Of a DNA stretch of 59,380 bases, positions 1-59,380 are shown in pieces. The stretch is from a virus (lineage: Duplodnaviria; Caudoviricetes), in IMG/VR virus record IMGVR_UViG_3300049982_000026, positions 1-59,380 of that record, one strand, 5' to 3'. Positions within the stretch are counted from its first letter, which is position 1. Every line of letters starts with the position of its first letter. A program made the translations under genes and the position numbers. A model generated the notes under the pieces. The model was not told where the DNA came from. It saw only the letters and a list, made by a program, of their open reading frames with translations, and made no database searches.

Positions 1-141
1 GCCGTCCACCAACCGGCGAGCCTGCGGCTGGGACGGCACGAACTTCTTCTCGTACCACAACGACGGGAAGCTCTACAAGCACACCAGCACGGCCTGGGAT
101 CCGGCGGTTACGTCGTCCAAGGTCTGGAGCCAGCTCACGTT
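1..141. repeat. Terminal direct repeat of the contig (circular assembly overlap), copy 1
   Basis: 1-141 matches 59240-59380 except G127 versus A59366. Confidence 0.97.
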
Positions 142-1174
142 CTACGACAGCGACGCTGCTGGCACCGGGACTCACGAGACGACGCCTGGTGCGGCCGTGT
201 CGTTCACCTGGAACCGGCGAGCCAAGCTGCACTTCGTCGCACCCAATGTGCCGGACAACGGCGGCACCGATGACCCCAACGCGATCCGGCTGTACGTAGG
301 TCGCGGCGCCACAGTGCCCGCCAACTCGGCGATGTACCTCCAGTACACCGGCATCGCAGCCACGGATCTCTCCTCGCTGTCGACGGTGACGGCGAACCCG
401 CCGACGGTCAACGGCTTCCCGAGCGCCAACCCGGCCAAGATCGTCTCGGACGACGGCCTGCTCGAGATCTCCGGCGCCGGGACGATCAAGGTCAATGGCA
501 CTCTGGTTGCCATCGGCTCGCCTACGGTCACCTACATCACCAGCTCGGGCACCTGGACGCGCCCGGCAGGGCTCAAGGCGGCGTACGTCGAAGCGGTCGG
601 AGGTGCTGGCGGCGACGGCGGCGTGGCAGCAATCGGCACGACAGGCAGCCCCGGCCAAGCCGAGTCTGGCGGCGGCGGCGGCGGTTCCTACTCCGCCAAG
701 TGGTACCTACTCGGCGATCTCAGTGCGACCGAGTCTGTCACGATCGGCGCTGGCGGAAACGGTGGCAGCACCGCTGGATCCGACGGGACCGCCGGTGGCT
801 CGACCGTCTTCAAGGGTCAGACCGCAGGTCCTGGCCTGGGCGGCGCGGGCGTCACGACTGCGAACGCGAACCGAACTGTCACGGGCACCGGGGCCTCCGC
901 TGGTGGCAATGGCGGCACGGCCACCGGAGGCGACATCAACATCTCCGGTGAGGATGGCGGACATGGTCGATGGATGAACGGCCTTGCCCTCCTCGCCGCG
1001 CGCGGCGGAGCTCCCCCAATGGGCTTCGGCCTGGGCGGCAACGCCAGGACTGGCGCTGGAGCCAACCCTGGCAAGGGATATGGTGGCGGCGCGGGCCCAG
1101 CCTTCGCTGGTAACGCTGCGGTCGCTGGTGCTGCTGGCACTCAGGGCATCGTCAAGATCACGTGCTACTTCTGA
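2..1174 (+). CDS. C-terminal part of the tail fibre/receptor-binding protein that starts at 57243 (glycine-rich C-terminal domain)
   Basis: Frame is open from base 2 and continuous with 57243-59239 through the overlap. Gly-rich tail-fibre motifs (SSGTWTRPAG...VGGAGG...GTQGIVKITCYF). Confidence 0.9.
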   Translation, partial: PSTNRRACGWDGTNFFSYHNDGKLYKHTSTAWDPAVTSSKVWSQLTFYDSDAAGTGTHETTPGAAVSFTWNRRAKLHFVAPNVPDNGGTDDPNAIRLYVGRGATVPANSAMYLQYTGIAATDLSSLSTVTANPPTVNGFPSANPAKIVSDDGLLEISGAGTIKVNGTLVAIGSPTVTYITSSGTWTRPAGLKAAYVEAVGGAGGDGGVAAIGTTGSPGQAESGGGGGGSYSAKWYLLGDLSATESVTIGAGGNGGSTAGSDGTAGGSTVFKGQTAGPGLGGAGVTTANANRTVTGTGASAGGNGGTATGGDINISGEDGGHGRWMNGLALLAARGGAPPMGFGLGGNARTGAGANPGKGYGGGAGPAFAGNAAVAGAAGTQGIVKITCYF

Positions 1175-1803
1175 TGAAAGGCAAGCGAGTGACCGACTAC
1201 GGCTCAGGCGTCCTGGGGGACTGGAAGACCCTGGGGCACGGCTTCTACAACCCATCCGGCAAGGCGTTCGCGGACGTCGACCTGCTCCTGGTCGGGGATT
1301 CGATCACCAACCGGGGCAAGGAAGAGTTCGTCGCGTCGATGAAGACGAACCACGGCGCCGACGTGGCGGTGAACTACTGGAGCGGCCGGCCGACGACGCC
1401 AGCGGTCGACTACGTGCTCTCCGCCACTACACTCCCGCCGCGCGTCATCATGGCCGTCGGCAGCAACGACATCATGGATCCGTCCGTGATGGCTGCGCAG
1501 ATCCAGCGCGTCCTCACCAACCTGGCCGCCCGACCGGAACCGGTGGAGCTCTGGTGGGTCGACGTGCAGGCGTCGCGTCCGGCGTACCCAGTGGCCGACC
1601 AGCGTAACGCGGGCTGGGTCAACAACCAGATCCACGACGCCATCGATCCGGAGCACGTGATCTCCTGGTTCCGTTGGTTCGCGTCGAGCCCTGGCCGGAT
1701 CCAGACGTATATCGCGGCCGACGGCATCCACCCGATCGAAGGCGTCGGCACCAACTTCTGGGCCGAGATCCTCCGTCAAGGCGTGGCGGCCAGCTTCGGG
1801 TGA
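1174..1803 (+). CDS. SGNH/GDSL hydrolase (esterase)
   Basis: VGDSIT block I, GSND block III, DGIHP block V. ATG overlaps the upstream TGA; alternative GTG at 1189. Confidence 0.85.
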   Translation: MKGKRVTDYGSGVLGDWKTLGHGFYNPSGKAFADVDLLLVGDSITNRGKEEFVASMKTNHGADVAVNYWSGRPTTPAVDYVLSATTLPPRVIMAVGSNDIMDPSVMAAQIQRVLTNLAARPEPVELWWVDVQASRPAYPVADQRNAGWVNNQIHDAIDPEHVISWFRWFASSPGRIQTYIAADGIHPIEGVGTNFWAEILRQGVAASFG

Positions 1804-1895
1804 CCTAACCCTCAGTGCGTTTACACGGGCCCTCGGCAATCACGCCGGGGGCCCGTTACACTTGGGGGGTCAGCAACCAACTCGGGGAGCCTAGT

Positions 1896-2357
1896 GTGAA
1901 TTTCATCCACCATGAGCAGAAGCTCGGAATGGGGACGTTCCGCAAGGGGCTGACGACCTCCCCGTTCCAGATCCCCTTCCTGGTCTACCTCTTCATCCAG
2001 GGCATCCTGATCGCGCTGGCCGGACCGCAGTACGCCGCCGATCTTGAAGTCCCGACCTGGTCCATCTACAACTTCGCCGCAGCCCTCATCGCTGGCGGCG
2101 CGATCTCGACCTTCTCCCGTTTCAACGGCAATGAGAGGCTCGAGGAGTTCGGCCTCTGGCTCGTCGTCCTGGCGGCTATGATTGCTGTGGGTATCGAGAC
2201 GTTCTCGAAGCAGTACGCAGGGCTCGGCGACGACATCGCCATCCTGCTCGGCTGCCTGCTGAGGATTCGGGTACTACGCAAGGGCCGCAAGGCACAGAAG
2301 GTGGCGGTGCAGATCGTCACGGACAACGACAATCACGATGGGGAGACGACGCCCTGA
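1896..2357 (+). CDS. Multi-pass membrane protein of the lysis cassette
   Basis: About four hydrophobic segments; GGGGAG RBS before GTG; lies upstream of the endolysin. Confidence 0.7.
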   Translation: MNFIHHEQKLGMGTFRKGLTTSPFQIPFLVYLFIQGILIALAGPQYAADLEVPTWSIYNFAAALIAGGAISTFSRFNGNERLEEFGLWLVVLAAMIAVGIETFSKQYAGLGDDIAILLGCLLRIRVLRKGRKAQKVAVQIVTDNDNHDGETTP

Positions 2358-2746
2358 TGGACGCTATCCAGTTTCTCCCTCAGGTGGCCGGCGGCGGGAC
2401 GCTCCTGGTCATCGGCTACGGCCTGAAGCTCCTGATCGACTTCCTCACCCAGCGCCAGTCCGGCAAGCTCGAGGCCAAGAAGATCGACATGGCCGAGGAC
2501 ACGCAGCAGGTCACGGACGCGGCCGCCGCGAACGCCATCCTGCTGGCCAGCCTCCAGGCCGTGCAGGCGGATAATGTGCGCAAGGACTCCAAGATCGAGC
2601 ACCTTGAGACCCGCAACGCTGAGAAGGACACCAAGATCGAGGGTCTACAGAAGCAGGTCCGCGAGCTCCGCGCCCAGGTCCACATCCTGCTGCAGCGTCT
2701 GGACGGCGTCGACTTCGAGCTCGACGATCTCCGCGACAACCACTGA
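2357..2746 (+). CDS. Membrane-anchored coiled-coil protein (lysis cassette, holin-accessory type)
   Basis: N-terminal TM helix then heptad-like coiled coil; TGATG coupling. Confidence 0.7.
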   Translation: MDAIQFLPQVAGGGTLLVIGYGLKLLIDFLTQRQSGKLEAKKIDMAEDTQQVTDAAAANAILLASLQAVQADNVRKDSKIEHLETRNAEKDTKIEGLQKQVRELRAQVHILLQRLDGVDFELDDLRDNH

Positions 2747-2798
2747 GCTCCCCGCGTAGCCTGGACTGGTATCAAGTCCGCCTATTCTGAGGAGACTC

Positions 2799-3815
2799 AT
2801 GGCCGCACCGATGACCGCAGCGCAGACGCGCGCTGCGATGAAGAAGTGGCTGGTGCCGTTCAAGGAGTACTCCGGCTGGACCTCGCGTAAGCGTCCTGGC
2901 TCGTTTGCCCCCGTCGGTCTGGTGATCCACCACACCGGCTCGGACAGCGGCCAGAACAGCCCCAACTACGATCACTTCCTGTTCGTAGAGGGTCGTCCGG
3001 CCGAGGGTATCCCCGGCCCGCTCTGCCAGGCGACGTGCGAGATGGACGGGGATCTCATCCTCGGTGCCATCGGCCGCGCCAACCACGCCGGATCGGGCTC
3101 GTCCCGGTCGCTGGCCACCGTACGCGCCGACAAGGCCTCGCTCACCGCGCAGGTCAAGCCCGGACCCGACGACACCAACGGCAACGGATGGTTCTACGGG
3201 CTCGAGGTCAAGTTCGACGGCGGGCAGCCTATGACCGCCAAGCAGTACGACAGCGCGGTCCGCTGGGCCGCCGCGATCTGTGACTTCTACGGCTGGGGCG
3301 CTGGCTCTATCCTGGGTCACAAGGAATGGTCGAGCCGCAAGCCCGACCCGGGAAGCACGGCGATGAACAAGTTCCGCGCCGACGTCGCTGCCCGACTCAA
3401 GGCTGGCCCGGGGGGAACCCCGACCGGCGACACCGGAAAACCGCCCATCGAAGGAGATTTCACCGTGGCTGAAGCAGACCGCGTCATCGCCCAACTCAAC
3501 AACGTGTCCGGCCACCTGGCCGACAACAACCGGCAGTGGGCCAACACCGTCCTGGCCGAGGTGGCCAAGCTCTCCAGCCACCTCGACGAGCGCGTCACCT
3601 ACCTGGAGAAGCGCGTCCAGGACTACGCCGCGTTCGGGGCCAAGCACACCGACCAGGTCGAGGCCACCACGGCCGGCGACGTGGACTCCGCGCTGGCGGA
3701 CAACTTCACCGAGCTCGCGGGTGCGGTCACCGCCGTGGTCGAGATGCAGAAGCAGCAGGGTGCAGCCCTGGATGGCATCCTGGCCAAGCTGGCGGAGCTC
3801 GCCCCAAAAGCCTGA
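2799..3815 (+). CDS. Endolysin: N-acetylmuramoyl-L-alanine amidase (Amidase_2-like) with a helical C-terminal domain
   Basis: VIHHTG, ANHAG, GLEV and GHKEW...KPDPG motifs; GAGGAG RBS. Confidence 0.92.
   Translation: MAAPMTAAQTRAAMKKWLVPFKEYSGWTSRKRPGSFAPVGLVIHHTGSDSGQNSPNYDHFLFVEGRPAEGIPGPLCQATCEMDGDLILGAIGRANHAGSGSSRSLATVRADKASLTAQVKPGPDDTNGNGWFYGLEVKFDGGQPMTAKQYDSAVRWAAAICDFYGWGAGSILGHKEWSSRKPDPGSTAMNKFRADVAARLKAGPGGTPTGDTGKPPIEGDFTVAEADRVIAQLNNVSGHLADNNRQWANTVLAEVAKLSSHLDERVTYLEKRVQDYAAFGAKHTDQVEATTAGDVDSALADNFTELAGAVTAVVEMQKQQGAALDGILAKLAELAPKA
3451..3467 (+). promoter_or_regulatory. Internal in-frame translation start inside the endolysin (AAGGAG, 8 nt, GTG 3465)
   Basis: Strong SD with canonical spacing, encoded by atypical codons GAA GGA GAT, directly after a Pro/Gly linker. 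Confidence 0.7.
3803..3809 (+). other. Putative -1 ribosomal frameshift site C CCA AAA at the end of the endolysin
   Basis: X XXY YYZ heptamer in the correct phase just before the last sense codon and stop; the -1 frame opens into the transglycosylase domain. Confidence 0.7.
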
Positions 3816-4324
3816 CGGCTGACGAGATCCTGACGGAGGCCGGGTTTACGGACCCGGCCGTCCGCCGGATCGCGAAGGCCATCGGCAAGGCTGAGTCGGA
3901 TGGGTTCACCGACGCGGTCGGCGACATCCCCGGCGCTCGCATGGGCCCGTACATCAGCCTGGAAGCAGCTCGGGCGGACTACGCGTCCCGACAGGCGGCC
4001 AAGCTGCAGGTTCCGGTGCCGGTGCAGTACGAGCAGCGCTCGGACGGCTGGTACGCCGTGAACACCAAGTGGGGCACCTCGCGTGGCTGGTTCCAGGTCC
4101 GAATCCTGCGCGACCCGACGTCGGGCAATGCGGCCGACCGCTGGCGCGTGGGTGACAAGCTCGGCGACCCGCTCTACAACGCTCAGGCCGCCTTCGCGAT
4201 CTCCAAGGGCGGCACGGACTTCAGCTTCTGGTCGGTCTTCACGCACGACACGTACAAGAAGTTCCTCGACGTCGACTACCAGCTCAAGACCGGTCACGCG
4301 CGCGCGGACGACTGGGACATCTGA
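3803..4324 (+). CDS. Lysozyme-like lytic transglycosylase (SLT) domain, probably translated as a frameshift extension of the endolysin
   Basis: AIGKAES catalytic Glu, GWFQVR, DPLYNAQAAFAIS and WSVF motifs; no ATG/GTG at the start of the domain. Confidence 0.8.
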   Translation, partial: PKSLTADEILTEAGFTDPAVRRIAKAIGKAESDGFTDAVGDIPGARMGPYISLEAARADYASRQAAKLQVPVPVQYEQRSDGWYAVNTKWGTSRGWFQVRILRDPTSGNAADRWRVGDKLGDPLYNAQAAFAISKGGTDFSFWSVFTHDTYKKFLDVDYQLKTGHARADDWDI

Positions 4325-4337
4325 GAGGATATACAGC

Positions 4338-4721
4338 ATGAAGATCTTCGGTTACGAGCCCGCCGCCTGGGCGGGCGCTCTCCAGGGCGTTCTCGGCGTC
4401 CTGGTCGTTCTCAACGTGTTCGGCATCGACGCCGACAAGTCGACGCTGCTGCAGGCGGGTTCCGCTGCGGTCTTCGCGCTCGTCACCGCCTACCTGACGA
4501 AGAAGGTCAACCTGGCCGTCGTCGTCGGCGCCGTCCAGGCCGTACTGGCCATCCTGGTGGGCTTCGGTCTGCATCTGGACGCGGACGTGCAGGCTGCCCT
4601 GATCGCCGCGCTCCAGCTCGGGCTGGCCGGCTTCCTCCGCCAGAACACCGAGCCCGCTGTGGATCCCGGCTTCAACTCGGAGCCCCTCTACACGGAGCCG
4701 CTGGAGGCCGACGTTCACTGA
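4338..4721 (+). CDS. Holin-like membrane protein
   Basis: About four TM segments (MKIFGYEPAAW...); follows the endolysin; GAGGA RBS. Confidence 0.75.
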   Translation: MKIFGYEPAAWAGALQGVLGVLVVLNVFGIDADKSTLLQAGSAAVFALVTAYLTKKVNLAVVVGAVQAVLAILVGFGLHLDADVQAALIAALQLGLAGFLRQNTEPAVDPGFNSEPLYTEPLEADVH

Positions 4722-4760
4722 GCCAGTCCTGAGGCTCTGTACGGCTTTCTAAGCGATCGG

Positions 4761-4796
4761 ACCCCCGGCCCCTCACCAGAGGGTGTCCGGGGGTCT
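4761..4796. terminator. Hairpin at the convergence of the two genome arms
   Basis: ACCCCCGG...CCGGGGGT inverted repeat between convergent genes. Confidence 0.65.
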
Positions 4797-4801
4797 CTTC
4801 G

Positions 4802-5710
4802 TCAGTCCTGCCCCTGCTGGCGTTCGCGCTGGCCTTGAATCTTGGCTTCCCTCTCCCGCGCCAGCTCCAGCCGCTTCTCCCAGACCTTCGGGTCGAGTTT
4901 GTCGGGCACGGCGTGAAAGATGTCGAACACGACAGTTCCCTCGGGGAAGCGCCAGAAGTCTCCGTCGCTGTAGTGGCGCTCGTGGGCGCGGCGGGCCCGG
5001 CTCTCGATGGACTCCTCAGCCATCCGCCGCATCGTCTCCACAGTGCCGCCAGAGCCGCCATTAGGGACGATAGTGCGGCTCCTGCCGGCCATTACCGAGC
5101 CTGAGGCGGTCGCGACGTCGGTGTGCAGCGCCCGGCCCTGCTTGTAGGCGCGCGCGGGCGGGTCCTCGAGGTAGAGCACGATGCGGCGAGCCATGTCGAT
5201 GCTCTTGATGTTGCCCAGGATGTCGTGGTTGCACGAGCGCTGGCCAGAGCACAGCAGCCCCCGCACCTCGCCGGTCTCGTGGTCGTGGTCGACCGCCAGG
5301 CGCCGCTGCTTCGGCTCCTTCCGGCAGATGTAGCACCGACCGCCCTGATAGCGGTACAGCTCCAGGTAGAAGTCGTACGAGATCCCGTACGTCTCGCGAA
5401 CGTGGGCGCCGTACCGAGCCTCGCTCTGACAGGCCTTGCAGCGACTCCCCTCGGCGTACCAGAGCGGAACGAAGAACTGGCAGCCCGAACAGAACCGGCG
5501 ACCCTTGGGCCAGTTGGCTCCGGCGACGAGGGGCCGCCAGACGTAGCCCTCCCGCGCCTCCATGATCTTCAGCCGGGCGCGCGCCTCCAGCACCTGGTCA
5601 TCGATCAGCAGGCGGGCGATGCGGTGCCAGTAGCAGAAGTGGCTCGGCGCGTCCTTGGGCAGCTCGCAGTCGGGCTGTTTACACGGCTTCGGCGGCTTCT
5701 TGACTGCCAC
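4802..5710 (-). CDS. Endonuclease VII-like Holliday junction resolvase with extra Zn-binding segments
   Basis: YQGGRCYIC...LAVDHDHETGEVRGLLC...CN motif. Confidence 0.88.
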   Translation of the reverse strand: MAVKKPPKPCKQPDCELPKDAPSHFCYWHRIARLLIDDQVLEARARLKIMEAREGYVWRPLVAGANWPKGRRFCSGCQFFVPLWYAEGSRCKACQSEARYGAHVRETYGISYDFYLELYRYQGGRCYICRKEPKQRRLAVDHDHETGEVRGLLCSGQRSCNHDILGNIKSIDMARRIVLYLEDPPARAYKQGRALHTDVATASGSVMAGRSRTIVPNGGSGGTVETMRRMAEESIESRARRAHERHYSDGDFWRFPEGTVVFDIFHAVPDKLDPKVWEKRLELAREREAKIQGQRERQQGQD

Positions 5711-5758
5711 GGCTACTCCCTACTCGAAACGAAGACTTCCAACCTACTGTAAAGGAAT

Positions 5759-5790
5759 GAGCCCCGCCCCCTTGTGAGGGAGCGGGGCTC
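5759..5790 (-). terminator. Intrinsic terminator after the SSB-like gene
   Basis: GAGCCCCGC...GCGGGGCTC stem followed on the minus strand by ATTCCTTT. Confidence 0.65.
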
Positions 5791-5837
5791 GCGATCCGAT
5801 GCCGGTGGCTTGAATCAGAGGCGCCCGGCCGGGCAGA

Positions 5838-6455
5838 TCAGAACGGCGGCTCTTCGTCGGCGACGGACTTCTTCGCCTCGGCCGGGGTGTCCTGGACCTT
5901 CTCGGACTTCGGCTCGGACTTGACGCCCTCGTCGAAGAAGGAGTCCGTCTCGGCGGCGGCCGCCGGGGGGACGTACTTGCCACGGAACTTCTTCAGGTTG
6001 TTACCCTTGCCCGTGTCCTCGTCCTCGAAGAACTGCATGCCGATCTTGCCGCCGATGAGCGGGTGCTTGCCCGGCTTCTCACCGGCCGGAAGCGCGGCCG
6101 CGACGGCCTTCGCCAGCGCCGAGTAGATGTTCGTGCCCTTGCGTGCGTAGATCGCACGGCGGCCGTTGTCCTGGTCGGCCGAACGGGGGTTACCGTCCTG
6201 GTCCTTCGGAATCTTGGCCTTGGGGTGGTCCTCGTAGTTCCGGGTCTCGGTCTGGAGGACGACCACGAGCTGCTGCACCGGCTGGCCGGTCCGCTCGTCG
6301 ATCTCCGGGTCCTTCTTGCCGAACGGGATGTAGTCGACGCGGTACTTGTCGACGATCTCGCCCAGGACGGAGTCGCCGACCTCGTCGAAACGAGCTCCCG
6401 CTGCGCCTTCGCGCACGCCGTCGTCGAGGAATCCGTCGGTGTCTTCGTTGCTCAC
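5838..6455 (-). CDS. Single-stranded DNA-binding protein (putative)
   Basis: Acidic tail ending DEEPPF; AGGAGG RBS before GTG 6455; sits in a recombination cluster. Confidence 0.65.
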   Translation of the reverse strand: MSNEDTDGFLDDGVREGAAGARFDEVGDSVLGEIVDKYRVDYIPFGKKDPEIDERTGQPVQQLVVVLQTETRNYEDHPKAKIPKDQDGNPRSADQDNGRRAIYARKGTNIYSALAKAVAAALPAGEKPGKHPLIGGKIGMQFFEDEDTGKGNNLKKFRGKYVPPAAAAETDSFFDEGVKSEPKSEKVQDTPAEAKKSVADEEPPF

Positions 6456-6563
6456 TGTGCCTCCTGCGGCATCTGTCGGGCTTGCTTTCTGCTTCCCGAT
6501 CTCGCCAGACTTTCTGCCTGGCTTCAAGTGCCGGAGTGAAGACCGCTCCGGCTCGGTAGGTAC

Positions 6564-6592
6564 AGCTTAGCGGATATGGATGAGGGGGTCAA
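6564..6592 (-). promoter_or_regulatory. SigA/HrdB-type promoter
   Basis: TTGACC-17 nt-TAAGCT. Confidence 0.65.
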
Positions 6593-6595
6593 CCC

Positions 6596-7417
6596 TCAGT
6601 TTGCGTCCGGGTACGAGTCTGGGAAGTCCTGCTCGTCCTCCTCGGGGCTGACGCCAGGGGTGACCACCTCGCCGGTGTGGTTGTTGGTCACCTGGCCGTC
6701 CTCGCTCATCGAGTAGTCCGCCAGCGGCACGCCGTGGGCGAGTCGCACGGTCTCGACGTTGGAGTGCATTCGGCGGACACTCCGCGCGATCTGGTGACCG
6801 AGCTTCTCCTGGTAGGCCGACCAGTCGCCTGGCAGGAACTGATACAGGCCCACGGCGCCGTTCTGGGATCCGTCGTACGCCGCGACGATGGGGCTCTTGG
6901 CCAGCTCCTTCGCGTCCAGGGTGAGCTCGGCGTCGAACTCCTTGGCGGCCACAGCCATCCGCTCCCGGCGACGCATCTTGGCCGCCTCCTGGAGCGCAGC
7001 TTGGTGGATCTCCGAGGCGCGCGCAGCCTTCGCCAGTCGCTCAGCACCGGTGAGGCCGTCGCTGTCCGGGGTCTCCAGTCGCCAGCGGAAGTACTCGATC
7101 GCCTGGGCGTTGAACCAGACGGCCGCCGCGTGGTCCTCGTCCGTCTCGCCGGCTATGAGCTGCTCGGTGTGACGCAGCAGGGATGCCTTGGCGCGGTCCA
7201 GCTCCTCCTCGCCGCAGCCCTCCTCCCAGTTGCGCGGGTCGTACTTCTCGGCACCCCTGGCCAGCAGCCTGGCGTACCGGGTGATCATCTGCTCCTCGTA
7301 CGGCTGCAGCTTCGTCCGGATGAGGTCGAAGCGCGGCTTGCCGTCCTGGGAGTCTCGGCGCATTCCGGACTCGTATTCCAGGTGTGTTCCGCTGTCCTTG
7401 GTCTCGTAGTCGGTCAC
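6596..7417 (-). CDS. dATP/dGTP diphosphohydrolase domain protein (DUF5664-like) with a C-terminal extension
   Basis: KDSG...SGMRRDSQDGKPRFDLI...GAEKYDPRNWEEG...SLLRH...DEDHAAAVWFN. Confidence 0.82.
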   Translation of the reverse strand: MTDYETKDSGTHLEYESGMRRDSQDGKPRFDLIRTKLQPYEEQMITRYARLLARGAEKYDPRNWEEGCGEEELDRAKASLLRHTEQLIAGETDEDHAAAVWFNAQAIEYFRWRLETPDSDGLTGAERLAKAARASEIHQAALQEAAKMRRRERMAVAAKEFDAELTLDAKELAKSPIVAAYDGSQNGAVGLYQFLPGDWSAYQEKLGHQIARSVRRMHSNVETVRLAHGVPLADYSMSEDGQVTNNHTGEVVTPGVSPEEDEQDFPDSYPDAN

Positions 7418-8019
7418 GCCGCTACTCCCTTCTCTGCCGCCTCGGTGATGACCTCGGCGAATTCGTCCATGGTCCCGAGCCGGAACGGGGTCCAGAAGTC
7501 CTCGTTGTGCGGCGCGGTCATGAGGTAAGTGATCGTCTCCGGGGCTTCCCGCTCGAGCGCCTCGAAGTTGTGTACCCCGTCGTCGATGAAGTACTGCAGA
7601 CCGATCGTGCGAGCTGCCCACGGTTTGTCCGCGATGAAGTGCAGGCTCTCGTGCGGTACGGCGTACTCCTCGACCCACTCGCGCGTCTGGCGGTGGATCT
7701 CGGCCTGCTCGGCCGGGCTCTGCCAGACGGCCGTTCCTCGCGCGGTGATCAGGTGGATCCGGTGCCCGGCGAAGTAGAGGCGGCGGAGCGCTTCGACGGC
7801 GCCCGGGATCGGCGGCACGCCGTACAGCGTACCCTCCTTGGTGGCCTGCTCCAGGACCTTCACCCACACGTCCTTGTCGCAGCCGTATTCGTCGGCCATC
7901 CGCCAGGTCTTAGGGGTGACGCCGTTCGTGATGCCGGCCAGCTCGCACAGCCCGTGGGCCGTCAGGAACCACGGGTGCAGGACGTCGTCGATGTCGACGC
8001 CGATGTCGAAGGTGATCAT
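7414..8019 (-). CDS. HAD-family 5'(3')-deoxyribonucleotidase (NT5C-like)
   Basis: DIDDVL motif I, LITAR motif II, FIDD motif IV, APHN. Confidence 0.85.
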   Translation of the reverse strand: MITFDIGVDIDDVLHPWFLTAHGLCELAGITNGVTPKTWRMADEYGCDKDVWVKVLEQATKEGTLYGVPPIPGAVEALRRLYFAGHRIHLITARGTAVWQSPAEQAEIHRQTREWVEEYAVPHESLHFIADKPWAARTIGLQYFIDDGVHNFEALEREAPETITYLMTAPHNEDFWTPFRLGTMDEFAEVITEAAEKGVAA

Positions 8020-8357
8020 GCGACGAGCTCCGCGCCGTGCTTGAGGTCGATGTCCTCGACCCACGCCTGAGCGACGGCCATGACCTGCACCAGCTCGACG
8101 CGCAGCTTGGCCACGTCCGGCTCTGCGGCGGCCTCGAAGACCTCCTCCAGCAGGATGCCGATCCACTGCGACTCGCCCTCGCCAGCCAGGCGGTCGACGA
8201 AGTTCTTGATGACTTGCTCGTACTGCGCGAACGGGCGCCCCATGAGGATGCCATCCGGCCCGGTTCCGTTGGGGAAGCTCTGCGGCCCCCACTTCGCGTT
8301 CTGCCGGGCCCGCTCGTCCTGTACGTCGTTGATGATGCCAGCCTTGATAGCGCTCAT
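8016..8357 (-). CDS. MazG-like nucleotide pyrophosphohydrolase
   Basis: ERARQNAKWG...LLEEVFEA...ELVQVMAVA pattern. Confidence 0.75.
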   Translation of the reverse strand: MSAIKAGIINDVQDERARQNAKWGPQSFPNGTGPDGILMGRPFAQYEQVIKNFVDRLAGEGESQWIGILLEEVFEAAAEPDVAKLRVELVQVMAVAQAWVEDIDLKHGAELVA

Positions 8358-8530
8358 CACTTCCTCCCATCTCTCGTCAGCAGCCAGGTGAGGCGGCCGC
8401 TCATTTTCCTGCACGTGTAAACGGCGCCACACTTCGGGCAGCGCCAGACGTCTCCGGCCTTCTTGAAGACCTTCGGCGGCTTGCAGTAGTGGTCGTTGGG
8501 GAGCAGTTTGTCCTTGCTCGTCTTGCCCAT
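8357..8530 (-). CDS. Small Zn-ribbon protein
   Basis: HYC...CPKC; TGATG-coupled on both sides. Confidence 0.6.
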   Translation of the reverse strand: MGKTSKDKLLPNDHYCKPPKVFKKAGDVWRCPKCGAVYTCRKMSGRLTWLLTRDGRK

Positions 8531-9561
8531 CAGGCCCAGCCCTCCTGGAGCTTCTTCGCCTTGGCGGCGGCGGTGAGCTCGTCGTTCCACGAGTCCTTGC
8601 CGTTGCCCCACTGGTACCAGATCGCGAGGAGCTCCTCGGGGAAGCGCGACTCGTTGATCCGGCGAATGATCCCGCGCTGGCGGACCTCGTCGCCCTTGAC
8701 CTGCTTGAAGGCCTTGTCGATGTTGGCCATCGCGTTCCACTTGCGGGCGTCGCGCACCTCGGCGGCCAGACGGGCGGCCTTGTAGCCCTTCTCGTCGCTG
8801 ATCGGCACGCGGCGAGCTCGGCACATGCCGTCGTGGACCTCGAAGAGGATCGCCCACTCCTGGTTCACCGGCTCGTCGTTGCCGTACTGGACCTGGATGC
8901 TCCCACGCTCGCCGGTGGCGACGTCGTACGTGCTCGCCCGGCTGTAGGTCGCGAACTGCACCGAGAAGCCCAGGCCGTTGATGTTGCGCCCGGTCTTCTT
9001 GTCCGCGATGCAGACGCCGTAGTCCTTGTGCCAGATCAGGTGGTCGAAGGTGCCGGCGGTGCGGAGCTCGTCGTTGACGACGAACAGCTCGGTGGCCAGG
9101 ATCTTGATCTCGTTCAGCTCGACGAACTCCCAGAACGCCTGGACGTCGGCGGCGGCGCGGACCGGCTCGTAGCCCTCGTTGCCCGGCTCTGTCAGGGCGT
9201 GGACCACGGTGCCGTAGTCGGCGCGCTCGTGAATCCGGCCACGCTCGCAGGCGCGCTGGATGATGCTGTCTAGCCGCTTGCCACTTGCCGACTTGGTGAC
9301 GCTGTTCTCGTCGAATCCGGTGGAGTAGGTCTCCATCCCGGCCAGTGCGGCCAGGTCCTCGTTCTTGCCGAGCTGGCGGGCGATGTAGCGCTTCTCCCAG
9401 AGCTGGAGGAACTGGTTGTCGACCAGGAAGTCCCCGAGCGAGCTGGCCCGCGTGTAGGCCTTGCGGCTGCCGTCCGGCTGGATGATCAGGGGTTCGCCAC
9501 CCTGGCGCTCGACCTCGTTGTCGGTGCTGTCGTCGAAGAAGCCGTCCGTGTCGTCGCTCAC
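8530..9561 (-). CDS. PD-(D/E)XK exonuclease (RecE/Cas4-like)
   Basis: GTVVHALTE, TELFV, AGTFD, IADKKTG, QFATY. Confidence 0.82.
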   Translation of the reverse strand: MSDDTDGFFDDSTDNEVERQGGEPLIIQPDGSRKAYTRASSLGDFLVDNQFLQLWEKRYIARQLGKNEDLAALAGMETYSTGFDENSVTKSASGKRLDSIIQRACERGRIHERADYGTVVHALTEPGNEGYEPVRAAADVQAFWEFVELNEIKILATELFVVNDELRTAGTFDHLIWHKDYGVCIADKKTGRNINGLGFSVQFATYSRASTYDVATGERGSIQVQYGNDEPVNQEWAILFEVHDGMCRARRVPISDEKGYKAARLAAEVRDARKWNAMANIDKAFKQVKGDEVRQRGIIRRINESRFPEELLAIWYQWGNGKDSWNDELTAAAKAKKLQEGWA

Positions 9562-9893
9562 TCAGTCCTCCTGTAGCTCAGTTGCCGCTCGGTCAGGCCT
9601 CGGTCCCGGGCCCTCTTGTACTGCCGGACCAGGCTGGCGTGCTCCAGGCCCAGTCGTCGTGCGATCGTCTCGGCGTCGGCGCCACCATCGAAGAGGAACT
9701 CGGCCTCCTCGATCAGGTGCTCGAGCTTCCAGGTCGTCCGCTCGGCCCGGCCCGTCCGCCAGTAGGCGATATAGCAGCGACTGCATCGAGTCCCGTTTCG
9801 CTGCGCAGCGCCAGAGGCCTTGCGCTCGGCCGGGGTCATCAGTCTCCACGCCCGATTGCCGATCAGTGGAATCCCGCAGTCGCCGCACGTCAT
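9558..9893 (-). CDS. Zn-finger plus HTH DNA-binding protein
   Basis: CGDC...CSRC and AETIARRLGLEHASLVRQ. Confidence 0.65.
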   Translation of the reverse strand: MTCGDCGIPLIGNRAWRLMTPAERKASGAAQRNGTRCSRCYIAYWRTGRAERTTWKLEHLIEEAEFLFDGGADAETIARRLGLEHASLVRQYKRARDRGLTERQLSYRRTE

Positions 9894-10192
9894 CCCGCGT
9901 TCGGAGGCGTGAAGTCGTCCTCGTCGTCTGCCTCGGAGTACGGAGACAGCGCCTGACGGGCGACCTTGCTGATCAGGCTCAGGCACCAGCTCGCCGCGTC
10001 CGGCTCGCCAGCGCGGTCGAGGTCGGCCTGCGGGATCTCGACGAGGTAGTACCGCTCAGAGCCTCCGACGGTGAAGATCGTCGCCAGCTCCGGCGTCCCG
10101 CCCTGCCCGATTGCCTCTACGGTGAAGATGTCGACGTACTGGTAGCCTCTGCCCGTGGTCGGGAACTTGGCGAAGGCCTTCTGGTCACTCAC
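9890..10192 (-). CDS. Hypothetical protein
   Basis: GAGGAG RBS, GC-rich codon bias. Confidence 0.7.
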   Translation of the reverse strand: MSDQKAFAKFPTTGRGYQYVDIFTVEAIGQGGTPELATIFTVGGSERYYLVEIPQADLDRAGEPDAASWCLSLISKVARQALSPYSEADDEDDFTPPNAG

Positions 10193-10276
10193 GTGGTGCT
10201 CCTCTCGTTGGTCTGGTTCAAGGATGGACCCCAGGGCCGATGTCGGTCAACCCCGGGGTCCAGTATGTGAGACCGC

Positions 10277-10573
10277 TTAGCGGACCCATACCTCCCAGCG
10301 CCAGAGCTCGGCGTTCGGATCGCTCTCCATGCCGGTGCGCTTCACCTGGAAGGTCAGCGTGTGCCACTCGATTTGCCACGACTGGCTAGCGAGGAAGTCC
10401 ATCGCCCGCTCGGCCAGCTTGGCCATGATGTAGCGGCGGCCATCGACGTTGAGGTTCTCCGAGGCGACCTGCTCCTGGATGTAGACCTTCCGCAGTCCCT
10501 GCGCCGGAACGAAGGGCTTCGGGCCGGGATCCTGGACGACTCCGATGCCGTAGAACTCGTTTCCGCCGTACAT
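10277..10573 (-). CDS. Hypothetical protein
   Basis: Coupled ORF, GGAGG RBS. Confidence 0.7.
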   Translation of the reverse strand: MYGGNEFYGIGVVQDPGPKPFVPAQGLRKVYIQEQVASENLNVDGRRYIMAKLAERAMDFLASQSWQIEWHTLTFQVKRTGMESDPNAELWRWEVWVR

Positions 10574-11067
10574 CAGCCCTCCCGCTCTCCCGTGAAAACC
10601 AGGTCGGCGTGGCGCGGCTTGCCGGCGTCGATCCGACCGATGCGGCGCTGGTTCAGGCGAGCCTGGCGCCGGGCGGCCGCCGCTTCCCGGCGCTCCGGAG
10701 CGAGCTGCTCCCGCTCGTTCAGCTTCGTCTGCCGCATGATGTGGCCCTGGAGGTTGTCCATCATCGCCGGGCTAACCTCGAGCTCGCCGGTGATGATCCG
10801 GAGCTGCTGCCGGACGGTCCCGGCGTCGAACTCCTTCTGGCGCTGCTGGCGGTTGTACGCCCGCTGGCCCTTCGCCTGCTCGGCGGCGGTCGCCCGCTGG
10901 TCGGCCCGGCGGATCCGGCGCAGCTCCTTGCCCGAGAAGGCGTGGAACTTCTTCTGACCGCGCACGACCTGCTCGATGCCGATCCACGGGTTACCCTCGG
11001 TGCCCGGCTCCGGGATCTCCTCGGACTGCGTGCCGAGCTGGGTCAGGTTGAGTACGTCGTTGTTCAC
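10573..11067 (-). CDS. Hypothetical Arg/Gln-rich helical protein
   Basis: GAGGAGG RBS, codon bias. Confidence 0.7.
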   Translation of the reverse strand: MNNDVLNLTQLGTQSEEIPEPGTEGNPWIGIEQVVRGQKKFHAFSGKELRRIRRADQRATAAEQAKGQRAYNRQQRQKEFDAGTVRQQLRIITGELEVSPAMMDNLQGHIMRQTKLNEREQLAPERREAAAARRQARLNQRRIGRIDAGKPRHADLVFTGEREG

Positions 11068-11077
11068 GTGGGCCTCC

Positions 11078-11386
11078 TCAGGCGTTGACGGTGAGTCCGG
11101 ACAGGATCCAGACGATTACTCGGATGGCCCCGGCCAGCAGGATCATCGTGGCGGACAGGATCAGCAGCTTCTGGACGACCTTCGCCGTCAGGTTGCGCGG
11201 ATCCCGCTTGAGCGAGTTGACGACGCCCTTCGAGAGGATGTCGAACTGCTCGGCCGTGAGCCCGTTGATGATCAGGGTGTAGGCCTTGTCGACCTCGTCC
11301 TCGATCGTCTCGACCTTCGGGGTGAAGGGGTGATCGGGAGGGAGTAGGCCCTCAGGGTCGAAGTGGAACTCGGGGGTGTTGGTCAC
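11078..11386 (-). CDS. Hypothetical protein with a C-terminal TM helix
   Basis: Coupled ORF with hydrophobic tail. Confidence 0.65.
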   Translation of the reverse strand: MTNTPEFHFDPEGLLPPDHPFTPKVETIEDEVDKAYTLIINGLTAEQFDILSKGVVNSLKRDPRNLTAKVVQKLLILSATMILLAGAIRVIVWILSGLTVNA

Positions 11387-11805
11387 GCGTCCTCCGTATG
11401 GGTGTGTTCGCAGGTCGGTTCGCTGGTCTCGTGCAGCTCGCGGATCTCGTTGAGGTCCAGCTCACCACAGTCGACGCGGTGGAACCGGCTCATGTGCCAG
11501 CGGGCTGATTCGAGGTCCCAGGTCATCGGCGGCGGGGCGAAGAAGTTCCCGGCGGCGTCCTTGCTGGCCAGCACTCGGGCTCCGAGTGCCTTCGCCAGCG
11601 TGTAGCGGGCCTCTTCGTCGGTCGGGGCCAGGATGGTGACTTCCCGCTCGCCTGGCGGGCGCAGCAGGTCGACGATCTTCCCGTCCCGGTCCTTCAGCCT
11701 GATCCGCGTGTCGGTCGAGCGGATGACGCGCCAGGTCTTGTTGTTCAGGTCCTTGATGTAGGAGTTGTCCTCGACGTCGGCCCAACTCCCCCGAGTGGCC
11801 TCCAT
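11383..11805 (-). CDS. Hypothetical protein
   Basis: Coupled ORF, codon bias. Confidence 0.7.
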   Translation of the reverse strand: MEATRGSWADVEDNSYIKDLNNKTWRVIRSTDTRIRLKDRDGKIVDLLRPPGEREVTILAPTDEEARYTLAKALGARVLASKDAAGNFFAPPPMTWDLESARWHMSRFHRVDCGELDLNEIRELHETSEPTCEHTHTEDA

Positions 11806-11806
11806 C

Positions 11807-12037
11807 TCAGACGTTCCAGGTGGCGACGAGCTGCATGCCGGCCGGGGCGGCTTCCGAGCGCGCGAACGGATCGCGAGCCAGGCTGCCTACGTGGGTAATG
11901 GCGGGCTGCAGCGTGATGTCGACCTCGCTGCGCTCGATCCCCTGGTTGTCGAGATCCTCCAGGATCCTCGCCAGGTCGACTGCGGTGGCGGGCTGCGTGA
12001 GATCCAGACGCAGTTCTCCAGTCAGCTTGTTGGCCAT
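11807..12037 (-). CDS. Hypothetical protein
   Basis: GAGGAGG RBS; upstream TTTACT-17-TAGCGT promoter-like element. Confidence 0.6.
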   Translation of the reverse strand: MANKLTGELRLDLTQPATAVDLARILEDLDNQGIERSEVDITLQPAITHVGSLARDPFARSEAAPAGMQLVATWNV

Positions 12038-12107
12038 GATGGCCTCCTCTCGTTGGTTCCCAGGTCGTTTCGTTGCGATGGGTAGAACGCTACCGGAGCT
12101 CTGGGAC

Positions 12108-12145
12108 AAAGTAAAGCCCCCGTCTCAAACTTCGAGACGGGGGCC
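12108..12145 (-). terminator. Intrinsic terminator
   Basis: GCCCCCGTCTC...GAGACGGGGGC followed by TTTACTTT on the minus strand. Confidence 0.75.
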
Positions 12146-12219
12146 GGGTTCCGCCAGCCGCGACAGTGAGGCCTTCCGGATTTCAGGTCCGGGGTATGAC
12201 GCGCGGTACGGAGGGTGGA

Positions 12220-12432
12220 TCAGGCGTGCGGGGACTCCCACGGCTTCCGCTGACCGGCCTTGATGGCGGCCGACTTCGGCGTCGAGACGTTGTGGGTGGC
12301 CTTCGCGTCCGCGACCACGCCGGTGGCGTCGTGCGGGTTCTGGCCGGGTAGACCCTGACCCGGGTCGACCTGGGGGGCCTTCGGCGTCGACACGTTGTGC
12401 GTCGAGCCCTTGGGGGTGGCGGCAGTCGCCAT
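12220..12432 (-). CDS. Small protein with a duplicated THNVSTPK motif
   Basis: AGGAGGT RBS; internal repeat at peptide and DNA level. Confidence 0.7.
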   Translation of the reverse strand: MATAATPKGSTHNVSTPKAPQVDPGQGLPGQNPHDATGVVADAKATHNVSTPKSAAIKAGQRKPWESPHA

Positions 12433-12465
12433 GGTGGGTTACCTCCTGTTGCTAGCTGGGCTGGA

Positions 12466-13260
12466 TCAGACGTACGTGACGCCGTTGGCGAGGGAGTTGC
12501 TGTTCCCGACGCCCTTGGTGACGATCACCGCGTACGCCCCGGCGGCCTTGACCGGCGAGGTGACGTGGATGGTGTTGTCGTCCACGACCGAGAAGGCCGT
12601 GCCCGCCGTGCCGCCGAAGGTGACTCCGGTCGCACCGGTGAAGTTGTCGCCGTAGACGACCAGCGGAGTTCCGCCAGCAGCCGGGAGGGCGGCCGGGTTC
12701 AGGTCCGGGTTGACGGTGTCGACGGCCTCGAGGCGCGGCGCCAGGCCGGTGTCGGTGCCGAACTGGAACGCGTCGCCCGGGTCCTCGCGGTTGACCGCCA
12801 GGGTCGGGTCTTGCGCCGGGAGCTCGCGGGTGTTGTTGGACTGGTCCGTGGTGCCCTTCTGGCCGACGGAGAGGCCCAGGTTCGCCAGCACGGTGCCGGT
12901 GCCCGATACGACCTCGACGGTCCGGGGCGCCTGAGCGGTGCTGTTCGAGGTGAGCTCCAGCTTGCTGGACACGATCGCCGCGTCGCCGTTGGCGCCCATC
13001 GCGGTGTCGATCTTGGTGGCAGCGGCGGCCGGGGTGTCGGCGGCGGCAAGCGCGGCCGTGACCGTGACACCGTTCACCTTCAGCACCAGGTTGCCACCGG
13101 TGACGATGTTGACGGCGTTCGCAGCGCCGGTCACCTTGCCCTTGGCGGCGTCGTCGTAGACGTAGCCGTTGACCAGATAGAAGGGCAGCAGCTCCGCCGG
13201 ACCCGAGTACGTGGCTCCGGCCCGCTGGCCGTTGACGTCCTGCGCGACCTTGTAGGCCAT
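12466..13260 (-). CDS. Putative virion decoration protein with a C-terminal IPT/TIG Ig-like domain
   Basis: AAGGTPLVVYGDNFTGATGVTFGG...IHVTSP IPT motif; central domain resembles the major tail protein insert; GGAGGT RBS. Confidence 0.75.
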   Translation of the reverse strand: MAYKVAQDVNGQRAGATYSGPAELLPFYLVNGYVYDDAAKGKVTGAANAVNIVTGGNLVLKVNGVTVTAALAAADTPAAAATKIDTAMGANGDAAIVSSKLELTSNSTAQAPRTVEVVSGTGTVLANLGLSVGQKGTTDQSNNTRELPAQDPTLAVNREDPGDAFQFGTDTGLAPRLEAVDTVNPDLNPAALPAAGGTPLVVYGDNFTGATGVTFGGTAGTAFSVVDDNTIHVTSPVKAAGAYAVIVTKGVGNSNSLANGVTYV

Positions 13261-13298
13261 CGAAGTACCTCCGGGAGTGAATGGATAGCTATCAGACT

Positions 13299-13625
13299 TC
13301 AGCGTATCGTGCCCGGGTGATCCTCGCTCGGTCGATACTTGGATCGCTTATACGCCATGCGCCCCTCGGCCGCCTCCTTGACCGTCTTCCGCTCGTGGTG
13401 AGCAGGACACAGCCACTGGAGATTGCCCTGGCTGTGGTCGTCGCCGGCGATCTTGTGGTCGCAGTCCGTGCCGACCCGAGGGCATCGCCTACCCGACGGC
13501 AGGCGAGCCTCGCACTGGTCGATCCCCAGCTTCGACGTACGACGGGCGTTCCGGCGCGTCGCGGCCACGAGGGCTGGCCAGTTGGAGGGCAGCCTACTCC
13601 GGCGGTCGCTCGTCTCCCACGCCAC
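13299..13625 (-). CDS. HNH endonuclease (packaging-associated type)
   Basis: RLPSNW...C...C...DCDHKIAGDDHS..NLQWLCPAHHERKT. Confidence 0.88.
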   Translation of the reverse strand: MAWETSDRRSRLPSNWPALVAATRRNARRTSKLGIDQCEARLPSGRRCPRVGTDCDHKIAGDDHSQGNLQWLCPAHHERKTVKEAAEGRMAYKRSKYRPSEDHPGTIR

Positions 13626-13791
13626 GGAACTGCTCCTCCCACCACTCGCGATCGGCCTCGAACATCTCGTCCAGTTTACGCAGCGCGCGGCGGCGCTCCC
13701 ACTTCGGGAGGTAGACCAGCAGCAACGCCACAGCGGCCCCGATCACTGGCAGGCTTGCCAGAATCAGGGCCACCACCGCTTCGCCGGTCAT
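13594..13791 (-). CDS. Small membrane protein
   Basis: MTGEAVVALILASLPVIGAAVALLLVYL TM helix. Confidence 0.55.
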   Translation of the reverse strand: MTGEAVVALILASLPVIGAAVALLLVYLPKWERRRALRKLDEMFEADREWWEEQFRGVGDERPPE

Positions 13792-13929
13792 GGGTGCGGT
13801 CGATCCGGCCAGGCGTTGCTGCGCCACTGGTCCAGGCTCAGCGTCGGTAGGAGGGCGATCATCAGGGCCTGCCCGTTCGGCACCCGGTCCATCGGGATCG
13901 TGTCCTCGGCCTCCCACCAGCGGTTCGGC

Positions 13930-14316
13930 TCAGACGTCATGGCCAGCCCCTCGGAGCCAGGTGAGCACGTCGCCCATCTCCCGCTCGATGATCCTGGACA
14001 CCATCTCCCGAGCGTACTGCTGCCGGTCGAGCTGAGCCAGCAGAGCCTCCCAGCCGTGGCGGCTCAGGATGATCTCGTGGTCGGTGACGTACATCTGGCC
14101 GGCCGCCAGGTAGTCGTTGATGATGACCTGCTTGGCCGACGGGCCGATGCGGGTGCTGAGCTCGGCGTCCAGCTCGAAGGCTATCTGCAGCTCCTGACCG
14201 TACTGCCGGGGCCAGAGGTCGCCGCCGGGCGCGTAGTCGTCCAGCCAGTCCAGCTCGTCCCGGTCGGGTGTCGTTCGGATGGGATTCAGGTCCCACCACG
14301 AGTTGATGTCGCTCAC
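13930..14316 (-). CDS. Hypothetical protein
   Basis: GAGGA RBS before GTG; codon bias. Confidence 0.6.
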   Translation of the reverse strand: MSDINSWWDLNPIRTTPDRDELDWLDDYAPGGDLWPRQYGQELQIAFELDAELSTRIGPSAKQVIINDYLAAGQMYVTDHEIILSRHGWEALLAQLDRQQYAREMVSRIIEREMGDVLTWLRGAGHDV

Positions 14317-14455
14317 TCTTCCTCCTCGATCCAGTCGGCCGGGATCCAGCGCTTCGTCCCGTCCTCCAGCTTGACGAACGCCTCGCCCTGCTCGCTCTTG
14401 GTGATGAGCTCGGCGATGAACTCCCGTCCGGACGTCGATACGCGGCACAGCACCA

Positions 14456-14983
14456 TCAGTACCACTTCTCCTTCATGCGACGCTCCTTGAGAACGGACTG
14501 CTTCCTCAGGTGCTCAGCCTTGCTGCGAGCTCGCCGAGCCTTCTCGGTCGCCCTGTCCATCGCCTCCCGGGTCTCCCTGGCGAACTTGGCCGTGTCGAGC
14601 TGCACCTGGACGTACGGGCCGCCCTCGATGGCTTGCGTGCGGGCAGCGAAGTTCTGCGCCTGCTCCAGGCTGTTGCCCACCTTCTCCCAGCCCTTCAGGA
14701 TCCGCTCCTGCTTGAGGTGGGCCTGGACGGCCGGGTCTGTGAGCTCGAGCTGCGCATAGCACTCCGGGTCGACGCACAGGTAGGCGACGACCTCCTCCTC
14801 GCCGGACGGGATGACCGCCTCGAGCCGGGAGTGCGGGCAGATGGACGTGTCCCAGCGCGGGTTCAGCTTTGGAGCGGCCGCGCGCTCGCGCTTCTGTGCC
14901 CTGCGAGCGGCCCGGTAGGCCAGCTCGGACACGGCTGCAGCGGAAGCCAGCACCACCAGTCCTGACAGGATGAACTGCAGCAT
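14456..14983 (-). CDS. Hypothetical protein with an N-terminal TM/signal helix
   Basis: TGATG coupling; MLQFILSGLVVLAS... Confidence 0.65.
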   Translation of the reverse strand: MLQFILSGLVVLASAAAVSELAYRAARRAQKRERAAAPKLNPRWDTSICPHSRLEAVIPSGEEEVVAYLCVDPECYAQLELTDPAVQAHLKQERILKGWEKVGNSLEQAQNFAARTQAIEGGPYVQVQLDTAKFARETREAMDRATEKARRARSKAEHLRKQSVLKERRMKEKWY

Positions 14984-15582
14984 CAGACGACCTCGGCCAT
15001 CTCGGAGCCGCAGAAGCAGGTCGGCAGGCCACGGTCGATCCACATGCGCGTCGTACGCAGGCTGTACCCGCAGTCGTCGTCGGTGCACTTGATCGGGAGC
15101 ATCCGGCTGGTCTGCTTCTTCGGGCCGGACTTCTTCCCGGCGCCGCGCCCCATCTTGCTGTGGGGGTACTCGCCCAGCTCGTCGGCGATGGTCTTCATCA
15201 CCAGCGCCAGTTCCTCGCTGACGGCGCACTGGGTCCGCTTGCCGGTCATCCCGATGCGCTTGAAGACGTAGGCGAAGTGGCCTCGGTGGCCGTTCTGGCA
15301 GTCGTCGAGCGCGTGGATCATCTCGTGCGCCAGGCATCCCAGGAGCTCGAGCACGTCCTCGAGGATCGGGCTGATGTAGATCTGCGGGATCCCGTCCTCG
15401 AAATTGGCGGTGTTGAAGCACTCGCCGATGACGGTGGTGGTGGAACGCTTGCCCTTCGGCCAGCCGACCGAGACCCGGAACTCGGGTACGACGAAGTCGA
15501 CATCCTCGGTGGTGAAGACCAGCTCGCGCATGCGGGCGGCGGCGGCCTGGAGCCAGCCTTCTCGGGTCTCGTGCTTGGTCAC
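14983..15582 (-). CDS. SprT-like zinc metalloprotease with a C-terminal Zn ribbon
   Basis: LAHEMIHA...GHRGHF; C-terminal C...C...CFC. Confidence 0.8.
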   Translation of the reverse strand: MTKHETREGWLQAAAARMRELVFTTEDVDFVVPEFRVSVGWPKGKRSTTTVIGECFNTANFEDGIPQIYISPILEDVLELLGCLAHEMIHALDDCQNGHRGHFAYVFKRIGMTGKRTQCAVSEELALVMKTIADELGEYPHSKMGRGAGKKSGPKKQTSRMLPIKCTDDDCGYSLRTTRMWIDRGLPTCFCGSEMAEVV

Positions 15583-15628
15583 TGTGATTCCCCTCTCGGT
15601 CGGTCAACGTGTGTAAACAGTACAACGA

Positions 15629-15657
15629 GACCCCCTCTCCAAGGAAGAGGGGGTCCA
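15629..15657 (-). terminator. Terminator-like hairpin
   Basis: GACCCCCTCT...AGAGGGGGTC. Confidence 0.6.
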
Positions 15658-15670
15658 CGATGTGAGACTG

Positions 15671-15859
15671 TTACTTGCCCTGGTTGCGGCGGCGCATCTT
15701 CTCCTTGCGCTCCCGGGCCTCCTTCGCAGCCTTCTGGCCAGCCTTGAAGGCCTTCATGGCCTCCTTGCGCTGTTTCTTCTCCTTGGCAGCCTTCTCCTTG
15801 GCCAGCTTCTGCCGCAGCTTCTTGATGGCCGCCTCGTCGTCGCCGCCGAAGATCCCCAC
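15671..15859 (-). CDS. Small Lys-rich basic protein
   Basis: GAGGAG RBS before GTG; similar in composition and C-terminus (RRRNQGK) to 23227-23421. Confidence 0.6.
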   Translation of the reverse strand: MGIFGGDDEAAIKKLRQKLAKEKAAKEKKQRKEAMKAFKAGQKAAKEARERKEKMRRRNQGK

Positions 15860-16040
15860 GGTGTCTCCTCTCTTTTGTGTATCCAAGGTCAGGGCCGCCC
15901 CGGTCCGGGATGATGAACTACGAGGCGCAGTACGCCTGGCGTCTGATCTTCCCTTCAGGGGGCGACCCCTCAGACGGGCTCGCTTTCGTCCGGTTGCACA
16001 TTGCCCTGTGCGGGGGCTCCGGCCTAATCGCTTACCCGAG

Positions 16041-16119
16041 TGGAGATGTCGGGACTCGAACCCGAGTGTCGCCGGCGTCCGCGTGCGGCCTTGACCAGCG
16101 ATCGATCCATACCATCCCC
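16041..16119 (-). ncRNA. Minimal tmRNA-like tRNA-like domain (alanine identity, no mRNA-like domain)
   Basis: GGGGAUG/CAUCUCC-A acceptor with G3.U70; stemless D-loop GUAUGGAUCGA; 7-bp helix; 3-nt linker; T-arm UCGGG-UUCGAGU-CCCGA. Confidence 0.75.
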
Positions 16120-16122
16120 TCG

Positions 16123-16195
16123 TCCGCCCCACAGGGATCGAACCTGTGACCCGCCGATTAAGAGTCGGCTGCTCTACCATCTGAGCTAGAGGCGG
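16123..16195 (-). tRNA. tRNA-Lys(CUU)
   Basis: Full cloverleaf; anticodon loop CUCUUAA; CCA not encoded. Confidence 0.93.
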
Positions 16196-16206
16196 TTGTT
16201 CTGGAG

Positions 16207-16330
16207 TGCGGTGAAGGCGACGGGAGTCGAACCCGCGAGGCTCCCCGGCGCCGGGTCACCTGTCGCCCTCGATTGATGAAGCTTCTATCGACGACCCGGC
16301 TACGCCACCGCCGGACCGACCTTCACCGCA
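16207..16330 (-). ncRNA. Elongated tRNA-like RNA (canonical T-arm, long terminal stem, extended arms)
   Basis: 11-bp perfect terminal stem TGCGGTGAAGG/CCTTCACCGCA; T-arm GCGGG-UUCGACU-CCCGU; lies between two true tRNAs. Confidence 0.65.
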
Positions 16331-16333
16331 TCG

Positions 16334-16406
16334 CTGAGGTGGCAGGACTCGAACCTGCACTCCGAGGATCAACAATCCCCTGCTCTGCCATTTGAGCTAC
16401 ACCTCA
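16334..16406 (-). tRNA. tRNA-Asn(GUU)
   Basis: Full cloverleaf; anticodon loop UUGUUGA (G37). Confidence 0.9.
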
Positions 16407-16580
16407 TCATGCCGCCGGTGGGTGCACCCTGATAGACCCCCTACCGCCGACGGACTCTCCGGATGGGGCGCTGCGATGTCGCAGCTCACGTGATCTACCG
16501 TACCCGGAGCTCGGCCGTACGGGTGTGCCCACCCGCCGCTACCGCTTCCGCTTTCCCGGACTTCTACGGCTGATCAGTAG

Positions 16581-16653
16581 TGGCAGGAGTCGGACTCGAA
16601 CCGACAAACGCTGGGTTATGGGCCCAGTGTGCATTCCATCGCACCATCCTGCT
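16581..16653 (-). tRNA. tRNA-Met(CAU), initiator-like
   Basis: Cloverleaf; 1:72 mismatch (A/C); three G-C pairs at the bottom of the anticodon stem; loop CCCAUAA. Confidence 0.85.
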
Positions 16654-16954
16654 GCCGAGACCGATCCGAGGTCCCTGGATTCCCCTCAGGGGGTCCTACC
16701 GCCGGATCGATCTCTTCGGCCACCCTGGGGATGCAGGGAGCCTCGCGTTTCCCGCTACGGCTGGGTTTCCCGACGGTTCGTACGGGCGGGGCATCCATTC
16801 GGATCCGGCCCCGCGCTGACTTGCGCCCTTCCCAGTCTGTCGAGCGATGGGGGTTAGCCAACTCCCGGGAGCCGCTTCGCCCCTCACCGCTCTGTCTACG
16901 AGACTACCGGAGATGTCGTCGTACGTCAACATCCCGGAATGTCGTCGTTCGGCA

Positions 16955-18142
16955 TCATTGCCCGCGCGGCGCCAGGATCTGAAGGTCGCCGTACCGGAGT
17001 GCCTCGTTGCGGTCGAAGCGCAGCGTGAGCAGGCCAGCAGGCGTCTCCTCGCCGGAGCCGAAGCGGAACCACTGGCTGCCCGGGTCCATCGCCGGAGCCT
17101 GGATCGCCGTGCGGCAGCCGTACGTCACCGCGCTGAAGTGGTGGAAGTGACCGGAGAGGAGGATGTCGGACCCGGCGACCGGCTGCAGGCCGAACTCCTG
17201 GTTCTTCCACCACTCGACGGCCTTCTTCTGCGCGGTCGCGCCGGTGCGGAACATGTGACCGTGCGTCATGCCGACGTGGACCCCGCCGAGCTCGACCTGG
17301 ATCGACAGCTCCTCGTCAGGGATGTGCCACTCGAGCCCGTCGACCTGCGCCCGGCCGAAGACCTCACGGACGGCCTCGAAGGCAGCGACGTCGTCGTTGT
17401 CTCCAGGATTGGTGAAAGCCTTTCCGTCCGAGCGGTTCTCGCCATGGTTACCGGCTACAGTTGCCACGATGAACTCGTCGAACAGCGGGTGCAGCTCGTC
17501 GATGGCGTGCGTGACGAGCTCGCGGGTGATGCGGCTCTGCTCGCGGCGCGTCCGGTCGATGTTGAACTGCTGGGCCGGGTAGAAGCCGATACAACCCTCC
17601 ACCAGGTCGCCCAGGCCGAGCAGAGCGCCGGTTGGCATCTGGCGGCCGATGCGTCGGAGATCCTTGACACGTTGCTTGGCCATGTCGATGCTTTCCAGCA
17701 CCCGGTCGACCGTCTGGTCGGTCCCCTGGCCGCCCTCAGCCTTGCCGATCTGCCAGTCGGCCGCCACGACCGCGAAGGCGTCGCCGTCGGTTACCCGGCT
17801 CTTCGGAGCGGTCCGGCGCTTGCGGATGTGCTTGGTCAGGTCGTCGATGTGCGCCTGGACCAGCTCGCTCGACTCGCCGGCGACCACGTCGAACTTGAAG
17901 TAGTGCAGCCAGCGGCCGTCGTACGACATCCACTTCCGGGCCTGGATCGAGCCCTTGATCTGCCACTCGTCCGGGCTGAACCCGGCGCCGATCAGCAGGT
18001 CGCGCTTGGAGGCGTCCGGCGACGGAAGGCGCACGATTGCCTTGCCGATCTGATCCGTGTGCTCCGAATATGGCTGCCATCCGGCGGGGATCTTGTCGCC
18101 GCGCTGGTAGGCCTCCTCGAGGTCCTTCGATAGACCGGTCAC
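16955..18142 (-). CDS. Calcineurin-like metallophosphoesterase (Mre11-like nuclease family)
   Basis: ADWQIG, LGDLVEG, GNHGE, THGH, SGHFH motifs. Confidence 0.88.
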   Translation of the reverse strand: MTGLSKDLEEAYQRGDKIPAGWQPYSEHTDQIGKAIVRLPSPDASKRDLLIGAGFSPDEWQIKGSIQARKWMSYDGRWLHYFKFDVVAGESSELVQAHIDDLTKHIRKRRTAPKSRVTDGDAFAVVAADWQIGKAEGGQGTDQTVDRVLESIDMAKQRVKDLRRIGRQMPTGALLGLGDLVEGCIGFYPAQQFNIDRTRREQSRITRELVTHAIDELHPLFDEFIVATVAGNHGENRSDGKAFTNPGDNDDVAAFEAVREVFGRAQVDGLEWHIPDEELSIQVELGGVHVGMTHGHMFRTGATAQKKAVEWWKNQEFGLQPVAGSDILLSGHFHHFSAVTYGCRTAIQAPAMDPGSQWFRFGSGEETPAGLLTLRFDRNEALRYGDLQILAPRGQ

Positions 18143-18372
18143 TTGTGTCCCTCCAGTCGATGCAGACGGATGGACGGAACCCCGACCGCCACGCCGTTCT
18201 TCTGCAGAATGATGCTCAGACGCTTGGCGCCGATATTTGATGTGAGTGCTGTCCGCAACGATACCTGATCCTCGCGGTTCAAATGGGCCAGCGCCGTGCA
18301 AACGGTGCACTGGCGGCCGCGCGCCTGGGCGACCTTCACGGCCTGCGCCAGGTCGCTCTGCAGGCGGCTCAT
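18139..18372 (-). CDS. Small Zn-binding/HTH-like protein
   Basis: CTVC...SIRLHR; coupled to the phosphoesterase. Confidence 0.6.
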   Translation of the reverse strand: MSRLQSDLAQAVKVAQARGRQCTVCTALAHLNREDQVSLRTALTSNIGAKRLSIILQKNGVAVGVPSIRLHRLEGHK

Positions 18373-18707
18373 CGAGCCCGCCTCGGCGACGAGGTCAGGT
18401 GGTAGCCTTGACACGTGCAGGGCGCATCGCCCGGCTGCGGATACCACCGCTCCTCGACTACGGGAGACTGGAGGATCTCCCGGTTGATGAGTGCGCGACG
18501 GAGCGCCTCGGCTGCATCCTCGGGGTTGCCGTACCGGATCTTCCCCAGCGGGCAGTGACCTTCCGACTTGACCATCGGCAGCAGGGCCGGTCGCGGCTTC
18601 CCGGACAGGCCAGAGCTCGTGAGAGCGGGGACCTCGGGCGGCGCGTCAAACCAGATATTCCTGCGGGACTGCGGACGCTCGTTCGGGCGTCGGTTACGAC
18701 GGGGCAT
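18369..18707 (-). CDS. Hypothetical protein
   Basis: GGAGGT RBS; C..GKIRY...CTCQGYHLTS. Confidence 0.65.
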   Translation of the reverse strand: MPRRNRRPNERPQSRRNIWFDAPPEVPALTSSGLSGKPRPALLPMVKSEGHCPLGKIRYGNPEDAAEALRRALINREILQSPVVEERWYPQPGDAPCTCQGYHLTSSPRRAR

Positions 18708-18797
18708 AGCATACCTCCAAGTGTGGTAGTCTCGGTCTTGGCCAAGTGGAGCGTCCTCTCTCGCTCCTGGGCTTCCTGACTCCCGCTCCCTCGCTGG

Positions 18798-19223
18798 TCA
18801 CGAGGTTGAGCGGGAGTCTCTCTTTTCGTGCTCCTTGATGTCTTCGACGATCGCCTGACGCTGCTTCTCCGTGTATCCACCGTAGACGCCGTACTGCAGC
18901 GTCGGACCTTCCTGCAGGCCTCGGTCCAGGCAGAGGAGCCTGGCCTTCATCGGGCAGTCGGCCCAGCAGGCCTGGATCGCACGCCGGCGCAGGCGTCCAT
19001 CCTCGGTCTCCCGGCCGGACCCCGGGTCGATGAACCAGTGGTCGGGGTGGTGCTCCAGCCGGGCGGCCTTGGCGGCCTCGCGAGCGAAGGTCTTGTCGTA
19101 CTCGTCGGCGGCCGAATCCTCGACGGCGATGGCCTTCATCTCGCAGTGAGCTACCCACGCCTGGTGCCGCTCGAGGCTGATGGTGCTGTTCTGCATGCAC
19201 GGGGTTTCAGGGAAGCTGGTCAT
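18798..19223 (-). CDS. whiB: WhiB-family Fe-S transcription factor
   Basis: C...PDHWF...ACWADCP....CL...YGVYGGYTEKQR. Confidence 0.85.
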   Translation of the reverse strand: MTSFPETPCMQNSTISLERHQAWVAHCEMKAIAVEDSAADEYDKTFAREAAKAARLEHHPDHWFIDPGSGRETEDGRLRRRAIQACWADCPMKARLLCLDRGLQEGPTLQYGVYGGYTEKQRQAIVEDIKEHEKRDSRSTS

Positions 19224-19230
19224 GGCACCA

Positions 19231-19259
19231 AGTGTCGCTGACGGTGACGCCGATGTCAA
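19231..19259 (-). promoter_or_regulatory. Promoter giving a probably leaderless whiB mRNA
   Basis: TTGACA-17-GACACT, ATG 7 nt downstream, no SD. Confidence 0.65.
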
Positions 19260-19287
19260 TCCCCGACACCGGCGTCCGCCATGTGGA

Positions 19288-19536
19288 CTACTGCCACCAC
19301 TTCTTCTTGCGCTTGCCGGTCTGGAACTCCTTCTTCAGCTCAGCCTGCCGCTTCTTCGACCTCATCACGTACTCACCGTAGCCATCCTGGCCGCCGACGG
19401 GGTAGTACCACGTTCCGGTCCAGTGCTTCTGGTGCCGCCGGTGCTGCTTGTTGGTGCACTGCTCACCGGCGGTCATCTTCGCGCATTTCTTCCAGGACCC
19501 GGCCCACTTGCCGCGCTTGACGAAGTCGTCAGCCAC
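19288..19536 (-). CDS. Hypothetical basic protein
   Basis: Adjacent to neighbouring ORFs; codon bias. Confidence 0.55.
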   Translation of the reverse strand: MADDFVKRGKWAGSWKKCAKMTAGEQCTNKQHRRHQKHWTGTWYYPVGGQDGYGEYVMRSKKRQAELKKEFQTGKRKKKWWQ

Positions 19537-19538
19537 GG

Positions 19539-19832
19539 TCAGGCCCAGCCCTTCGCCTTCGCGATGTTCGACGCGAGACCGGCCGCCCCGATCGCGCTGG
19601 CCAGCAGGATCGCCGCACACAGGCTCGACCCCTCAGCCTTGGCGGCAGCCTTGCGCATGGCCCGCTTGTCCTGCCGGGCCTCGATGCGGCGGTCGACGTT
19701 CTGGTGCCGCTTGTCGCCGTTCCACTTCGAGCCGCGCCCGGTGATGAAGTCGGCCGCGTCGTGGCGGTGGTTGCTCTTCACGTCGGCGTTCCACTTGGCG
19801 TTCTTGTGCATCGGCGTTTCCCAGAAGCCCAT
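19539..19832 (-). CDS. Hypothetical protein with a C-terminal hydrophobic helix
   Basis: GGAG RBS. Confidence 0.6.
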   Translation of the reverse strand: MGFWETPMHKNAKWNADVKSNHRHDAADFITGRGSKWNGDKRHQNVDRRIEARQDKRAMRKAAAKAEGSSLCAAILLASAIGAAGLASNIAKAKGWA

Positions 19833-19977
19833 CAGCTATCTCCGTTCGCTTGTCGTTTCCACCAGGCCTCTTTGGCCTTGCGCTTGTCGATCGCTGCCCG
19901 GCTCTGATTCTTGCGACGCTGCCGCTCGATCGCGGCGTTCATCCGGGCGATCCGCTTCCGCTCCTTGTCGGAGTCGG

Positions 19978-20379
19978 TCACGACTCGCTCCAGCCGGTAA
20001 CCCCCTGCATCTTGAGGAGGTAGTCCTGGGTCAGCACGTTCATGCCGAGCCAGGTTGTCCGAAGGCCCTCGCCCATCGTCCGTACGACGTACGCCGTGGA
20101 GCCCTCGTTGTCGATGTAGGTGATGGTGGCCAGGACCTGCTGGATCATCGCCGCGTCCTCCGGCAGGCCCAGCGTGACCTCCTGAGCCGTCAGCCCCGAG
20201 TTGTCGGCGGACCGCTCGGCGTAGGCCTCGATGGCGAGCCTGGCGCGATCCATGGCAGCCTGGCGGTGGTAGGCGAGCGACGCCTTGTTCTGCGGAGCCA
20301 GCTCGTTCCAGTTGTCCGGCCAGAGCTCGGGGTACGCAGCCTTGGTGGCCGCCTCGAGGTTGGCGCTATTGTCGGTCAC
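19978..20379 (-). CDS. Hypothetical protein
   Basis: GTGA-coupled ORF. Confidence 0.65.
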   Translation of the reverse strand: MTDNSANLEAATKAAYPELWPDNWNELAPQNKASLAYHRQAAMDRARLAIEAYAERSADNSGLTAQEVTLGLPEDAAMIQQVLATITYIDNEGSTAYVVRTMGEGLRTTWLGMNVLTQDYLLKMQGVTGWSES

Positions 20380-20645
20380 TTGCCCATCCTCTCTCGGGCG
20401 GCGCGCTGGCGCTCGGCACGCTCGCGCATCACGTCCTCGACGGCCGCGTTGACGTCGGTATCGAACACGGCGGCGGCGGTAGCCTTGGCGGTCGCGGCGG
20501 CGAACTCAGCAGCGGCCAGGGCGGCGTAGTACTGCTTGTCGTTCGGCATCACGCCCCAGGCCTGCGCTCGTGTCAGGTTCCAGTTGCCGTTGGCGATGTG
20601 CTCGGCGACGTCGGGGTTGTACGGGACGTACGGCTTGTCGGACAT
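20376..20645 (-). CDS. Hypothetical protein
   Basis: AGGAGG RBS, TGATG coupling. Confidence 0.7.
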   Translation of the reverse strand: MSDKPYVPYNPDVAEHIANGNWNLTRAQAWGVMPNDKQYYAALAAAEFAAATAKATAAAVFDTDVNAAVEDVMRERAERQRAARERMGK

Positions 20646-21001
20646 CAGGCCTCCTTGACCTCGGTGATGGTCGGGAACATGCTCAGGAAGCCGTTCCGCC
20701 AGCCGTGGTACGTGATCTCATACCGGTGGCCGTTCTGCAGCGCGCCGAAGGTGTCGGCCGAGCGGAACTTGCCCTTGATCAGTGAGTCGCCAACCTCGAA
20801 GGTGCCACACTCCTGCGTGTAAACGAGCATCTGCACCTCCCGCTTGCCGTCCCGGTCGTGCGACACGTTCCGGTTCTTGTCGGTGACGGTGCAGGTCTTG
20901 GTCGTGTCGTCGTAGTAGTTCGTGGCCATCAGGCCAACCGGCACGGCGATGACGCCAAGCGCGCCGACGATGATCCCTGCGGCTGCGATGTTGCTGTTCA
21001 C
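20645..21001 (-). CDS. Membrane-anchored/secreted protein (DUF1523-like OB fold, tentative)
   Basis: TM helix then CTVTDK...VYTQECGTFEVGDS...GWRNGFLSMFPTI. Confidence 0.65.
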   Translation of the reverse strand: MNSNIAAAGIIVGALGVIAVPVGLMATNYYDDTTKTCTVTDKNRNVSHDRDGKREVQMLVYTQECGTFEVGDSLIKGKFRSADTFGALQNGHRYEITYHGWRNGFLSMFPTITEVKEA

Positions 21002-21445
21002 TCAGGCCTCCTTGATGTAGCTGTTGAGGGTGGCGCTGTTCTTCAGCCCGCCCACGGTCTTGGCGCCCAGGTGCTCCGGGTGCCGGTCCTTCTTCGCCTT
21101 GGTTGCGACGACCTCGCCCTCGACGGCTGGCCAGAGCTGCGCGCCGGCGAACTTGTACTTCCCGTCGGCGCCATCCTTGGTCCACAGCTTGCGGTGCCAG
21201 GTCGCCCGGAAGCGCCGCTCGTGCAGTCGGCCGGTGACGGCGATCATCTCGCAGATCTGGACGTCATCCTCGGCGGGCGCATCCTCGTCGTCATCCTTGC
21301 CACTCACCCACGGTCCGCGTGAGTAGTAGGCCCGCACCGCGAAGCCCGCCTTCCGTGCCGCGTTCGCGACGGCCTTAGCGCCTCCCGGAGTCTCGTCCGG
21401 TTCGGCGGCACGCCAGGGGACGATCGCGGCAAAGTCAATCGGCAC
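21002..21445 (-). CDS. Hypothetical protein
   Basis: GGAGG RBS, codon bias. Confidence 0.65.
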   Translation of the reverse strand: MPIDFAAIVPWRAAEPDETPGGAKAVANAARKAGFAVRAYYSRGPWVSGKDDDEDAPAEDDVQICEMIAVTGRLHERRFRATWHRKLWTKDGADGKYKFAGAQLWPAVEGEVVATKAKKDRHPEHLGAKTVGGLKNSATLNSYIKEA

Positions 21446-21446
21446 G

Positions 21447-21725
21447 TCAGAGCCTCCATCCCGGGTTCACGAAGGTCCGCTGGTTGGCGGCCTGCTGTCG
21501 GTACCAGTCGTCCATCTTCGCTCGGTGAGACCGCTCGGAGCGGACTCGCTGGCTGCGGTTCAGCCACTTCGTCAGCAGGACCAACGCCACGATGATGCCG
21601 ACGAACACGCCCAGCGGCGGGAAGATCGCGATGGTGAAGATCACGACCGCGCCAGTGAGGAGCATCCCGCCACTAACGCCGCCGATCGTCGCCGGGCCCA
21701 GGCGTGGCTGGCCGGACGGCTTCAC
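21447..21725 (-). CDS. Membrane protein
   Basis: Two hydrophobic segments. Confidence 0.65.
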   Translation of the reverse strand: MKPSGQPRLGPATIGGVSGGMLLTGAVVIFTIAIFPPLGVFVGIIVALVLLTKWLNRSQRVRSERSHRAKMDDWYRQQAANQRTFVNPGWRL

Positions 21726-21892
21726 TTGCCCACCCGCCGCAGCCCGTGCTTGGTCGGCTCGACGTCCGGTGCCTCGGTCACGGTGATGTCCTCGAGGAAG
21801 ATCTCGCGCCGGATCAGGTCGGCGACCCGCTCCAGCTTCTGGCTCTCGTGGACCCGCAGGTACCCGGTCACCTTGACGTATCGGTCAGCCAT
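21722..21892 (-). CDS. Hypothetical protein
   Basis: GGAGG RBS; fills the gap with a coupled stop. Confidence 0.55.
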   Translation of the reverse strand: MADRYVKVTGYLRVHESQKLERVADLIRREIFLEDITVTEAPDVEPTKHGLRRVGK

Positions 21893-22096
21893 TCAGCCTC
21901 CGTTCCGCGCCGCGTAGGCGGCCTTGTTGACTTCGTTCTGCCGTTCGGCACAAAGCCACACTAGGCGGGGTTGACCGTTACCGTCAAGACCTCGACGCCA
22001 CTGACGATGCTCACAGTCTCGATCGTGATGCTCGCAGTGCTGGACGCTGGTTGCGATGTCCTTGCTGCGGGGTCGTCCTCGCTTGGCGGGTTCCAT
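21893..22096 (-). CDS. Small basic Cys/His protein (KRGRPR AT-hook-like)
   Basis: GAGGGG RBS; overlaps the upstream ORF. Confidence 0.5.
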   Translation of the reverse strand: MEPAKRGRPRSKDIATSVQHCEHHDRDCEHRQWRRGLDGNGQPRLVWLCAERQNEVNKAAYAARNGG

Positions 22097-22299
22097 ATGC
22101 CCCTCGCTTTCTCGTAGCGCGCTCGGTTCACGAGCGACACGTCGTATGCCTCGATTGATCGGCGGATGCCGGCGTTCCATTCGGCGTAGAGCTGGCCGAG
22201 GGTGGAGCTCGTATCCGCCACGTCGCGCCAGATCGTCCGGCTGCGTGGTCGCCAGGCCGCCAGGGCCGCCCGGTCGTAGAAGACGAGCTCCCCCTCCAT
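21961..22299 (-). CDS. Hypothetical protein
   Basis: GGAGG RBS, TGATG coupling. Confidence 0.5.
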   Translation of the reverse strand: MEGELVFYDRAALAAWRPRSRTIWRDVADTSSTLGQLYAEWNAGIRRSIEAYDVSLVNRARYEKARGIWNPPSEDDPAARTSQPASSTASITIETVSIVSGVEVLTVTVNPA

Positions 22300-22559
22300 C
22301 AGCCCTCCAGCAGCTTCTTGATCGCCAGGCCGAAGTCCTTCGCGATCATCTGCCGGGCCTCGTCCGGGTCCTCGGCGAAGTCCTTCGGTCGCTGCGTGAA
22401 CGAGTGCCAGTCGGCGTCGTACGTGCGCTCCATGACCACCACGCCGCCGACCTCGACGGTCGCGAGCCAGGTGTTGCCCTCGTTGCGCTCCGGGCCGGGC
22501 TGGTACTTGACCTCGATGTCGATGACCGGCGCCGGGAGCTCGATGTGGTAGCTGCCCAT
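22299..22559 (-). CDS. Hypothetical protein
   Basis: TGATG-coupled. Confidence 0.65.
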   Translation of the reverse strand: MGSYHIELPAPVIDIEVKYQPGPERNEGNTWLATVEVGGVVVMERTYDADWHSFTQRPKDFAEDPDEARQMIAKDFGLAIKKLLEG

Positions 22560-23026
22560 CAGAACTCCACGACCCACTCGGTCTGGACCTGGACGGTCAA
22601 CGGGTCACCGAGCGCCCGGATGTTACTCCAGCCGGTACGGTCGCCGCCGACGGTCTCCAGCTCGATGTAGGCCTGGGAGTTGGCTGTGACGACCTTGGCG
22701 ATCGGGCTGTTGCGCCACGGTTCGGCCATGCTCGGCTCGCCGGGGATCCGGTAGTACTGGCCGACCTTGACCTCCGGCAGCGGCTTCTGTTTGAGTACGG
22801 CGTCGATGCGGCGCGTACCGTTCGGACCGGGGTAGAACCGCAGGTCGTGCGTCTCGCCCAGCCAGGTCAGCGCCAGCTCGCGGCGGTCCCGCTCGGACAA
22901 GATGACGTAGCGGCCGTTGCCCGACTGGTCGGTCACGGCGACCCGGCCGTCGCTGGGCCGGTAGCTCAGCTTGTTGCCGGTCTCGGTGAGGTGGCTGCAC
23001 TTGTAGGTGATGTCGTTCAGGCTCAT
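22559..23026 (-). CDS. Hypothetical protein
   Basis: GGAGGT RBS. Confidence 0.7.
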   Translation of the reverse strand: MSLNDITYKCSHLTETGNKLSYRPSDGRVAVTDQSGNGRYVILSERDRRELALTWLGETHDLRFYPGPNGTRRIDAVLKQKPLPEVKVGQYYRIPGEPSMAEPWRNSPIAKVVTANSQAYIELETVGGDRTGWSNIRALGDPLTVQVQTEWVVEF

Positions 23027-23029
23027 GTG

Positions 23030-23230
23030 TTACCTCCAGGTCGCGAGGATCAGCTCGCCGTCGCCAGCGGCGTGGCGGCCGCCGTGGTTCTTGTGTCGCG
23101 TGCAGACCAGAGTGGTCTCACGCCAGGCTCCCTCGCGCTTGCCGGAGCGCATGTCCATGCACGCCGTACCGGCCTCGAGGTAGCGTCGTCCGATGTGGTC
23201 CCGGACCGGCAGGATCAGCCAGTCCATCAC
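23030..23230 (-). CDS. Hypothetical Cys/His protein
   Basis: C...CTRHKNHGGRHAAG...ATW. Confidence 0.6.
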   Translation of the reverse strand: MMDWLILPVRDHIGRRYLEAGTACMDMRSGKREGAWRETTLVCTRHKNHGGRHAAGDGELILATWR

Positions 23231-23421
23231 TTGCCCTGGTTCCGGCGGCGCTGTTCGCGCTTGGCCCGCTGCTTGGCGAGCTCATCCTTGGCCCGCTTCT
23301 CGTTGACCGCCTTCTGGGCGGCCGCGATGTCCTTGAGGTCCTTGGCCGCCTTCGCCTTGGCTTTGGCCTTGTCCTTCTCACGCTTCAGGCGGGCGCGCTT
23401 CTGCAGCCAGCTCTCAGCCAC
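23227..23421 (-). CDS. Small Lys/Arg-rich helical protein
   Basis: AAGGAGG RBS. Confidence 0.65.
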   Translation of the reverse strand: MAESWLQKRARLKREKDKAKAKAKAAKDLKDIAAAQKAVNEKRAKDELAKQRAKREQRRRNQGK

Positions 23422-23674
23422 GGTTCCTCCTTCGGTTGTCGAGCCGTCGGGCTCGTTCGATCTGTGGTCGGAAGTCCTTGACCCGCACGACGTTGACGTC
23501 CTCGTCGCTTTCGATCATCAGGATCGTGCGGAGTCCGGTTCGGTCGTCGGTGTGCAGTGTGGTCCACCCGAGTGCCGGACGACCAGGCGCGATGAAGTCG
23601 ACGGTGTAGTGCGACCCCTTGTAGACGATGGTCTCGCCGGGCTTGATCGCCCAGGGCTTGGCGGTGGTCAGCAC
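23414..23674 (-). CDS. Hypothetical protein
   Basis: Coupled ORF. Confidence 0.55.
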   Translation of the reverse strand: MLTTAKPWAIKPGETIVYKGSHYTVDFIAPGRPALGWTTLHTDDRTGLRTILMIESDEDVNVVRVKDFRPQIERARRLDNRRRNRG

Positions 23675-24438
23675 GTCACACCGTTCCGCTCCAGCGTGCC
23701 CATCCAGCCGTCCTCGATGCCGTCGAGCTCCTGCTGGAGGTAGACGCCGATGTACTGGGCGTACTGTCGCGGCGCGCACTCCCGCAGGCCGTCGCGGTTC
23801 ATCCAGGGCAGGTTCAGGTCCCGCCGGACGTAGTCGACCTGCTGGAAGTTGCCGACCGCGTGGTAGAAGTCGCCCTCCTTGAGCGCTCGGCCCATCTTGA
23901 CCGTGCGGCGCTCGTGATCGCGGTGTTCCATCCGCTCGATGCCCGACCAGTTGCCGAACTCGAAGAGGCGATGACGGTAGGTATGCAGGCCGAAATCGGC
24001 GCCGCACAGCGTGACCGTGTTGAACATCTCCGCACGGGCGCCCTCGACGTTCTCAATGATGTACGGCACCCCGGCCAGCTTCAGCGCGTCGCGGGTCGGC
24101 CCGATCAGGCGCGGGAAGTCGTTGCTGACGATGCGCTGCGTGAGCGAGTAGTCCTGGCACGGCGGGCTCGCGCTGATCGCGTCGAACCAGTGGCCGTACG
24201 ACCGGATGAACTCGACGGCGTCGTGCTGGACGATGTAGTCGCCGACGTAGCGTTTCAACGCCTTGTAGTCGATGTCGACCCCGAGGACATAGAAGCCCGC
24301 GTCCTGGTAGCCCGAGGTCATCGCGCCCTGGCAGCAGAACGCATCCAGCAGGAGTCGCTTGCCCTCCAGGTCGGCGACGTAGCGGGCGTAAGTCAGGAGC
24401 TCGATGATGTCCTCGTGGCTCAGCTCGTACTCGGTCAT
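23668..24438 (-). CDS. DNA cytosine-C5 methyltransferase
   Basis: LDAFCCQG motif I, GVDI, ASPPCQ catalytic motif, IENV, RHRLF. Confidence 0.88.
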   Translation of the reverse strand: MTEYELSHEDIIELLTYARYVADLEGKRLLLDAFCCQGAMTSGYQDAGFYVLGVDIDYKALKRYVGDYIVQHDAVEFIRSYGHWFDAISASPPCQDYSLTQRIVSNDFPRLIGPTRDALKLAGVPYIIENVEGARAEMFNTVTLCGADFGLHTYRHRLFEFGNWSGIERMEHRDHERRTVKMGRALKEGDFYHAVGNFQQVDYVRRDLNLPWMNRDGLRECAPRQYAQYIGVYLQQELDGIEDGWMGTLERNGVTC

Positions 24439-24480
24439 GGTCAAGTCCTTTCGTAGTTTGTGACTGACTCGGCCCTGCAC

Positions 24481-24509
24481 ACAATACGCCCCGTGACGCA
24501 TGTGTGCAA
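24481..24509 (-). promoter_or_regulatory. Promoter upstream of the methyltransferase
   Basis: TTGCAC-17-TATTGT. Confidence 0.6.
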
Positions 24510-24526
24510 GACCCAACCTGTCGGGG

Positions 24527-24661
24527 TTAGTTCGGGCGCGCTGCCTCGGCGGCGGCGCGGCGGGACTCCTTGAGTCCGTAGGGGTCGTTCGTCTTCAGTT
24601 TGTGCACGATCAGCACCACCACGATCCCGAGGATCGTGGTGCCGGCGAGGAACAGGCTCAT
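24527..24661 (-). CDS. Small membrane protein
   Basis: ATGA-coupled, one TM helix. Confidence 0.55.
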   Translation of the reverse strand: MSLFLAGTTILGIVVVLIVHKLKTNDPYGLKESRRAAAEAARPN

Positions 24662-25041
24662 CGGCGGCCTCGGATCGTCACGGTCTCGGTGACCTCCTCG
24701 TAGAGCTCGTCGACCAGCACCGTGCGCTTGGTCCCACGCGGCTCCGGGTCGCTCGCCCAGGCGCACAGGGTGGCCAGGTTGACGGCCGCCACCGGCTTGC
24801 CCTCCTTGCGGAAGACGACGTACCGCTCGACCATCTCCAGCGGGTAGCTGCGCTGCGGCTCATTGGGCCAGAACCCCGCGTTGTCGAAGCTGCGACCGTA
24901 CAGTCGTACGTCGACCTCCTGCTCGTCGGGCTCATGCCAGTCGGCGCGGACGCCGAGCTCCTTGGAGAGCTCCACGAACTCGTCGCGGGTGTGAATCTGC
25001 CGGAGCGGCTTCGGGTCCGGCGGCGGGGTGGGTGTGTTCAC
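24658..25041 (-). CDS. Hypothetical protein
   Basis: AGGAGG RBS; LGVRADWHEPDEQEV...VAAVNLATLCAWA. Confidence 0.7.
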   Translation of the reverse strand: MNTPTPPPDPKPLRQIHTRDEFVELSKELGVRADWHEPDEQEVDVRLYGRSFDNAGFWPNEPQRSYPLEMVERYVVFRKEGKPVAAVNLATLCAWASDPEPRGTKRTVLVDELYEEVTETVTIRGRR

Positions 25042-25328
25042 TCGACCTCCTTGATGTACTCGATCGCGATGATGTGGTCGACGCGCACGCCGACCTCGTC
25101 TTCCATGTTGTAGAGCTTCGGCTCGCTGGCCGTCGGCATCGTCTTCCACTTGCCCGTGATCCAGGCGGTGACGCCGTCGTGGCTCATCTGTAGCTGTCCG
25201 GCGTACGCCTTGCCTGTGGTCAGCGTGACCTCGATGACGTCGCCGTTCCAGGTCTCCAGCATGTCCTCGAAGCTGTTGAGCTTGCGCGGCTTGCCGGTGT
25301 CGGCGTGCGGGTATCCTGCGGTGGTCAT
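25038..25328 (-). CDS. Hypothetical protein (Sm-like beta pattern, tentative)
   Basis: GGAGG RBS; VIEVTLTTGKAYAGQL...VRVDHIIAIEY. Confidence 0.6.
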   Translation of the reverse strand: MTTAGYPHADTGKPRKLNSFEDMLETWNGDVIEVTLTTGKAYAGQLQMSHDGVTAWITGKWKTMPTASEPKLYNMEDEVGVRVDHIIAIEYIKEVE

Positions 25329-25576
25329 CAGTCCTCCAGGTGAACTTCGTCGAGGTAGACGTCGGTCTCGCCGTGCGTCTGGTCGCTGATGAACTCGCAC
25401 GGGTTGTCCAGCGCGTCGTTCAGCTTCCACAGGTCGGTGGTGCCGACCTCCTGCGCGCTGCAGTAGCGGGCGATGACCTCCTTCTCCAGGGCGGCGTCGC
25501 GCCCCTCCTCGGTCTTGAAGACCCGGGCGTCCGACTCGCCGTCGGAGACCAGGGTCAGTGTGTAAACGGAGCTCAT
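25328..25576 (-). CDS. Hypothetical acidic protein
   Basis: Coupled ORF. Confidence 0.65.
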   Translation of the reverse strand: MSSVYTLTLVSDGESDARVFKTEEGRDAALEKEVIARYCSAQEVGTTDLWKLNDALDNPCEFISDQTHGETDVYLDEVHLED

Positions 25577-25914
25577 CGCAGGTCCTCCCGTCCCAGGATC
25601 GTCAGGGCGACGTCGAGCGCCTCGACCAGCGCGTTGACCTCGGGGTTGGCGGCGTCGGGGTCGGCGATGCTCCGAGCCTTCTGCGTCAGCCGCGTGAGCT
25701 CGGCGTGGCGGTGCGGCTCCAGGGCTCGGGCGGCGGGCTTGAGCATGGCGGCCAACGAGCTCCGCTTGCCCTCGATCAGGATCGGCTCGTCGCCCTCGTC
25801 GAGCACGAGCGCCGCCGGAGAGGTGACGGAGTTGCCGTCGCCCATCTCCTCGCCACGCTCGGCCACCGAGACCTTGACGTCACTCACGGTGAGCCAGTTC
25901 AGGTAGATGCCCAT
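25573..25914 (-). CDS. Hypothetical protein
   Basis: TGATG-coupled. Confidence 0.65.
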   Translation of the reverse strand: MGIYLNWLTVSDVKVSVAERGEEMGDGNSVTSPAALVLDEGDEPILIEGKRSSLAAMLKPAARALEPHRHAELTRLTQKARSIADPDAANPEVNALVEALDVALTILGREDLR

Positions 25915-26801
25915 CAGATGCCCCTCACAATCATGTTGCTGGTTGGATTTGTGTATGCCGCCATCTGCAGAGCGTAACGGCTGGTGATCGGCTTGGTCGA
26001 GCCCCAACTCGTGATCGTGATGTCGTCGGTCTCGCGGGGCATCACCTCGCCGCAGACGATGCAGTCCGGGCCGCAGTTGCCGATCACGGACGAGTAGCCC
26101 TGCACAGGCTTGAGCAGGTCCTCGATCTCCTCGACGTCAGTCTTCGGCTCGATCACCGCACCGGACGCGTCGGTCGTCGTGCTGGCGTAGTACGCCGCCT
26201 GCATGCGCTCCTTCTCGGCGCGCTCCTCGATCGCCCAGGGCGTGTCGTTCCAGTACATGTCGTTGTACCCGGGCCGGGCGTCGTTGTTCCACGGGACCAG
26301 CTTGCGGCACTCCTCGTCGCGGGACTCGTACTGGTAGTAGCCGACGAGCTCGGTCTCGAATGCCGGACGGGTGTAGGTGTACCAGTCCATGCGGCCCTTC
26401 GAGCCGTCGGGCGGGTAGCCGAAGCTTTGGTAGCTCGCGGTCGCTTCCTTGACGGCTGCCTTGACGCCGTCGCGCACCTTGCGGAACGTCTGGCCGGACG
26501 AGCAGAAGTCGTCCAGGAAGATCCACCGGTTCCCGAGATCGCCCATCCACTTGCACGAGGAGTCGTGCGAGCTCTGGACCTCCTCGTCCTTGCGGACGAT
26601 GAACCATTTCTTGCCCAGGATCTGGGCGACCAGCGGCACGATCAGCATGCCGGAGCTGCCGCGTCCGACGATCGTGTCGAACTCGATCCCGGTCTCGATG
26701 GACGCGAGACGGAGCTCTTCCGCGATGCCGGCGGGGTCGTCGATCATGCGTGAGCTGTAGGTGGCGAAGCGCAGCGCGTCGCCGAGGTGGTCAATCTTCA
26801 T
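25914..26801 (-). CDS. Type I phosphoribosyltransferase with a long C-terminal extension
   Basis: IVGRGSSG, FIVRK, WIFLDDFCSSGQT PRPP-binding loop. Confidence 0.82.
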   Translation of the reverse strand: MKIDHLGDALRFATYSSRMIDDPAGIAEELRLASIETGIEFDTIVGRGSSGMLIVPLVAQILGKKWFIVRKDEEVQSSHDSSCKWMGDLGNRWIFLDDFCSSGQTFRKVRDGVKAAVKEATASYQSFGYPPDGSKGRMDWYTYTRPAFETELVGYYQYESRDEECRKLVPWNNDARPGYNDMYWNDTPWAIEERAEKERMQAAYYASTTTDASGAVIEPKTDVEEIEDLLKPVQGYSSVIGNCGPDCIVCGEVMPRETDDITITSWGSTKPITSRYALQMAAYTNPTSNMIVRGI

Positions 26802-26804
26802 CGG

Positions 26805-26990
26805 TCAATCTCCCATGAGGTTGCACGGACACTGCGGGTTGCCACACTTCGGACCGCGCTCGACGTGGATCGTGCGGGTCTTGCGACGGAGGGTGGATGT
26901 CGTGCCGTCGCTCCACTCGATCTCAACCGAACCGTCGTCGTTCTGGGCGATGACCTCGCCCTTGCGGTAGTCGCCTACGCCATCCATCAC
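26805..26990 (-). CDS. Small hypothetical protein
   Basis: Coupled ORF with C-terminal CGNPQCPC. Confidence 0.55.
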   Translation of the reverse strand: MMDGVGDYRKGEVIAQNDDGSVEIEWSDGTTSTLRRKTRTIHVERGPKCGNPQCPCNLMGD

Positions 26991-27679
26991 GCCTCGCCGT
27001 GGTACGCGGCGGCGCGCTCGCGTCGCCAGTATGTCCAGGTGGTCGCTTGGACCTGTGCCGGAGTCCAGACCTCGCCGAGCTCGGCGGAGATGATCCGGGC
27101 GGCGCGGCGATAGAGCTCCGCCACGGTGTCGTACGCTCCCTTGCGGCCCAGCGCGAGTCCGCGAGACTGGTCGTTCAGGACCTGCCCGAAGGTTATGTCG
27201 ATCGCATGACGGTCGACCACCACAGCGCGAGGATCGGTCGGGTTGACGATCGTGAAGTAGAACGCTCGCACCTTCGGACCGCCGAGCACATCCTCGGGAG
27301 ACTCACCGTTCAGGATGCGCCACGCCTTGCGAGCGTTAGCGTTCAGCGTCGGGATCATGCCCGTGAAGTAGGCCTCGGCGATATCGCCCGTGTTGCCCAT
27401 CAGCGGATGCTTGACGACGTCTGCGTGGACCATGTACGCCAGCTCGGCGTACTCCACATTCTTCCGCCACGCGAGGCGAGGAGACAGCGCGGCGATGACG
27501 CCAGCGGCCGCCTGAATCTCAGCCTCGGAGTAGTAGCCGTTGCCAGCCGTGTACTGCGTGGCAAGCTTCTCGGCGAGGTCACGCGCCCTGGCGTACCATC
27601 CGTGACCGATTGCCCGGTCGCCGTCGGTCGCCTCGCGGAACGTGGCGGTGATGTTGCGTGTCAATGGTCGGTTGCTCAT
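26987..27679 (-). CDS. Phage protein with HhH DNA-glycosylase-like motifs (DUF7178-like, tentative)
   Basis: GWY...IAALSP...W..N...GPKVRAF...VVVDRHA...QVQATTW. Confidence 0.65.
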   Translation of the reverse strand: MSNRPLTRNITATFREATDGDRAIGHGWYARARDLAEKLATQYTAGNGYYSEAEIQAAAGVIAALSPRLAWRKNVEYAELAYMVHADVVKHPLMGNTGDIAEAYFTGMIPTLNANARKAWRILNGESPEDVLGGPKVRAFYFTIVNPTDPRAVVVDRHAIDITFGQVLNDQSRGLALGRKGAYDTVAELYRRAARIISAELGEVWTPAQVQATTWTYWRRERAAAYHGEA

Positions 27680-27774
27680 GACCCGATCCTCTCATCGGTA
27701 GTGTGTTTGTGTCAATAGGCTGAGCGGCCTAGGACGCACACCTCGGGGCGGCGAGGTGTGCGCGGCTGGGTTGC

Positions 27775-28212
27775 TCAGAGCGGCGCGGGTTCCAAGTGCG
27801 GATCGTGGAGAGACTTCTCGGCGATCGTGTACGGGCCCAGGAGTTCGCCTGACGGCTCGCGGAGTAGCACGAGCTGTCCGACCTCCAGAGTCTCGCCCTC
27901 AGCCTGCCTGGCGACCGGTGTGGAGGCGATGATGACGGCCTGGGCGGCCGTGGTGACGCTGATCTCGGCGTCGGTCCCGATGTTGTCCGGACCCAGGTAC
28001 TTGCCCGGGCCGCCGTACCGACCGAAGTCGGTCCACTTGCCCTCGGGGCAGGTGTTCAAACGCTTCCGGTTGTCCCAGACCGTGATCAGGAACTGCGCGT
28101 TGCGGTTGTGTCGCGCCTTGCGGATGCGGTGCACGAACTTGGACCGGTAGCGGATGTTGTACGTCTCGACCTCGTAGCGGCTGGCCGGACTCAGATCGAT
28201 GATGGTCGGCAT
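27775..28212 (-). CDS. Hypothetical protein
   Basis: TGATG-coupled. Confidence 0.65.
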   Translation of the reverse strand: MPTIIDLSPASRYEVETYNIRYRSKFVHRIRKARHNRNAQFLITVWDNRKRLNTCPEGKWTDFGRYGGPGKYLGPDNIGTDAEISVTTAAQAVIIASTPVARQAEGETLEVGQLVLLREPSGELLGPYTIAEKSLHDPHLEPAPL

Positions 28213-28490
28213 CACTTCACCACCAGATTGCCCAGGTGGTTGACCGTGACCGTGGCGTACCACTTCCGGTCGGTGAAGGGGTCGGGACCGACCACACTCC
28301 AGGCCTCGCTCGCCTTGTTCGGGCGGTTGCCGAGATCGTGAGCTCGCACGGTCTCCTCAGCGTTCGGGAAGTTCCCGGTCGTGTAGAGCGTGACGCGCTC
28401 ACCAGCCTTGAGAGCTCGCTTGAGTGCGGCCTTGCTCTTGAAGCTCGATCCGTCGGGAGCGTGCGCTCCAGCGTTGATCCAAGTGGTCAT
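28212..28490 (-). CDS. Hypothetical protein
   Basis: FKSKAALKRA...VVGPDPFTDRKWYATV. Confidence 0.7.
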   Translation of the reverse strand: MTTWINAGAHAPDGSSFKSKAALKRALKAGERVTLYTTGNFPNAEETVRAHDLGNRPNKASEAWSVVGPDPFTDRKWYATVTVNHLGNLVVK

Positions 28491-28774
28491 CGTACGTCCT
28501 CGATCTCGAAGTGGATGCCCTTTGCGGTGCGGAACCGCTTGAGCGGTGTGAGAGCTCGCTTGTAGGCAAGTTTCTGCGCCTCGCGGTCCTTCGGTGGCTC
28601 AGTCACCAGCGCCTGCAGCATCTTGCTTGCACGGCGCGGTGCCTGCCAGTACGGCCAGCCGTCGGAGTTGCTGTTGACGGCTCGCATGAGGTGATGGAGA
28701 GTCCGGGTGGCCGGACCGAGTACCGGATCGTACGACCAGCGGCGTACCGCGTCGACGATGTCGTACTCGTTCAT
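28487..28774 (-). CDS. Hypothetical protein
   Basis: NSNSDGWPYW...PRRA...ALTPLKRFRT; coupled. Confidence 0.7.
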   Translation of the reverse strand: MNEYDIVDAVRRWSYDPVLGPATRTLHHLMRAVNSNSDGWPYWQAPRRASKMLQALVTEPPKDREAQKLAYKRALTPLKRFRTAKGIHFEIEDVR

Positions 28775-28968
28775 CAGTTAGTCCGGCGAGCGTAGGCGGA
28801 CCTGTCCTGCCGGCGACCCTCACGGACCTCGACGCGGCGGCCGTGGCGCGGCCGCATGGCGGCGCGGGTGGGCAGGTTCTCGGTGTCAATCTCTCGCAGC
28901 ATGGCGAGTCCTCTCATCATGAGCCGGGTTGCTCGTCGGTGCCACGTGCTGGACGTGGCACCTCCCGT

Positions 28969-29163
28969 TCAAACCGGTTCTGCGTTGACCATCACGTGGT
29001 CGGAGCGGATCCGGCGACGCTCTCCCGTACTCTCGTCCGTCAGTTGGACGTAGCCGGGGTAGCGGCCGGATCGCTGCATCTTGCGTGATCCGATGTTGAT
29101 CGAATCAGGGTGACGGACGGCCCATCCGTCGTATCGCCAGTAGCGGCCGTGGTACCAGATCAC
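28969..29163 (-). CDS. Hypothetical protein
   Basis: GGAG RBS before GTG. Confidence 0.5.
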   Translation of the reverse strand: MIWYHGRYWRYDGWAVRHPDSINIGSRKMQRSGRYPGYVQLTDESTGERRRIRSDHVMVNAEPV

Positions 29164-29164
29164 G

Positions 29165-29542
29165 TCAGTACTCCAGGCCCTGGAGATCCTGCCACATGTC
29201 CTCGGAGGTGCAGAGCGCGTCGGCTTGCTCGCGCATCCGGCGGCAGGCTCGCCAGGTCTTGTGAGCCTTGATCGAATCCTGGTCATAGCCGTACTCCTCG
29301 CAGTAGTCCACGAAGCCGTGTTGCCCGGCTGACGCGTCACTGGCCAGGGCGTAGAGCGCGCCGTCCTTGTCGAAGTCCGTGTGTGCCAGTCCCATCCGGA
29401 ACTTGAACTTGACCACGCGGTCGCCGTGCGTGACCTTGACCTTGTACGCGGTGTGCTCCCAGCCGTCGGCGTCTTTGGTGTTGTCGTGGAACTTGCCCTT
29501 GACCTTGACGTCGTACGCCTTGCGGAATTCCTTCGGGGTCAT
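29165..29542 (-). CDS. Hypothetical protein
   Basis: GAGG RBS; LASDAS...FVDYCEEYGYDQDSIKA. Confidence 0.7.
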   Translation of the reverse strand: MTPKEFRKAYDVKVKGKFHDNTKDADGWEHTAYKVKVTHGDRVVKFKFRMGLAHTDFDKDGALYALASDASAGQHGFVDYCEEYGYDQDSIKAHKTWRACRRMREQADALCTSEDMWQDLQGLEY

Positions 29543-29759
29543 GGTTCCAAACCTCTCGTGTCGGTGCTCCGGTTGAGCATCCTTGGAACCGTCAGGGCCA
29601 GGCAGGCACACCGTAGTCGGCGCGGCTTGCAGACCAGACCTGACGGGATCAGGGTGGCTCAGCGGTTGCTGAGTACTGCGTAGAGCTCGGATCCTCCGGC
29701 GTACCAAGATCCGATGGCGATGGCGGCGAGACTGGCCAGTACGGCGAGCACGCGGCCCA

Positions 29760-30200
29760 TCAGTAGCTCCGGAACTTCGCGGCGTCCTCGGGGTGCTCGT
29801 CGATGAACTGCACCTGATAGGCGATGGCCTCATTGTTGTCCAGCCACAGCCCGTAGATCTGGTCCGCGTCGTACTCCGGGTAGGCCATGCGGATGGCGGC
29901 GATGAACGCGTCCTGACTGCGACGGTAGTTCGATCCTCCGGCCACGGCCATCTCTTCGGATGTCGCGGTGTCGAAGTGTGCCCTACGGACGTCCTCGACG
30001 ACGCGCTTCCACAGGTCGGAGTTCGTTTCGAGCTTCCAGCCCTCGGGGAGCGGGTGGCGGTTCTCCGGCGTGAAGTGAACGATGCTGTCGCGCTTGCAGA
30101 CAACCATGGCGGATCCGTCGGCGTAGGTCACGACAGCGCCGGGGTTTTCGCGGCAGCAGTTCCACGCGGGGTTCGCGGGGTTCGTCAAGTTGTGCAGCAT
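29760..30200 (-). CDS. Hypothetical protein, first gene of the early arm
   Basis: GGGAG RBS, codon bias. Confidence 0.65.
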   Translation of the reverse strand: MLHNLTNPANPAWNCCRENPGAVVTYADGSAMVVCKRDSIVHFTPENRHPLPEGWKLETNSDLWKRVVEDVRRAHFDTATSEEMAVAGGSNYRRSQDAFIAAIRMAYPEYDADQIYGLWLDNNEAIAYQVQFIDEHPEDAAKFRSY

Positions 30201-30685
30201 GGTAGTGACTCCCATCATCAGACACACCGCGTCTCTCGCGGTGGATCTCGTGACGGGGGGCCGGCAAGACGCAACTGTAGTGTCGTGTCGGCCCTCGTCT
30301 CATTTACGAGGTAGCAACTCCTCGCGGCTCGGTTACTCTCCCTGTCACAGCGTCCCCCGTTCGGGGCGTTGCCGTACCACACCTGTCGACTCAGGCACCC
30401 GTTCCGCTATGCGGCAGTCGGGCTGTACGGTTCTGTGACGTGCTTCCGGTGGCGGCTAGTCGCTCACTCCACCCCGGATACCGTCCGAGCTCTCTCTATG
30501 GTCTTATTGCGGCGGCCACTTGCATCACACCTTGCAACCGGGCTCTCCGGCCTAAGCGAGTGTGACTGTGAAGCGCGGTGGAAGTCGGACCCTGACCTGC
30601 CCTTGGTACGCACCTGGTAGGTATGCGTGACCCCTTGCCTTGCTAGCCTGTGCTGTTGTGTTTGTGTCGCTTGCTGTTGAGTGGA

Positions 30686-30981
30686 ACATTACCGTGTGGC
30701 GGGTAGCTTGTCAAGTCCCGATTTTCAGGGGATCCGGGGTCTTGTGTGCGGTCGCAGTAGAGGAGCTCCCTAAGGCCCTTGCTGGTCATGTGCACAACCC
30801 CTACCCCTGTGTAGGCGGGCCCTGTGTAGCACCCCTGCCCTACGGTAGGTCCACTCTGGAGTTATCAACTGGGCTTGACCTTACAGGCACCCTGCCTGAC
30901 TGTCAACCCCTCCGCCTGGCACCCTGCCCTGCGGCCCTTCCCAACACCCAGAACATTACTCCTCACCCCCACACCATGCAA
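30686..30981 (-). promoter_or_regulatory. Three tandem leftward SigA/HrdB-type early promoters
   Basis: TTGACA-17-TAATGT (30714-30686), TTGACA-17-TAAGGT (30906-30878), TTGCAT-17-TAATGT (30981-30953). Confidence 0.8.
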
Positions 30982-31164
30982 CCCCATCTCACTAGATGAG
31001 ACAGATCATCTCATACTCATGAGTAAGGCAGCCTCTCAGCTCCTCTCACCCCTGCCCTGATCTGCGGTTACTACGCTGAGTGAGCCTTGACTACAGCTGG
31101 CACAACAGTGCCTTGCTAGCCGGCTAACTAACCTGGCACTACTGTGCCATTCACGCCCCCTTGA

Positions 31165-31240
31165 CACCCGGGGGGGGACCCCCTACCCTCGCGCGGGCGC
31201 CCACCGATCGGCATAGCACCAGAAATTCCTCCCGGGTTTT
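31165..31240. other. Probable cos/physical genome end region
   Basis: G/C runs (GGGGGGGGACCCCC) then CCACCGATCGGCATAGC in non-coding DNA; L5-type terminase and HNH imply cohesive ends. Exact cut site is inferred only. Confidence 0.4.
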
Positions 31241-31306
31241 TAATGCGAGACTTATATAGCTCTACGTGCACGATCGGTCACTCTCGAGCGCCTCGCCGGC
31301 CCGGCC

Positions 31307-31634
31307 GTGACACCTGTGACATGTGACGCCCCCTCAACAAGTCGCTCAGTATGAAATCTGGAGAGCCAGGGGAGACAGGGAATCTAGATCTCTCATGTAT
31401 TAAGTAGAAAAGGGTGTCACAGGTGTCACAAGGGGGTAAAAAGGGCCTCTGACCTGGGGTTTTAGGTGTGACAGGGGGGGTGTCACAGGGGTGTCACATC
31501 AAGGGAGGGGGTGTCACACTTGCCTCCACAAAGAGTCACCCCCCGTAACCTAGAGTTAATGGTTACGGGGGGTGTGTGTGACAGCTACGGACAGCTATGC
31601 CCGGTTGTGACACCGCCGATGGCCAGCCGTCACA
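31307..31634. repeat. Iteron-like (GT)GTCACA/TGTGAC(AC) repeats, putative replication origin
   Basis: About 13 copies in both orientations around AT-rich patches, abutting the 3' end of the primase-helicase. Confidence 0.75.
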
Positions 31635-34074
31635 GCTCGATGTCCCACTTCTGGTCCTCGGTGACGTCGACCCGGTACTCCGGAGAGAGCACGATGCCCT
31701 TCCATCCCCGGACCTGCCGACCGCCGACGCGGCCACGGTCCTTCTTCACCTTGACGTTGTCGCGCAGCTTGAGCACGATGTCGTCGACCGGCGGCCGAGA
31801 GCTGTAGCCGTTCCGCTGGCACCAGATTTCGAAGGCCTTGGCGATGTGCTCCGTCGCGGTGAAGTCCTTCATGTCGCCGGTGACGGTCGCTGCCTCCTCC
31901 CAGAACTCGCTGGTGAAGTCGGTCGCCTTCTCGAACTCGTCCTGATCGGCCTCGATGATCGAGTAGTCGCCGCGCGCGAGCAGATCGGCCAGGAACGAGA
32001 CGGCCTTGGCGATGATGCCCTCGGCCTCCTGCAGCAGGACCTTGTGGTACTGGTCCACGATCTTCGTCTCGACGCCCAGCGCCTCCATGAACCGCAGGAT
32101 GGCGAAGCGGCGCGTCCAGGCCGATGTACGGTCGCTCGAGCGCGGGATCTGGTTGGCCGAGAAGAGGTGGTTGCAGAACGGCCGGAAGCTGAACTCCGGC
32201 TTGTTCTTCTGCTGCGCCTGGATCGCCTCGCTGGCGACGACCCGCTTGAAGATGGCCGTCTCGGCGATCTTGGTGGGGTCGATGTCCGTCACGATGTTCG
32301 CCTGCTTGCCGAGCAGGGAGTGCGTGGCGAAGACCGTCTTCGTCATGTCCTGCGGGGAGAGCGCGGCGCAGTTGCCGTCGCCGACGAGCCCCTGAACCGT
32401 CTCGAGGAACGTCGACTTGCCGGACTTGCCGACGCCGTACAGCAGGCCGGCGCGCTGGATCGGGTTGCCGGAGTACAGCGTGGTGGCGATGAGCTCCCAG
32501 GCGAGCTGGATGCCGTCACCGCTGAGCCGCTGGTCCAGCCACTCGTCGAACTTCGGGCAGGTAGCCTCGGAGTTCCAGTTGTGCGGGAGCTGCACGGTCG
32601 ACTTGTACTCCGGACCATGCTCGGCGAGCTCGCCCGTCCGCCAGTTGAGCATCCCGTTGCGGAAGTTGATGTAGCTCGGGTGCGGCTCGACCCGGATCTC
32701 GTCGACCATCGTCGACATCACGTCCTCCACCTGGACCACGTCGGCCCGCTTGTAGTTGTCGAGGAACGAGGCCGCCATCGAGAGCCGAACGATCGAGTCG
32801 TTCAGGATCCAGGCGCCCTCCTTGTAGATCCACCAGTTCTGCCCGGTCGACAGCGGCTGCTTGCCGATGGGCCACGACTTCGTGATCCGCTGGGCGGTGG
32901 TGGCCGGGAGCAGCTCCTTCTCCTTCTGCTTGCCGTCCTCGTCCACCTGGATCCGGCGGCACCCCTTGACGTCGAAGACGATGTGGCCCTGGACGCCACC
33001 GACGAGCTTGGCCTCCGAGGTCACCTCCTCCTCGTCAGCGGTACCGCCGTCGGCTTTTGGGGACGGGCTCCGGTCCTCGACGCCGTCGAACAGGTCGACC
33101 TCGTCTTCGATCGGATAGTGCGCCGGGGATGCCGAGCTGAGCGCTCGGACGAACTTGCCTAGGCCGTCGGCCAGCGTGAACGAGCTGTCGTTCGGGAGGT
33201 TCTGCCGCAGCAGGCCGACGACGTCATCCTTGCCGAGCGGGTTCCAGTCGGCGTTGACGATCTGCGCGAGCCGGTAGGTACGGCGCAGCACGCCAGCCTC
33301 CCAGCCCTCCTGCTCGCCACGGAACTCTTCGCGGTAGCCCTCCGGCCAGCGCTTCATCGCGTCGAGCTCGGCCATGGTCCCGCCGACAGCCTTGTCCAGC
33401 CACTGGTCGATCTTGCGCTTGGTCGTCTCGTCGGCCGCCTCGTACGCCGCCGCGTTGGCGGTCCGCTCGACCGTCTCGGCGTCGTACTCCTTCGGCTTGG
33501 AGGCCTCCACCAGCGCCTCGGCCAGCTTGGCGGGCAGCGGAGTGAACTCGGCCGGTGACGAACGGTCGTACGAGTAGTCGCCGTCGCCAGGAGCGCCCGG
33601 CTTGACGTTGCTCGGGTGCAGCTTATTGCCCGGACCGAGCGCGTAACCGCCGACACCACGGATGTCGACGCCGACGAAGCCGCCGAAGTTCTGCTTGTTC
33701 CGGATCTCGTCACCCTCCGGCGCACTGAACCACAGCGAGCGACCGCCGGACCCGGTCAGCACCGTGAAGGTGGCCGGGAGGTCGTACTCCGCGAGGAACG
33801 CGTCGACCTGGTGGTTGGGCACGTAGTCGTCGAGGTCGATGCCGACCAGGCCGGACGCACCCATCGCGACGCCGTAGTTGCTGGTGATCTCCGAGGCGTC
33901 GGCGACAGCATCGAGCACGCCGCGAGTCTCAGCCGTCGGGATCTTGGACCCCCGGGAGATCGGGAAGACGTGGACACCCTTGCGGACGAGAGCGGCGGCC
34001 CACTTCGGGCCCTGGTGCTCGACCTTCGGAGCGACAGGGAGACCCCGCTCCTCCATGAACGACTTGTCGGTCAC
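31630..34074 (-). CDS. Bifunctional primase-polymerase fused to a D5-like SF3 helicase
   Basis: VFPI...SKIP...NYGVAMG...GIDLD...TGSGGR...DIRGVGGYALGPG; NFRNGMLN; Walker A GVGKSGKST; FSANQIP. Confidence 0.92.
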   Translation of the reverse strand: MTDKSFMEERGLPVAPKVEHQGPKWAAALVRKGVHVFPISRGSKIPTAETRGVLDAVADASEITSNYGVAMGASGLVGIDLDDYVPNHQVDAFLAEYDLPATFTVLTGSGGRSLWFSAPEGDEIRNKQNFGGFVGVDIRGVGGYALGPGNKLHPSNVKPGAPGDGDYSYDRSSPAEFTPLPAKLAEALVEASKPKEYDAETVERTANAAAYEAADETTKRKIDQWLDKAVGGTMAELDAMKRWPEGYREEFRGEQEGWEAGVLRRTYRLAQIVNADWNPLGKDDVVGLLRQNLPNDSSFTLADGLGKFVRALSSASPAHYPIEDEVDLFDGVEDRSPSPKADGGTADEEEVTSEAKLVGGVQGHIVFDVKGCRRIQVDEDGKQKEKELLPATTAQRITKSWPIGKQPLSTGQNWWIYKEGAWILNDSIVRLSMAASFLDNYKRADVVQVEDVMSTMVDEIRVEPHPSYINFRNGMLNWRTGELAEHGPEYKSTVQLPHNWNSEATCPKFDEWLDQRLSGDGIQLAWELIATTLYSGNPIQRAGLLYGVGKSGKSTFLETVQGLVGDGNCAALSPQDMTKTVFATHSLLGKQANIVTDIDPTKIAETAIFKRVVASEAIQAQQKNKPEFSFRPFCNHLFSANQIPRSSDRTSAWTRRFAILRFMEALGVETKIVDQYHKVLLQEAEGIIAKAVSFLADLLARGDYSIIEADQDEFEKATDFTSEFWEEAATVTGDMKDFTATEHIAKAFEIWCQRNGYSSRPPVDDIVLKLRDNVKVKKDRGRVGGRQVRGWKGIVLSPEYRVDVTEDQKWDIEL

Positions 34075-34280
34075 TTGAACCTCCTACGGTTCGGCGCCTT
34101 GCGCCACTCGTCGATGTCTGATTTCAGCCAGCAGGAGCCCATCGCGAACGTCTTGACCGGCTGAGGGAAGCCCCGGCCGCGCGTCCAGGAGAGTGCGGTG
34201 CTGTATGAGATACCGTACTCGGCTGCGATCTCCGCCAGTCCGAGGAGGTGCCCCAGGTCTACGGTCTTGGTTGGTGTCAT
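34071..34280 (-). CDS. Small HTH DNA-binding protein (AlpA/excisionase-like)
   Basis: LLGLAEIAAEYGISYSTALSW...FPQP...W..SDIDEW. Confidence 0.8.
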   Translation of the reverse strand: MTPTKTVDLGHLLGLAEIAAEYGISYSTALSWTRGRGFPQPVKTFAMGSCWLKSDIDEWRKAPNRRRFK

Positions 34281-34358
34281 GGGGAGAACTATAATCAGTT
34301 GTCTATCCGGATGTCTAGCCGGTTGCAGTTCGACAAAATTTGCGCTTTACTGTTCTCC
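34281..34358. promoter_or_regulatory. Divergent promoters giving probably leaderless mRNAs
   Basis: TATAGT 7 nt before ATG 34280 (minus); TTCGAC...TACTGT 5 nt before ATG 34359 (plus); no SD on either side. Confidence 0.6.
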
Positions 34359-36014
34359 ATGACCAACGAACTGCACCAGCTTCTCGACCACATCGGATAC
34401 AAGGCGCGGCCGCAGCAGGAGAAGCTCTTCGATCTCCTCTCTGGCGTGTCCACGACCGGCGTCATAGCCCAGGCGGGCACCGGCACCGGCAAGTCCATTG
34501 CAGTCCTGGCGGCAGCAGCCAGGGCCTTCCACACTACCGGAGTACAGAGCTTGGTGGTGACCCCGACTCGCATCCTGATGGACCAGTACATGGCCAAGGA
34601 CGCCCCGGCCGCTGCCGAGTGCTTCGGCCTGAAGATCGCCGAACTGCGCGGCCGCCGGTGGTACGAGTGCGACCTGTCCGCCGACCTGGTTGGGCCGTCG
34701 GAGGAGTCGCCGGGCTGCATGGGCCGCGACGTCGACTGCTCGATCAAGGGCTGGATGGGCCTGGAGGACGACCCGGACGTCCACTGGCAGACCCTGAGCG
34801 AGGAGGAATTCACTCCGCAGTACCGGTGCGGCTACCAGGAGGCGAAGTACCACGCGGCGCGGGCCAACATCGTCGTCACGAACACCGACTTCTGGGTGAT
34901 CAACGACCGGACGCTGCCCGACCCGATCTTCTCGCTGTACGGCGCCGTCTTCGTAGACGAGGCCCACCAGCTCGAGGCCAAACTGAAGGACTACGCCGGT
35001 CGGTCGGTCCGGGAGAAGGAGCTCCGGACGCACTACGGCGAGGCTGGGCACCTCATGTCCAAGATGCTCGAGCGGCACCGCGACGGCCGGGCGGACAAGA
35101 TCGGCGCCGGCATCGCGGCCCAGGTGAAGGTCCTGCTCGAGCGCGGCCCGGACAAGCGCGACAACGGCACGATCCCGGAGCGCGCGCAGGAGGTCCAGGA
35201 GGCCCTGGAGAAGATCTACTTCCGGATCACCGACGAGTCGGACAACGTCATCATCTGGTCGGACGGCTGGGCGCTCAAGATGGACTGGATCGACATCAGC
35301 GCGTCGGCGCGCGGCCTGCTGCAGTCCCGGCCGTTCGGGCTCGTCTCGGCGACCATCCCGAGCTCGATGCCGTCGGCGCTGGGCGTGGCGGACGCGACCG
35401 TGGCTGACGTCGGGCACCCGTTCGACTACGCCAAGCAGGCGACGCTGACGATCTCGGAGACCGATGGCTCGTTCAAGTACGCCGGGTCCAAGGCCAACTT
35501 CGAGAAGCGTGTAAACGAGCTGAAGGAGCACATCAACAACACCAAGGGCGGCTGCCTGCTCCTGTTCAGCGCGTTCGCCGACATGAAGCGGGTCTACGAC
35601 GCCATCGCGGGCGAGATGATGCTCAACGGCCGGACGGTCCTGCTCCAGAACGACCAGATTAACCCGAAGACGAACGACGAGCTCGCCGCGATCTTCAAGG
35701 AGGACGGCAGCGCGGTCCTGTTCGGCTCGGAGAGCTTCGCGACCGGGTTCGACGTACCGGGCGACGCCCTGGAGCTGGTCAGCCTCTGGAAGCTGCCGTA
35801 CCCCGGCAAGGACCCGGTCACCGAGGCCCTGATGAAGCGCTTCTACCCCCGCTACAAGGACCTGATGCTGACCCGCATCGTCCAGGGCGCCGGGCGGCTC
35901 ATCCGGACCGAGACCGACCGTGGCCACCTCCACATCGCGGACTCGCGCGCGGAGAGCATCGTCACGAGCAAGGATCTGATGGTTCGGCATCTAGGCGAAT
36001 TCGCCCGGAGCTGA
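34359..36014 (+). CDS. DinG/XPD-family SF2 helicase
   Basis: RPQQ Q-motif, QAGTGTGKS, DEAH, SAT, LFSAF, FATGFDVPG, KLPYP, QGAGRLIR; four Cys in the Fe-S region. Confidence 0.92.
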   Translation: MTNELHQLLDHIGYKARPQQEKLFDLLSGVSTTGVIAQAGTGTGKSIAVLAAAARAFHTTGVQSLVVTPTRILMDQYMAKDAPAAAECFGLKIAELRGRRWYECDLSADLVGPSEESPGCMGRDVDCSIKGWMGLEDDPDVHWQTLSEEEFTPQYRCGYQEAKYHAARANIVVTNTDFWVINDRTLPDPIFSLYGAVFVDEAHQLEAKLKDYAGRSVREKELRTHYGEAGHLMSKMLERHRDGRADKIGAGIAAQVKVLLERGPDKRDNGTIPERAQEVQEALEKIYFRITDESDNVIIWSDGWALKMDWIDISASARGLLQSRPFGLVSATIPSSMPSALGVADATVADVGHPFDYAKQATLTISETDGSFKYAGSKANFEKRVNELKEHINNTKGGCLLLFSAFADMKRVYDAIAGEMMLNGRTVLLQNDQINPKTNDELAAIFKEDGSAVLFGSESFATGFDVPGDALELVSLWKLPYPGKDPVTEALMKRFYPRYKDLMLTRIVQGAGRLIRTETDRGHLHIADSRAESIVTSKDLMVRHLGEFARS

Positions 36015-36225
36015 TAGGGTTTCACCATCGCGAAGAGGGACCGAGGACACACCGGACTTACCAGCGCAAGTGCGCGATGGTCGAGCGCGAGGTCACGCCG
36101 CCGCAGGCATGAGAGCCCACTCGAACCGCAGAAGAAAGCCGGATCAGATCCTCGGTCCCTCGCCTTTTGATACCCTGGGGTCGACGGTGGGGCAGAGCCC
36201 GCCGCAGAGACCGCAGGAGGTCGCA

Positions 36226-36654
36226 GTGAGCACCGTACTACTGGCAGGATCCATCCGGGAGGCCAACGCCTACCGTCTGGACACCGGCAAGCGCTTCGCT
36301 CGCATGGCGACCATCCCGAAGCAGGTCAATCACGCGACCACGATCATCGAGCTCCCCGGGTTCAAGAACCGCCGCGACAGGTTCGCGCTGCAGAACGCCC
36401 GCGACGCTCGGATCAAGTACGGCCACGGCGTCGAGTACATCGACGCCTACGACTGGGTTCCGGCACCGAAGGTCGTCGAGGAGGTCGAGGCACTCGAGGT
36501 GCTGAACGAGGACCTCCAGTTCGGCGACCTGACCGACGAGGAGACCCTGGTGGCGCTCAAGGCGGCGCTGAACGAGGTCGGCCTCACCCTGAAGAAGCTG
36601 CCGCAGAAGACCAAGGCCGAGGCGCCCGTGGTCGATGCTCCGGACGGTGTCTGA
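36226..36654 (+). CDS. Hypothetical protein
   Basis: AGGAGG RBS; coupled to terS. Confidence 0.7.
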   Translation: MSTVLLAGSIREANAYRLDTGKRFARMATIPKQVNHATTIIELPGFKNRRDRFALQNARDARIKYGHGVEYIDAYDWVPAPKVVEEVEALEVLNEDLQFGDLTDEETLVALKAALNEVGLTLKKLPQKTKAEAPVVDAPDGV

Positions 36655-37178
36655 TGGGCGCGCGCGGACCGGTCGGCAAGAAGAACGACGCGAAGATGGG
36701 TCACCGCACCAAGGCCGAGCTGGCCGGCGCGGACATCGTCAACCTCGACGAGATCGACGACGAGCTCATCCGGAAGGCCCGAGCGGGCCAGATCCCGGGT
36801 GACGAGAAGTGGCACCCCGTCGCGAAGCACTGGTACGACAGCCTGCCGGAGTCCGGCCAGAGCATCTACTACCAGCCGTCCGACTGGGCCATCGCCTACC
36901 TGCTGGCCGAGTCGCTGAGCCGCGACTTCAAGCCGCAGTTCGTCGGCGTCAACGAGGAGTCGGGCGAGCCGATCTTCGAGACGATCCCACTGAAGGGCGC
37001 CTCGCTGGGCGCCTACCTCAAGGGCTTCACCGCGCTGCTGGCAACCGAGGGCGACCGCCGCCGGATGCAGATCGAGCTCGAGCGCGAATCACTCAAGGGC
37101 CAGGGCAAGGACGACGTGACCGAGGACGGAGTCGTTCTCGACCGGGCCGCCATGTTCAAGCAGGGAGGACGAGCCTGA
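36654..37178 (+). CDS. terS: Terminase small subunit
   Basis: MGARGPVGK...WHP...YYQPSDW...LLATEGDRRR, as in L5-type small terminases. Confidence 0.85.
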   Translation: MGARGPVGKKNDAKMGHRTKAELAGADIVNLDEIDDELIRKARAGQIPGDEKWHPVAKHWYDSLPESGQSIYYQPSDWAIAYLLAESLSRDFKPQFVGVNEESGEPIFETIPLKGASLGAYLKGFTALLATEGDRRRMQIELERESLKGQGKDDVTEDGVVLDRAAMFKQGGRA

Positions 37179-37330
37179 TGGCCAAGTGCGAGAAGTGCGG
37201 GTACGACGAGGACAGCTTCGCGTGCAAGATCCGCCACCTCCAGATCAACACCGGCGACGCCAAGGCGGGCTCAACGGCCGGTCGGAAGCAGACCGTCGAG
37301 ATCACCCCGAACGGCCGCGTGCTGAGATGA
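37178..37330 (+). CDS. Small Zn-binding hypothetical protein
   Basis: CEKC...C; GGAGG RBS. Confidence 0.55.
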   Translation: MAKCEKCGYDEDSFACKIRHLQINTGDAKAGSTAGRKQTVEITPNGRVLR

Positions 37331-37446
37331 TCCCGCTGCTGACGACGGGTGACGCCGTCGGCATCCTGATCATCATCGTGCTGTGGCTCGTGTTCGTCAC
37401 CCTCCTGGGCGTGGCGATCGGACGGAAGATCTCCCGGAGGAAGTAA
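37327..37446 (+). CDS. Small membrane protein
   Basis: One TM helix; coupled on both sides. Confidence 0.55.
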   Translation: MIPLLTTGDAVGILIIIVLWLVFVTLLGVAIGRKISRRK

Positions 37447-39350
37447 TGACGACGCTGGTCGACGAGCTGACCGGCCCACAAGAGGCCGTCGTCGAGCCGG
37501 TCGCCATCGGGCCCACCTGGCAGCGCAATCCAGACTGGGACGGTGAGAACCCGCTCGACGAGTTTGTGCTGCCCGAGTGGACCCTGGGCTGGCAGATCCT
37601 CGTGTGGATCCGGGAGAACCTACTGGCCGACGAGGTGGACGAGTACGGCAAGCCGATGCCGTTCAACCCGACCGACGAGCAGAAGCGCTTCATCCTGTGG
37701 TGGTACGCCATCGACGCGCGCGGCCGCTTCATCTACAGGGAGGGTGTTCTACAGCGTCTCAAGGGCTGGGGAAAGGACCCGATCGCTGCGTGCATCGCGG
37801 CCGTCGAGCTGGTCGGCCCCTGTCGCTTCATGGGTTGGACGACCCGCCGCCGCCCGGACATCGGCCTGGAGATCGGCGACCCGATCGGCAAGTCGCACCC
37901 GCGCGCGTGGATCCAGATCGCTGCGGTCTCGAAGGACCAGACGAAGAACACGATGACCCTGTTCCCCGGGCTGTTTACACAGGCCTGCAAGGACAAGCAC
38001 GGGATCACCATCGGTAAGGAGGTCTGCTACGCGTACGACGGCGCGCGGCGGATCGAGGCCGTCACCAGCTCGCCGAAGACGCTCGAGGGCGGCCGGCCGA
38101 CGCTGGTCATCATGAACGAGACCCACCACTGGCTCGCGAACAACGAGGGCCACGAGATGAACGCCGTCATCAGCCGTAACGCCACCAAGAGCAAGGGCGG
38201 TACGGCGCGGCGCCTCGCGATCACCAACGCCTACGAGCCCAGCCAGGACAGCGTGGCCCAGCGCCGCCGCGAGACCTGGGAGGAGCAGGAGGCTGGCCTG
38301 ACCGCGAAGACCGGCATCATGTACGACTCCCTGGAGGCTCCGCCGGATGCCACGATGCGCCCGCCGAAGATCCGGGACAGCTCGGGCAAGCTGGTCGAGC
38401 AGAACGAGCAGGCGATCCGCGACCACCTGGCCGCGATCATCCGGGGCGTGCGCGGCGACGCCTGGTGGCTCGATGTCGACGGACTGGTCGACGCCATCCT
38501 GGACAAGGAGAACCCGGTCAGCCGGTCGCGCCGGTTCTGGTTCAACCAGATCGTCGCCTCTGAGGACGCCTGGCTCGACCCGGCCGCGATCAAGGCCGCC
38601 ATCGACCCTCTCCTCGCCGAGCAGCGCAAGCAGCCGGACGTGGACGACCTGCGCGTCGGCTGGCGGAACATCATGCCCGATGAGGACGTCGTCATGTTCT
38701 TCGACGGCTCGAAGTCCGACGACGCCACGGCCATCGTTGGCTGCCGGGTCAGCGACAGCTTCATCTTCACGATCGGTGTTTGGCAGAAGCCGAACGGCGA
38801 ACGGGGCAAGACCTGGACGGTGCCGCGTGGCTCTGTCGACGCCCGCGTGCGCGAGGCGATGGCCACCTTCAACGTCGTCGGCTTCTGGGCCGACCCGTCT
38901 CACGCTACGGACGACACCGACGGAACCCGCTACTGGGACGCCCTCATCGACGAGTGGCACCAGACCTTCAAGGACGACCTGAAGGTCTGGGCGACCAAGT
39001 CCGGCCTGTCGACGCACTCCATCATGTTCGACCTGGCCAGCCCGGAGCGCCAGCGGCTCTTCGTCGGCGCCGCCGAGGAGTTCGTCGAGATGATGGAGTC
39101 CAAGAACGACATCGAGGAGTACGAGCCGCAGTTCCAGATCGACGGCCACCCGGCCCTGGTCAACCACATGCGCAACGCTCGGCGCTACCCGGGCAAGTTC
39201 GGCATCTCGCTGATGAAGGACAACCGCGAGTCGTCGCGTAAGATCGACCTAGCGGTCGCGGCCGTCGGCGCCCGGCTCTGCCGGCGTAGCCTGCTGAACA
39301 CCGAGAAGCCCGAGGAGGACCGCAGTGGCGAAGTCTGGGGCGCGTGGTAG
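37446..39350 (+). CDS. terL: Terminase large subunit
   Basis: LQRLKGWGKDP, AAVSKDQTKNT, EGGRPT, NETHHW, FDGSKSDDATA, RKIDLAVA. Confidence 0.95.
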   Translation: MTTLVDELTGPQEAVVEPVAIGPTWQRNPDWDGENPLDEFVLPEWTLGWQILVWIRENLLADEVDEYGKPMPFNPTDEQKRFILWWYAIDARGRFIYREGVLQRLKGWGKDPIAACIAAVELVGPCRFMGWTTRRRPDIGLEIGDPIGKSHPRAWIQIAAVSKDQTKNTMTLFPGLFTQACKDKHGITIGKEVCYAYDGARRIEAVTSSPKTLEGGRPTLVIMNETHHWLANNEGHEMNAVISRNATKSKGGTARRLAITNAYEPSQDSVAQRRRETWEEQEAGLTAKTGIMYDSLEAPPDATMRPPKIRDSSGKLVEQNEQAIRDHLAAIIRGVRGDAWWLDVDGLVDAILDKENPVSRSRRFWFNQIVASEDAWLDPAAIKAAIDPLLAEQRKQPDVDDLRVGWRNIMPDEDVVMFFDGSKSDDATAIVGCRVSDSFIFTIGVWQKPNGERGKTWTVPRGSVDARVREAMATFNVVGFWADPSHATDDTDGTRYWDALIDEWHQTFKDDLKVWATKSGLSTHSIMFDLASPERQRLFVGAAEEFVEMMESKNDIEEYEPQFQIDGHPALVNHMRNARRYPGKFGISLMKDNRESSRKIDLAVAAVGARLCRRSLLNTEKPEEDRSGEVWGAW

Positions 39351-39531
39351 CTGGCTGAAGGACAACCAGTACCTCATCCGCGCGATCTTCTGGAGCTGCA
39401 TGGCGGTGCCGACCCTGCTGTTCTGGCGGGACTCGGTGGCGCTGGTGCTGGTGATCAGCCTGGCCACGCAGATCGACACCTCCCTCGGCGCCCACGAGGC
39501 CCGGAAGGCTCGCAAGGAGAACGGCGACTAG
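39325..39531 (+). CDS. Small membrane protein
   Basis: Two hydrophobic segments; GAGGAGG upstream. Confidence 0.55.
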   Translation: MAKSGARGSWLKDNQYLIRAIFWSCMAVPTLLFWRDSVALVLVISLATQIDTSLGAHEARKARKENGD

Positions 39532-39546
39532 GCGTACGCTGGAAGC

Positions 39547-39663
39547 ATGCCCGGCAAGAAGGTCAAGCGGTGGGCGCAGTATCACGCACTGCGCAAGAAG
39601 GGTATGTCCAAGACCCGGGCCGCCAAGATCGCGAACAAGCGTCGGCGCCGGAAGAAGCGCTGA
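39547..39663 (+). CDS. 38-aa extremely basic peptide
   Basis: MPGKKVKRWAQYHALRKKGMSKTRAAKIANKRRRRKKR; TACGCT -10 box 6 nt upstream. Confidence 0.65.
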   Translation: MPGKKVKRWAQYHALRKKGMSKTRAAKIANKRRRRKKR

Positions 39664-39721
39664 GCGCCTGGTAACCTGGACTTGCCTGGGGGTAAGTCCG
39701 GGTTACCACTATGGAGGACAC

Positions 39722-40135
39722 ATGCCCACTCTTTCGAGCGCTCGCCGGAACGCGGCCGCCGCTGGTCACACCGACGCGATCGACAGCGGTTCGGGCCCTG
39801 GCCTCATCCGGATCTACTCCGGCTCGAAGCCCGCTGGTCCCGACACGGCGATCACGAGCCAGGTCCTCCTGGCGGAGTTCACCTGTGCGGACCCGGCCTT
39901 CACCGCCGGGGCCACCGGAGTCCGGACCCTCGACGCCACGCCCGCTCTGACGGCCGAGGGCCTGGCTGCCGGTACCGCCACCTGGTACCGTGCGGTCTCG
40001 AGCGACAACGTGGCGCACCTCGATGGCACCGTCAGCGACGAGGCCGGAGCTGGCGAGCTGAAGATGAACACCACCACGATCTCCGTCGGCCTGGACCTCC
40101 AGATCACCTCCGGCACGCTGACCCAGCCGGCGTGA
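39722..40135 (+). CDS. Putative virion structural protein
   Basis: LIRIYSGSKPA...GTATWYRA...DGTVS beta-rich pattern; GGAGG RBS. Confidence 0.7.
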   Translation: MPTLSSARRNAAAAGHTDAIDSGSGPGLIRIYSGSKPAGPDTAITSQVLLAEFTCADPAFTAGATGVRTLDATPALTAEGLAAGTATWYRAVSSDNVAHLDGTVSDEAGAGELKMNTTTISVGLDLQITSGTLTQPA

Positions 40136-40139
40136 TCGC

Positions 40140-41264
40140 ATGGCGCTCGAACTCGAGCTCAGCTACGACGAAGCGTCCGGCGCTGCACTAGACAGCTCTG
40201 GGCATGGCCGCGATCTGACGATCGCTGGCAACCTGCTTCGTACGGCCGATGGCGGCGGACACACTGGCAGGGGGCTCACGCAGAACGCCGCCGAGTCGTC
40301 CGCCGGTCCGGCCATCACCGGTCTGCAGACGACGTCGCGCACCTGGATGGCGTGGATCAAGTTCAACACCTCTGTGACCGCCTGGGTCATGGAGTTCTAC
40401 GCCTCCGCTGAGGACACCGGCGTCTGGGGCCTGCTGGACCTCGGTGGCACCATCCGCTTCCGGGCCAAGAACGCCTCGAACACCATCTTCGAGTCGACGG
40501 CTATCGCGCGCAACGTCGGCGTCTGGCAGCACATTGCCGCGACGCACGACGGCGCCAACCTGAAGGTCTACGTCAACGGCACTCTGCTGAGCACGACCGC
40601 CATGGCCTTCGCGGTCAAGACGGCCGACGTGTTCCGGATCCTGGACCAGACCGGCTCCCAGGTGACCATCGACGACAGCCGCCTCTTCAGCACCGCGCTG
40701 ACCGAGTCCGAGATCGCCACCTGGATGGCCACGCCCGCCGGGGCCGCTCCGGCGAACCAGGGCACACTCACCGGCAGCTTCTCCTCGCCGACGGCCAGCC
40801 TGGCGGCGAACGGTAGCGTTCCGGCCGTGCTATCGGGATCGTTCAGCTCGCCGGCCGCTTCGATGACTGTCACGGCTGCTTCAGAAGTAACCGTAGAGGG
40901 TACTTTCGCAGCACCGGTGACAGCGATCGCCGCTGATGCCTCGGCTGCCGCCGCACTGGCCGGGAGCTTCGCCGCCCCGACGTTCAGTTCTCAGGGCAGT
41001 TCAGTCCCACCGAACAGCGGTGGAGTGAACGGCTCGTTCGCCTCCCCGAGTGCAACCTTCTCGGTACGATCCAGCATCGATGTCTCAATGATTGGGACAT
41101 TCAGTATTCCGGCCTTCACCGGAAGTGGCGGCGTACCGATGCCGGATCGCGATATCCTGGTCACCATCAGGCCTGGGGACAGCTCGACGACCTCAATCGC
41201 GGCCGGGCCGGAGCGCACCAGCGTGACGGCAGGAGACTTCCGTAGGACCGAGATAGGGGCCTGA
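40140..41264 (+). CDS. LamG/concanavalin-like domain protein with a repetitive beta stalk
   Basis: WQHIAATHDGANLKVYVNG...IDDSRLFSTALTESEI; repeated G(S/T)F(S/A)xP units. Confidence 0.82.
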   Translation: MALELELSYDEASGAALDSSGHGRDLTIAGNLLRTADGGGHTGRGLTQNAAESSAGPAITGLQTTSRTWMAWIKFNTSVTAWVMEFYASAEDTGVWGLLDLGGTIRFRAKNASNTIFESTAIARNVGVWQHIAATHDGANLKVYVNGTLLSTTAMAFAVKTADVFRILDQTGSQVTIDDSRLFSTALTESEIATWMATPAGAAPANQGTLTGSFSSPTASLAANGSVPAVLSGSFSSPAASMTVTAASEVTVEGTFAAPVTAIAADASAAAALAGSFAAPTFSSQGSSVPPNSGGVNGSFASPSATFSVRSSIDVSMIGTFSIPAFTGSGGVPMPDRDILVTIRPGDSSTTSIAAGPERTSVTAGDFRRTEIGA

Positions 41265-41267
41265 TCA

Positions 41268-41597
41268 ATGGACAGCAAGTGGAGGAACGGGTCGAAGCAG
41301 TTCATCGACTTCACCGTGACCCTGAAGGACCCGGAGGGTGAGCTCACCCTGGCCGAGGTGCAGGCGATCGAGTTCGACGTGGCGATCACGCAGAGCTCGG
41401 ACACGCCCGCGCGCGACGCCGCCGACTGGATCACCCCGTCGGTCGCCAAGGACGTCACCGAGGTCGATGGCGCCTTCGTGGTCGAGATCAAGCACCTCTA
41501 CGAGGCCACCGTCAAGGGCCTGAATGCGGTGTGGGTGAAGTTCGGCCCGACCCCCGAGGAGCCCATCTACCAGGCTGTCACGTTCGTGGTCCTGTAA
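41268..41597 (+). CDS. Putative virion adaptor protein (Ig-like)
   Basis: Beta-rich, WVKFGPTPEEPI; follows the LamG gene. Confidence 0.55.
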   Translation: MDSKWRNGSKQFIDFTVTLKDPEGELTLAEVQAIEFDVAITQSSDTPARDAADWITPSVAKDVTEVDGAFVVEIKHLYEATVKGLNAVWVKFGPTPEEPIYQAVTFVVL

Positions 41598-41634
41598 CCT
41601 GGCGCTGACACCTACTAGGATTAGGAGGCCCGCC

Positions 41635-43152
41635 GTGGTCATGAGTGCCGGCCAGGTAAAGGGCCTCGCGCGCGAGAATTTCCCGTCGTTCCTGCGTCAG
41701 CGCGAGAACGTCACGATCCTCGACGCTTGGGCCCGGGGTGAGCAGCGACAGGCCGAAGCCCACGGAATCCACGGCGTGACCGGTGAGCCGTACGCGCCGC
41801 GCCAGGTCACCGACGAGTACACGCAGCTCTCCCGCCTCTCGCCGAACCCGCTCGGCGGACTGGTCGTCACCTCGCTGGCCCAGACCGTCTACGTCGACGG
41901 AGTACGGCGCACCGGCGGCGACCCGTCAAAGAACATGGACGTGTGGAACACCTGGCAGCAGAACGGCTGGGACGCCAAGCAGATCCCGCTGCACCGCGCC
42001 GCCATCACCCACGGCCTCTCCTTCGCGACCACGCGGCCGGACAAGGACCCGCTGACCGGCGACAAGATGGCTAAGATGTCCGCCTTCTCGGCGAAGCGCA
42101 TGGCTGCGTTCTACGACGACCCCAACGACGAGTGGCCGAGCTTCGCGATCCAGGCCGACCCGATCAACCGGTTCGAGGGCTTCCAGAACGAGTGGACCGT
42201 CACGGTCATCGACGACGAGGCGGCCTACTACCTTTCGTGCGAGAACAACGGCTACGACCTGGACGACTGGGTCTTCATCTCGTACGAGGAGCACGGCATG
42301 AAGGTGCCGCCGATCGTGCGCTACTCCAACACGATCGACCTGGACGGCCGGGCGACGGGAGAGATCGAGGCCATCCTCCCGATGCTGGCCAGGATCGACC
42401 AGAACACGTTCGACCGGCTGATCGTGCAGCGCTTCGGCGCCTGGAAGGTTCGGTACATCGCCGGCATGGCCAAGCCGTCCGACACGACCGACAAGGTCGC
42501 GCACGCGATGCGGCTGAAGATCGAGGACCTGCTCATCTCGAGCAACCCCGAGACGAAGTTCGGCACGCTGGACGCCACGGACATGAAGGGCTTCCTGGAG
42601 GCCGACGACCACGACCTGCGCATGCTGGCCGCGATCACCCAGACTCCGCCGCACCACATGCTCGGCCTGAGCTCCAATCTGCAGGCCGAGGCGCTGGCCG
42701 CCGCCACCGAGGGGCTCATGCGCAAGTCGGGCGACTTCCGGATGGTCAACGGCCAGTCCCACGAGCAGCTCTTCCGGCTTACGGCGTACGCCAACGGCAA
42801 CGCGGAGGAGGCGCGGGCGACCGACATGCAGGTCCGCTGGCGCGACACCGAGTCCCGAAGCCTCGTTCAAACGGCCAATGGCCTCGCCCTCGTCGCCACC
42901 GCACTGAAGGTCCCGGTGCAGATGCTCTGGGAGCGGCTGCCGGGCTGGACCGACGGTGACACCGAGCGTGCGATGAAGCTGGTCGAGCAGGGCACCTTCG
43001 AGAAGCTGGTCGCCGAGCTCGAGTCGGACATCGCAGTCGACTCGGCCAAGGCGATGCAGGAGGCCGTCCCGCCGGAGCAGACCTCGGCGGTCGGCGCCAA
43101 GAACGCCGCGTCGAAGGGCGCCAACGGCGGCAAGAGCTCCGGGAGCAAGTGA
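41635..43152 (+). CDS. Portal protein (SPP1 gp6-like)
   Basis: WNTWQQNGWD...PPIVRYSN...GEIE...RIDQ...QRFGAWKVRYIAG...ITQTPPH; position after terL. Confidence 0.92.
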   Translation: MVMSAGQVKGLARENFPSFLRQRENVTILDAWARGEQRQAEAHGIHGVTGEPYAPRQVTDEYTQLSRLSPNPLGGLVVTSLAQTVYVDGVRRTGGDPSKNMDVWNTWQQNGWDAKQIPLHRAAITHGLSFATTRPDKDPLTGDKMAKMSAFSAKRMAAFYDDPNDEWPSFAIQADPINRFEGFQNEWTVTVIDDEAAYYLSCENNGYDLDDWVFISYEEHGMKVPPIVRYSNTIDLDGRATGEIEAILPMLARIDQNTFDRLIVQRFGAWKVRYIAGMAKPSDTTDKVAHAMRLKIEDLLISSNPETKFGTLDATDMKGFLEADDHDLRMLAAITQTPPHHMLGLSSNLQAEALAAATEGLMRKSGDFRMVNGQSHEQLFRLTAYANGNAEEARATDMQVRWRDTESRSLVQTANGLALVATALKVPVQMLWERLPGWTDGDTERAMKLVEQGTFEKLVAELESDIAVDSAKAMQEAVPPEQTSAVGAKNAASKGANGGKSSGSK

Positions 43153-43298
43153 TGCTCGCCTCGGCCGTCGATGTCCTCAAGGCCATGTTCAAGGACCAGA
43201 AGGAGTTCCATAAGGCCACGCTTATAGAGCAGCGCGAGACCAATCGCCTGCTCCGCGTGCTGGCCGGGGAGGCTCCCCCACCGCCACGGAGGTACTGA
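43152..43298 (+). CDS. Small hypothetical protein
   Basis: TGATG-coupled at both ends. Confidence 0.55.
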   Translation: MLASAVDVLKAMFKDQKEFHKATLIEQRETNRLLRVLAGEAPPPPRRY

Positions 43299-44104
43299 TG
43301 GCAGTCACCGCCCAGGCGGCCGCGCTCACGGAGGCGCATCGTGCTGCCCAGGCCAAGAATGGCGCCACGGTGGCGTACGTCGTCGCCCAGCTCTGGATCC
43401 GGATGATCGACTCCGACGACATCAGTGGGTCGGCGGCCAAGCTGATCCTGCGGCTCATCCCCCTGCTCCGGCAGCGGCGTGACTTCTCGGCGATCCAGGC
43501 CCGCCAGTACTACCAGGCCTTCCGCAAGCTGGAGGTCCAGGGTGGCGACGGCTTCTCGCTGCCGGCCATGTCCGAGCTGAACCTCCAAGCCCTGGAGACC
43601 TCGCTGCGCGTCACCGGCGAGGTGTCCCTGAAGAAGCGCATCGCCGGACTGCCGCTGAACGATGGCATTCCGGCGCTGACTCAGCAGATGCTGATCAAGC
43701 AGGCCATCGAGGACACCTCGGTCGACATCTCCGGCGCCGCGACGCGCCACGTGATGAACGGCGGCCGGGACGAGCTCTCGAACATGGTCGCCGACGACCG
43801 AGAGGCGCTCGGCTACATCCGCGTCACCGATGGGGATCCCTGCTACTTCTGCGCGATGCTAGCCAGTCGCGGCCCGGTGTACGACGACCTCTCGTTCGAC
43901 CAGTCCGACCCGCGCTTCATCGGCGCCGGTGAGCACAAGGTCCACGACCACTGCGGATGCAGCGTCGAGCCGGTATTCGACCGGAAGACGAAGTGGCCGG
44001 GAAAGGCCCGCGCCGCCGAAACGGCCTGGATCGACCTCTCGCGCGAGCTCGGCCACGTGCCGACGATCAATGAATTCCGTCAGCGCTGGGAAGGTCGTGC
44101 CTGA
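43298..44104 (+). CDS. Head morphogenesis protein (L5 gp15/MuF-like)
   Basis: RVTDGDPCYFCAMLASRGPVY...HDHCGCSVEPVF. Confidence 0.85.
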   Translation: MAVTAQAAALTEAHRAAQAKNGATVAYVVAQLWIRMIDSDDISGSAAKLILRLIPLLRQRRDFSAIQARQYYQAFRKLEVQGGDGFSLPAMSELNLQALETSLRVTGEVSLKKRIAGLPLNDGIPALTQQMLIKQAIEDTSVDISGAATRHVMNGGRDELSNMVADDREALGYIRVTDGDPCYFCAMLASRGPVYDDLSFDQSDPRFIGAGEHKVHDHCGCSVEPVFDRKTKWPGKARAAETAWIDLSRELGHVPTINEFRQRWEGRA

Positions 44105-44202
44105 GATCCCAGCGATTGAGATGCGGGGTTGACATCCGATCTCGTATGCTCTAGCCATCGGGTGACTGCAGGAAGTTGCCCTCGAAGCCGTAGGAGGCTG
44201 AC

Positions 44203-44781
44203 ATGCCGAAGCTGCCCGAAGACGTGAAGGACTGGACCGCACCGTGGGAGACCGCGACGGGAGAGACCGAGATCGACAAGGACAAGCTGAAGCGGTATCT
44301 GTTCAATCTGCTGGGTGACAAGGAGAAGCTGCAAGAGCGGCTGACCGAGTCGAACACCGAGCGGGACACACTGAAGACAGAAGCCGAAGCCAAGGCTCGC
44401 GAGGGCGAGACCACTGAGCAGAAGCTGGCACGGGAGAACGCGGAGCTCAAGGCCGCTGTCGATGCCGTCACCAAGGGTGACGGAAGCGACACCGCCAAGG
44501 AGAACCTGCGACTCAAGGTCGCTGTCGAGAAGGGCCTGAACAAGGACCAGCTCAAGCGGCTGATCGGGAACACCGAGGAAGAGCTGCTGGCAGACGCGGA
44601 CGAGCTCCTGAAGTCGTTCGGCTCCCACGGCAAGTCCGAGGAGGGTGAAGGTGGCGAGCAGGGCGGCGACGGCGTACGTCGAGTCCCGCGCGGCAACAAC
44701 AACCCTGGTGACCCGAATCCCGGCGCCGGCGCAGACGTGAGCACCGACAAGGCGCTCGAGCAGATCCCCCGGATCCGCTGA
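44203..44781 (+). CDS. Capsid scaffolding protein
   Basis: Charged coiled coil, RLIGNTEEELLADADELL; precedes the capsid gene. Confidence 0.88.
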   Translation: MPKLPEDVKDWTAPWETATGETEIDKDKLKRYLFNLLGDKEKLQERLTESNTERDTLKTEAEAKAREGETTEQKLARENAELKAAVDAVTKGDGSDTAKENLRLKVAVEKGLNKDQLKRLIGNTEEELLADADELLKSFGSHGKSEEGEGGEQGGDGVRRVPRGNNNPGDPNPGAGADVSTDKALEQIPRIR

Positions 44782-44846
44782 CAAGACATCCGCACGATCC
44801 TCGCCACGGGGGTCAAGCGGCCGAAACGATCTCGTAGGAGGTCCCC

Positions 44847-45794
44847 GTGGCTGTACTGAAGGCGAAGCCGGAGAAGATCGTCGAGTTCTTTCTCGCGATG
44901 GTGGGCCGGGAGCTCCTGGGCCCCGACCTGATCACGCGAGTGACCGAGGACTTCTTCAAGGGCGCGCAGAACGACACCGTGTCCATGCGCGTGGGCAACC
45001 TCCGTGCGGTCGCGCGCGACTACGAGTTCCGTACTCGTACCGCCCCGATCGTGATGGACGACATCGAGGGTGGGGACACCGTCCCGATCACGCTCGACCG
45101 GCACGTCTACTCGGCCACCGGGCTGACCGACGAGCAGCTCACGCTCGACAACATCGAGTTCGCCACCGACGTCCTGACCCCGCAGGTCGAGGCCGTGGTC
45201 GGCAACTACGAGTCCAAGGTCGTCGCCGCGTTCCGCGCCGCGCAGGCCGCCTCCACCGTCACCGGCACGCTCGACACCGACCCGCACCTGGTCGCCATCG
45301 AGGCCCGTCGGCTGATGAACTCGCACCAGGTCGCGCCGTACTCCGGCCGCGTCTTCCTGGTCGGCTCGGACGTCGAGGCCGCGTGGCTGGCCAGCGAGCG
45401 GCTGAGCAACGCCGACAACATCGGCAACGTCTCGGACGCGGTCCGCGACGCCGTGATCGGCAAGCTGGCGGGCGCGCCCGTCATCGTGCACCCGAACCTC
45501 AACCCCAACGAGGCGTACTACTTCCACAAGTCCAGCTTCGTGCAGGGCTCTGTGGCGCCGGTCGCCCCGCGCGGTGCTGTGGTCTCGGCCAAGGTCTCGC
45601 GGAACGGCTACGCCGCCCGCTGGCTGATGGACTACGACCCGAACTTCCTCCGGGACCGCTCGGTCGTGTCGAGCTTCATCGGCATCAACGAGATCCTGGA
45701 CGAGCGGGACGCCAACGGTGACATCATCGACACCCCGGACAACGTCCGGATCGTGCCGATCACCCTCACCGGCACCGGATCCGTCCTCGACTGA
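44847..45794 (+). CDS. Major capsid protein
   Basis: FKGAQNDTV...ARDYEFR...YSATGLTDEQLTLD...RWLMDYD...DRSVV; AGGAGG RBS. Confidence 0.9.
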   Translation: MAVLKAKPEKIVEFFLAMVGRELLGPDLITRVTEDFFKGAQNDTVSMRVGNLRAVARDYEFRTRTAPIVMDDIEGGDTVPITLDRHVYSATGLTDEQLTLDNIEFATDVLTPQVEAVVGNYESKVVAAFRAAQAASTVTGTLDTDPHLVAIEARRLMNSHQVAPYSGRVFLVGSDVEAAWLASERLSNADNIGNVSDAVRDAVIGKLAGAPVIVHPNLNPNEAYYFHKSSFVQGSVAPVAPRGAVVSAKVSRNGYAARWLMDYDPNFLRDRSVVSSFIGINEILDERDANGDIIDTPDNVRIVPITLTGTGSVLD

Positions 45795-45820
45795 TCCACC
45801 CCGGCCTAACGGTCGGACCG

Positions 45821-45860
45821 ACGAGCCCTCGGCCCCCTCGGGGGTCGGGGGCTCGTTTCT
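45821..45860 (+). terminator. Intrinsic terminator after the capsid gene
   Basis: ACGAGCCCTCGGCCCC...GGGGTCGGGGGCTCGT-TTCT. Confidence 0.75.
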
Positions 45861-45877
45861 CATGAGAGGATAGATCC

Positions 45878-46378
45878 ATGCCGACACTGATCACGATCGA
45901 CAAGTTCGCCACCTGGGCGCGACAGGACGTCGCGACGGTGGCCGCTGACCCGTTTGCACAGCTCGTGCTGCAGACCGCCACGGAGATCGTGTGCGACGAG
46001 GCCGAGCAGCCGAACTGGGAGATTCAGTCGCCCGCCGTCGTCGTACCGCGCAAGGCGCAGCGCATCTGCATGTTCCTGGCCGGCCGGACGTACCTCAACC
46101 CCGACGGCACCGTGTCGGAGTCGGTGGGCCCGCTGAACGAGCGGCGCCCCGAGGCGATGGCCATGGCAGCCGCCAACATGCAGCTCCTCCCGGCCGAGAT
46201 CGCCGACCTCGAGGCCCTGGTCCCCGACGGCCCGTCCGGTCTGTGGGTCCAGCCGACCACGCGCGCCGACGCCTCCGAGGACGACGTCGTCTACCTGCCG
46301 GACTCCTCGGGGTCTGACTGGTGGATCCCGTACGGCGACCCGAACACCACCAACGCCTTCACCCCGGTGACGCCGTGA
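45878..46378 (+). CDS. Head-to-tail adaptor
   Basis: RTYLNPDG..SESVGP motif; gene order. Confidence 0.78.
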   Translation: MPTLITIDKFATWARQDVATVAADPFAQLVLQTATEIVCDEAEQPNWEIQSPAVVVPRKAQRICMFLAGRTYLNPDGTVSESVGPLNERRPEAMAMAAANMQLLPAEIADLEALVPDGPSGLWVQPTTRADASEDDVVYLPDSSGSDWWIPYGDPNTTNAFTPVTP

Positions 46379-46695
46379 GGGGCAACGAGGTCGTCCACGT
46401 GAAGCGTCCGGGCGAGACCGACTGGCAGGGTGACCCCGTGGGCGCTCCGGCCGAGTTCGACATCCCCGGCTGCCAGCTCTGGCCGCGCACCAGCACCGAG
46501 GACTCCGACCAGGGTCGGGTCATCATCGACGGCTGGAACCTCTACGTGCCGCCGCGCTCACCCAACACGATCTACGCCACCGACACCGTCACGGTGCGCG
46601 GCGAGGAGTTCAACGTCGAGGGCGTGCCGGGTAAGTACGACCTCAAGGGTCGCGACAAGGGCATCATCGTCGTGCTGAAGCGGGTAGGTGGCTGA
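46375..46695 (+). CDS. Head-to-tail stopper
   Basis: DWQGDP...PRTSTE...DTVTVRGEEFNVEGVP...LKRVGG. Confidence 0.75.
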   Translation: MRGNEVVHVKRPGETDWQGDPVGAPAEFDIPGCQLWPRTSTEDSDQGRVIIDGWNLYVPPRSPNTIYATDTVTVRGEEFNVEGVPGKYDLKGRDKGIIVVLKRVGG

Positions 46696-47060
46696 TGCCC
46701 CAGCGCACCCGCGTACGCGCGAAGTTCAAGCCTGACTATCGGGCCTTCGACAAGTTCGCCACGTCGGACCAGATGCTCGAGCCGCTCTACCAGGCGGCGC
46801 ACGACATCCGGCGGATCGCGGCGGCCACTTCACCCCGTTCAAACGGTCCGGGGCCGCACTACGCCGACGAGTACAAGGTCGACACGCGCCCGCAGAACCT
46901 GACGATCGGCCGGTTCCGCCGTCGCATCGTCACGATCGTGAACGAGAGCCCCAAGGCGGCGCCGAACGAGTTCGACAACAAGCGAAGCAAGGGTGGCCAC
47001 TACCTCGCGAAGGCGGGCGCGGCCATCGGAGATTACCGAGGAGTGATGCCCGGTGACTGA
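46695..47060 (+). CDS. Tail completion/neck protein
   Basis: Gene order; HK97 gp10-like size and basicity. Confidence 0.65.
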   Translation: MPQRTRVRAKFKPDYRAFDKFATSDQMLEPLYQAAHDIRRIAAATSPRSNGPGPHYADEYKVDTRPQNLTIGRFRRRIVTIVNESPKAAPNEFDNKRSKGGHYLAKAGAAIGDYRGVMPGD

Positions 47061-47463
47061 CAACCTGAAGCCGTACCCGGACATCGAGAAGGCGATCCGG
47101 GCAATCCTGCTGCGTGATTTCCCCGAGTTCACGCAGGAGAAGCAGGTCGCCGTCGACTTCCCGACGGACAACGAGCCACTGCCCTTCGCTCGCGTCGAAG
47201 AGCTCAGCCTGGGCACCCGCACGAAGCTGGTCTACCGACCCGTCGTCGAGCTGGAGGTCCTGGCGACTGGCCGGGACGCAGCAAAGTCGCTGATCGGGAA
47301 GATCGATGCCCACTTCCTGGACTATCCTCACAGTGTGGTCATCTCGTCCGGCCTCGTAGTACTGGACATGGTGACCGTCCCGGTGGTCCCTGCACAGAGG
47401 CCTTGGGATAGTCCGAACGTTCGGCGTTACGCCGGCACCTACCAGTTCAGCGTACGACGCTGA
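47053..47463 (+). CDS. Tail terminator
   Basis: YPDIEKAI...LPFARVE...VRRYAGTY; precedes the major tail gene. Confidence 0.75.
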   Translation: MTDNLKPYPDIEKAIRAILLRDFPEFTQEKQVAVDFPTDNEPLPFARVEELSLGTRTKLVYRPVVELEVLATGRDAAKSLIGKIDAHFLDYPHSVVISSGLVVLDMVTVPVVPAQRPWDSPNVRRYAGTYQFSVRR

Positions 47464-47485
47464 TGAGACAGCGAGGAAGGCCAAC

Positions 47486-48460
47486 GTGGCGAATTACGAG
47501 GACCTGAAGAACAAGCAGAACGAGCTGATCCGGAAGTCGCTCGAGGGCTCGGTGTTCCTGGGCGACATCAGTGTCCCCGCGATCACGTCCCTGACCGTCT
47601 TCTCGGCGACCGCCACCACGGCCGTCGTAGCTGGATCCGCGCCCGCAGCGGCTACCGTCACCGACGGCGGCCTGCTCAAGGTCCGGGTCAACGGCACCGA
47701 GTACGAGATCACCGTGGCCGACGGCGACGCGAAGGCCGCCGTGGCCACCGCTCTCGCCAGCGCGATCGGTGCGGGCAACGCGACCGTCGTCGCGACGTCG
47801 GCATTCACCATCACCACGGTGGCGACCGGCTCCAGCGCGAAGGTCGAGATCGTCTCCCTGGGCGGCAGCCTCGCGACCGACCTGCACCTCACGGTCGGCC
47901 AGCGCTCGGTCGGCTACGACGCGGGCATCAACCTGAAGCTCCTGCCGCAGGGCATGGACGACCTCGGGTGGCTGTCCACCGACGGTGCGGCGTTCTCCCG
48001 CGACGTGTCCACCTCGGACGTGCAGTCCTGGGGTTCGGTCACGCCGACCCGGTCGGACGTCACCTCCGACACCTCCACCATGGCCGTCACCGCGCAGGAG
48101 ACCAAGCTCCTGACGATCGGCCTGGCCACCGGCGCCGACCTGGCCTCGATGGTCCCGGACTCGCAGACCGGTGAGGTCAGCATCGCCAAGCCGACCCGCC
48201 CGGCGGGCAAGCACTACCGCGCCCTCTCGGTCGCGGTGGACATCGGCGACGGCGGCGAGATCTACCTGGCGCGGTTCTTCCCGCGCGGGAAGGTCACCAA
48301 CTACGCCGAGCAGAGCCACGGCGGCGGCGACGACCCGGTGAGCTGGGGCGTCACCCTGACCGGCGAAGAGGACTCGAACCTGGGTTACTCCGAGCGCTGG
48401 CTGTTCGGCGGCCCAGGCTGGAACGCTCTGCTCGCGGACATGGGCTTCCCCACCGCCTGA
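47486..48460 (+). CDS. Major tail protein with an inserted beta domain of about 100 aa
   Basis: ELIRKSLEGSVF...DLGWLSTDGA.FSRD...SWGSVTPTRSD...WLFGGPGW. Confidence 0.9.
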   Translation: MANYEDLKNKQNELIRKSLEGSVFLGDISVPAITSLTVFSATATTAVVAGSAPAAATVTDGGLLKVRVNGTEYEITVADGDAKAAVATALASAIGAGNATVVATSAFTITTVATGSSAKVEIVSLGGSLATDLHLTVGQRSVGYDAGINLKLLPQGMDDLGWLSTDGAAFSRDVSTSDVQSWGSVTPTRSDVTSDTSTMAVTAQETKLLTIGLATGADLASMVPDSQTGEVSIAKPTRPAGKHYRALSVAVDIGDGGEIYLARFFPRGKVTNYAEQSHGGGDDPVSWGVTLTGEEDSNLGYSERWLFGGPGWNALLADMGFPTA

Positions 48461-48474
48461 TCCGTTCCCCCAAT

Positions 48475-48520
48475 CGAAACCCCTGGTGGCCTGGGCGGGC
48501 CCGCCAGGGGTTTCGTCTTG
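48475..48520 (+). terminator. Intrinsic terminator after the major tail gene
   Basis: CGAAACCCCTGG...CCAGGGGTTTCG-TCTT. Confidence 0.75.
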
Positions 48521-48546
48521 CCCGGCTCGCGTGGTACTCTCATCGC

Positions 48547-48798
48547 ATGGCTGAATTCCCGAAGAAGTTCGTGAAGGGTGACCGCGAGCGGCTCGCCCAC
48601 AACGTCCGTGACGAGGTCAAGCTCCAGTTCGAGGGCTACCGCCTTGCCACCATGCCGAAGGTCGACGAGACCCCGGCCGACACGACCGTCCCCGCCCCGC
48701 CCGAGCTGACCGAGGCCGAGATGGCCAAGCTGCCCGAGGCCAAGGACGCCGACGTCGTCGACCTGACCGACACCCCCAAGCCGCGTTCCCAGCGCTGA
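48547..48798 (+). CDS. Hypothetical protein
   Basis: TACTCT -10 box 7 nt before ATG; codon bias. Confidence 0.6.
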   Translation: MAEFPKKFVKGDRERLAHNVRDEVKLQFEGYRLATMPKVDETPADTTVPAPPELTEAEMAKLPEAKDADVVDLTDTPKPRSQR

Positions 48799-48814
48799 CA
48801 AGGAGAGCCCGCCC

Positions 48815-49132
48815 ATGACCGACAACGTGACCCAGCTCAACCAGAAGGTCAACTCCAACCTCGACGAGATGGAGCGCGACTCCAAGCCGCCCTTCGCTGC
48901 CGTGGTGGCCGGCCAGCGGTTCACCATGATGGACCCGGCCGACATCGACTTCAAGGATCTGATGGAGATCCAGCACCCGGCGAACTTCCTGAAGTACGCC
49001 CTCGACGAGGACGGCAAGAAGATCCTCGCCGAGAACAAGGTCGAGGGGTGGCGTTTCAACAACCTCATCCGCGACTACATGCAGTACTACGACCTCGACC
49101 CCAAGGCTGCGGGAAAAGGCTGGCTTTCCTAG
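48815..49132 (+). CDS. Tail assembly chaperone (G)
   Basis: Lies before the tape measure gene; ends with slippery G GGA AAA at 49111-49117. Confidence 0.88.
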   Translation: MTDNVTQLNQKVNSNLDEMERDSKPPFAAVVAGQRFTMMDPADIDFKDLMEIQHPANFLKYALDEDGKKILAENKVEGWRFNNLIRDYMQYYDLDPKAAGKGWLS

Positions 49133-49578
49133 TCGGCCGGTACCGGGCTGAGCTCGAGTACGATTTCGCCGCCAAGCTGCCGGGAGTCAACTTCCGGGAG
49201 CTGTGGCGGCGTCGTCGTTGGAGGGTGATGCTCGAACTGATCGACCGCCTGCCGCGCGACACGTACTACTGGCAGGTCATCACGCAGGATCCTGAGCACG
49301 CCGAGATGCTCGTCGAGGCGCAGGAGCGAGCGGAGCGTGAGGGGAAGAAGATGTCGGCAGCCCCGCCGATGAGCACCTGGTCGGCCGAGGTCGAGGGCCT
49401 GGCCGCCGTCGGGGACAAGCTGTCGGTCATCGCGCACATTCTCAAGGTGGTCAACGGCGACAAGCAGTCACAGCCGCCGAAGCCAGCGCTGCGGCCCGAG
49501 ACGGCAATGCCTAGCATCAAGCGCAAGCACCGTCAAGAGCAGCACGACAAGCTGGCTGCTAGACTTCTCGGTAGATAG
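49111..49578 (+). CDS. Tail assembly chaperone GT extension (-1 frameshift)
   Basis: GGGAAAA in phase; -1 frame open to 49578. Confidence 0.85.
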   Translation, partial: GKRLAFLVGRYRAELEYDFAAKLPGVNFRELWRRRRWRVMLELIDRLPRDTYYWQVITQDPEHAEMLVEAQERAEREGKKMSAAPPMSTWSAEVEGLAAVGDKLSVIAHILKVVNGDKQSQPPKPALRPETAMPSIKRKHRQEQHDKLAARLLGR

Positions 49579-49605
49579 CCGGCCCACACCCCGAGGAGGA
49601 CTTCA

Positions 49606-52600
49606 ATGCCGGAAGGCGGCGGGTACTCAGCGGGTTCGATTTTCCTCCAGGTGGTGCCCTCCTTCTCCGGATTCGAGAAGGAGGCCCGCCGGGTCGCCAA
49701 GGGCATGGAGGGCATCTTCGAGGACAGCCTTGACCAGGCTGGACAGCGCGGCGCCGACAAGGCCAAGCGCCACTTCGACCAGGCGATGGGCGACACCAAG
49801 AAGAGCGGGAAGAAGGGCGGCGAGGAGGCCGGGGACGAGTTCTCCGGAGCCTTCGAGCGCATCCTGCAGAAGCGGCTCGGCAAGGCGATCGATGCGCTGG
49901 GTAAGTCCGGCGGCGACCAGCTCAACAACATCGAGTCCCGACTGAAGAGCCTCAAGGGCGCGAAGGTCGGCATCGACCTGGACGCCGGGACCATGCTGGC
50001 CGAGCTTAAGGCCATCGACTCTGAGGTCGACAAGGCCACCCGCGACCGCACGCTCTCCGTGGACGCCCGCATCAACGCCAAGGCGATGCTTGCCGAGCTC
50101 CGCGAGATCAACCGCGAGATCAAGGGTGTCGACGGCAAGAAGATCAACGTCAAGGTCGACTACGACGACCGGGGTGCGGTCAGCAAGCTGAACGCCTTCA
50201 ACCGGATGATCGGCCGCAGCGGCAACCAGGCGGAGGACACCGCCAACAGCTTCCGTACGTTCAACGGCGTACTGCTGACGTCCGTCACGATCGGCCCGGC
50301 CCTGATCCCGATCCTGGCTGCCATCGCTGGTGGGCTCCTCGCGCTCGGCCCGGCCGCCGTCGCGGCTGGTGCTGGCCTGGGCGCGCTCGCCATCGGCTTC
50401 TCTGGAATCGGCAACGTCCTCCAGGCCCTGGACGCCGTCCAGAAGCGCTCGGCCAAGGACACGGAGTCCAACGCCAAGAAGATCCGCAACGCCTCGCAGA
50501 GCGTAGCTGACGCCCAGCAGCGCCTCTCTCGCGCCCAGCGCGATGCCAAGCAGTCGCAGATCGACGCCGCGCGCCGTGTGGCCGACGCTGAGTCCAGCGC
50601 AGCCGATTCCATCCAGGCCTCCCTCGCCCGCCAGGAGGACGCTGAGAAGAGCCTGGCCGACGCGCAGAAGGATGCGACCAAGGCTCAGAACGACCTGATC
50701 GACGCACGCCGTCAGGCACAGCAGGATCTCGACGACATCGCGGACCGCCAGAAGAAGAACTCGCTCGACGAGCGCCAGGCGGTCATCGACCTGTTCAACG
50801 CCACGGTGGAGTACAACGCCGTGCAGCAGGACGCTGGTTCGACCAACCTGGAGCGCGAGCAGTCCTCGATCAACCTCGAGAACGCGCGGCTGCGCCTGTC
50901 CGACATCCGCAAGGAGGAGAAGGACCTCACCGCCGAGCGGAAGAAGGGGATCTCTGGATCCGACAAGGTCAAGACCGCTGAGCAGGGCGTGGCTGACGCG
51001 CTCGAGCGCCAGAAGGAGGCGCAGAAGAACGTACAGCAGGCCGCCGCCGACGTCGACAAGGCGCGCAAGGACGGCGCCCAGCAGGTTACCGACGCACTGG
51101 AGCAGCAGAAGCGCGCCGGGGTGGACGCGGCTGAGTCAATCGCTGACGCGCAGAAGGCTCTCGTCCGGTCGCAGCAGGACTACCGCGACGCCCTCTTCGA
51201 GACCAGCACGGTCGGATCGGCCGCCGCGCAGAACCTGGCCGACGCCCTCTCCAAGCTCGGTCCCGCCGGCCGCGAGTTCGCCTACTTCATCTACGGCCTC
51301 AAGGACGAGTTCTACGCGATCCGCGACGCCGTGCAGGCTGGCCTGTTCCCCGGCCTCCAGGAAGCCATCGGGATCCTGGTCAAGACGTACCTGCCGGGCT
51401 TCACCCGCTTCATGGGCACGCTGGGCAAGGTGTTCGGCGACATCGCCGTCCTGACGGCGCAGACGCTCACCAACAAGACCTGGAAGCAGTTCTTCGCGGT
51501 CTTCGAGTCCGTGTCGCCCAAGCTGATCGCCAACTACTCGCAGGCCTTCCTGAACCTGGCCACCGCCATCGCGCAGATCATGGTCGTGGTCGCGCCGTTC
51601 GCGGTCGAGTTCTCCCAGGCCTTCGCCGATGTGACCGCGCAGTTCCTCAAGTTCACCCAGTCGAAGGAGGGGCAGAAGCTCCTCACCGACTTCCTGAACC
51701 AGGTCAAGCGCCTCGGCCCGTCGGTCATGAAGTTCTTCGAGGCCCTGGTCCCGGCGTTCCTGGCGCTGGTCGAGGCCCTCCTGCCGCTCGGCGAGCTGCT
51801 GCTGCAGGGTCTGACCTCGTTCCTGGAGTGGATCGCAGCGATGGACCCGAAGGTCCTCCAGGGCATCGTTTACACGATCCTCACGCTCATCGCCGCCTTC
51901 CAGATCGCGGCCGGTGTGATCGCCGGTGTCGCGGCCATCTTCACGCCGTTCGGCGCCACCATCGGTGTCGTCGTGGTCGCGATCGTGGCCCTGATCGGTG
52001 TTCTGGTCTACCTCTACACCACGAGCGAGACCGCCCGGAACATCATCAACGGCGTGATCGGCGCAATCGGCGCGGCGGTGAAGTGGTACTGGGACAACAT
52101 CCTGATCCCGTACTGGACGCTGCTCTGGCAGATCATCAAGTTCACCGCCGACGTGCTGAAGGACGCCTGGGAGAAGGTCATCTGGCCGGTCCTGCAGGCG
52201 CTGGGCGCTGCCGGTGCGTGGCTCTGGGACAAGGTCCTGAAGCCCGTTTTCACGGCCATCGGCAAGATCGTGGTCGACGTCTTCAACAACATCAAGTGGG
52301 TCTGGGAGAACATCCTCTGGCCGGTCATCAAGGTCATCGCACAGATCGTCTGGGAGCTGTGGGAGCTCGCCTTCAAGGTCGCGTTCAAGGCGATCGGCAA
52401 GGGCTTCGAGCTGCTCGGCTCCGGGATCAAGTGGACCTGGGACAAGGTCATCAAGCCGCTGTTCGACCTGTTCATGAAGGTCATCGGCGACGACCTGGTG
52501 AAGGCCTTCCAGACCGGAATGACGCTGATCGGCCAGGCCTGGGACAAGCTGAAGGAGCTGGCCAAGGCTCCGATCAAGTTCGTCCTGGACACCGTGTTCA

Positions 52601-54171
52601 ACCACGGCCTCATCGACGGGTTCAACTGGCTCGCCGACAAGCTGGGCATGGACAAGATCGCCTACATCCCGATCCCGAAGGGCTTCGCCGACGGCGGCAT
52701 CAACTCGCCGTACGGCGTCCGGCCGGGCTACACTCCGGGCCGCGACACGCACACCATCGCGGTCAGCGGCGGCGAGGCGATCCTGCGGCCGGAGCTCACC
52801 CGCGCGCTCGGTTCCGACTGGGTCTACGCGGCGAACGCTCGGGCGAAGCGGGGCGGCGTCAACGGAGCCCGCAACTTCCTCCAGGGCTTCAAGGACGGCG
52901 GCGTCTTCTGGCCGACCCCGGGCCGCTCCGTCGGTACGCCGTTCGGCAAGAAGGGTCCGATGTGGAGCTCCGGCTACCACACCGGCACCGACTTCCCGGC
53001 GCCGGTGGGTACTCCGATCCACGCCGTCATGGATGGCCGGGTCTCCAGCACCGCGTGGTCGAGCTGGGGCGGCAACCTCACCCGGATCATCACCAAGGGT
53101 CTCGGTGAGTGGTTCTACGCGCACCAGTCGCGCCAGGACGTCAAGACGGGCGACAACGTCAAGGGCAACCAGATCATCGGCCTGGTCGGCGCCACCGGTA
53201 ACGTCACCGGCCCGCACCTCCACCTCGAGCTCCGCGTCGGTGGCACGCCGGTCGACCCGATGCGCACCCTCACCGGTGGCATGACGGGCGTCGGCGAGCC
53301 GACCGAGGACCCGGGCAAGGGCCAGTCCCGCCTGGAGAAGATCCTCGGCGGCCTAGGCAAGGCGGCCAGCGCCGTGCGTGACGCCGTCACCTCGCCGCTG
53401 AACTGGATCAAGGGCAAGCTCGAGGGTCCGCTGGGCCAACTGAAGGAGAAGTTCGGCGACAGCTTCTTCGTGCAGCAGCTCACCAAGCTCCCGCCGAAGT
53501 TCTACGACGCCGTGGTCAACAAGATCAAGAGCATCGTCGGCGGCGGCGACGACAACGGTCCGGGCAGCACGATGCCGGTCGGCGACATCCAGCGCATGGT
53601 CGCAGACCTGGCCAAGTCGAAGTACGGCTGGGCCGGGTCGCAGTGGGACGCGCTGAACTGGCTGGTCGCCCACGAGTCGAGCTGGAACCCGAACGCGCAG
53701 AACCCGACGTCGAGCGCTTACGGCCTCTTCCAGTTCCTCGACGGGACCTGGGCTCCGTACGGCAAGAAGACGTCGGACCCGAAGCTGCAGGCGCAGTACG
53801 GCCTGGAGTACATCAAGGGTCGCTACGGCAGCCCGGAGAAGGCGAAGGCCTTCTGGGAGGGTCACCACTGGTACGCTGACGGTGGCATCGTCCCGGGCGG
53901 ACAGCCGGTCGGCAACGTCGGCGGCGCCCTGCCGGATAACGGTACGATGATGTACGACAACGGTGGGTACCTGCCCCCGGGCCTGACCACTGTGGTCAAC
54001 CTGACGGGCAAGCCTGAGCCGGTCTTCACGTCCCAGCAGTTCGAGGGCATGCAGAACGGGGCGGGTGGCGGGATCCACTACGAGCCGCACTTCAACGCTT
54101 CTGACCTCACTGCTGACGACGTCATGGACGACTTCCGCTTCGAGGTCCGCCGACTGGGAAGGGGTAGCTGA
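49606..54171 (+). CDS. Tape measure protein with M23 peptidase and lytic transglycosylase domains
   Basis: 1521 aa, helical with Trp-spaced repeats; HTGTDF...YAHQS...TGPHLHLE; HESSWNPNAQNPTSSAYGLFQFL. Confidence 0.95.
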   Translation: MPEGGGYSAGSIFLQVVPSFSGFEKEARRVAKGMEGIFEDSLDQAGQRGADKAKRHFDQAMGDTKKSGKKGGEEAGDEFSGAFERILQKRLGKAIDALGKSGGDQLNNIESRLKSLKGAKVGIDLDAGTMLAELKAIDSEVDKATRDRTLSVDARINAKAMLAELREINREIKGVDGKKINVKVDYDDRGAVSKLNAFNRMIGRSGNQAEDTANSFRTFNGVLLTSVTIGPALIPILAAIAGGLLALGPAAVAAGAGLGALAIGFSGIGNVLQALDAVQKRSAKDTESNAKKIRNASQSVADAQQRLSRAQRDAKQSQIDAARRVADAESSAADSIQASLARQEDAEKSLADAQKDATKAQNDLIDARRQAQQDLDDIADRQKKNSLDERQAVIDLFNATVEYNAVQQDAGSTNLEREQSSINLENARLRLSDIRKEEKDLTAERKKGISGSDKVKTAEQGVADALERQKEAQKNVQQAAADVDKARKDGAQQVTDALEQQKRAGVDAAESIADAQKALVRSQQDYRDALFETSTVGSAAAQNLADALSKLGPAGREFAYFIYGLKDEFYAIRDAVQAGLFPGLQEAIGILVKTYLPGFTRFMGTLGKVFGDIAVLTAQTLTNKTWKQFFAVFESVSPKLIANYSQAFLNLATAIAQIMVVVAPFAVEFSQAFADVTAQFLKFTQSKEGQKLLTDFLNQVKRLGPSVMKFFEALVPAFLALVEALLPLGELLLQGLTSFLEWIAAMDPKVLQGIVYTILTLIAAFQIAAGVIAGVAAIFTPFGATIGVVVVAIVALIGVLVYLYTTSETARNIINGVIGAIGAAVKWYWDNILIPYWTLLWQIIKFTADVLKDAWEKVIWPVLQALGAAGAWLWDKVLKPVFTAIGKIVVDVFNNIKWVWENILWPVIKVIAQIVWELWELAFKVAFKAIGKGFELLGSGIKWTWDKVIKPLFDLFMKVIGDDLVKAFQTGMTLIGQAWDKLKELAKAPIKFVLDTVFNHGLIDGFNWLADKLGMDKIAYIPIPKGFADGGINSPYGVRPGYTPGRDTHTIAVSGGEAILRPELTRALGSDWVYAANARAKRGGVNGARNFLQGFKDGGVFWPTPGRSVGTPFGKKGPMWSSGYHTGTDFPAPVGTPIHAVMDGRVSSTAWSSWGGNLTRIITKGLGEWFYAHQSRQDVKTGDNVKGNQIIGLVGATGNVTGPHLHLELRVGGTPVDPMRTLTGGMTGVGEPTEDPGKGQSRLEKILGGLGKAASAVRDAVTSPLNWIKGKLEGPLGQLKEKFGDSFFVQQLTKLPPKFYDAVVNKIKSIVGGGDDNGPGSTMPVGDIQRMVADLAKSKYGWAGSQWDALNWLVAHESSWNPNAQNPTSSAYGLFQFLDGTWAPYGKKTSDPKLQAQYGLEYIKGRYGSPEKAKAFWEGHHWYADGGIVPGGQPVGNVGGALPDNGTMMYDNGGYLPPGLTTVVNLTGKPEPVFTSQQFEGMQNGAGGGIHYEPHFNASDLTADDVMDDFRFEVRRLGRGS

Positions 54172-55064
54172 TGGCCACTCTTCTGGAGGACCACCAGTTC
54201 GAGATCCTGAGGGAGGACGCCGACACCGGCGTTCCCTTCGGGATTGGCCTCGACGTGTCGTGCGATGCCAGCGGCTTCGACCCGGGAGCGAACGACTGGC
54301 TGGTCCAGGACCAGGAGGATCCCTTCTCCGGCGCCACGCGCATGGGTCGCGACGTCCGGACCGGGTCCACCTTCACCTGGGCGCTGCACGTCAACACGAC
54401 CACGGAGAACGAGGCGCTGGACGCTCTCGACGCGCTGGCGGACGCCTGGACGCCGGACGACCTGGACGGTGGCGAGGCTATGATCCTCCGCTACAAGGTC
54501 GGTGGCCGGGTGCGTCGTGTCTACGGCCGGCCGCGTCGCTTCGCTCAGGCCCCGGACAACCGGATCCTCGGCGGCATGATCCCGGTCACGGCTGACTTCA
54601 AGCGCGTCGACCCGATGTTCTACGACGACAGCCCGGAGAGCACCGTGCTGGGAATGGCGTACGCCTCCGCTGGTGGCTTCGTCTTCCCGGTCACCTTCCC
54701 GGTCCTGACGCAGCCGGGCGGCTTCCAGAACGGATCGGTGTTCGTCTCCGGCCGCCGGAAGACCTGGCCGATCATCCGCATCGACGGCCCGGTGGTCAAC
54801 CCGCAGATCATGACCGACAACTGGACCATCGAGACGACGCTGACCCTGAACGAGGGCCACTACGTCGAGATCGACACCCGGCCCTGGAAGCGGACGATCA
54901 CCCTGGACGGCACCAGTGCCATCCCCGGCGCCCTGAACGCCAAGACCCGGCTCCGCGACCTGTTCCTCATGCCGGGCGCGCAGGCCTTCGGCTTCCGGGG
55001 GATTTCCGGAACGGGCACTGCAACCTGTACGATTAGCTGGTACCCCGCATACCCAAGTCTCTGA
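54171..55064 (+). CDS. Distal tail protein (minor tail)
   Basis: Follows the tape measure gene; RRVYGRPRR...DPMFY...WPIIRIDGPVVNP...IDTRPW. Confidence 0.8.
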   Translation: MATLLEDHQFEILREDADTGVPFGIGLDVSCDASGFDPGANDWLVQDQEDPFSGATRMGRDVRTGSTFTWALHVNTTTENEALDALDALADAWTPDDLDGGEAMILRYKVGGRVRRVYGRPRRFAQAPDNRILGGMIPVTADFKRVDPMFYDDSPESTVLGMAYASAGGFVFPVTFPVLTQPGGFQNGSVFVSGRRKTWPIIRIDGPVVNPQIMTDNWTIETTLTLNEGHYVEIDTRPWKRTITLDGTSAIPGALNAKTRLRDLFLMPGAQAFGFRGISGTGTATCTISWYPAYPSL

Positions 55065-55074
55065 TGGAGGAATC

Positions 55075-56112
55075 GTGGCTCTGACTTCGGCACCATGGGC
55101 GATCGACGGCGCTCGCACTCCGTCGAGTGTGGCCCGGCTCGCCGCGCGTGCTGCCGTGAAGGAGTCCGGCATCATCAACCCCGGCGACATGAAGGTCCTG
55201 CAGCTCTCCACGCCCGGCGACGGTGTGCGGATCAGCTCGGGCGGCGCCGTCCTCGAGAACCGCTACGAGATGGACGTCAACCAGGCGTACGTCGTCGAGG
55301 CCATCTCCGAGGAGATCCTGGGCGCCGACGACAACTTCTCGTCCATCCTCGGCCAGGGCACCACGAAGTCGCACCTCATTTGTGTGACCGTAGGCGACCC
55401 GCAGTACTCCACCTCCGGTCATCCCTGGTTCACCGAGGCGATGAAGCTCGACCTGGTGGCCAACCCCGAGAACGCGCTGGACTTCCAGTACGTCCGGGCA
55501 TGGGTGATCAAGGACGTACCCGCCGGCACCGTGCGCGTCGAGGACCTCACCTCGCCGCCGACCTACCCGGCGTACGCGCTGGCCCGGATCGACGTCCCCA
55601 ACGGCTCCGGCTCGATCACCTCGGGCATGATCGTCGACCTCCGGAACGTGGTCAACGCGCGCGGCAAGACGGTGCAGTGGTCGGTCCCGATCTCCACCCC
55701 GGACACGCTGAGCGTCGCGTCGGCGTTCACGTACGAGACCTGGCCGGACAACTCCGAGTCCTCGGTCTACGTGCCGAAGTGGGCGACCAAGGTCTACGTC
55801 AATGCGTTCATCTACGGGTTCACGCAGGGTTCCAACGTCCAGGCTGACGCTCCGGCCCGCGTCGCCCTGCGGAAGTCGGACGGCACCTTCGTGGCCGCGA
55901 CGCCCCAGTCGGTCTACTACGAGAACGTGCTCGGCACGAACAAGCAGATCCAGATCGCCGGTTCCATCGCGATCCCGCTGGCGCAGCGTGGCACGACCTG
56001 CAAGTTCTCCACCGAGGCCTCCCTGGCCAACACGTCGATGAACACCCTGCTGGCCACCACCACGCGGACCCAGGTCGGCATCACCCTGAGGTTCGTCGAA
56101 GAGGCGGTGTGA
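55075..56112 (+). CDS. Minor tail protein
   Basis: PWAIDGA...GDMKV...LARIDVP...ITSGMIVDLR. Confidence 0.8.
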   Translation: MALTSAPWAIDGARTPSSVARLAARAAVKESGIINPGDMKVLQLSTPGDGVRISSGGAVLENRYEMDVNQAYVVEAISEEILGADDNFSSILGQGTTKSHLICVTVGDPQYSTSGHPWFTEAMKLDLVANPENALDFQYVRAWVIKDVPAGTVRVEDLTSPPTYPAYALARIDVPNGSGSITSGMIVDLRNVVNARGKTVQWSVPISTPDTLSVASAFTYETWPDNSESSVYVPKWATKVYVNAFIYGFTQGSNVQADAPARVALRKSDGTFVAATPQSVYYENVLGTNKQIQIAGSIAIPLAQRGTTCKFSTEASLANTSMNTLLATTTRTQVGITLRFVEEAV

Positions 56113-56113
56113 T

Positions 56114-57238
56114 GTGTCAGGCGACTGGCGCTACATCCTGCAGGCGATCGATGGCTCCGGCAACCCCGGGGCCATCCTCCATCCCGACCTTCCCCTGACC
56201 GGAGTCTCCGTCACTACGGCCGTCAACGCGACGGACGAGATGAGCGGTGTCATTACCCCGTTTTCACGGGCCATCAAGGACTCCCTGGTCGAGTGGGGCG
56301 CCTGCATCTGGGCTGAGGCGGCCGGGAAGATTCGCGGCGGCGGCATCCTCGTCCACAAGGAGACCACCGGCGCCGCGATCAAGCTGGAGACCATGGGCCT
56401 GCACGGCTACGCCTACGGGCTGCCGTACACCTCCGGGACCAGCTACAACGGTGTGGAGGTTGACCCGCTCGACGTCTACCGGATCATCTGGGCGTACATC
56501 CAGAGCGCCACCGGTGGCAACGTCGGGCTGCAGATCCCCAACCTCAAGACCGGCCTGAAGATCGGTGTGGAGCTCGCTCAGGGTGAGTTCGACACCGAGG
56601 AGGGCCCGATCAGCTTCGAGTCTGGCCCGTACCAGCTCAACTTCTGGGACACGCACGACCTGGGCAAGGCGATCGACGACCTGGCCGCCGACACTCCGTT
56701 CGAGTTCCGGGAGATCAGCGAGTGGAACGGCGACGTCATCGCCCACCGCATGGAGCTCGCGTACCCCCGTTTCAACGTGCAGCGCAAGGACCTCCGCTTC
56801 GTCGTCGGTGAGAACGTCATCATCCAGCCGACCGTCGAGTCCAAGGGCGACGAGTACGCGAACGAAATCGAGCTCCTGGGCGCCGGCGAGGGGCGCACTA
56901 TGGTCCGTGGCTCGGCTAGTCTGCCGCGCGGGAACCGTCTGCGTCGCGTGGTGGTCGTCGAGGACAAGACGATCAAGTCGATGACGGTAGCCAACACCCG
57001 AGCGTACAACCTGCTCAAGGCGCGCGTCGAGATCGGCGACCTCACCGAGTTCACCGTGCTGGACCACCCGCTGGCTCCGATAGGCTCCGTCCGGCCGGGC
57101 GACGAGGTCTTCATCTCGCTCGACTACGACTGGCAGGAGGGCGAGGGCTTCTGGGTCCGCGTCCAGTCGATCCAGTACTCGCCGGACGAAGGCAACAACT
57201 ACGTGCTCACGGTCATCCGGTCCGACAAGGTAGCATAA
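56114..57238 (+). CDS. Minor tail/baseplate hub protein
   Basis: VDPLDVYRIIW...DLRFVVGENV...YANE..LLGAGEG. Confidence 0.8.
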   Translation: MSGDWRYILQAIDGSGNPGAILHPDLPLTGVSVTTAVNATDEMSGVITPFSRAIKDSLVEWGACIWAEAAGKIRGGGILVHKETTGAAIKLETMGLHGYAYGLPYTSGTSYNGVEVDPLDVYRIIWAYIQSATGGNVGLQIPNLKTGLKIGVELAQGEFDTEEGPISFESGPYQLNFWDTHDLGKAIDDLAADTPFEFREISEWNGDVIAHRMELAYPRFNVQRKDLRFVVGENVIIQPTVESKGDEYANEIELLGAGEGRTMVRGSASLPRGNRLRRVVVVEDKTIKSMTVANTRAYNLLKARVEIGDLTEFTVLDHPLAPIGSVRPGDEVFISLDYDWQEGEGFWVRVQSIQYSPDEGNNYVLTVIRSDKVA

Positions 57239-57242
57239 GGCC

Positions 57243-59366
57243 ATGCCCGCTAACTCACTGCGCGACCTCGCCAAGCAGGTCTACGACCTCGATCGTCGCG
57301 TCCGCGCGAAGGGGTCGACGAGCCAGCTTGCCCACTCCTCCATCGAGGACGGGGCTCTGCAGGCGTACGACCGCACCGGCACGCAGACGATGGCGATCGG
57401 CAAGCAGTGGGACGGCACGTACGCGCCCACGGTGACCAACGGCCCGATCCCGCCGACGCCGACCGGGCTCACGGTCCAGGACGCGACTGAGGGACTCATC
57501 ATCGGCTGGGACGGCACCTTCGCTGGTGGCCTGATCCCGGCGCCGATGGACTTCCTGCGGGTCGACGCGCACGTGGGTGCCAGCTCGGACTTCATCCCCG
57601 ACCACACCAACCGGCGTGCGACCTTCGTGTCCCCGCAGGGCGGCTTCGCCAGCGTGACCGTGCCGTACGGAACCTACTTCGTCAAGCTGGTGTGCTGGAC
57701 CTTCGCTGGCCGCGTCTCCCTGGCCTCGGACCCGGTCGAGGGTGACTCCTGGCCGGTCGAGGTGAGTTCGGACGGCTTCCCGCCCGCGAGCTCCCCGGCG
57801 GTCGAGCTGATCGGCGGCTACGAGATCCTCCTGGCGCGCTGGTCCGCGATCATCAACGCGGACCCGGTCACCTACAAGGTCTACATCGGCACCTCGGCTG
57901 GCTTCACCAAGGACGCCACCACGCTGGCTGGCATCACCAATGGCACCCAGTTCACGATCAAGGCGCTGCCCGGCACGCCGCCGGCAAACCCTGGCGACCC
58001 GGACCCGCGCAAGCTGCAGTACGACGTCGACTACTACGTGGCTATCGAGGCCACCGATGACGACGGGGCCGCACCGGTCGGCGCTGAGTCGGTCTCGCAG
58101 ATCTTCAAGATCACCGGTGGCGCAATCCAGGATGGAACGATCGTCGGCCAGAACATCGTCGGCGGCACGATCACCGGGGACCTGCTGGCCGGTTCCATCG
58201 TGCTCTCGAGCGCCTTCTGGACCGCGCTGACCGGACAGCGAGCTGGCTTCACGCCGGACGGCTTCTTCGCGTACAAGTCGGACGACAGCCTGATGTTCAA
58301 GCTTCCGACCGACGGCTCGAACGCGCTGTACGACGGCGAGCTCGTCGTACGCGGCGCCACCATCCTCGGCGGCATGTCGATCCAGTCGGACGAGAACGAG
58401 CTGACCGCCGACGGCAAGCTGACCCTGATGCGTGGCATCGTCTCGCCGACCGCGAGTCCGCAGCTCTCCAACACCTACGACTACGTCACGCCCAGCACTG
58501 CCTCGCTGACGACGGCGCAGAAGACGAACAACGACCCGGACTGGGGTCTCGGTGCGGCGTTCGACCTGAACCCCGGCCAGGTCACGCACATGGAGTGGCG
58601 CTCGGCGCTAGGCTTCTGGTCGGTCTACCAGATCCGTACCAACGGAACGCGCGAGTGGTACATCAACCCCGACGGCACGCCGCACGACCTGACCGGCGGA
58701 GGCGTCTACTACTCCGACTTCAAGGACTGGGAGGTCTGGTCGGCTACCGAGCTCCTGAGCTCGAGCATCCCGGCGCAGAACGGTCACTACCTGATGTTCC
58801 GGTTCATGCCGTCTGGCGACGACTACTGGGTGTCTGCGCCGACCGGCCTGTTCCGCTACTCCCGCCAGAACGGCTCTCTGCCACCCGCGCTGACGAACGA
58901 CGGCGTCGACATGATGGTGGCGGAGACGATCAGCGGTGGGATCCTCCGCGTCCGGACCTACCGGCCAACGGGGTCCAGTGGCGTCATGCCTGCCCCGCTC
59001 GTCGCTCACGAGTCGTCGGCCGGCTACAACTCCAGCCTGGGCATCTGCGCCCTGCAGTACAGCGCGACCCGGTTCGACTTCGGCACCTCGGCTGGATTCC
59101 TGACGGCCGAGCGTGGCGTGAGTAACCCGGCTCGCGTGGTCTACTTCTCCGGCACGAACGCCAACTCCATCTTCCCGCACGGAACTACCGTCGGCACTGG
59201 TTGGTCCTCGGCGAACAAGGAGGCCGGGTCCTTCGAGGCGCCGTCCACCAACCGGCGAGCCTGCGGCTGGGACGGCACGAACTTCTTCTCGTACCACAAC
59301 GACGGGAAGCTCTACAAGCACACCAGCACGGCCTGGGATCCGGCGGTTACGTCGTCCAAGGTCTGA
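57243..59366 (+). CDS. Tail fibre/host-specificity protein, N-terminal part (about 1056 aa in total when joined to 1-1174)
   Basis: FN3-like segments; the stop at 59364-59366 lies in the overlap, where copy 1 reads TGG. Confidence 0.88.
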   Translation: MPANSLRDLAKQVYDLDRRVRAKGSTSQLAHSSIEDGALQAYDRTGTQTMAIGKQWDGTYAPTVTNGPIPPTPTGLTVQDATEGLIIGWDGTFAGGLIPAPMDFLRVDAHVGASSDFIPDHTNRRATFVSPQGGFASVTVPYGTYFVKLVCWTFAGRVSLASDPVEGDSWPVEVSSDGFPPASSPAVELIGGYEILLARWSAIINADPVTYKVYIGTSAGFTKDATTLAGITNGTQFTIKALPGTPPANPGDPDPRKLQYDVDYYVAIEATDDDGAAPVGAESVSQIFKITGGAIQDGTIVGQNIVGGTITGDLLAGSIVLSSAFWTALTGQRAGFTPDGFFAYKSDDSLMFKLPTDGSNALYDGELVVRGATILGGMSIQSDENELTADGKLTLMRGIVSPTASPQLSNTYDYVTPSTASLTTAQKTNNDPDWGLGAAFDLNPGQVTHMEWRSALGFWSVYQIRTNGTREWYINPDGTPHDLTGGGVYYSDFKDWEVWSATELLSSSIPAQNGHYLMFRFMPSGDDYWVSAPTGLFRYSRQNGSLPPALTNDGVDMMVAETISGGILRVRTYRPTGSSGVMPAPLVAHESSAGYNSSLGICALQYSATRFDFGTSAGFLTAERGVSNPARVVYFSGTNANSIFPHGTTVGTGWSSANKEAGSFEAPSTNRRACGWDGTNFFSYHNDGKLYKHTSTAWDPAVTSSKV

Positions 59367-59380
59367 AGCCAGCTCACGTT
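59240..59380. repeat. Terminal direct repeat, copy 2
   Basis: Matches 1-141 with one mismatch. Confidence 0.97.

What the first reader, a model, noticed from the sequence alone, without database searches (positions are those of the whole stretch)
2799..4324. One endolysin locus, up to four proteins: internal start plus -1 frameshift into a transglycosylase
Seen: (a) amidase domain, Pro/Gly linker, then in-frame AAGGAG-N8-GTG (3451-3467) opening a 116-aa helical domain. (b) The gene ends GCC CCA AAA GCC TGA, giving C CCA AAA in phase with codons rare for this genome. (c) The -1 frame reads PKSLTADEIL... into a complete SLT/lysozyme-like domain with no ATG/GTG start of its own. (d) A GC-rich hairpin follows (core GGCCGGGT/ACCCGGCC at 3838-3859). 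Known: CCCAAAA drives -1 frameshifts in Lactobacillus phage A2 structural genes, and internal starts build heteromeric endolysins such as CTP1L and Lys170. Inference: amidase-CTD, CTD, amidase-CTD-SLT and CTD-SLT could co-assemble through the shared helical domain into a two-activity holoenzyme with translationally set stoichiometry. I do not know of a described endolysin using both mechanisms.
Basis: partly seen in the sequence, partly recalled or inferred. Interest (0 to 1): 0.85.

Follow-up and report, generated by a model that had tools for sequence, protein, structure and literature searches.

The report
Endolysin gene with frameshift cassette
A soil phage's cell-wall-cutting enzyme gene ends in the same short "slip" signal that phages use in their tail-chaperone genes, so a fraction of ribosomes probably shift frame and add a second wall-cutting domain, and an internal start probably makes the middle part on its own as well.

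Summary
ORF 2799-3815 encodes Amidase_2, a linker and a two-helix C-terminal domain (CTD). It ends C CCA AAA GCC TGA. The -1 frame from 3803 to 4324 encodes a complete SLT_3 lysozyme-like domain, and its fold starts about 5 residues after the heptamer.

Evidence for a programmed -1 frameshift:
- The heptamer is kept in 11 of 17 distinct relatives, behind unrelated CTDs and amidases.
- The exact 16-mer CCCAAAAGCCTGACGG occurs in 36 viral contigs, against 7 for a reversed control. About 20 are tail-assembly-chaperone G/GT sites; others join endolysins to GH19 domains.
- Cultured Microbacterium phages carry nearly the same motif at annotated chaperone frameshifts.
- A 77-nt stem-loop (3810-3886, z -5.7) follows.
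- The only Rfam match is a weak one to the IS1222 frameshift element.

The internal Shine-Dalgarno (SD)-GTG start (3451-3467) sits at the linker/CTD boundary in 14 of 14 related endolysin ORFs.

Rival: initiation at CTG 3812. Some relatives have GTG or ATG there.

Co-assembly of four products is untested. All evidence is computational. I found no described endolysin made by frameshifting; one 1994 lysin paper cited as such was not held.

The parts
2789..2794 (+). Shine-Dalgarno GAGGAG, 4 nt before the endolysin ATG
   Evidence: Read directly from the sequence; listed.
2799..3815 (+). 0-frame endolysin ORF, 338 aa: amidase, linker and helical CTD, ending at TGA 3813-3815
   Evidence: PHROG phrog_880 endolysin, E 3.4e-40.
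2913..3353 (+). Amidase_2 (N-acetylmuramoyl-L-alanine amidase) domain, aa 39-185
   Evidence: Pfam PF01510, 53.9 bits against a cut-off of 26.
3405..3464 (+). Pro/Gly-rich disordered linker, aa 203-222
   Evidence: pLDDT 31-46 in the model; sequence.
3451..3456 (+). Internal Shine-Dalgarno AAGGAG, built from the rare codons GAA GGA
   Evidence: GAA is 11% of Glu codons and GGA is 9% of Gly codons. SD-like motifs are kept in relatives while the amino acids differ (EGD, EGA, QGA, EED, KDED).
3465..3467 (+). In-frame GTG, putative internal start of the CTD (residue 223)
   Evidence: It is the only SD+start site in the ORF under a loose rule. An equivalent site sits at the boundary in 14 of 14 related ORFs.
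3465..3812 (+). Helical C-terminal domain, 116 aa, two long helices
   Evidence: low confidence. No Pfam family above its cut-off.
3803..3809 (+). Slippery heptamer C CCA AAA
   Evidence: It is one of only 5 in-frame X XXY YYZ (Y = A or T) heptamers in 69 ORFs.
3803..3818 (+). 16-nt cassette CCCAAAAGCCTGACGG: heptamer, a 6-nt spacer holding the 0-frame stop, and the first bases of the stem
   Evidence: Exact copies occur in 36 viral contigs against 7 for the reversed control.
3810..3886 (+). Extended stem-loop, the putative frameshift stimulator.
   Evidence: z -5.74, 0 of 200 shuffles as stable. The same fold appears in L002, L003, L010 and L015, z -5.05 to -7.18. Weak Rfam match to IS1222_FSE at 3782-3892.
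3809..4324 (+). -1-frame coding part read after the slip: 171 aa, an SLT_3 lysozyme-like domain, stop at 4322-4324
   Evidence: The Glu of the AES motif is conserved in every relative that covers it.
3812..3814 (+). CTG overlapping the stop (CTGA), the rival non-canonical start
4338..4721 (+). Holin gene next door, context for a lysis cassette
   Evidence: PHROG phrog_9752 holin, E 2.5e-18.

Best explanation
This is the endolysin gene of a high-GC actinophage, and it is decoded in more than one way.

- Standard translation of 2799-3815 gives a 338-aa amidase-linker-CTD protein.
- At C CCA AAA (3803-3809) the P- and A-site tRNAs can slip back one base. A 6-nt spacer that holds the 0-frame stop and a very stable stem-loop (3810-3886) would help this. 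A minority of ribosomes would then read AGC CTG ACG... and append a 171-aa SLT_3 lysozyme-like domain, giving a 508-aa enzyme with two activities.
- Independently, the SD AAGGAG and GTG 3465 in the linker probably start translation of the CTD alone (116 aa). Combined with the shift, this would give CTD-SLT (286 aa).

Shown: the sequence elements, their conservation, and the reuse of the same cassette at tail-chaperone frameshift sites.

Inferred: that slipping and internal initiation actually happen, their ratios, and any assembly of the products.
For: 1. Conservation of the heptamer. Protein-based scans gave 17 distinct relatives in which the junction is visible. Ten keep in-frame CCCAAAA and one has CCCAAAT. 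They follow at least 5 unrelated CTD sequences and two amidase types, and all end PKA*, PKV* or PNP*. CCA and AAA are 8% and 4% of their codon families.

2. L008 changes the 0-frame peptide (PNP*) and uses TAG. It still keeps a slippery heptamer and keeps Ser-Leu in the -1 frame through different codons (TCC CTA against AGC CTG). It has no start-like codon at the overlap.

3. In L002 and L019 the -1 frame opens only one codon before CCC, so the frame cannot be entered from upstream.

4. The SLT fold starts at residue 6 of the -1 frame. The first ATG would delete the conserved Glu.

5. The exact 16-mer occurs in 36 viral contigs, against 7 for the reversed control.
- Twenty sit at the end of a 112-230-aa ORF with a 66-101-aa -1 extension.
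- 2 of 6 such families tested hit PHROG tail-assembly-chaperone families.
- 6 of 6 tested downstream long ORFs are tape measure proteins.
- Others join Amidase_2, an M15 peptidase or an N-domain without a Pfam hit (L048) to GH19 or another domain.
- 4 of 4 GH19 relatives found by protein keep the heptamer.

6. Cultured Microbacterium phages Wyvern and OscarSo carry CCCAAAAGCCTGACCG and CCCAAAAGCTTGATCGG exactly at their annotated (joined CDS) chaperone frameshift.

7. The window's own chaperone pair uses G GGA AAA 6 codons before its stop.

8. Stem-loop: z -5.74 in the window and -5.05 to -7.18 in four close relatives. The relative that gained ATG (L018) has lost it (z -0.13).

9. Synonymous differences are 0.158 in the first 27 codons against 0.313 in the rest.

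10. The only Rfam match is the IS1222 frameshift element (E 0.038), which shares the layout AAA-N-NNC-UGA-CG[stem].

11. In-frame natural fusions of Amidase_2, a helical region and SLT_3 exist (P0053, P0049).

12. Internal start. There are 20 SD+start sites in 4,104 codons of 14 ORFs. One lies at the linker/CTD boundary in 14 of 14 ORFs, and it is the only site in 8 of 14.
Against: - There are no expression data of any kind. No RNA run was listed and only assembled contigs could be laid.
- The CTGA overlap is conserved together with the heptamer. Relatives have GTGA without a heptamer (L005-7), ATGA (L018) or heptamer plus GTGA (L075). L004 has CTGA with no heptamer and no canonical start. So initiation or re-initiation at this position is used in the family and cannot be excluded here.
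- Covariation in the stem is weak. In 6 sequences and 30 pairs, 18 pairs never vary, 2 show a double change, and the covariation score is reached by 27 of 500 shuffles.
- Three distant relatives that carry the heptamer show no significant 81-nt structure: L019 z -1.15, L020 +0.65, L008 -0.99.
- The cassette scan finds only exact copies, so it cannot show how often the 3' part varies.
- From the passages I saw of Sharma 2014 (PMC4066793), C_CC.A_AA.A is listed only among heptamers above 0.1% without a stimulator in E. coli. That is not proof of high efficiency.
- The Rfam score of 20.9 bits is far below the gathering score of 45.
- Low synonymous difference also occurs elsewhere in the gene (codons 92-104: 0.09).
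Confidence: 0.72

Rival explanations
1. These are two separate genes coupled by their stop/start overlap. The SLT_3 protein starts on its own at CTG 3812 (CTGA), by termination-reinitiation of ribosomes finishing the amidase gene. No fusion protein is made.
For: - The overlap xTGA is kept in nearly all relatives. x is G in L005-7 and L075 and A in L018, which are canonical starts.
- L004 has CTG and no slippery heptamer.
- The gene callers behind the databases call stand-alone SLT proteins, for example P0025 starting MTP... and P0030 starting VSP....
- A stem that hides the start until an upstream ribosome opens it is a classic layout for translational coupling (recalled).
Against: - CTG, a poor initiator, is kept in 9 of 11 heptamer-bearing relatives instead of drifting to ATG, GTG or TTG.
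- L008 has CTA there.
- No SD lies at a usable distance. GGAG ends 14 nt before CTG and is absent in L003 and L010. This phage's genes otherwise carry strong SDs.
- This model does not explain why CCA-AAA, two rare codons preceded by C, are invariant behind unrelated CTDs.
- It also does not explain why the same 16-mer, CTG included, sits at chaperone G/GT sites, where a stand-alone T product is not expected.
Confidence: 0.15
2. Both routes operate. A low level of frameshifting gives the fusion, and a low level of CTG re-initiation gives free SLT. Relatives have moved along a continuum from fused, to frameshifted, to split.
For: All three states exist in the family: in-frame fusions (P0053, P0049), heptamer plus CTG, and GTG or ATG starts. 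L018 and L075 carry both the heptamer and a canonical start.
Against: Nothing directly. It is simply less parsimonious and not testable here.
Confidence: 0.1
3. This is an artefact or decay. A 1-nt assembly error in the C4A4 run, or a recent frameshift mutation, has split one amidase-CTD-SLT gene.
For: Homopolymer runs are error-prone, and in-frame fusions exist in distant relatives.
Against: - The same -1 arrangement and the same letters occur in 10 other distinct assemblies from different samples.
- They also occur in contigs of two further runs that bridge or resume at the junction, with no indel listed there (X2 record 11, X3 record 14).
- The SLT frame is intact and conserved at the protein level.
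Confidence: 0.02

Closest known systems
Tail assembly chaperone G/GT programmed -1 frameshift of tailed phages (the lambda G/GT type)
   Same: - Heptamer X XXA AAA a few codons before the 0-frame stop.
- A -1 ORF without a start of its own.
- A GC-rich stem 6-7 nt downstream.
- The identical 16-mer occurs at about 20 chaperone sites in viral contigs. A near-identical one lies at the annotated frameshift of Microbacterium phages Wyvern and OscarSo.
   Different: The gene class differs: a lysis enzyme, not a chaperone. The appended part is a catalytic domain of 171 aa. That lambda G/GT was proven experimentally is recalled, not checked here.
Lactobacillus phage A2 capsid and tail -1 frameshifts (Garcia 2004; Rodriguez 2005)
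   Same: A 3'-terminal -1 shift that adds a C-terminal extension to a fraction of the protein.
   Different: Those are structural proteins of a low-GC host. I saw only the titles of these papers, in the reference list of PMC5009743, and not their text.
IS3-family frameshift elements, Rfam RF00383 IS1222_FSE
   Same: The layout is the same: an A-rich slip site, a 6-nt spacer containing the upstream ORF's UGA, and a stem starting with CG. It is the only Rfam match in 3700-3960 and the model is matched over its full length.
   Different: The score is 20.9 bits against a gathering score of 45, so the window is not a member. The slip site and the stem sequence also differ, and this is a transposase context.
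Endolysins with an internal in-frame start: CTP1L, CS74L, CD27L, Lys170, Ms6 LysA, phage 2638A
   Same: An SD encoded by Glu/Lys-Gly codons in the linker, followed by a GTG or ATG that opens the C-terminal domain. In CTP1L the SD is AAGGGGG, with GGAGG in relatives, followed by GTG, and the free domain forms 2:2 heterotetramers with the full-length enzyme (passages of PMC4777826; title and abstract of PMC3111421).
   Different: Here the C-terminal domain is a two-helix domain of no known family, not a known cell-wall-binding fold. Neither the short product nor any oligomer has been shown. None of the known cases adds a frameshift.
Modular and split actinophage lysin A genes
   Same: The same domains (amidase or peptidase plus a glycosidase) occur fused in one ORF (P0053, P0049, P0047, P0062, P0064). 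They also occur as neighbouring genes with a GTGA overlap (L005-7).
   Different: The window is an intermediate state in which the second domain has no canonical start and a slip signal is conserved. The general modularity of lysin A is recalled.
[quoted passage not shown]
   Same: The PRFect paper (passage of PMC10885494) lists lysins among predicted frameshifts in SEA-PHAGES genomes and cites Shearman 1994 as a lysin 'known to contain a frameshift'. [quoted passage not shown]
   Different: I could not read Shearman 1994 because it is not held, so I cannot say whether it is a frameshift or an in-phase overlap. PRFect gives no cassette, no conservation analysis and no named lysin in the text I saw. 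Its supplements are closed.

Membership tests
Canonical programmed -1 ribosomal frameshift site (tandem slip) | X XXY YYZ heptamer in the 0 frame | tested here: met
   C CCA AAA at 3803-3809, in phase with ORF 2799-3815.
Canonical programmed -1 ribosomal frameshift site (tandem slip) | An open -1 frame downstream that encodes a functional, conserved product and lacks a canonical start | tested here: met
   The SLT_3 domain is 173 codons and the model has pLDDT 93.3. The nearest canonical starts are GTG 3536, whose frame is not conserved, and ATG 3941, which lies inside the fold.
Canonical programmed -1 ribosomal frameshift site (tandem slip) | A stable RNA structure a few nt 3' of the heptamer | tested here: met
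   Stem-loop 3810-3886, z -5.74, and four close relatives at z -5.05 to -7.18. Covariation is weak, and the structure is absent or insignificant in 3 distant relatives.
Canonical programmed -1 ribosomal frameshift site (tandem slip) | Phylogenetic conservation of the slip site beyond what coding needs | tested here: met
   11 of 17 distinct relatives keep it, using rare codons, behind unrelated upstream sequences.
Canonical programmed -1 ribosomal frameshift site (tandem slip) | A trans-frame protein is detected, and it depends on the heptamer | not testable with these tools
   No RNA run was listed and no proteomics is available.
Rfam RF00383 IS1222_FSE | Score at or above the gathering threshold (45 bits) | tested here: not met
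   20.9 bits, E 0.038. This is a resemblance of layout only.
Two-component endolysin with an internal translation start (CTP1L/Lys170 type) | An in-frame SD plus start codon at the linker/C-terminal-domain boundary, conserved in relatives | tested here: met
   AAGGAG-N8-GTG at 3451-3467. A boundary site is present in 14 of 14 ORFs, against a background of about 6 other sites in 4,104 codons.
Two-component endolysin with an internal translation start (CTP1L/Lys170 type) | A short product with N-terminal Met is made, and it associates with the full-length enzyme | not testable with these tools
   No expression data are available.
Pfam Amidase_2 (PF01510) | Score above the gathering threshold; invariant His/His/Asp-type positions | tested here: met
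   53.9 bits against 26. H44, H45, H174 and D183 are invariant in 8 sequences. Their role as zinc ligands is recalled, not tested.
Pfam SLT_3 (PF18896) lysozyme-like domain | Score above the gathering threshold; a conserved catalytic-type Glu in helix 2 | tested here: met
   53.5 bits against 27. Only profile positions 36-88 are matched, because an insert of about 40 residues splits the domain. The Glu of AES/GES is kept in all rows that cover it. No significant PDB neighbour was found by fold (best E 0.36) or by sequence profile. Whether it acts as a transglycosylase or a muramidase is open.

The most novel reading that the evidence does not exclude
CCCAAAA-GCC-UGA-CGG plus a stem is a portable recoding cassette. 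High-GC phages would use one short, nearly invariant signal as a plug-in joint to append optional C-terminal modules to quite unrelated proteins. The cases seen are at least six tail-chaperone families, endolysins with SLT_3, GH19 or other glycosidase modules, and possibly a portal protein.

On this reading the exact spacer sequence, including the 0-frame UGA and the CUGACG also seen in the IS1222 element, is itself functional. It could act through contact with the ribosome, or double as a micro-homology site for module exchange.

In endolysins the cassette, combined with a conserved internal start, would set the ratios of up to four products from one locus.
Probability: 0.3. Interest if true: 0.85.

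Novelty: new variant of a known kind. Interest (0 to 1): 0.75.

Why it matters
Programmed frameshifting in tailed phages is textbook for tail chaperones and for a few capsid and tail proteins. In four literature searches I found no described endolysin made this way. The nearest items are a one-line remark in the PRFect paper and a 1994 lactococcal paper I could not read.

If the shift is real:
- One lysis gene yields a major single-activity enzyme and a minor two-activity enzyme in a ratio fixed by translation.
- Many metagenomic 'start-less' or 5'-truncated glycosidase ORFs next to amidases are mis-annotated. The database product for this window (P0002) starts at the internal ATG and lacks the catalytic Glu.
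- The family offers a natural series (fused, frameshifted, split) for asking why the dose of a second muralytic activity matters.
- The 16-nt cassette is a simple search key for new recoding sites, and it raises a mechanistic question about the conserved spacer.
- Modular endolysins are used as antibacterial enzymes, so knowing the native product set matters for expressing them.

Tried and rejected
Assembly error or pseudogene: rejected (see the rivals).

Transcriptional slippage: four A's are too short a run for this (recalled knowledge, not tested).

The -1 ORF starting at GTG 3536: rejected. Its 89 extra residues are Arg/Gly/Pro-rich off-frame sequence, and the frame is closed in relatives.

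Cultured relatives:
- tblastn of the SLT domain against 50,697 phage records found nothing.
- blastn of the locus found only a 110-nt amidase patch in Streptomyces phages.
- Yosif's endolysin is followed by a small ORF, not a hydrolase.
- The GH19 module had only 2 weak hits, and the L044 chaperone had none.
- The genome-contig scan gave one weak partial hit, which I did not analyse.

Consensus folding of all 12 heptamer-bearing junctions gave no common structure. The distant ones fold differently, so I restricted the pair count to 6 close sequences. From that alignment set I had left out L004-7, L022-24 and duplicates.

Fold search of the SLT model against the PDB gave no significant hit, and the profile search against PDB sequences gave none.

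Complex prediction on two copies of the CTD returned 'no answer' (score 0.02, mark 0.32). This is neither support nor evidence against.

The look-up of sequencing runs listed no RNA holder. Read laying had only contigs, so it tells nothing on expression or on minor variants.

The promoter/terminator scan of 2300-4900 found no promoter-like site and nothing on the + strand inside the locus.

The literature search on 'CCCAAAA' returned only unrelated human-genetics and virus papers.

Supplements were closed. Sharma 2014's tables with the measured efficiency of C_CC.A_AA.A, and PRFect's lists of predicted lysin frameshifts, may bear on efficiency and on novelty.
Full report
What the window is. 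It is a complete 59,380-bp IMG/VR virus record with 66% G+C. Its large terminase is 40-43% identical to those of Microbacterium, Streptomyces and other actinophages; 1,662 records matched, almost all from actinobacterial hosts. The finding lies in a lysis cassette:
- two membrane or coiled-coil proteins (1815-2357 and 2357-2746);
- ORF 2799-3815;
- the -1-frame ORF ending at 4324;
- a holin at 4338-4721.

Checking the observation.

The 0-frame ORF encodes an Amidase_2 domain (aa 39-185, 53.9 bits), a Pro/Gly linker and a 116-aa tail. AlphaFold draws the tail as two long helices, 223-289 and 292-334. That model has low confidence (pLDDT 61.6) and rests on an alignment of only 8 sequences.

AAGGAG (3451-3456) is followed after 8 nt by an in-frame GTG (3465). 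That codon is residue 223, the first residue of the helical domain.

The ORF ends CCA AAA GCC TGA with a C before it, which gives C CCA AAA at 3803-3809. CCA and AAA are 8% and 4% of Pro and Lys codons in 69 ORFs of the window.

The -1 frame from 3803 reads PKSLTADEIL... for 173 codons and matches SLT_3 (53.5 bits). With an alignment of 21 relatives it folds at pLDDT 93.3, and its helices begin at residue 6. The conserved Glu (the AES motif, residue about 30) lies before the first ATG (3941). The database's own product for this gene (P0002, 127 aa) starts at that ATG and lacks the Glu.

There are two corrections.
- The -1 frame has a GTG at 3536, but the stretch between it and the heptamer is not kept open in relatives.
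- The hairpin at 3838-3859 is the tip of a 77-nt stem-loop (3810-3886) with MFE -50.5 kcal/mol. Shuffles give -31.4 +/- 3.3, so z is -5.74, and 0 of 200 shuffles fold as well.

Relatives of the SLT domain. Protein-pattern scans of viral contigs, metagenome contigs and genome contigs returned 25 loci. I removed duplicates of the same contig, two 5'-truncated loci (L014, L021) and two weak partial hits (L025, L026). That leaves 17 distinct relatives in which the junction is visible.
- Ten carry CCCAAAA in phase with an upstream ORF, and one (L008) carries CCCAAAT.
- The upstream ORFs differ widely. There are at least five unrelated C-terminal regions and two amidase types, yet all end PKA*, PKV* or PNP*.
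- In these 11, the -1-frame codon that overlaps the stop is CTG in nine, ATG in one (L018) and CTA in one (L008).
- Of the six without a heptamer, three have a GTGA overlap (L005-7), one has CTGA (L004), and two have separate canonical starts (L022/23 and L024).

The SLT domain is therefore expressed in different ways across the family. In addition, the 1.8-billion-protein library holds in-frame fusions. P0053 (474 aa) and P0049 (434 aa) are Amidase_2, a helical region and SLT_3 in one ORF. P0047, P0062 and P0064 have other N-terminal domains. A fused bifunctional enzyme is thus a natural, selected architecture.

Why a frameshift rather than a CTG start. Several lines point the same way.

(i) The heptamer is written in two rare codons preceded by C. 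It is invariant behind unrelated sequences, and a plain C-terminal tail would not be so constrained.

(ii) L008 has a different 0-frame peptide and a TAG stop. It still keeps a slippery heptamer and keeps Ser-Leu in the -1 frame through different codons, and it has no start-like codon at the overlap.

(iii) In L002 and L019 the -1 frame opens only one codon before CCC.

(iv) There is no Shine-Dalgarno at a usable distance from CTG 3812, whereas this phage's genes carry strong ones.

(v) The strongest point concerns the exact 16-mer CCCAAAAGCCTGACGG (3803-3818). It occurs in 36 stretches of IMG/VR, against 7 for the same letters reversed. I sorted the 36 by their flanks.
- Twenty sit at the end of a 112-230-aa ORF followed by a 66-101-aa -1 extension. 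They fall into six sequence families.
- One member of each family was scanned against PHROGs (two members, L029 and L042, for the first family). Only that first family hit phrog_1749 (tail assembly chaperone) and phrog_337.
- All 6 of 6 tested long ORFs downstream (L030, L031, L037, L040, L044, L056) are tape measure proteins. These are therefore classic G/GT sites.
- Six are endolysin junctions. Two are the SLT contigs already known. Three join Amidase_2 or another N-terminal domain to a GH19 domain. One joins Peptidase_M15_4 to a 151-aa domain with no Pfam hit.
- One follows a portal gene, two are one unknown pair, and seven look like chance, which equals the control count.

(vi) GH19 relatives found by protein, not by pattern, keep the heptamer in 4 of 4.

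(vii) Cultured Microbacterium phages Wyvern and OscarSo have tail-chaperone CDSs annotated as joined (frameshifted). They carry CCCAAAAGCCTGACCG and CCCAAAAGCTTGATCGG exactly at the end of the short form.

(viii) The window's own chaperone pair (48815-49132 and its -1 frame, upstream of tape measure gene 49606-54171) uses G GGA AAA six codons before its stop. Of only three in-frame XXXAAAA heptamers in 69 ORFs, two are these two ORF ends.

The RNA element. Among the cassette loci, the stem usually starts 6-7 nt after the heptamer. That makes GCCUGA(C) the spacer and (C)GG the first paired bases.

In the window's clade the stem-loop is very stable: L002 z -6.4, L003 -7.2, L010 -5.05, L015 -5.97. 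L017 is weaker (-2.0). L018, the one relative that has ATG at the overlap, has three changes in the 3' part of the cassette and no such structure (z -0.13). L019, L020 and L008 show only local hairpins and no significant 81-nt fold.

Covariation is thin. On 6 sequences and 30 pairs, 87% of cells pair, 18 pairs never vary and 2 pairs show a double change. One of these is clean: GC in four sequences and CG in two, through synonymous Ala and Pro changes. The covariation score is reached by 27 of 500 shuffles.

Synonymous differences are halved in the first 27 codons (0.158 against 0.313), although two other windows are equally low.

The only Rfam match in 3700-3960 is RF00383, the IS1222 frameshift element. 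It covers the full model length at 20.9 bits, E 0.038, well under the gathering score of 45. Its consensus shares the layout with the window: AAAG-UAC-UGA-CG[stem] against AAAA-GCC-UGA-CG[stem]. This is a likeness of design, not membership.

A scan with GGGAAAAGCCTGACGG found 26 loci. Twelve of them are one further chaperone-like family, so the 3' part also occurs with another X triplet.

The internal start. I applied a loose rule: GGAG, GAGG, AGGA or AAGG ending 4-10 nt before an in-frame ATG, GTG or TTG, skipping the first 10 codons. The 14 upstream endolysin ORFs examined (4,104 codons) hold 20 such sites. Every one of the 14 ORFs has one at the linker/C-terminal-domain boundary, and in 8 ORFs it is the only site.

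The amino acids that encode the SD differ (EGD, EGA, QGA, EED, EEE, KDED, QEDD), while the purine motif and the start codon persist. In this window a strong SD plus an in-frame start deep inside an ORF occurs about ten times in 69 ORFs. The single site alone would therefore mean little; its position and its conservation carry the weight.

This is the arrangement shown experimentally for CTP1L and its relatives. There, an SD in the linker and a GTG give a free C-terminal domain that forms 2:2 complexes with the full-length enzyme (passages of PMC4777826). I put a functional internal start here at about 0.75.

What remains inference. Nothing here measures translation. No RNA run was listed, and only assembled contigs could be laid. 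The likely source contig is identical to the window. Contigs of two other runs bridge the junction or resume exactly at 3803, with no indel listed there.

The efficiency of the shift is unknown. In E. coli, C_CC.A_AA.A is listed among heptamers above 0.1% without a stimulator, and C_CC.A_AA.G reaches 54% with a pseudoknot (passages of PMC4066793). That AAA rather than AAG should be the shifty Lys codon in organisms with two Lys tRNAs follows from the argument given for Thermus in PMC5009743 (passage). This is inference for actinobacteria.

Whether the four predicted products assemble through the helical domain is open.

Comparison and novelty. The mechanism is a standard tandem-slip -1 frameshift, and the internal start is a known endolysin device. 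Three things appear new:
- their use together in one lysis gene;
- frameshifting as the way to add a second catalytic domain to an endolysin;
- the reuse of one nearly invariant 16-nt cassette across chaperones and several endolysin types.

Four full-text searches found no described case. The PRFect paper notes lysins among its unannotated predictions and cites Shearman 1994, which I could not read.

Verdict. It is a new variant of a known kind, with interest 0.75.

Noticed in passing
window 48815-49578 (heptamer 49111-49117): This is the phage's own tail assembly chaperone pair. G (48815-49132) ends six codons after G GGA AAA, and the -1 frame continues to 49578, just before tape measure gene 49606-54171. 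The letters after the heptamer (GGCTGG) resemble the endolysin cassette (GCCTGA).
   Followed up: partly
L062:4902-7609: A portal protein gene (Phage_portal, E 2.5e-53) ends in the same 16-mer. A 512-aa ORF follows in the -1 frame, with a weak PI3_PI4_kinase-like hit. This may be another frameshift fusion, or only an overlap.
   Followed up: partly
L033, L045, L048, L073, L075 and L039 (junctions at the cassette): Other endolysins use the same heptamer or cassette to reach a GH19 (chitinase class I-like) domain or, in L039, a 151-aa domain with no Pfam hit. Their N-terminal parts are Amidase_2, a PGRP-like amidase or Peptidase_M15_4. Each also has an SD+start at its linker boundary.
   Followed up: partly
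L035:4868-6660 and L049: A 437-aa protein of unknown function ends in the cassette, with a 164-aa -1 ORF behind it. It is neither a chaperone nor an endolysin.
   Followed up: no
window 3811-3818 and 3829-3836: There is a direct repeat of CCTGACGG, 18 nt apart, inside the 5' arm of the stem-loop. The second copy encodes Leu-Thr-Glu of helix 1.
   Followed up: no
window 33055-33061 (- strand): The only other CCCAAAA in the window lies in phase inside the 814-aa ORF 31630-34074 (-), 476 codons from its end. No -1 ORF was examined there.
   Followed up: no
window 1162-2746: Three ORFs lie upstream of the endolysin: a GDSL/SGNH-like hydrolase ORF (1162-1803; 31.3 bits, just under Pfam's cut-off of 32.9), a multi-pass membrane protein (1815-2357), and a membrane-anchor plus coiled-coil protein (2357-2746, weak Rz-like spanin hit). 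These may be further lysis or cell-envelope functions.
   Followed up: no
L079, L081, L087, L088, L099: Five low-GC (0.43-0.48) viral contigs share the string GGGAAAAGCCTGACGG inside one conserved short sequence family with no long ORFs around it. This may be a non-coding element.
   Followed up: no
L004:2990-3090: This SLT relative has neither a slippery heptamer nor a canonical start (GAC CCT ACC TGA, with CTG at the overlap). A 13-bp hairpin starts at the stop codon. How its SLT domain is expressed is unexplained.
   Followed up: partly
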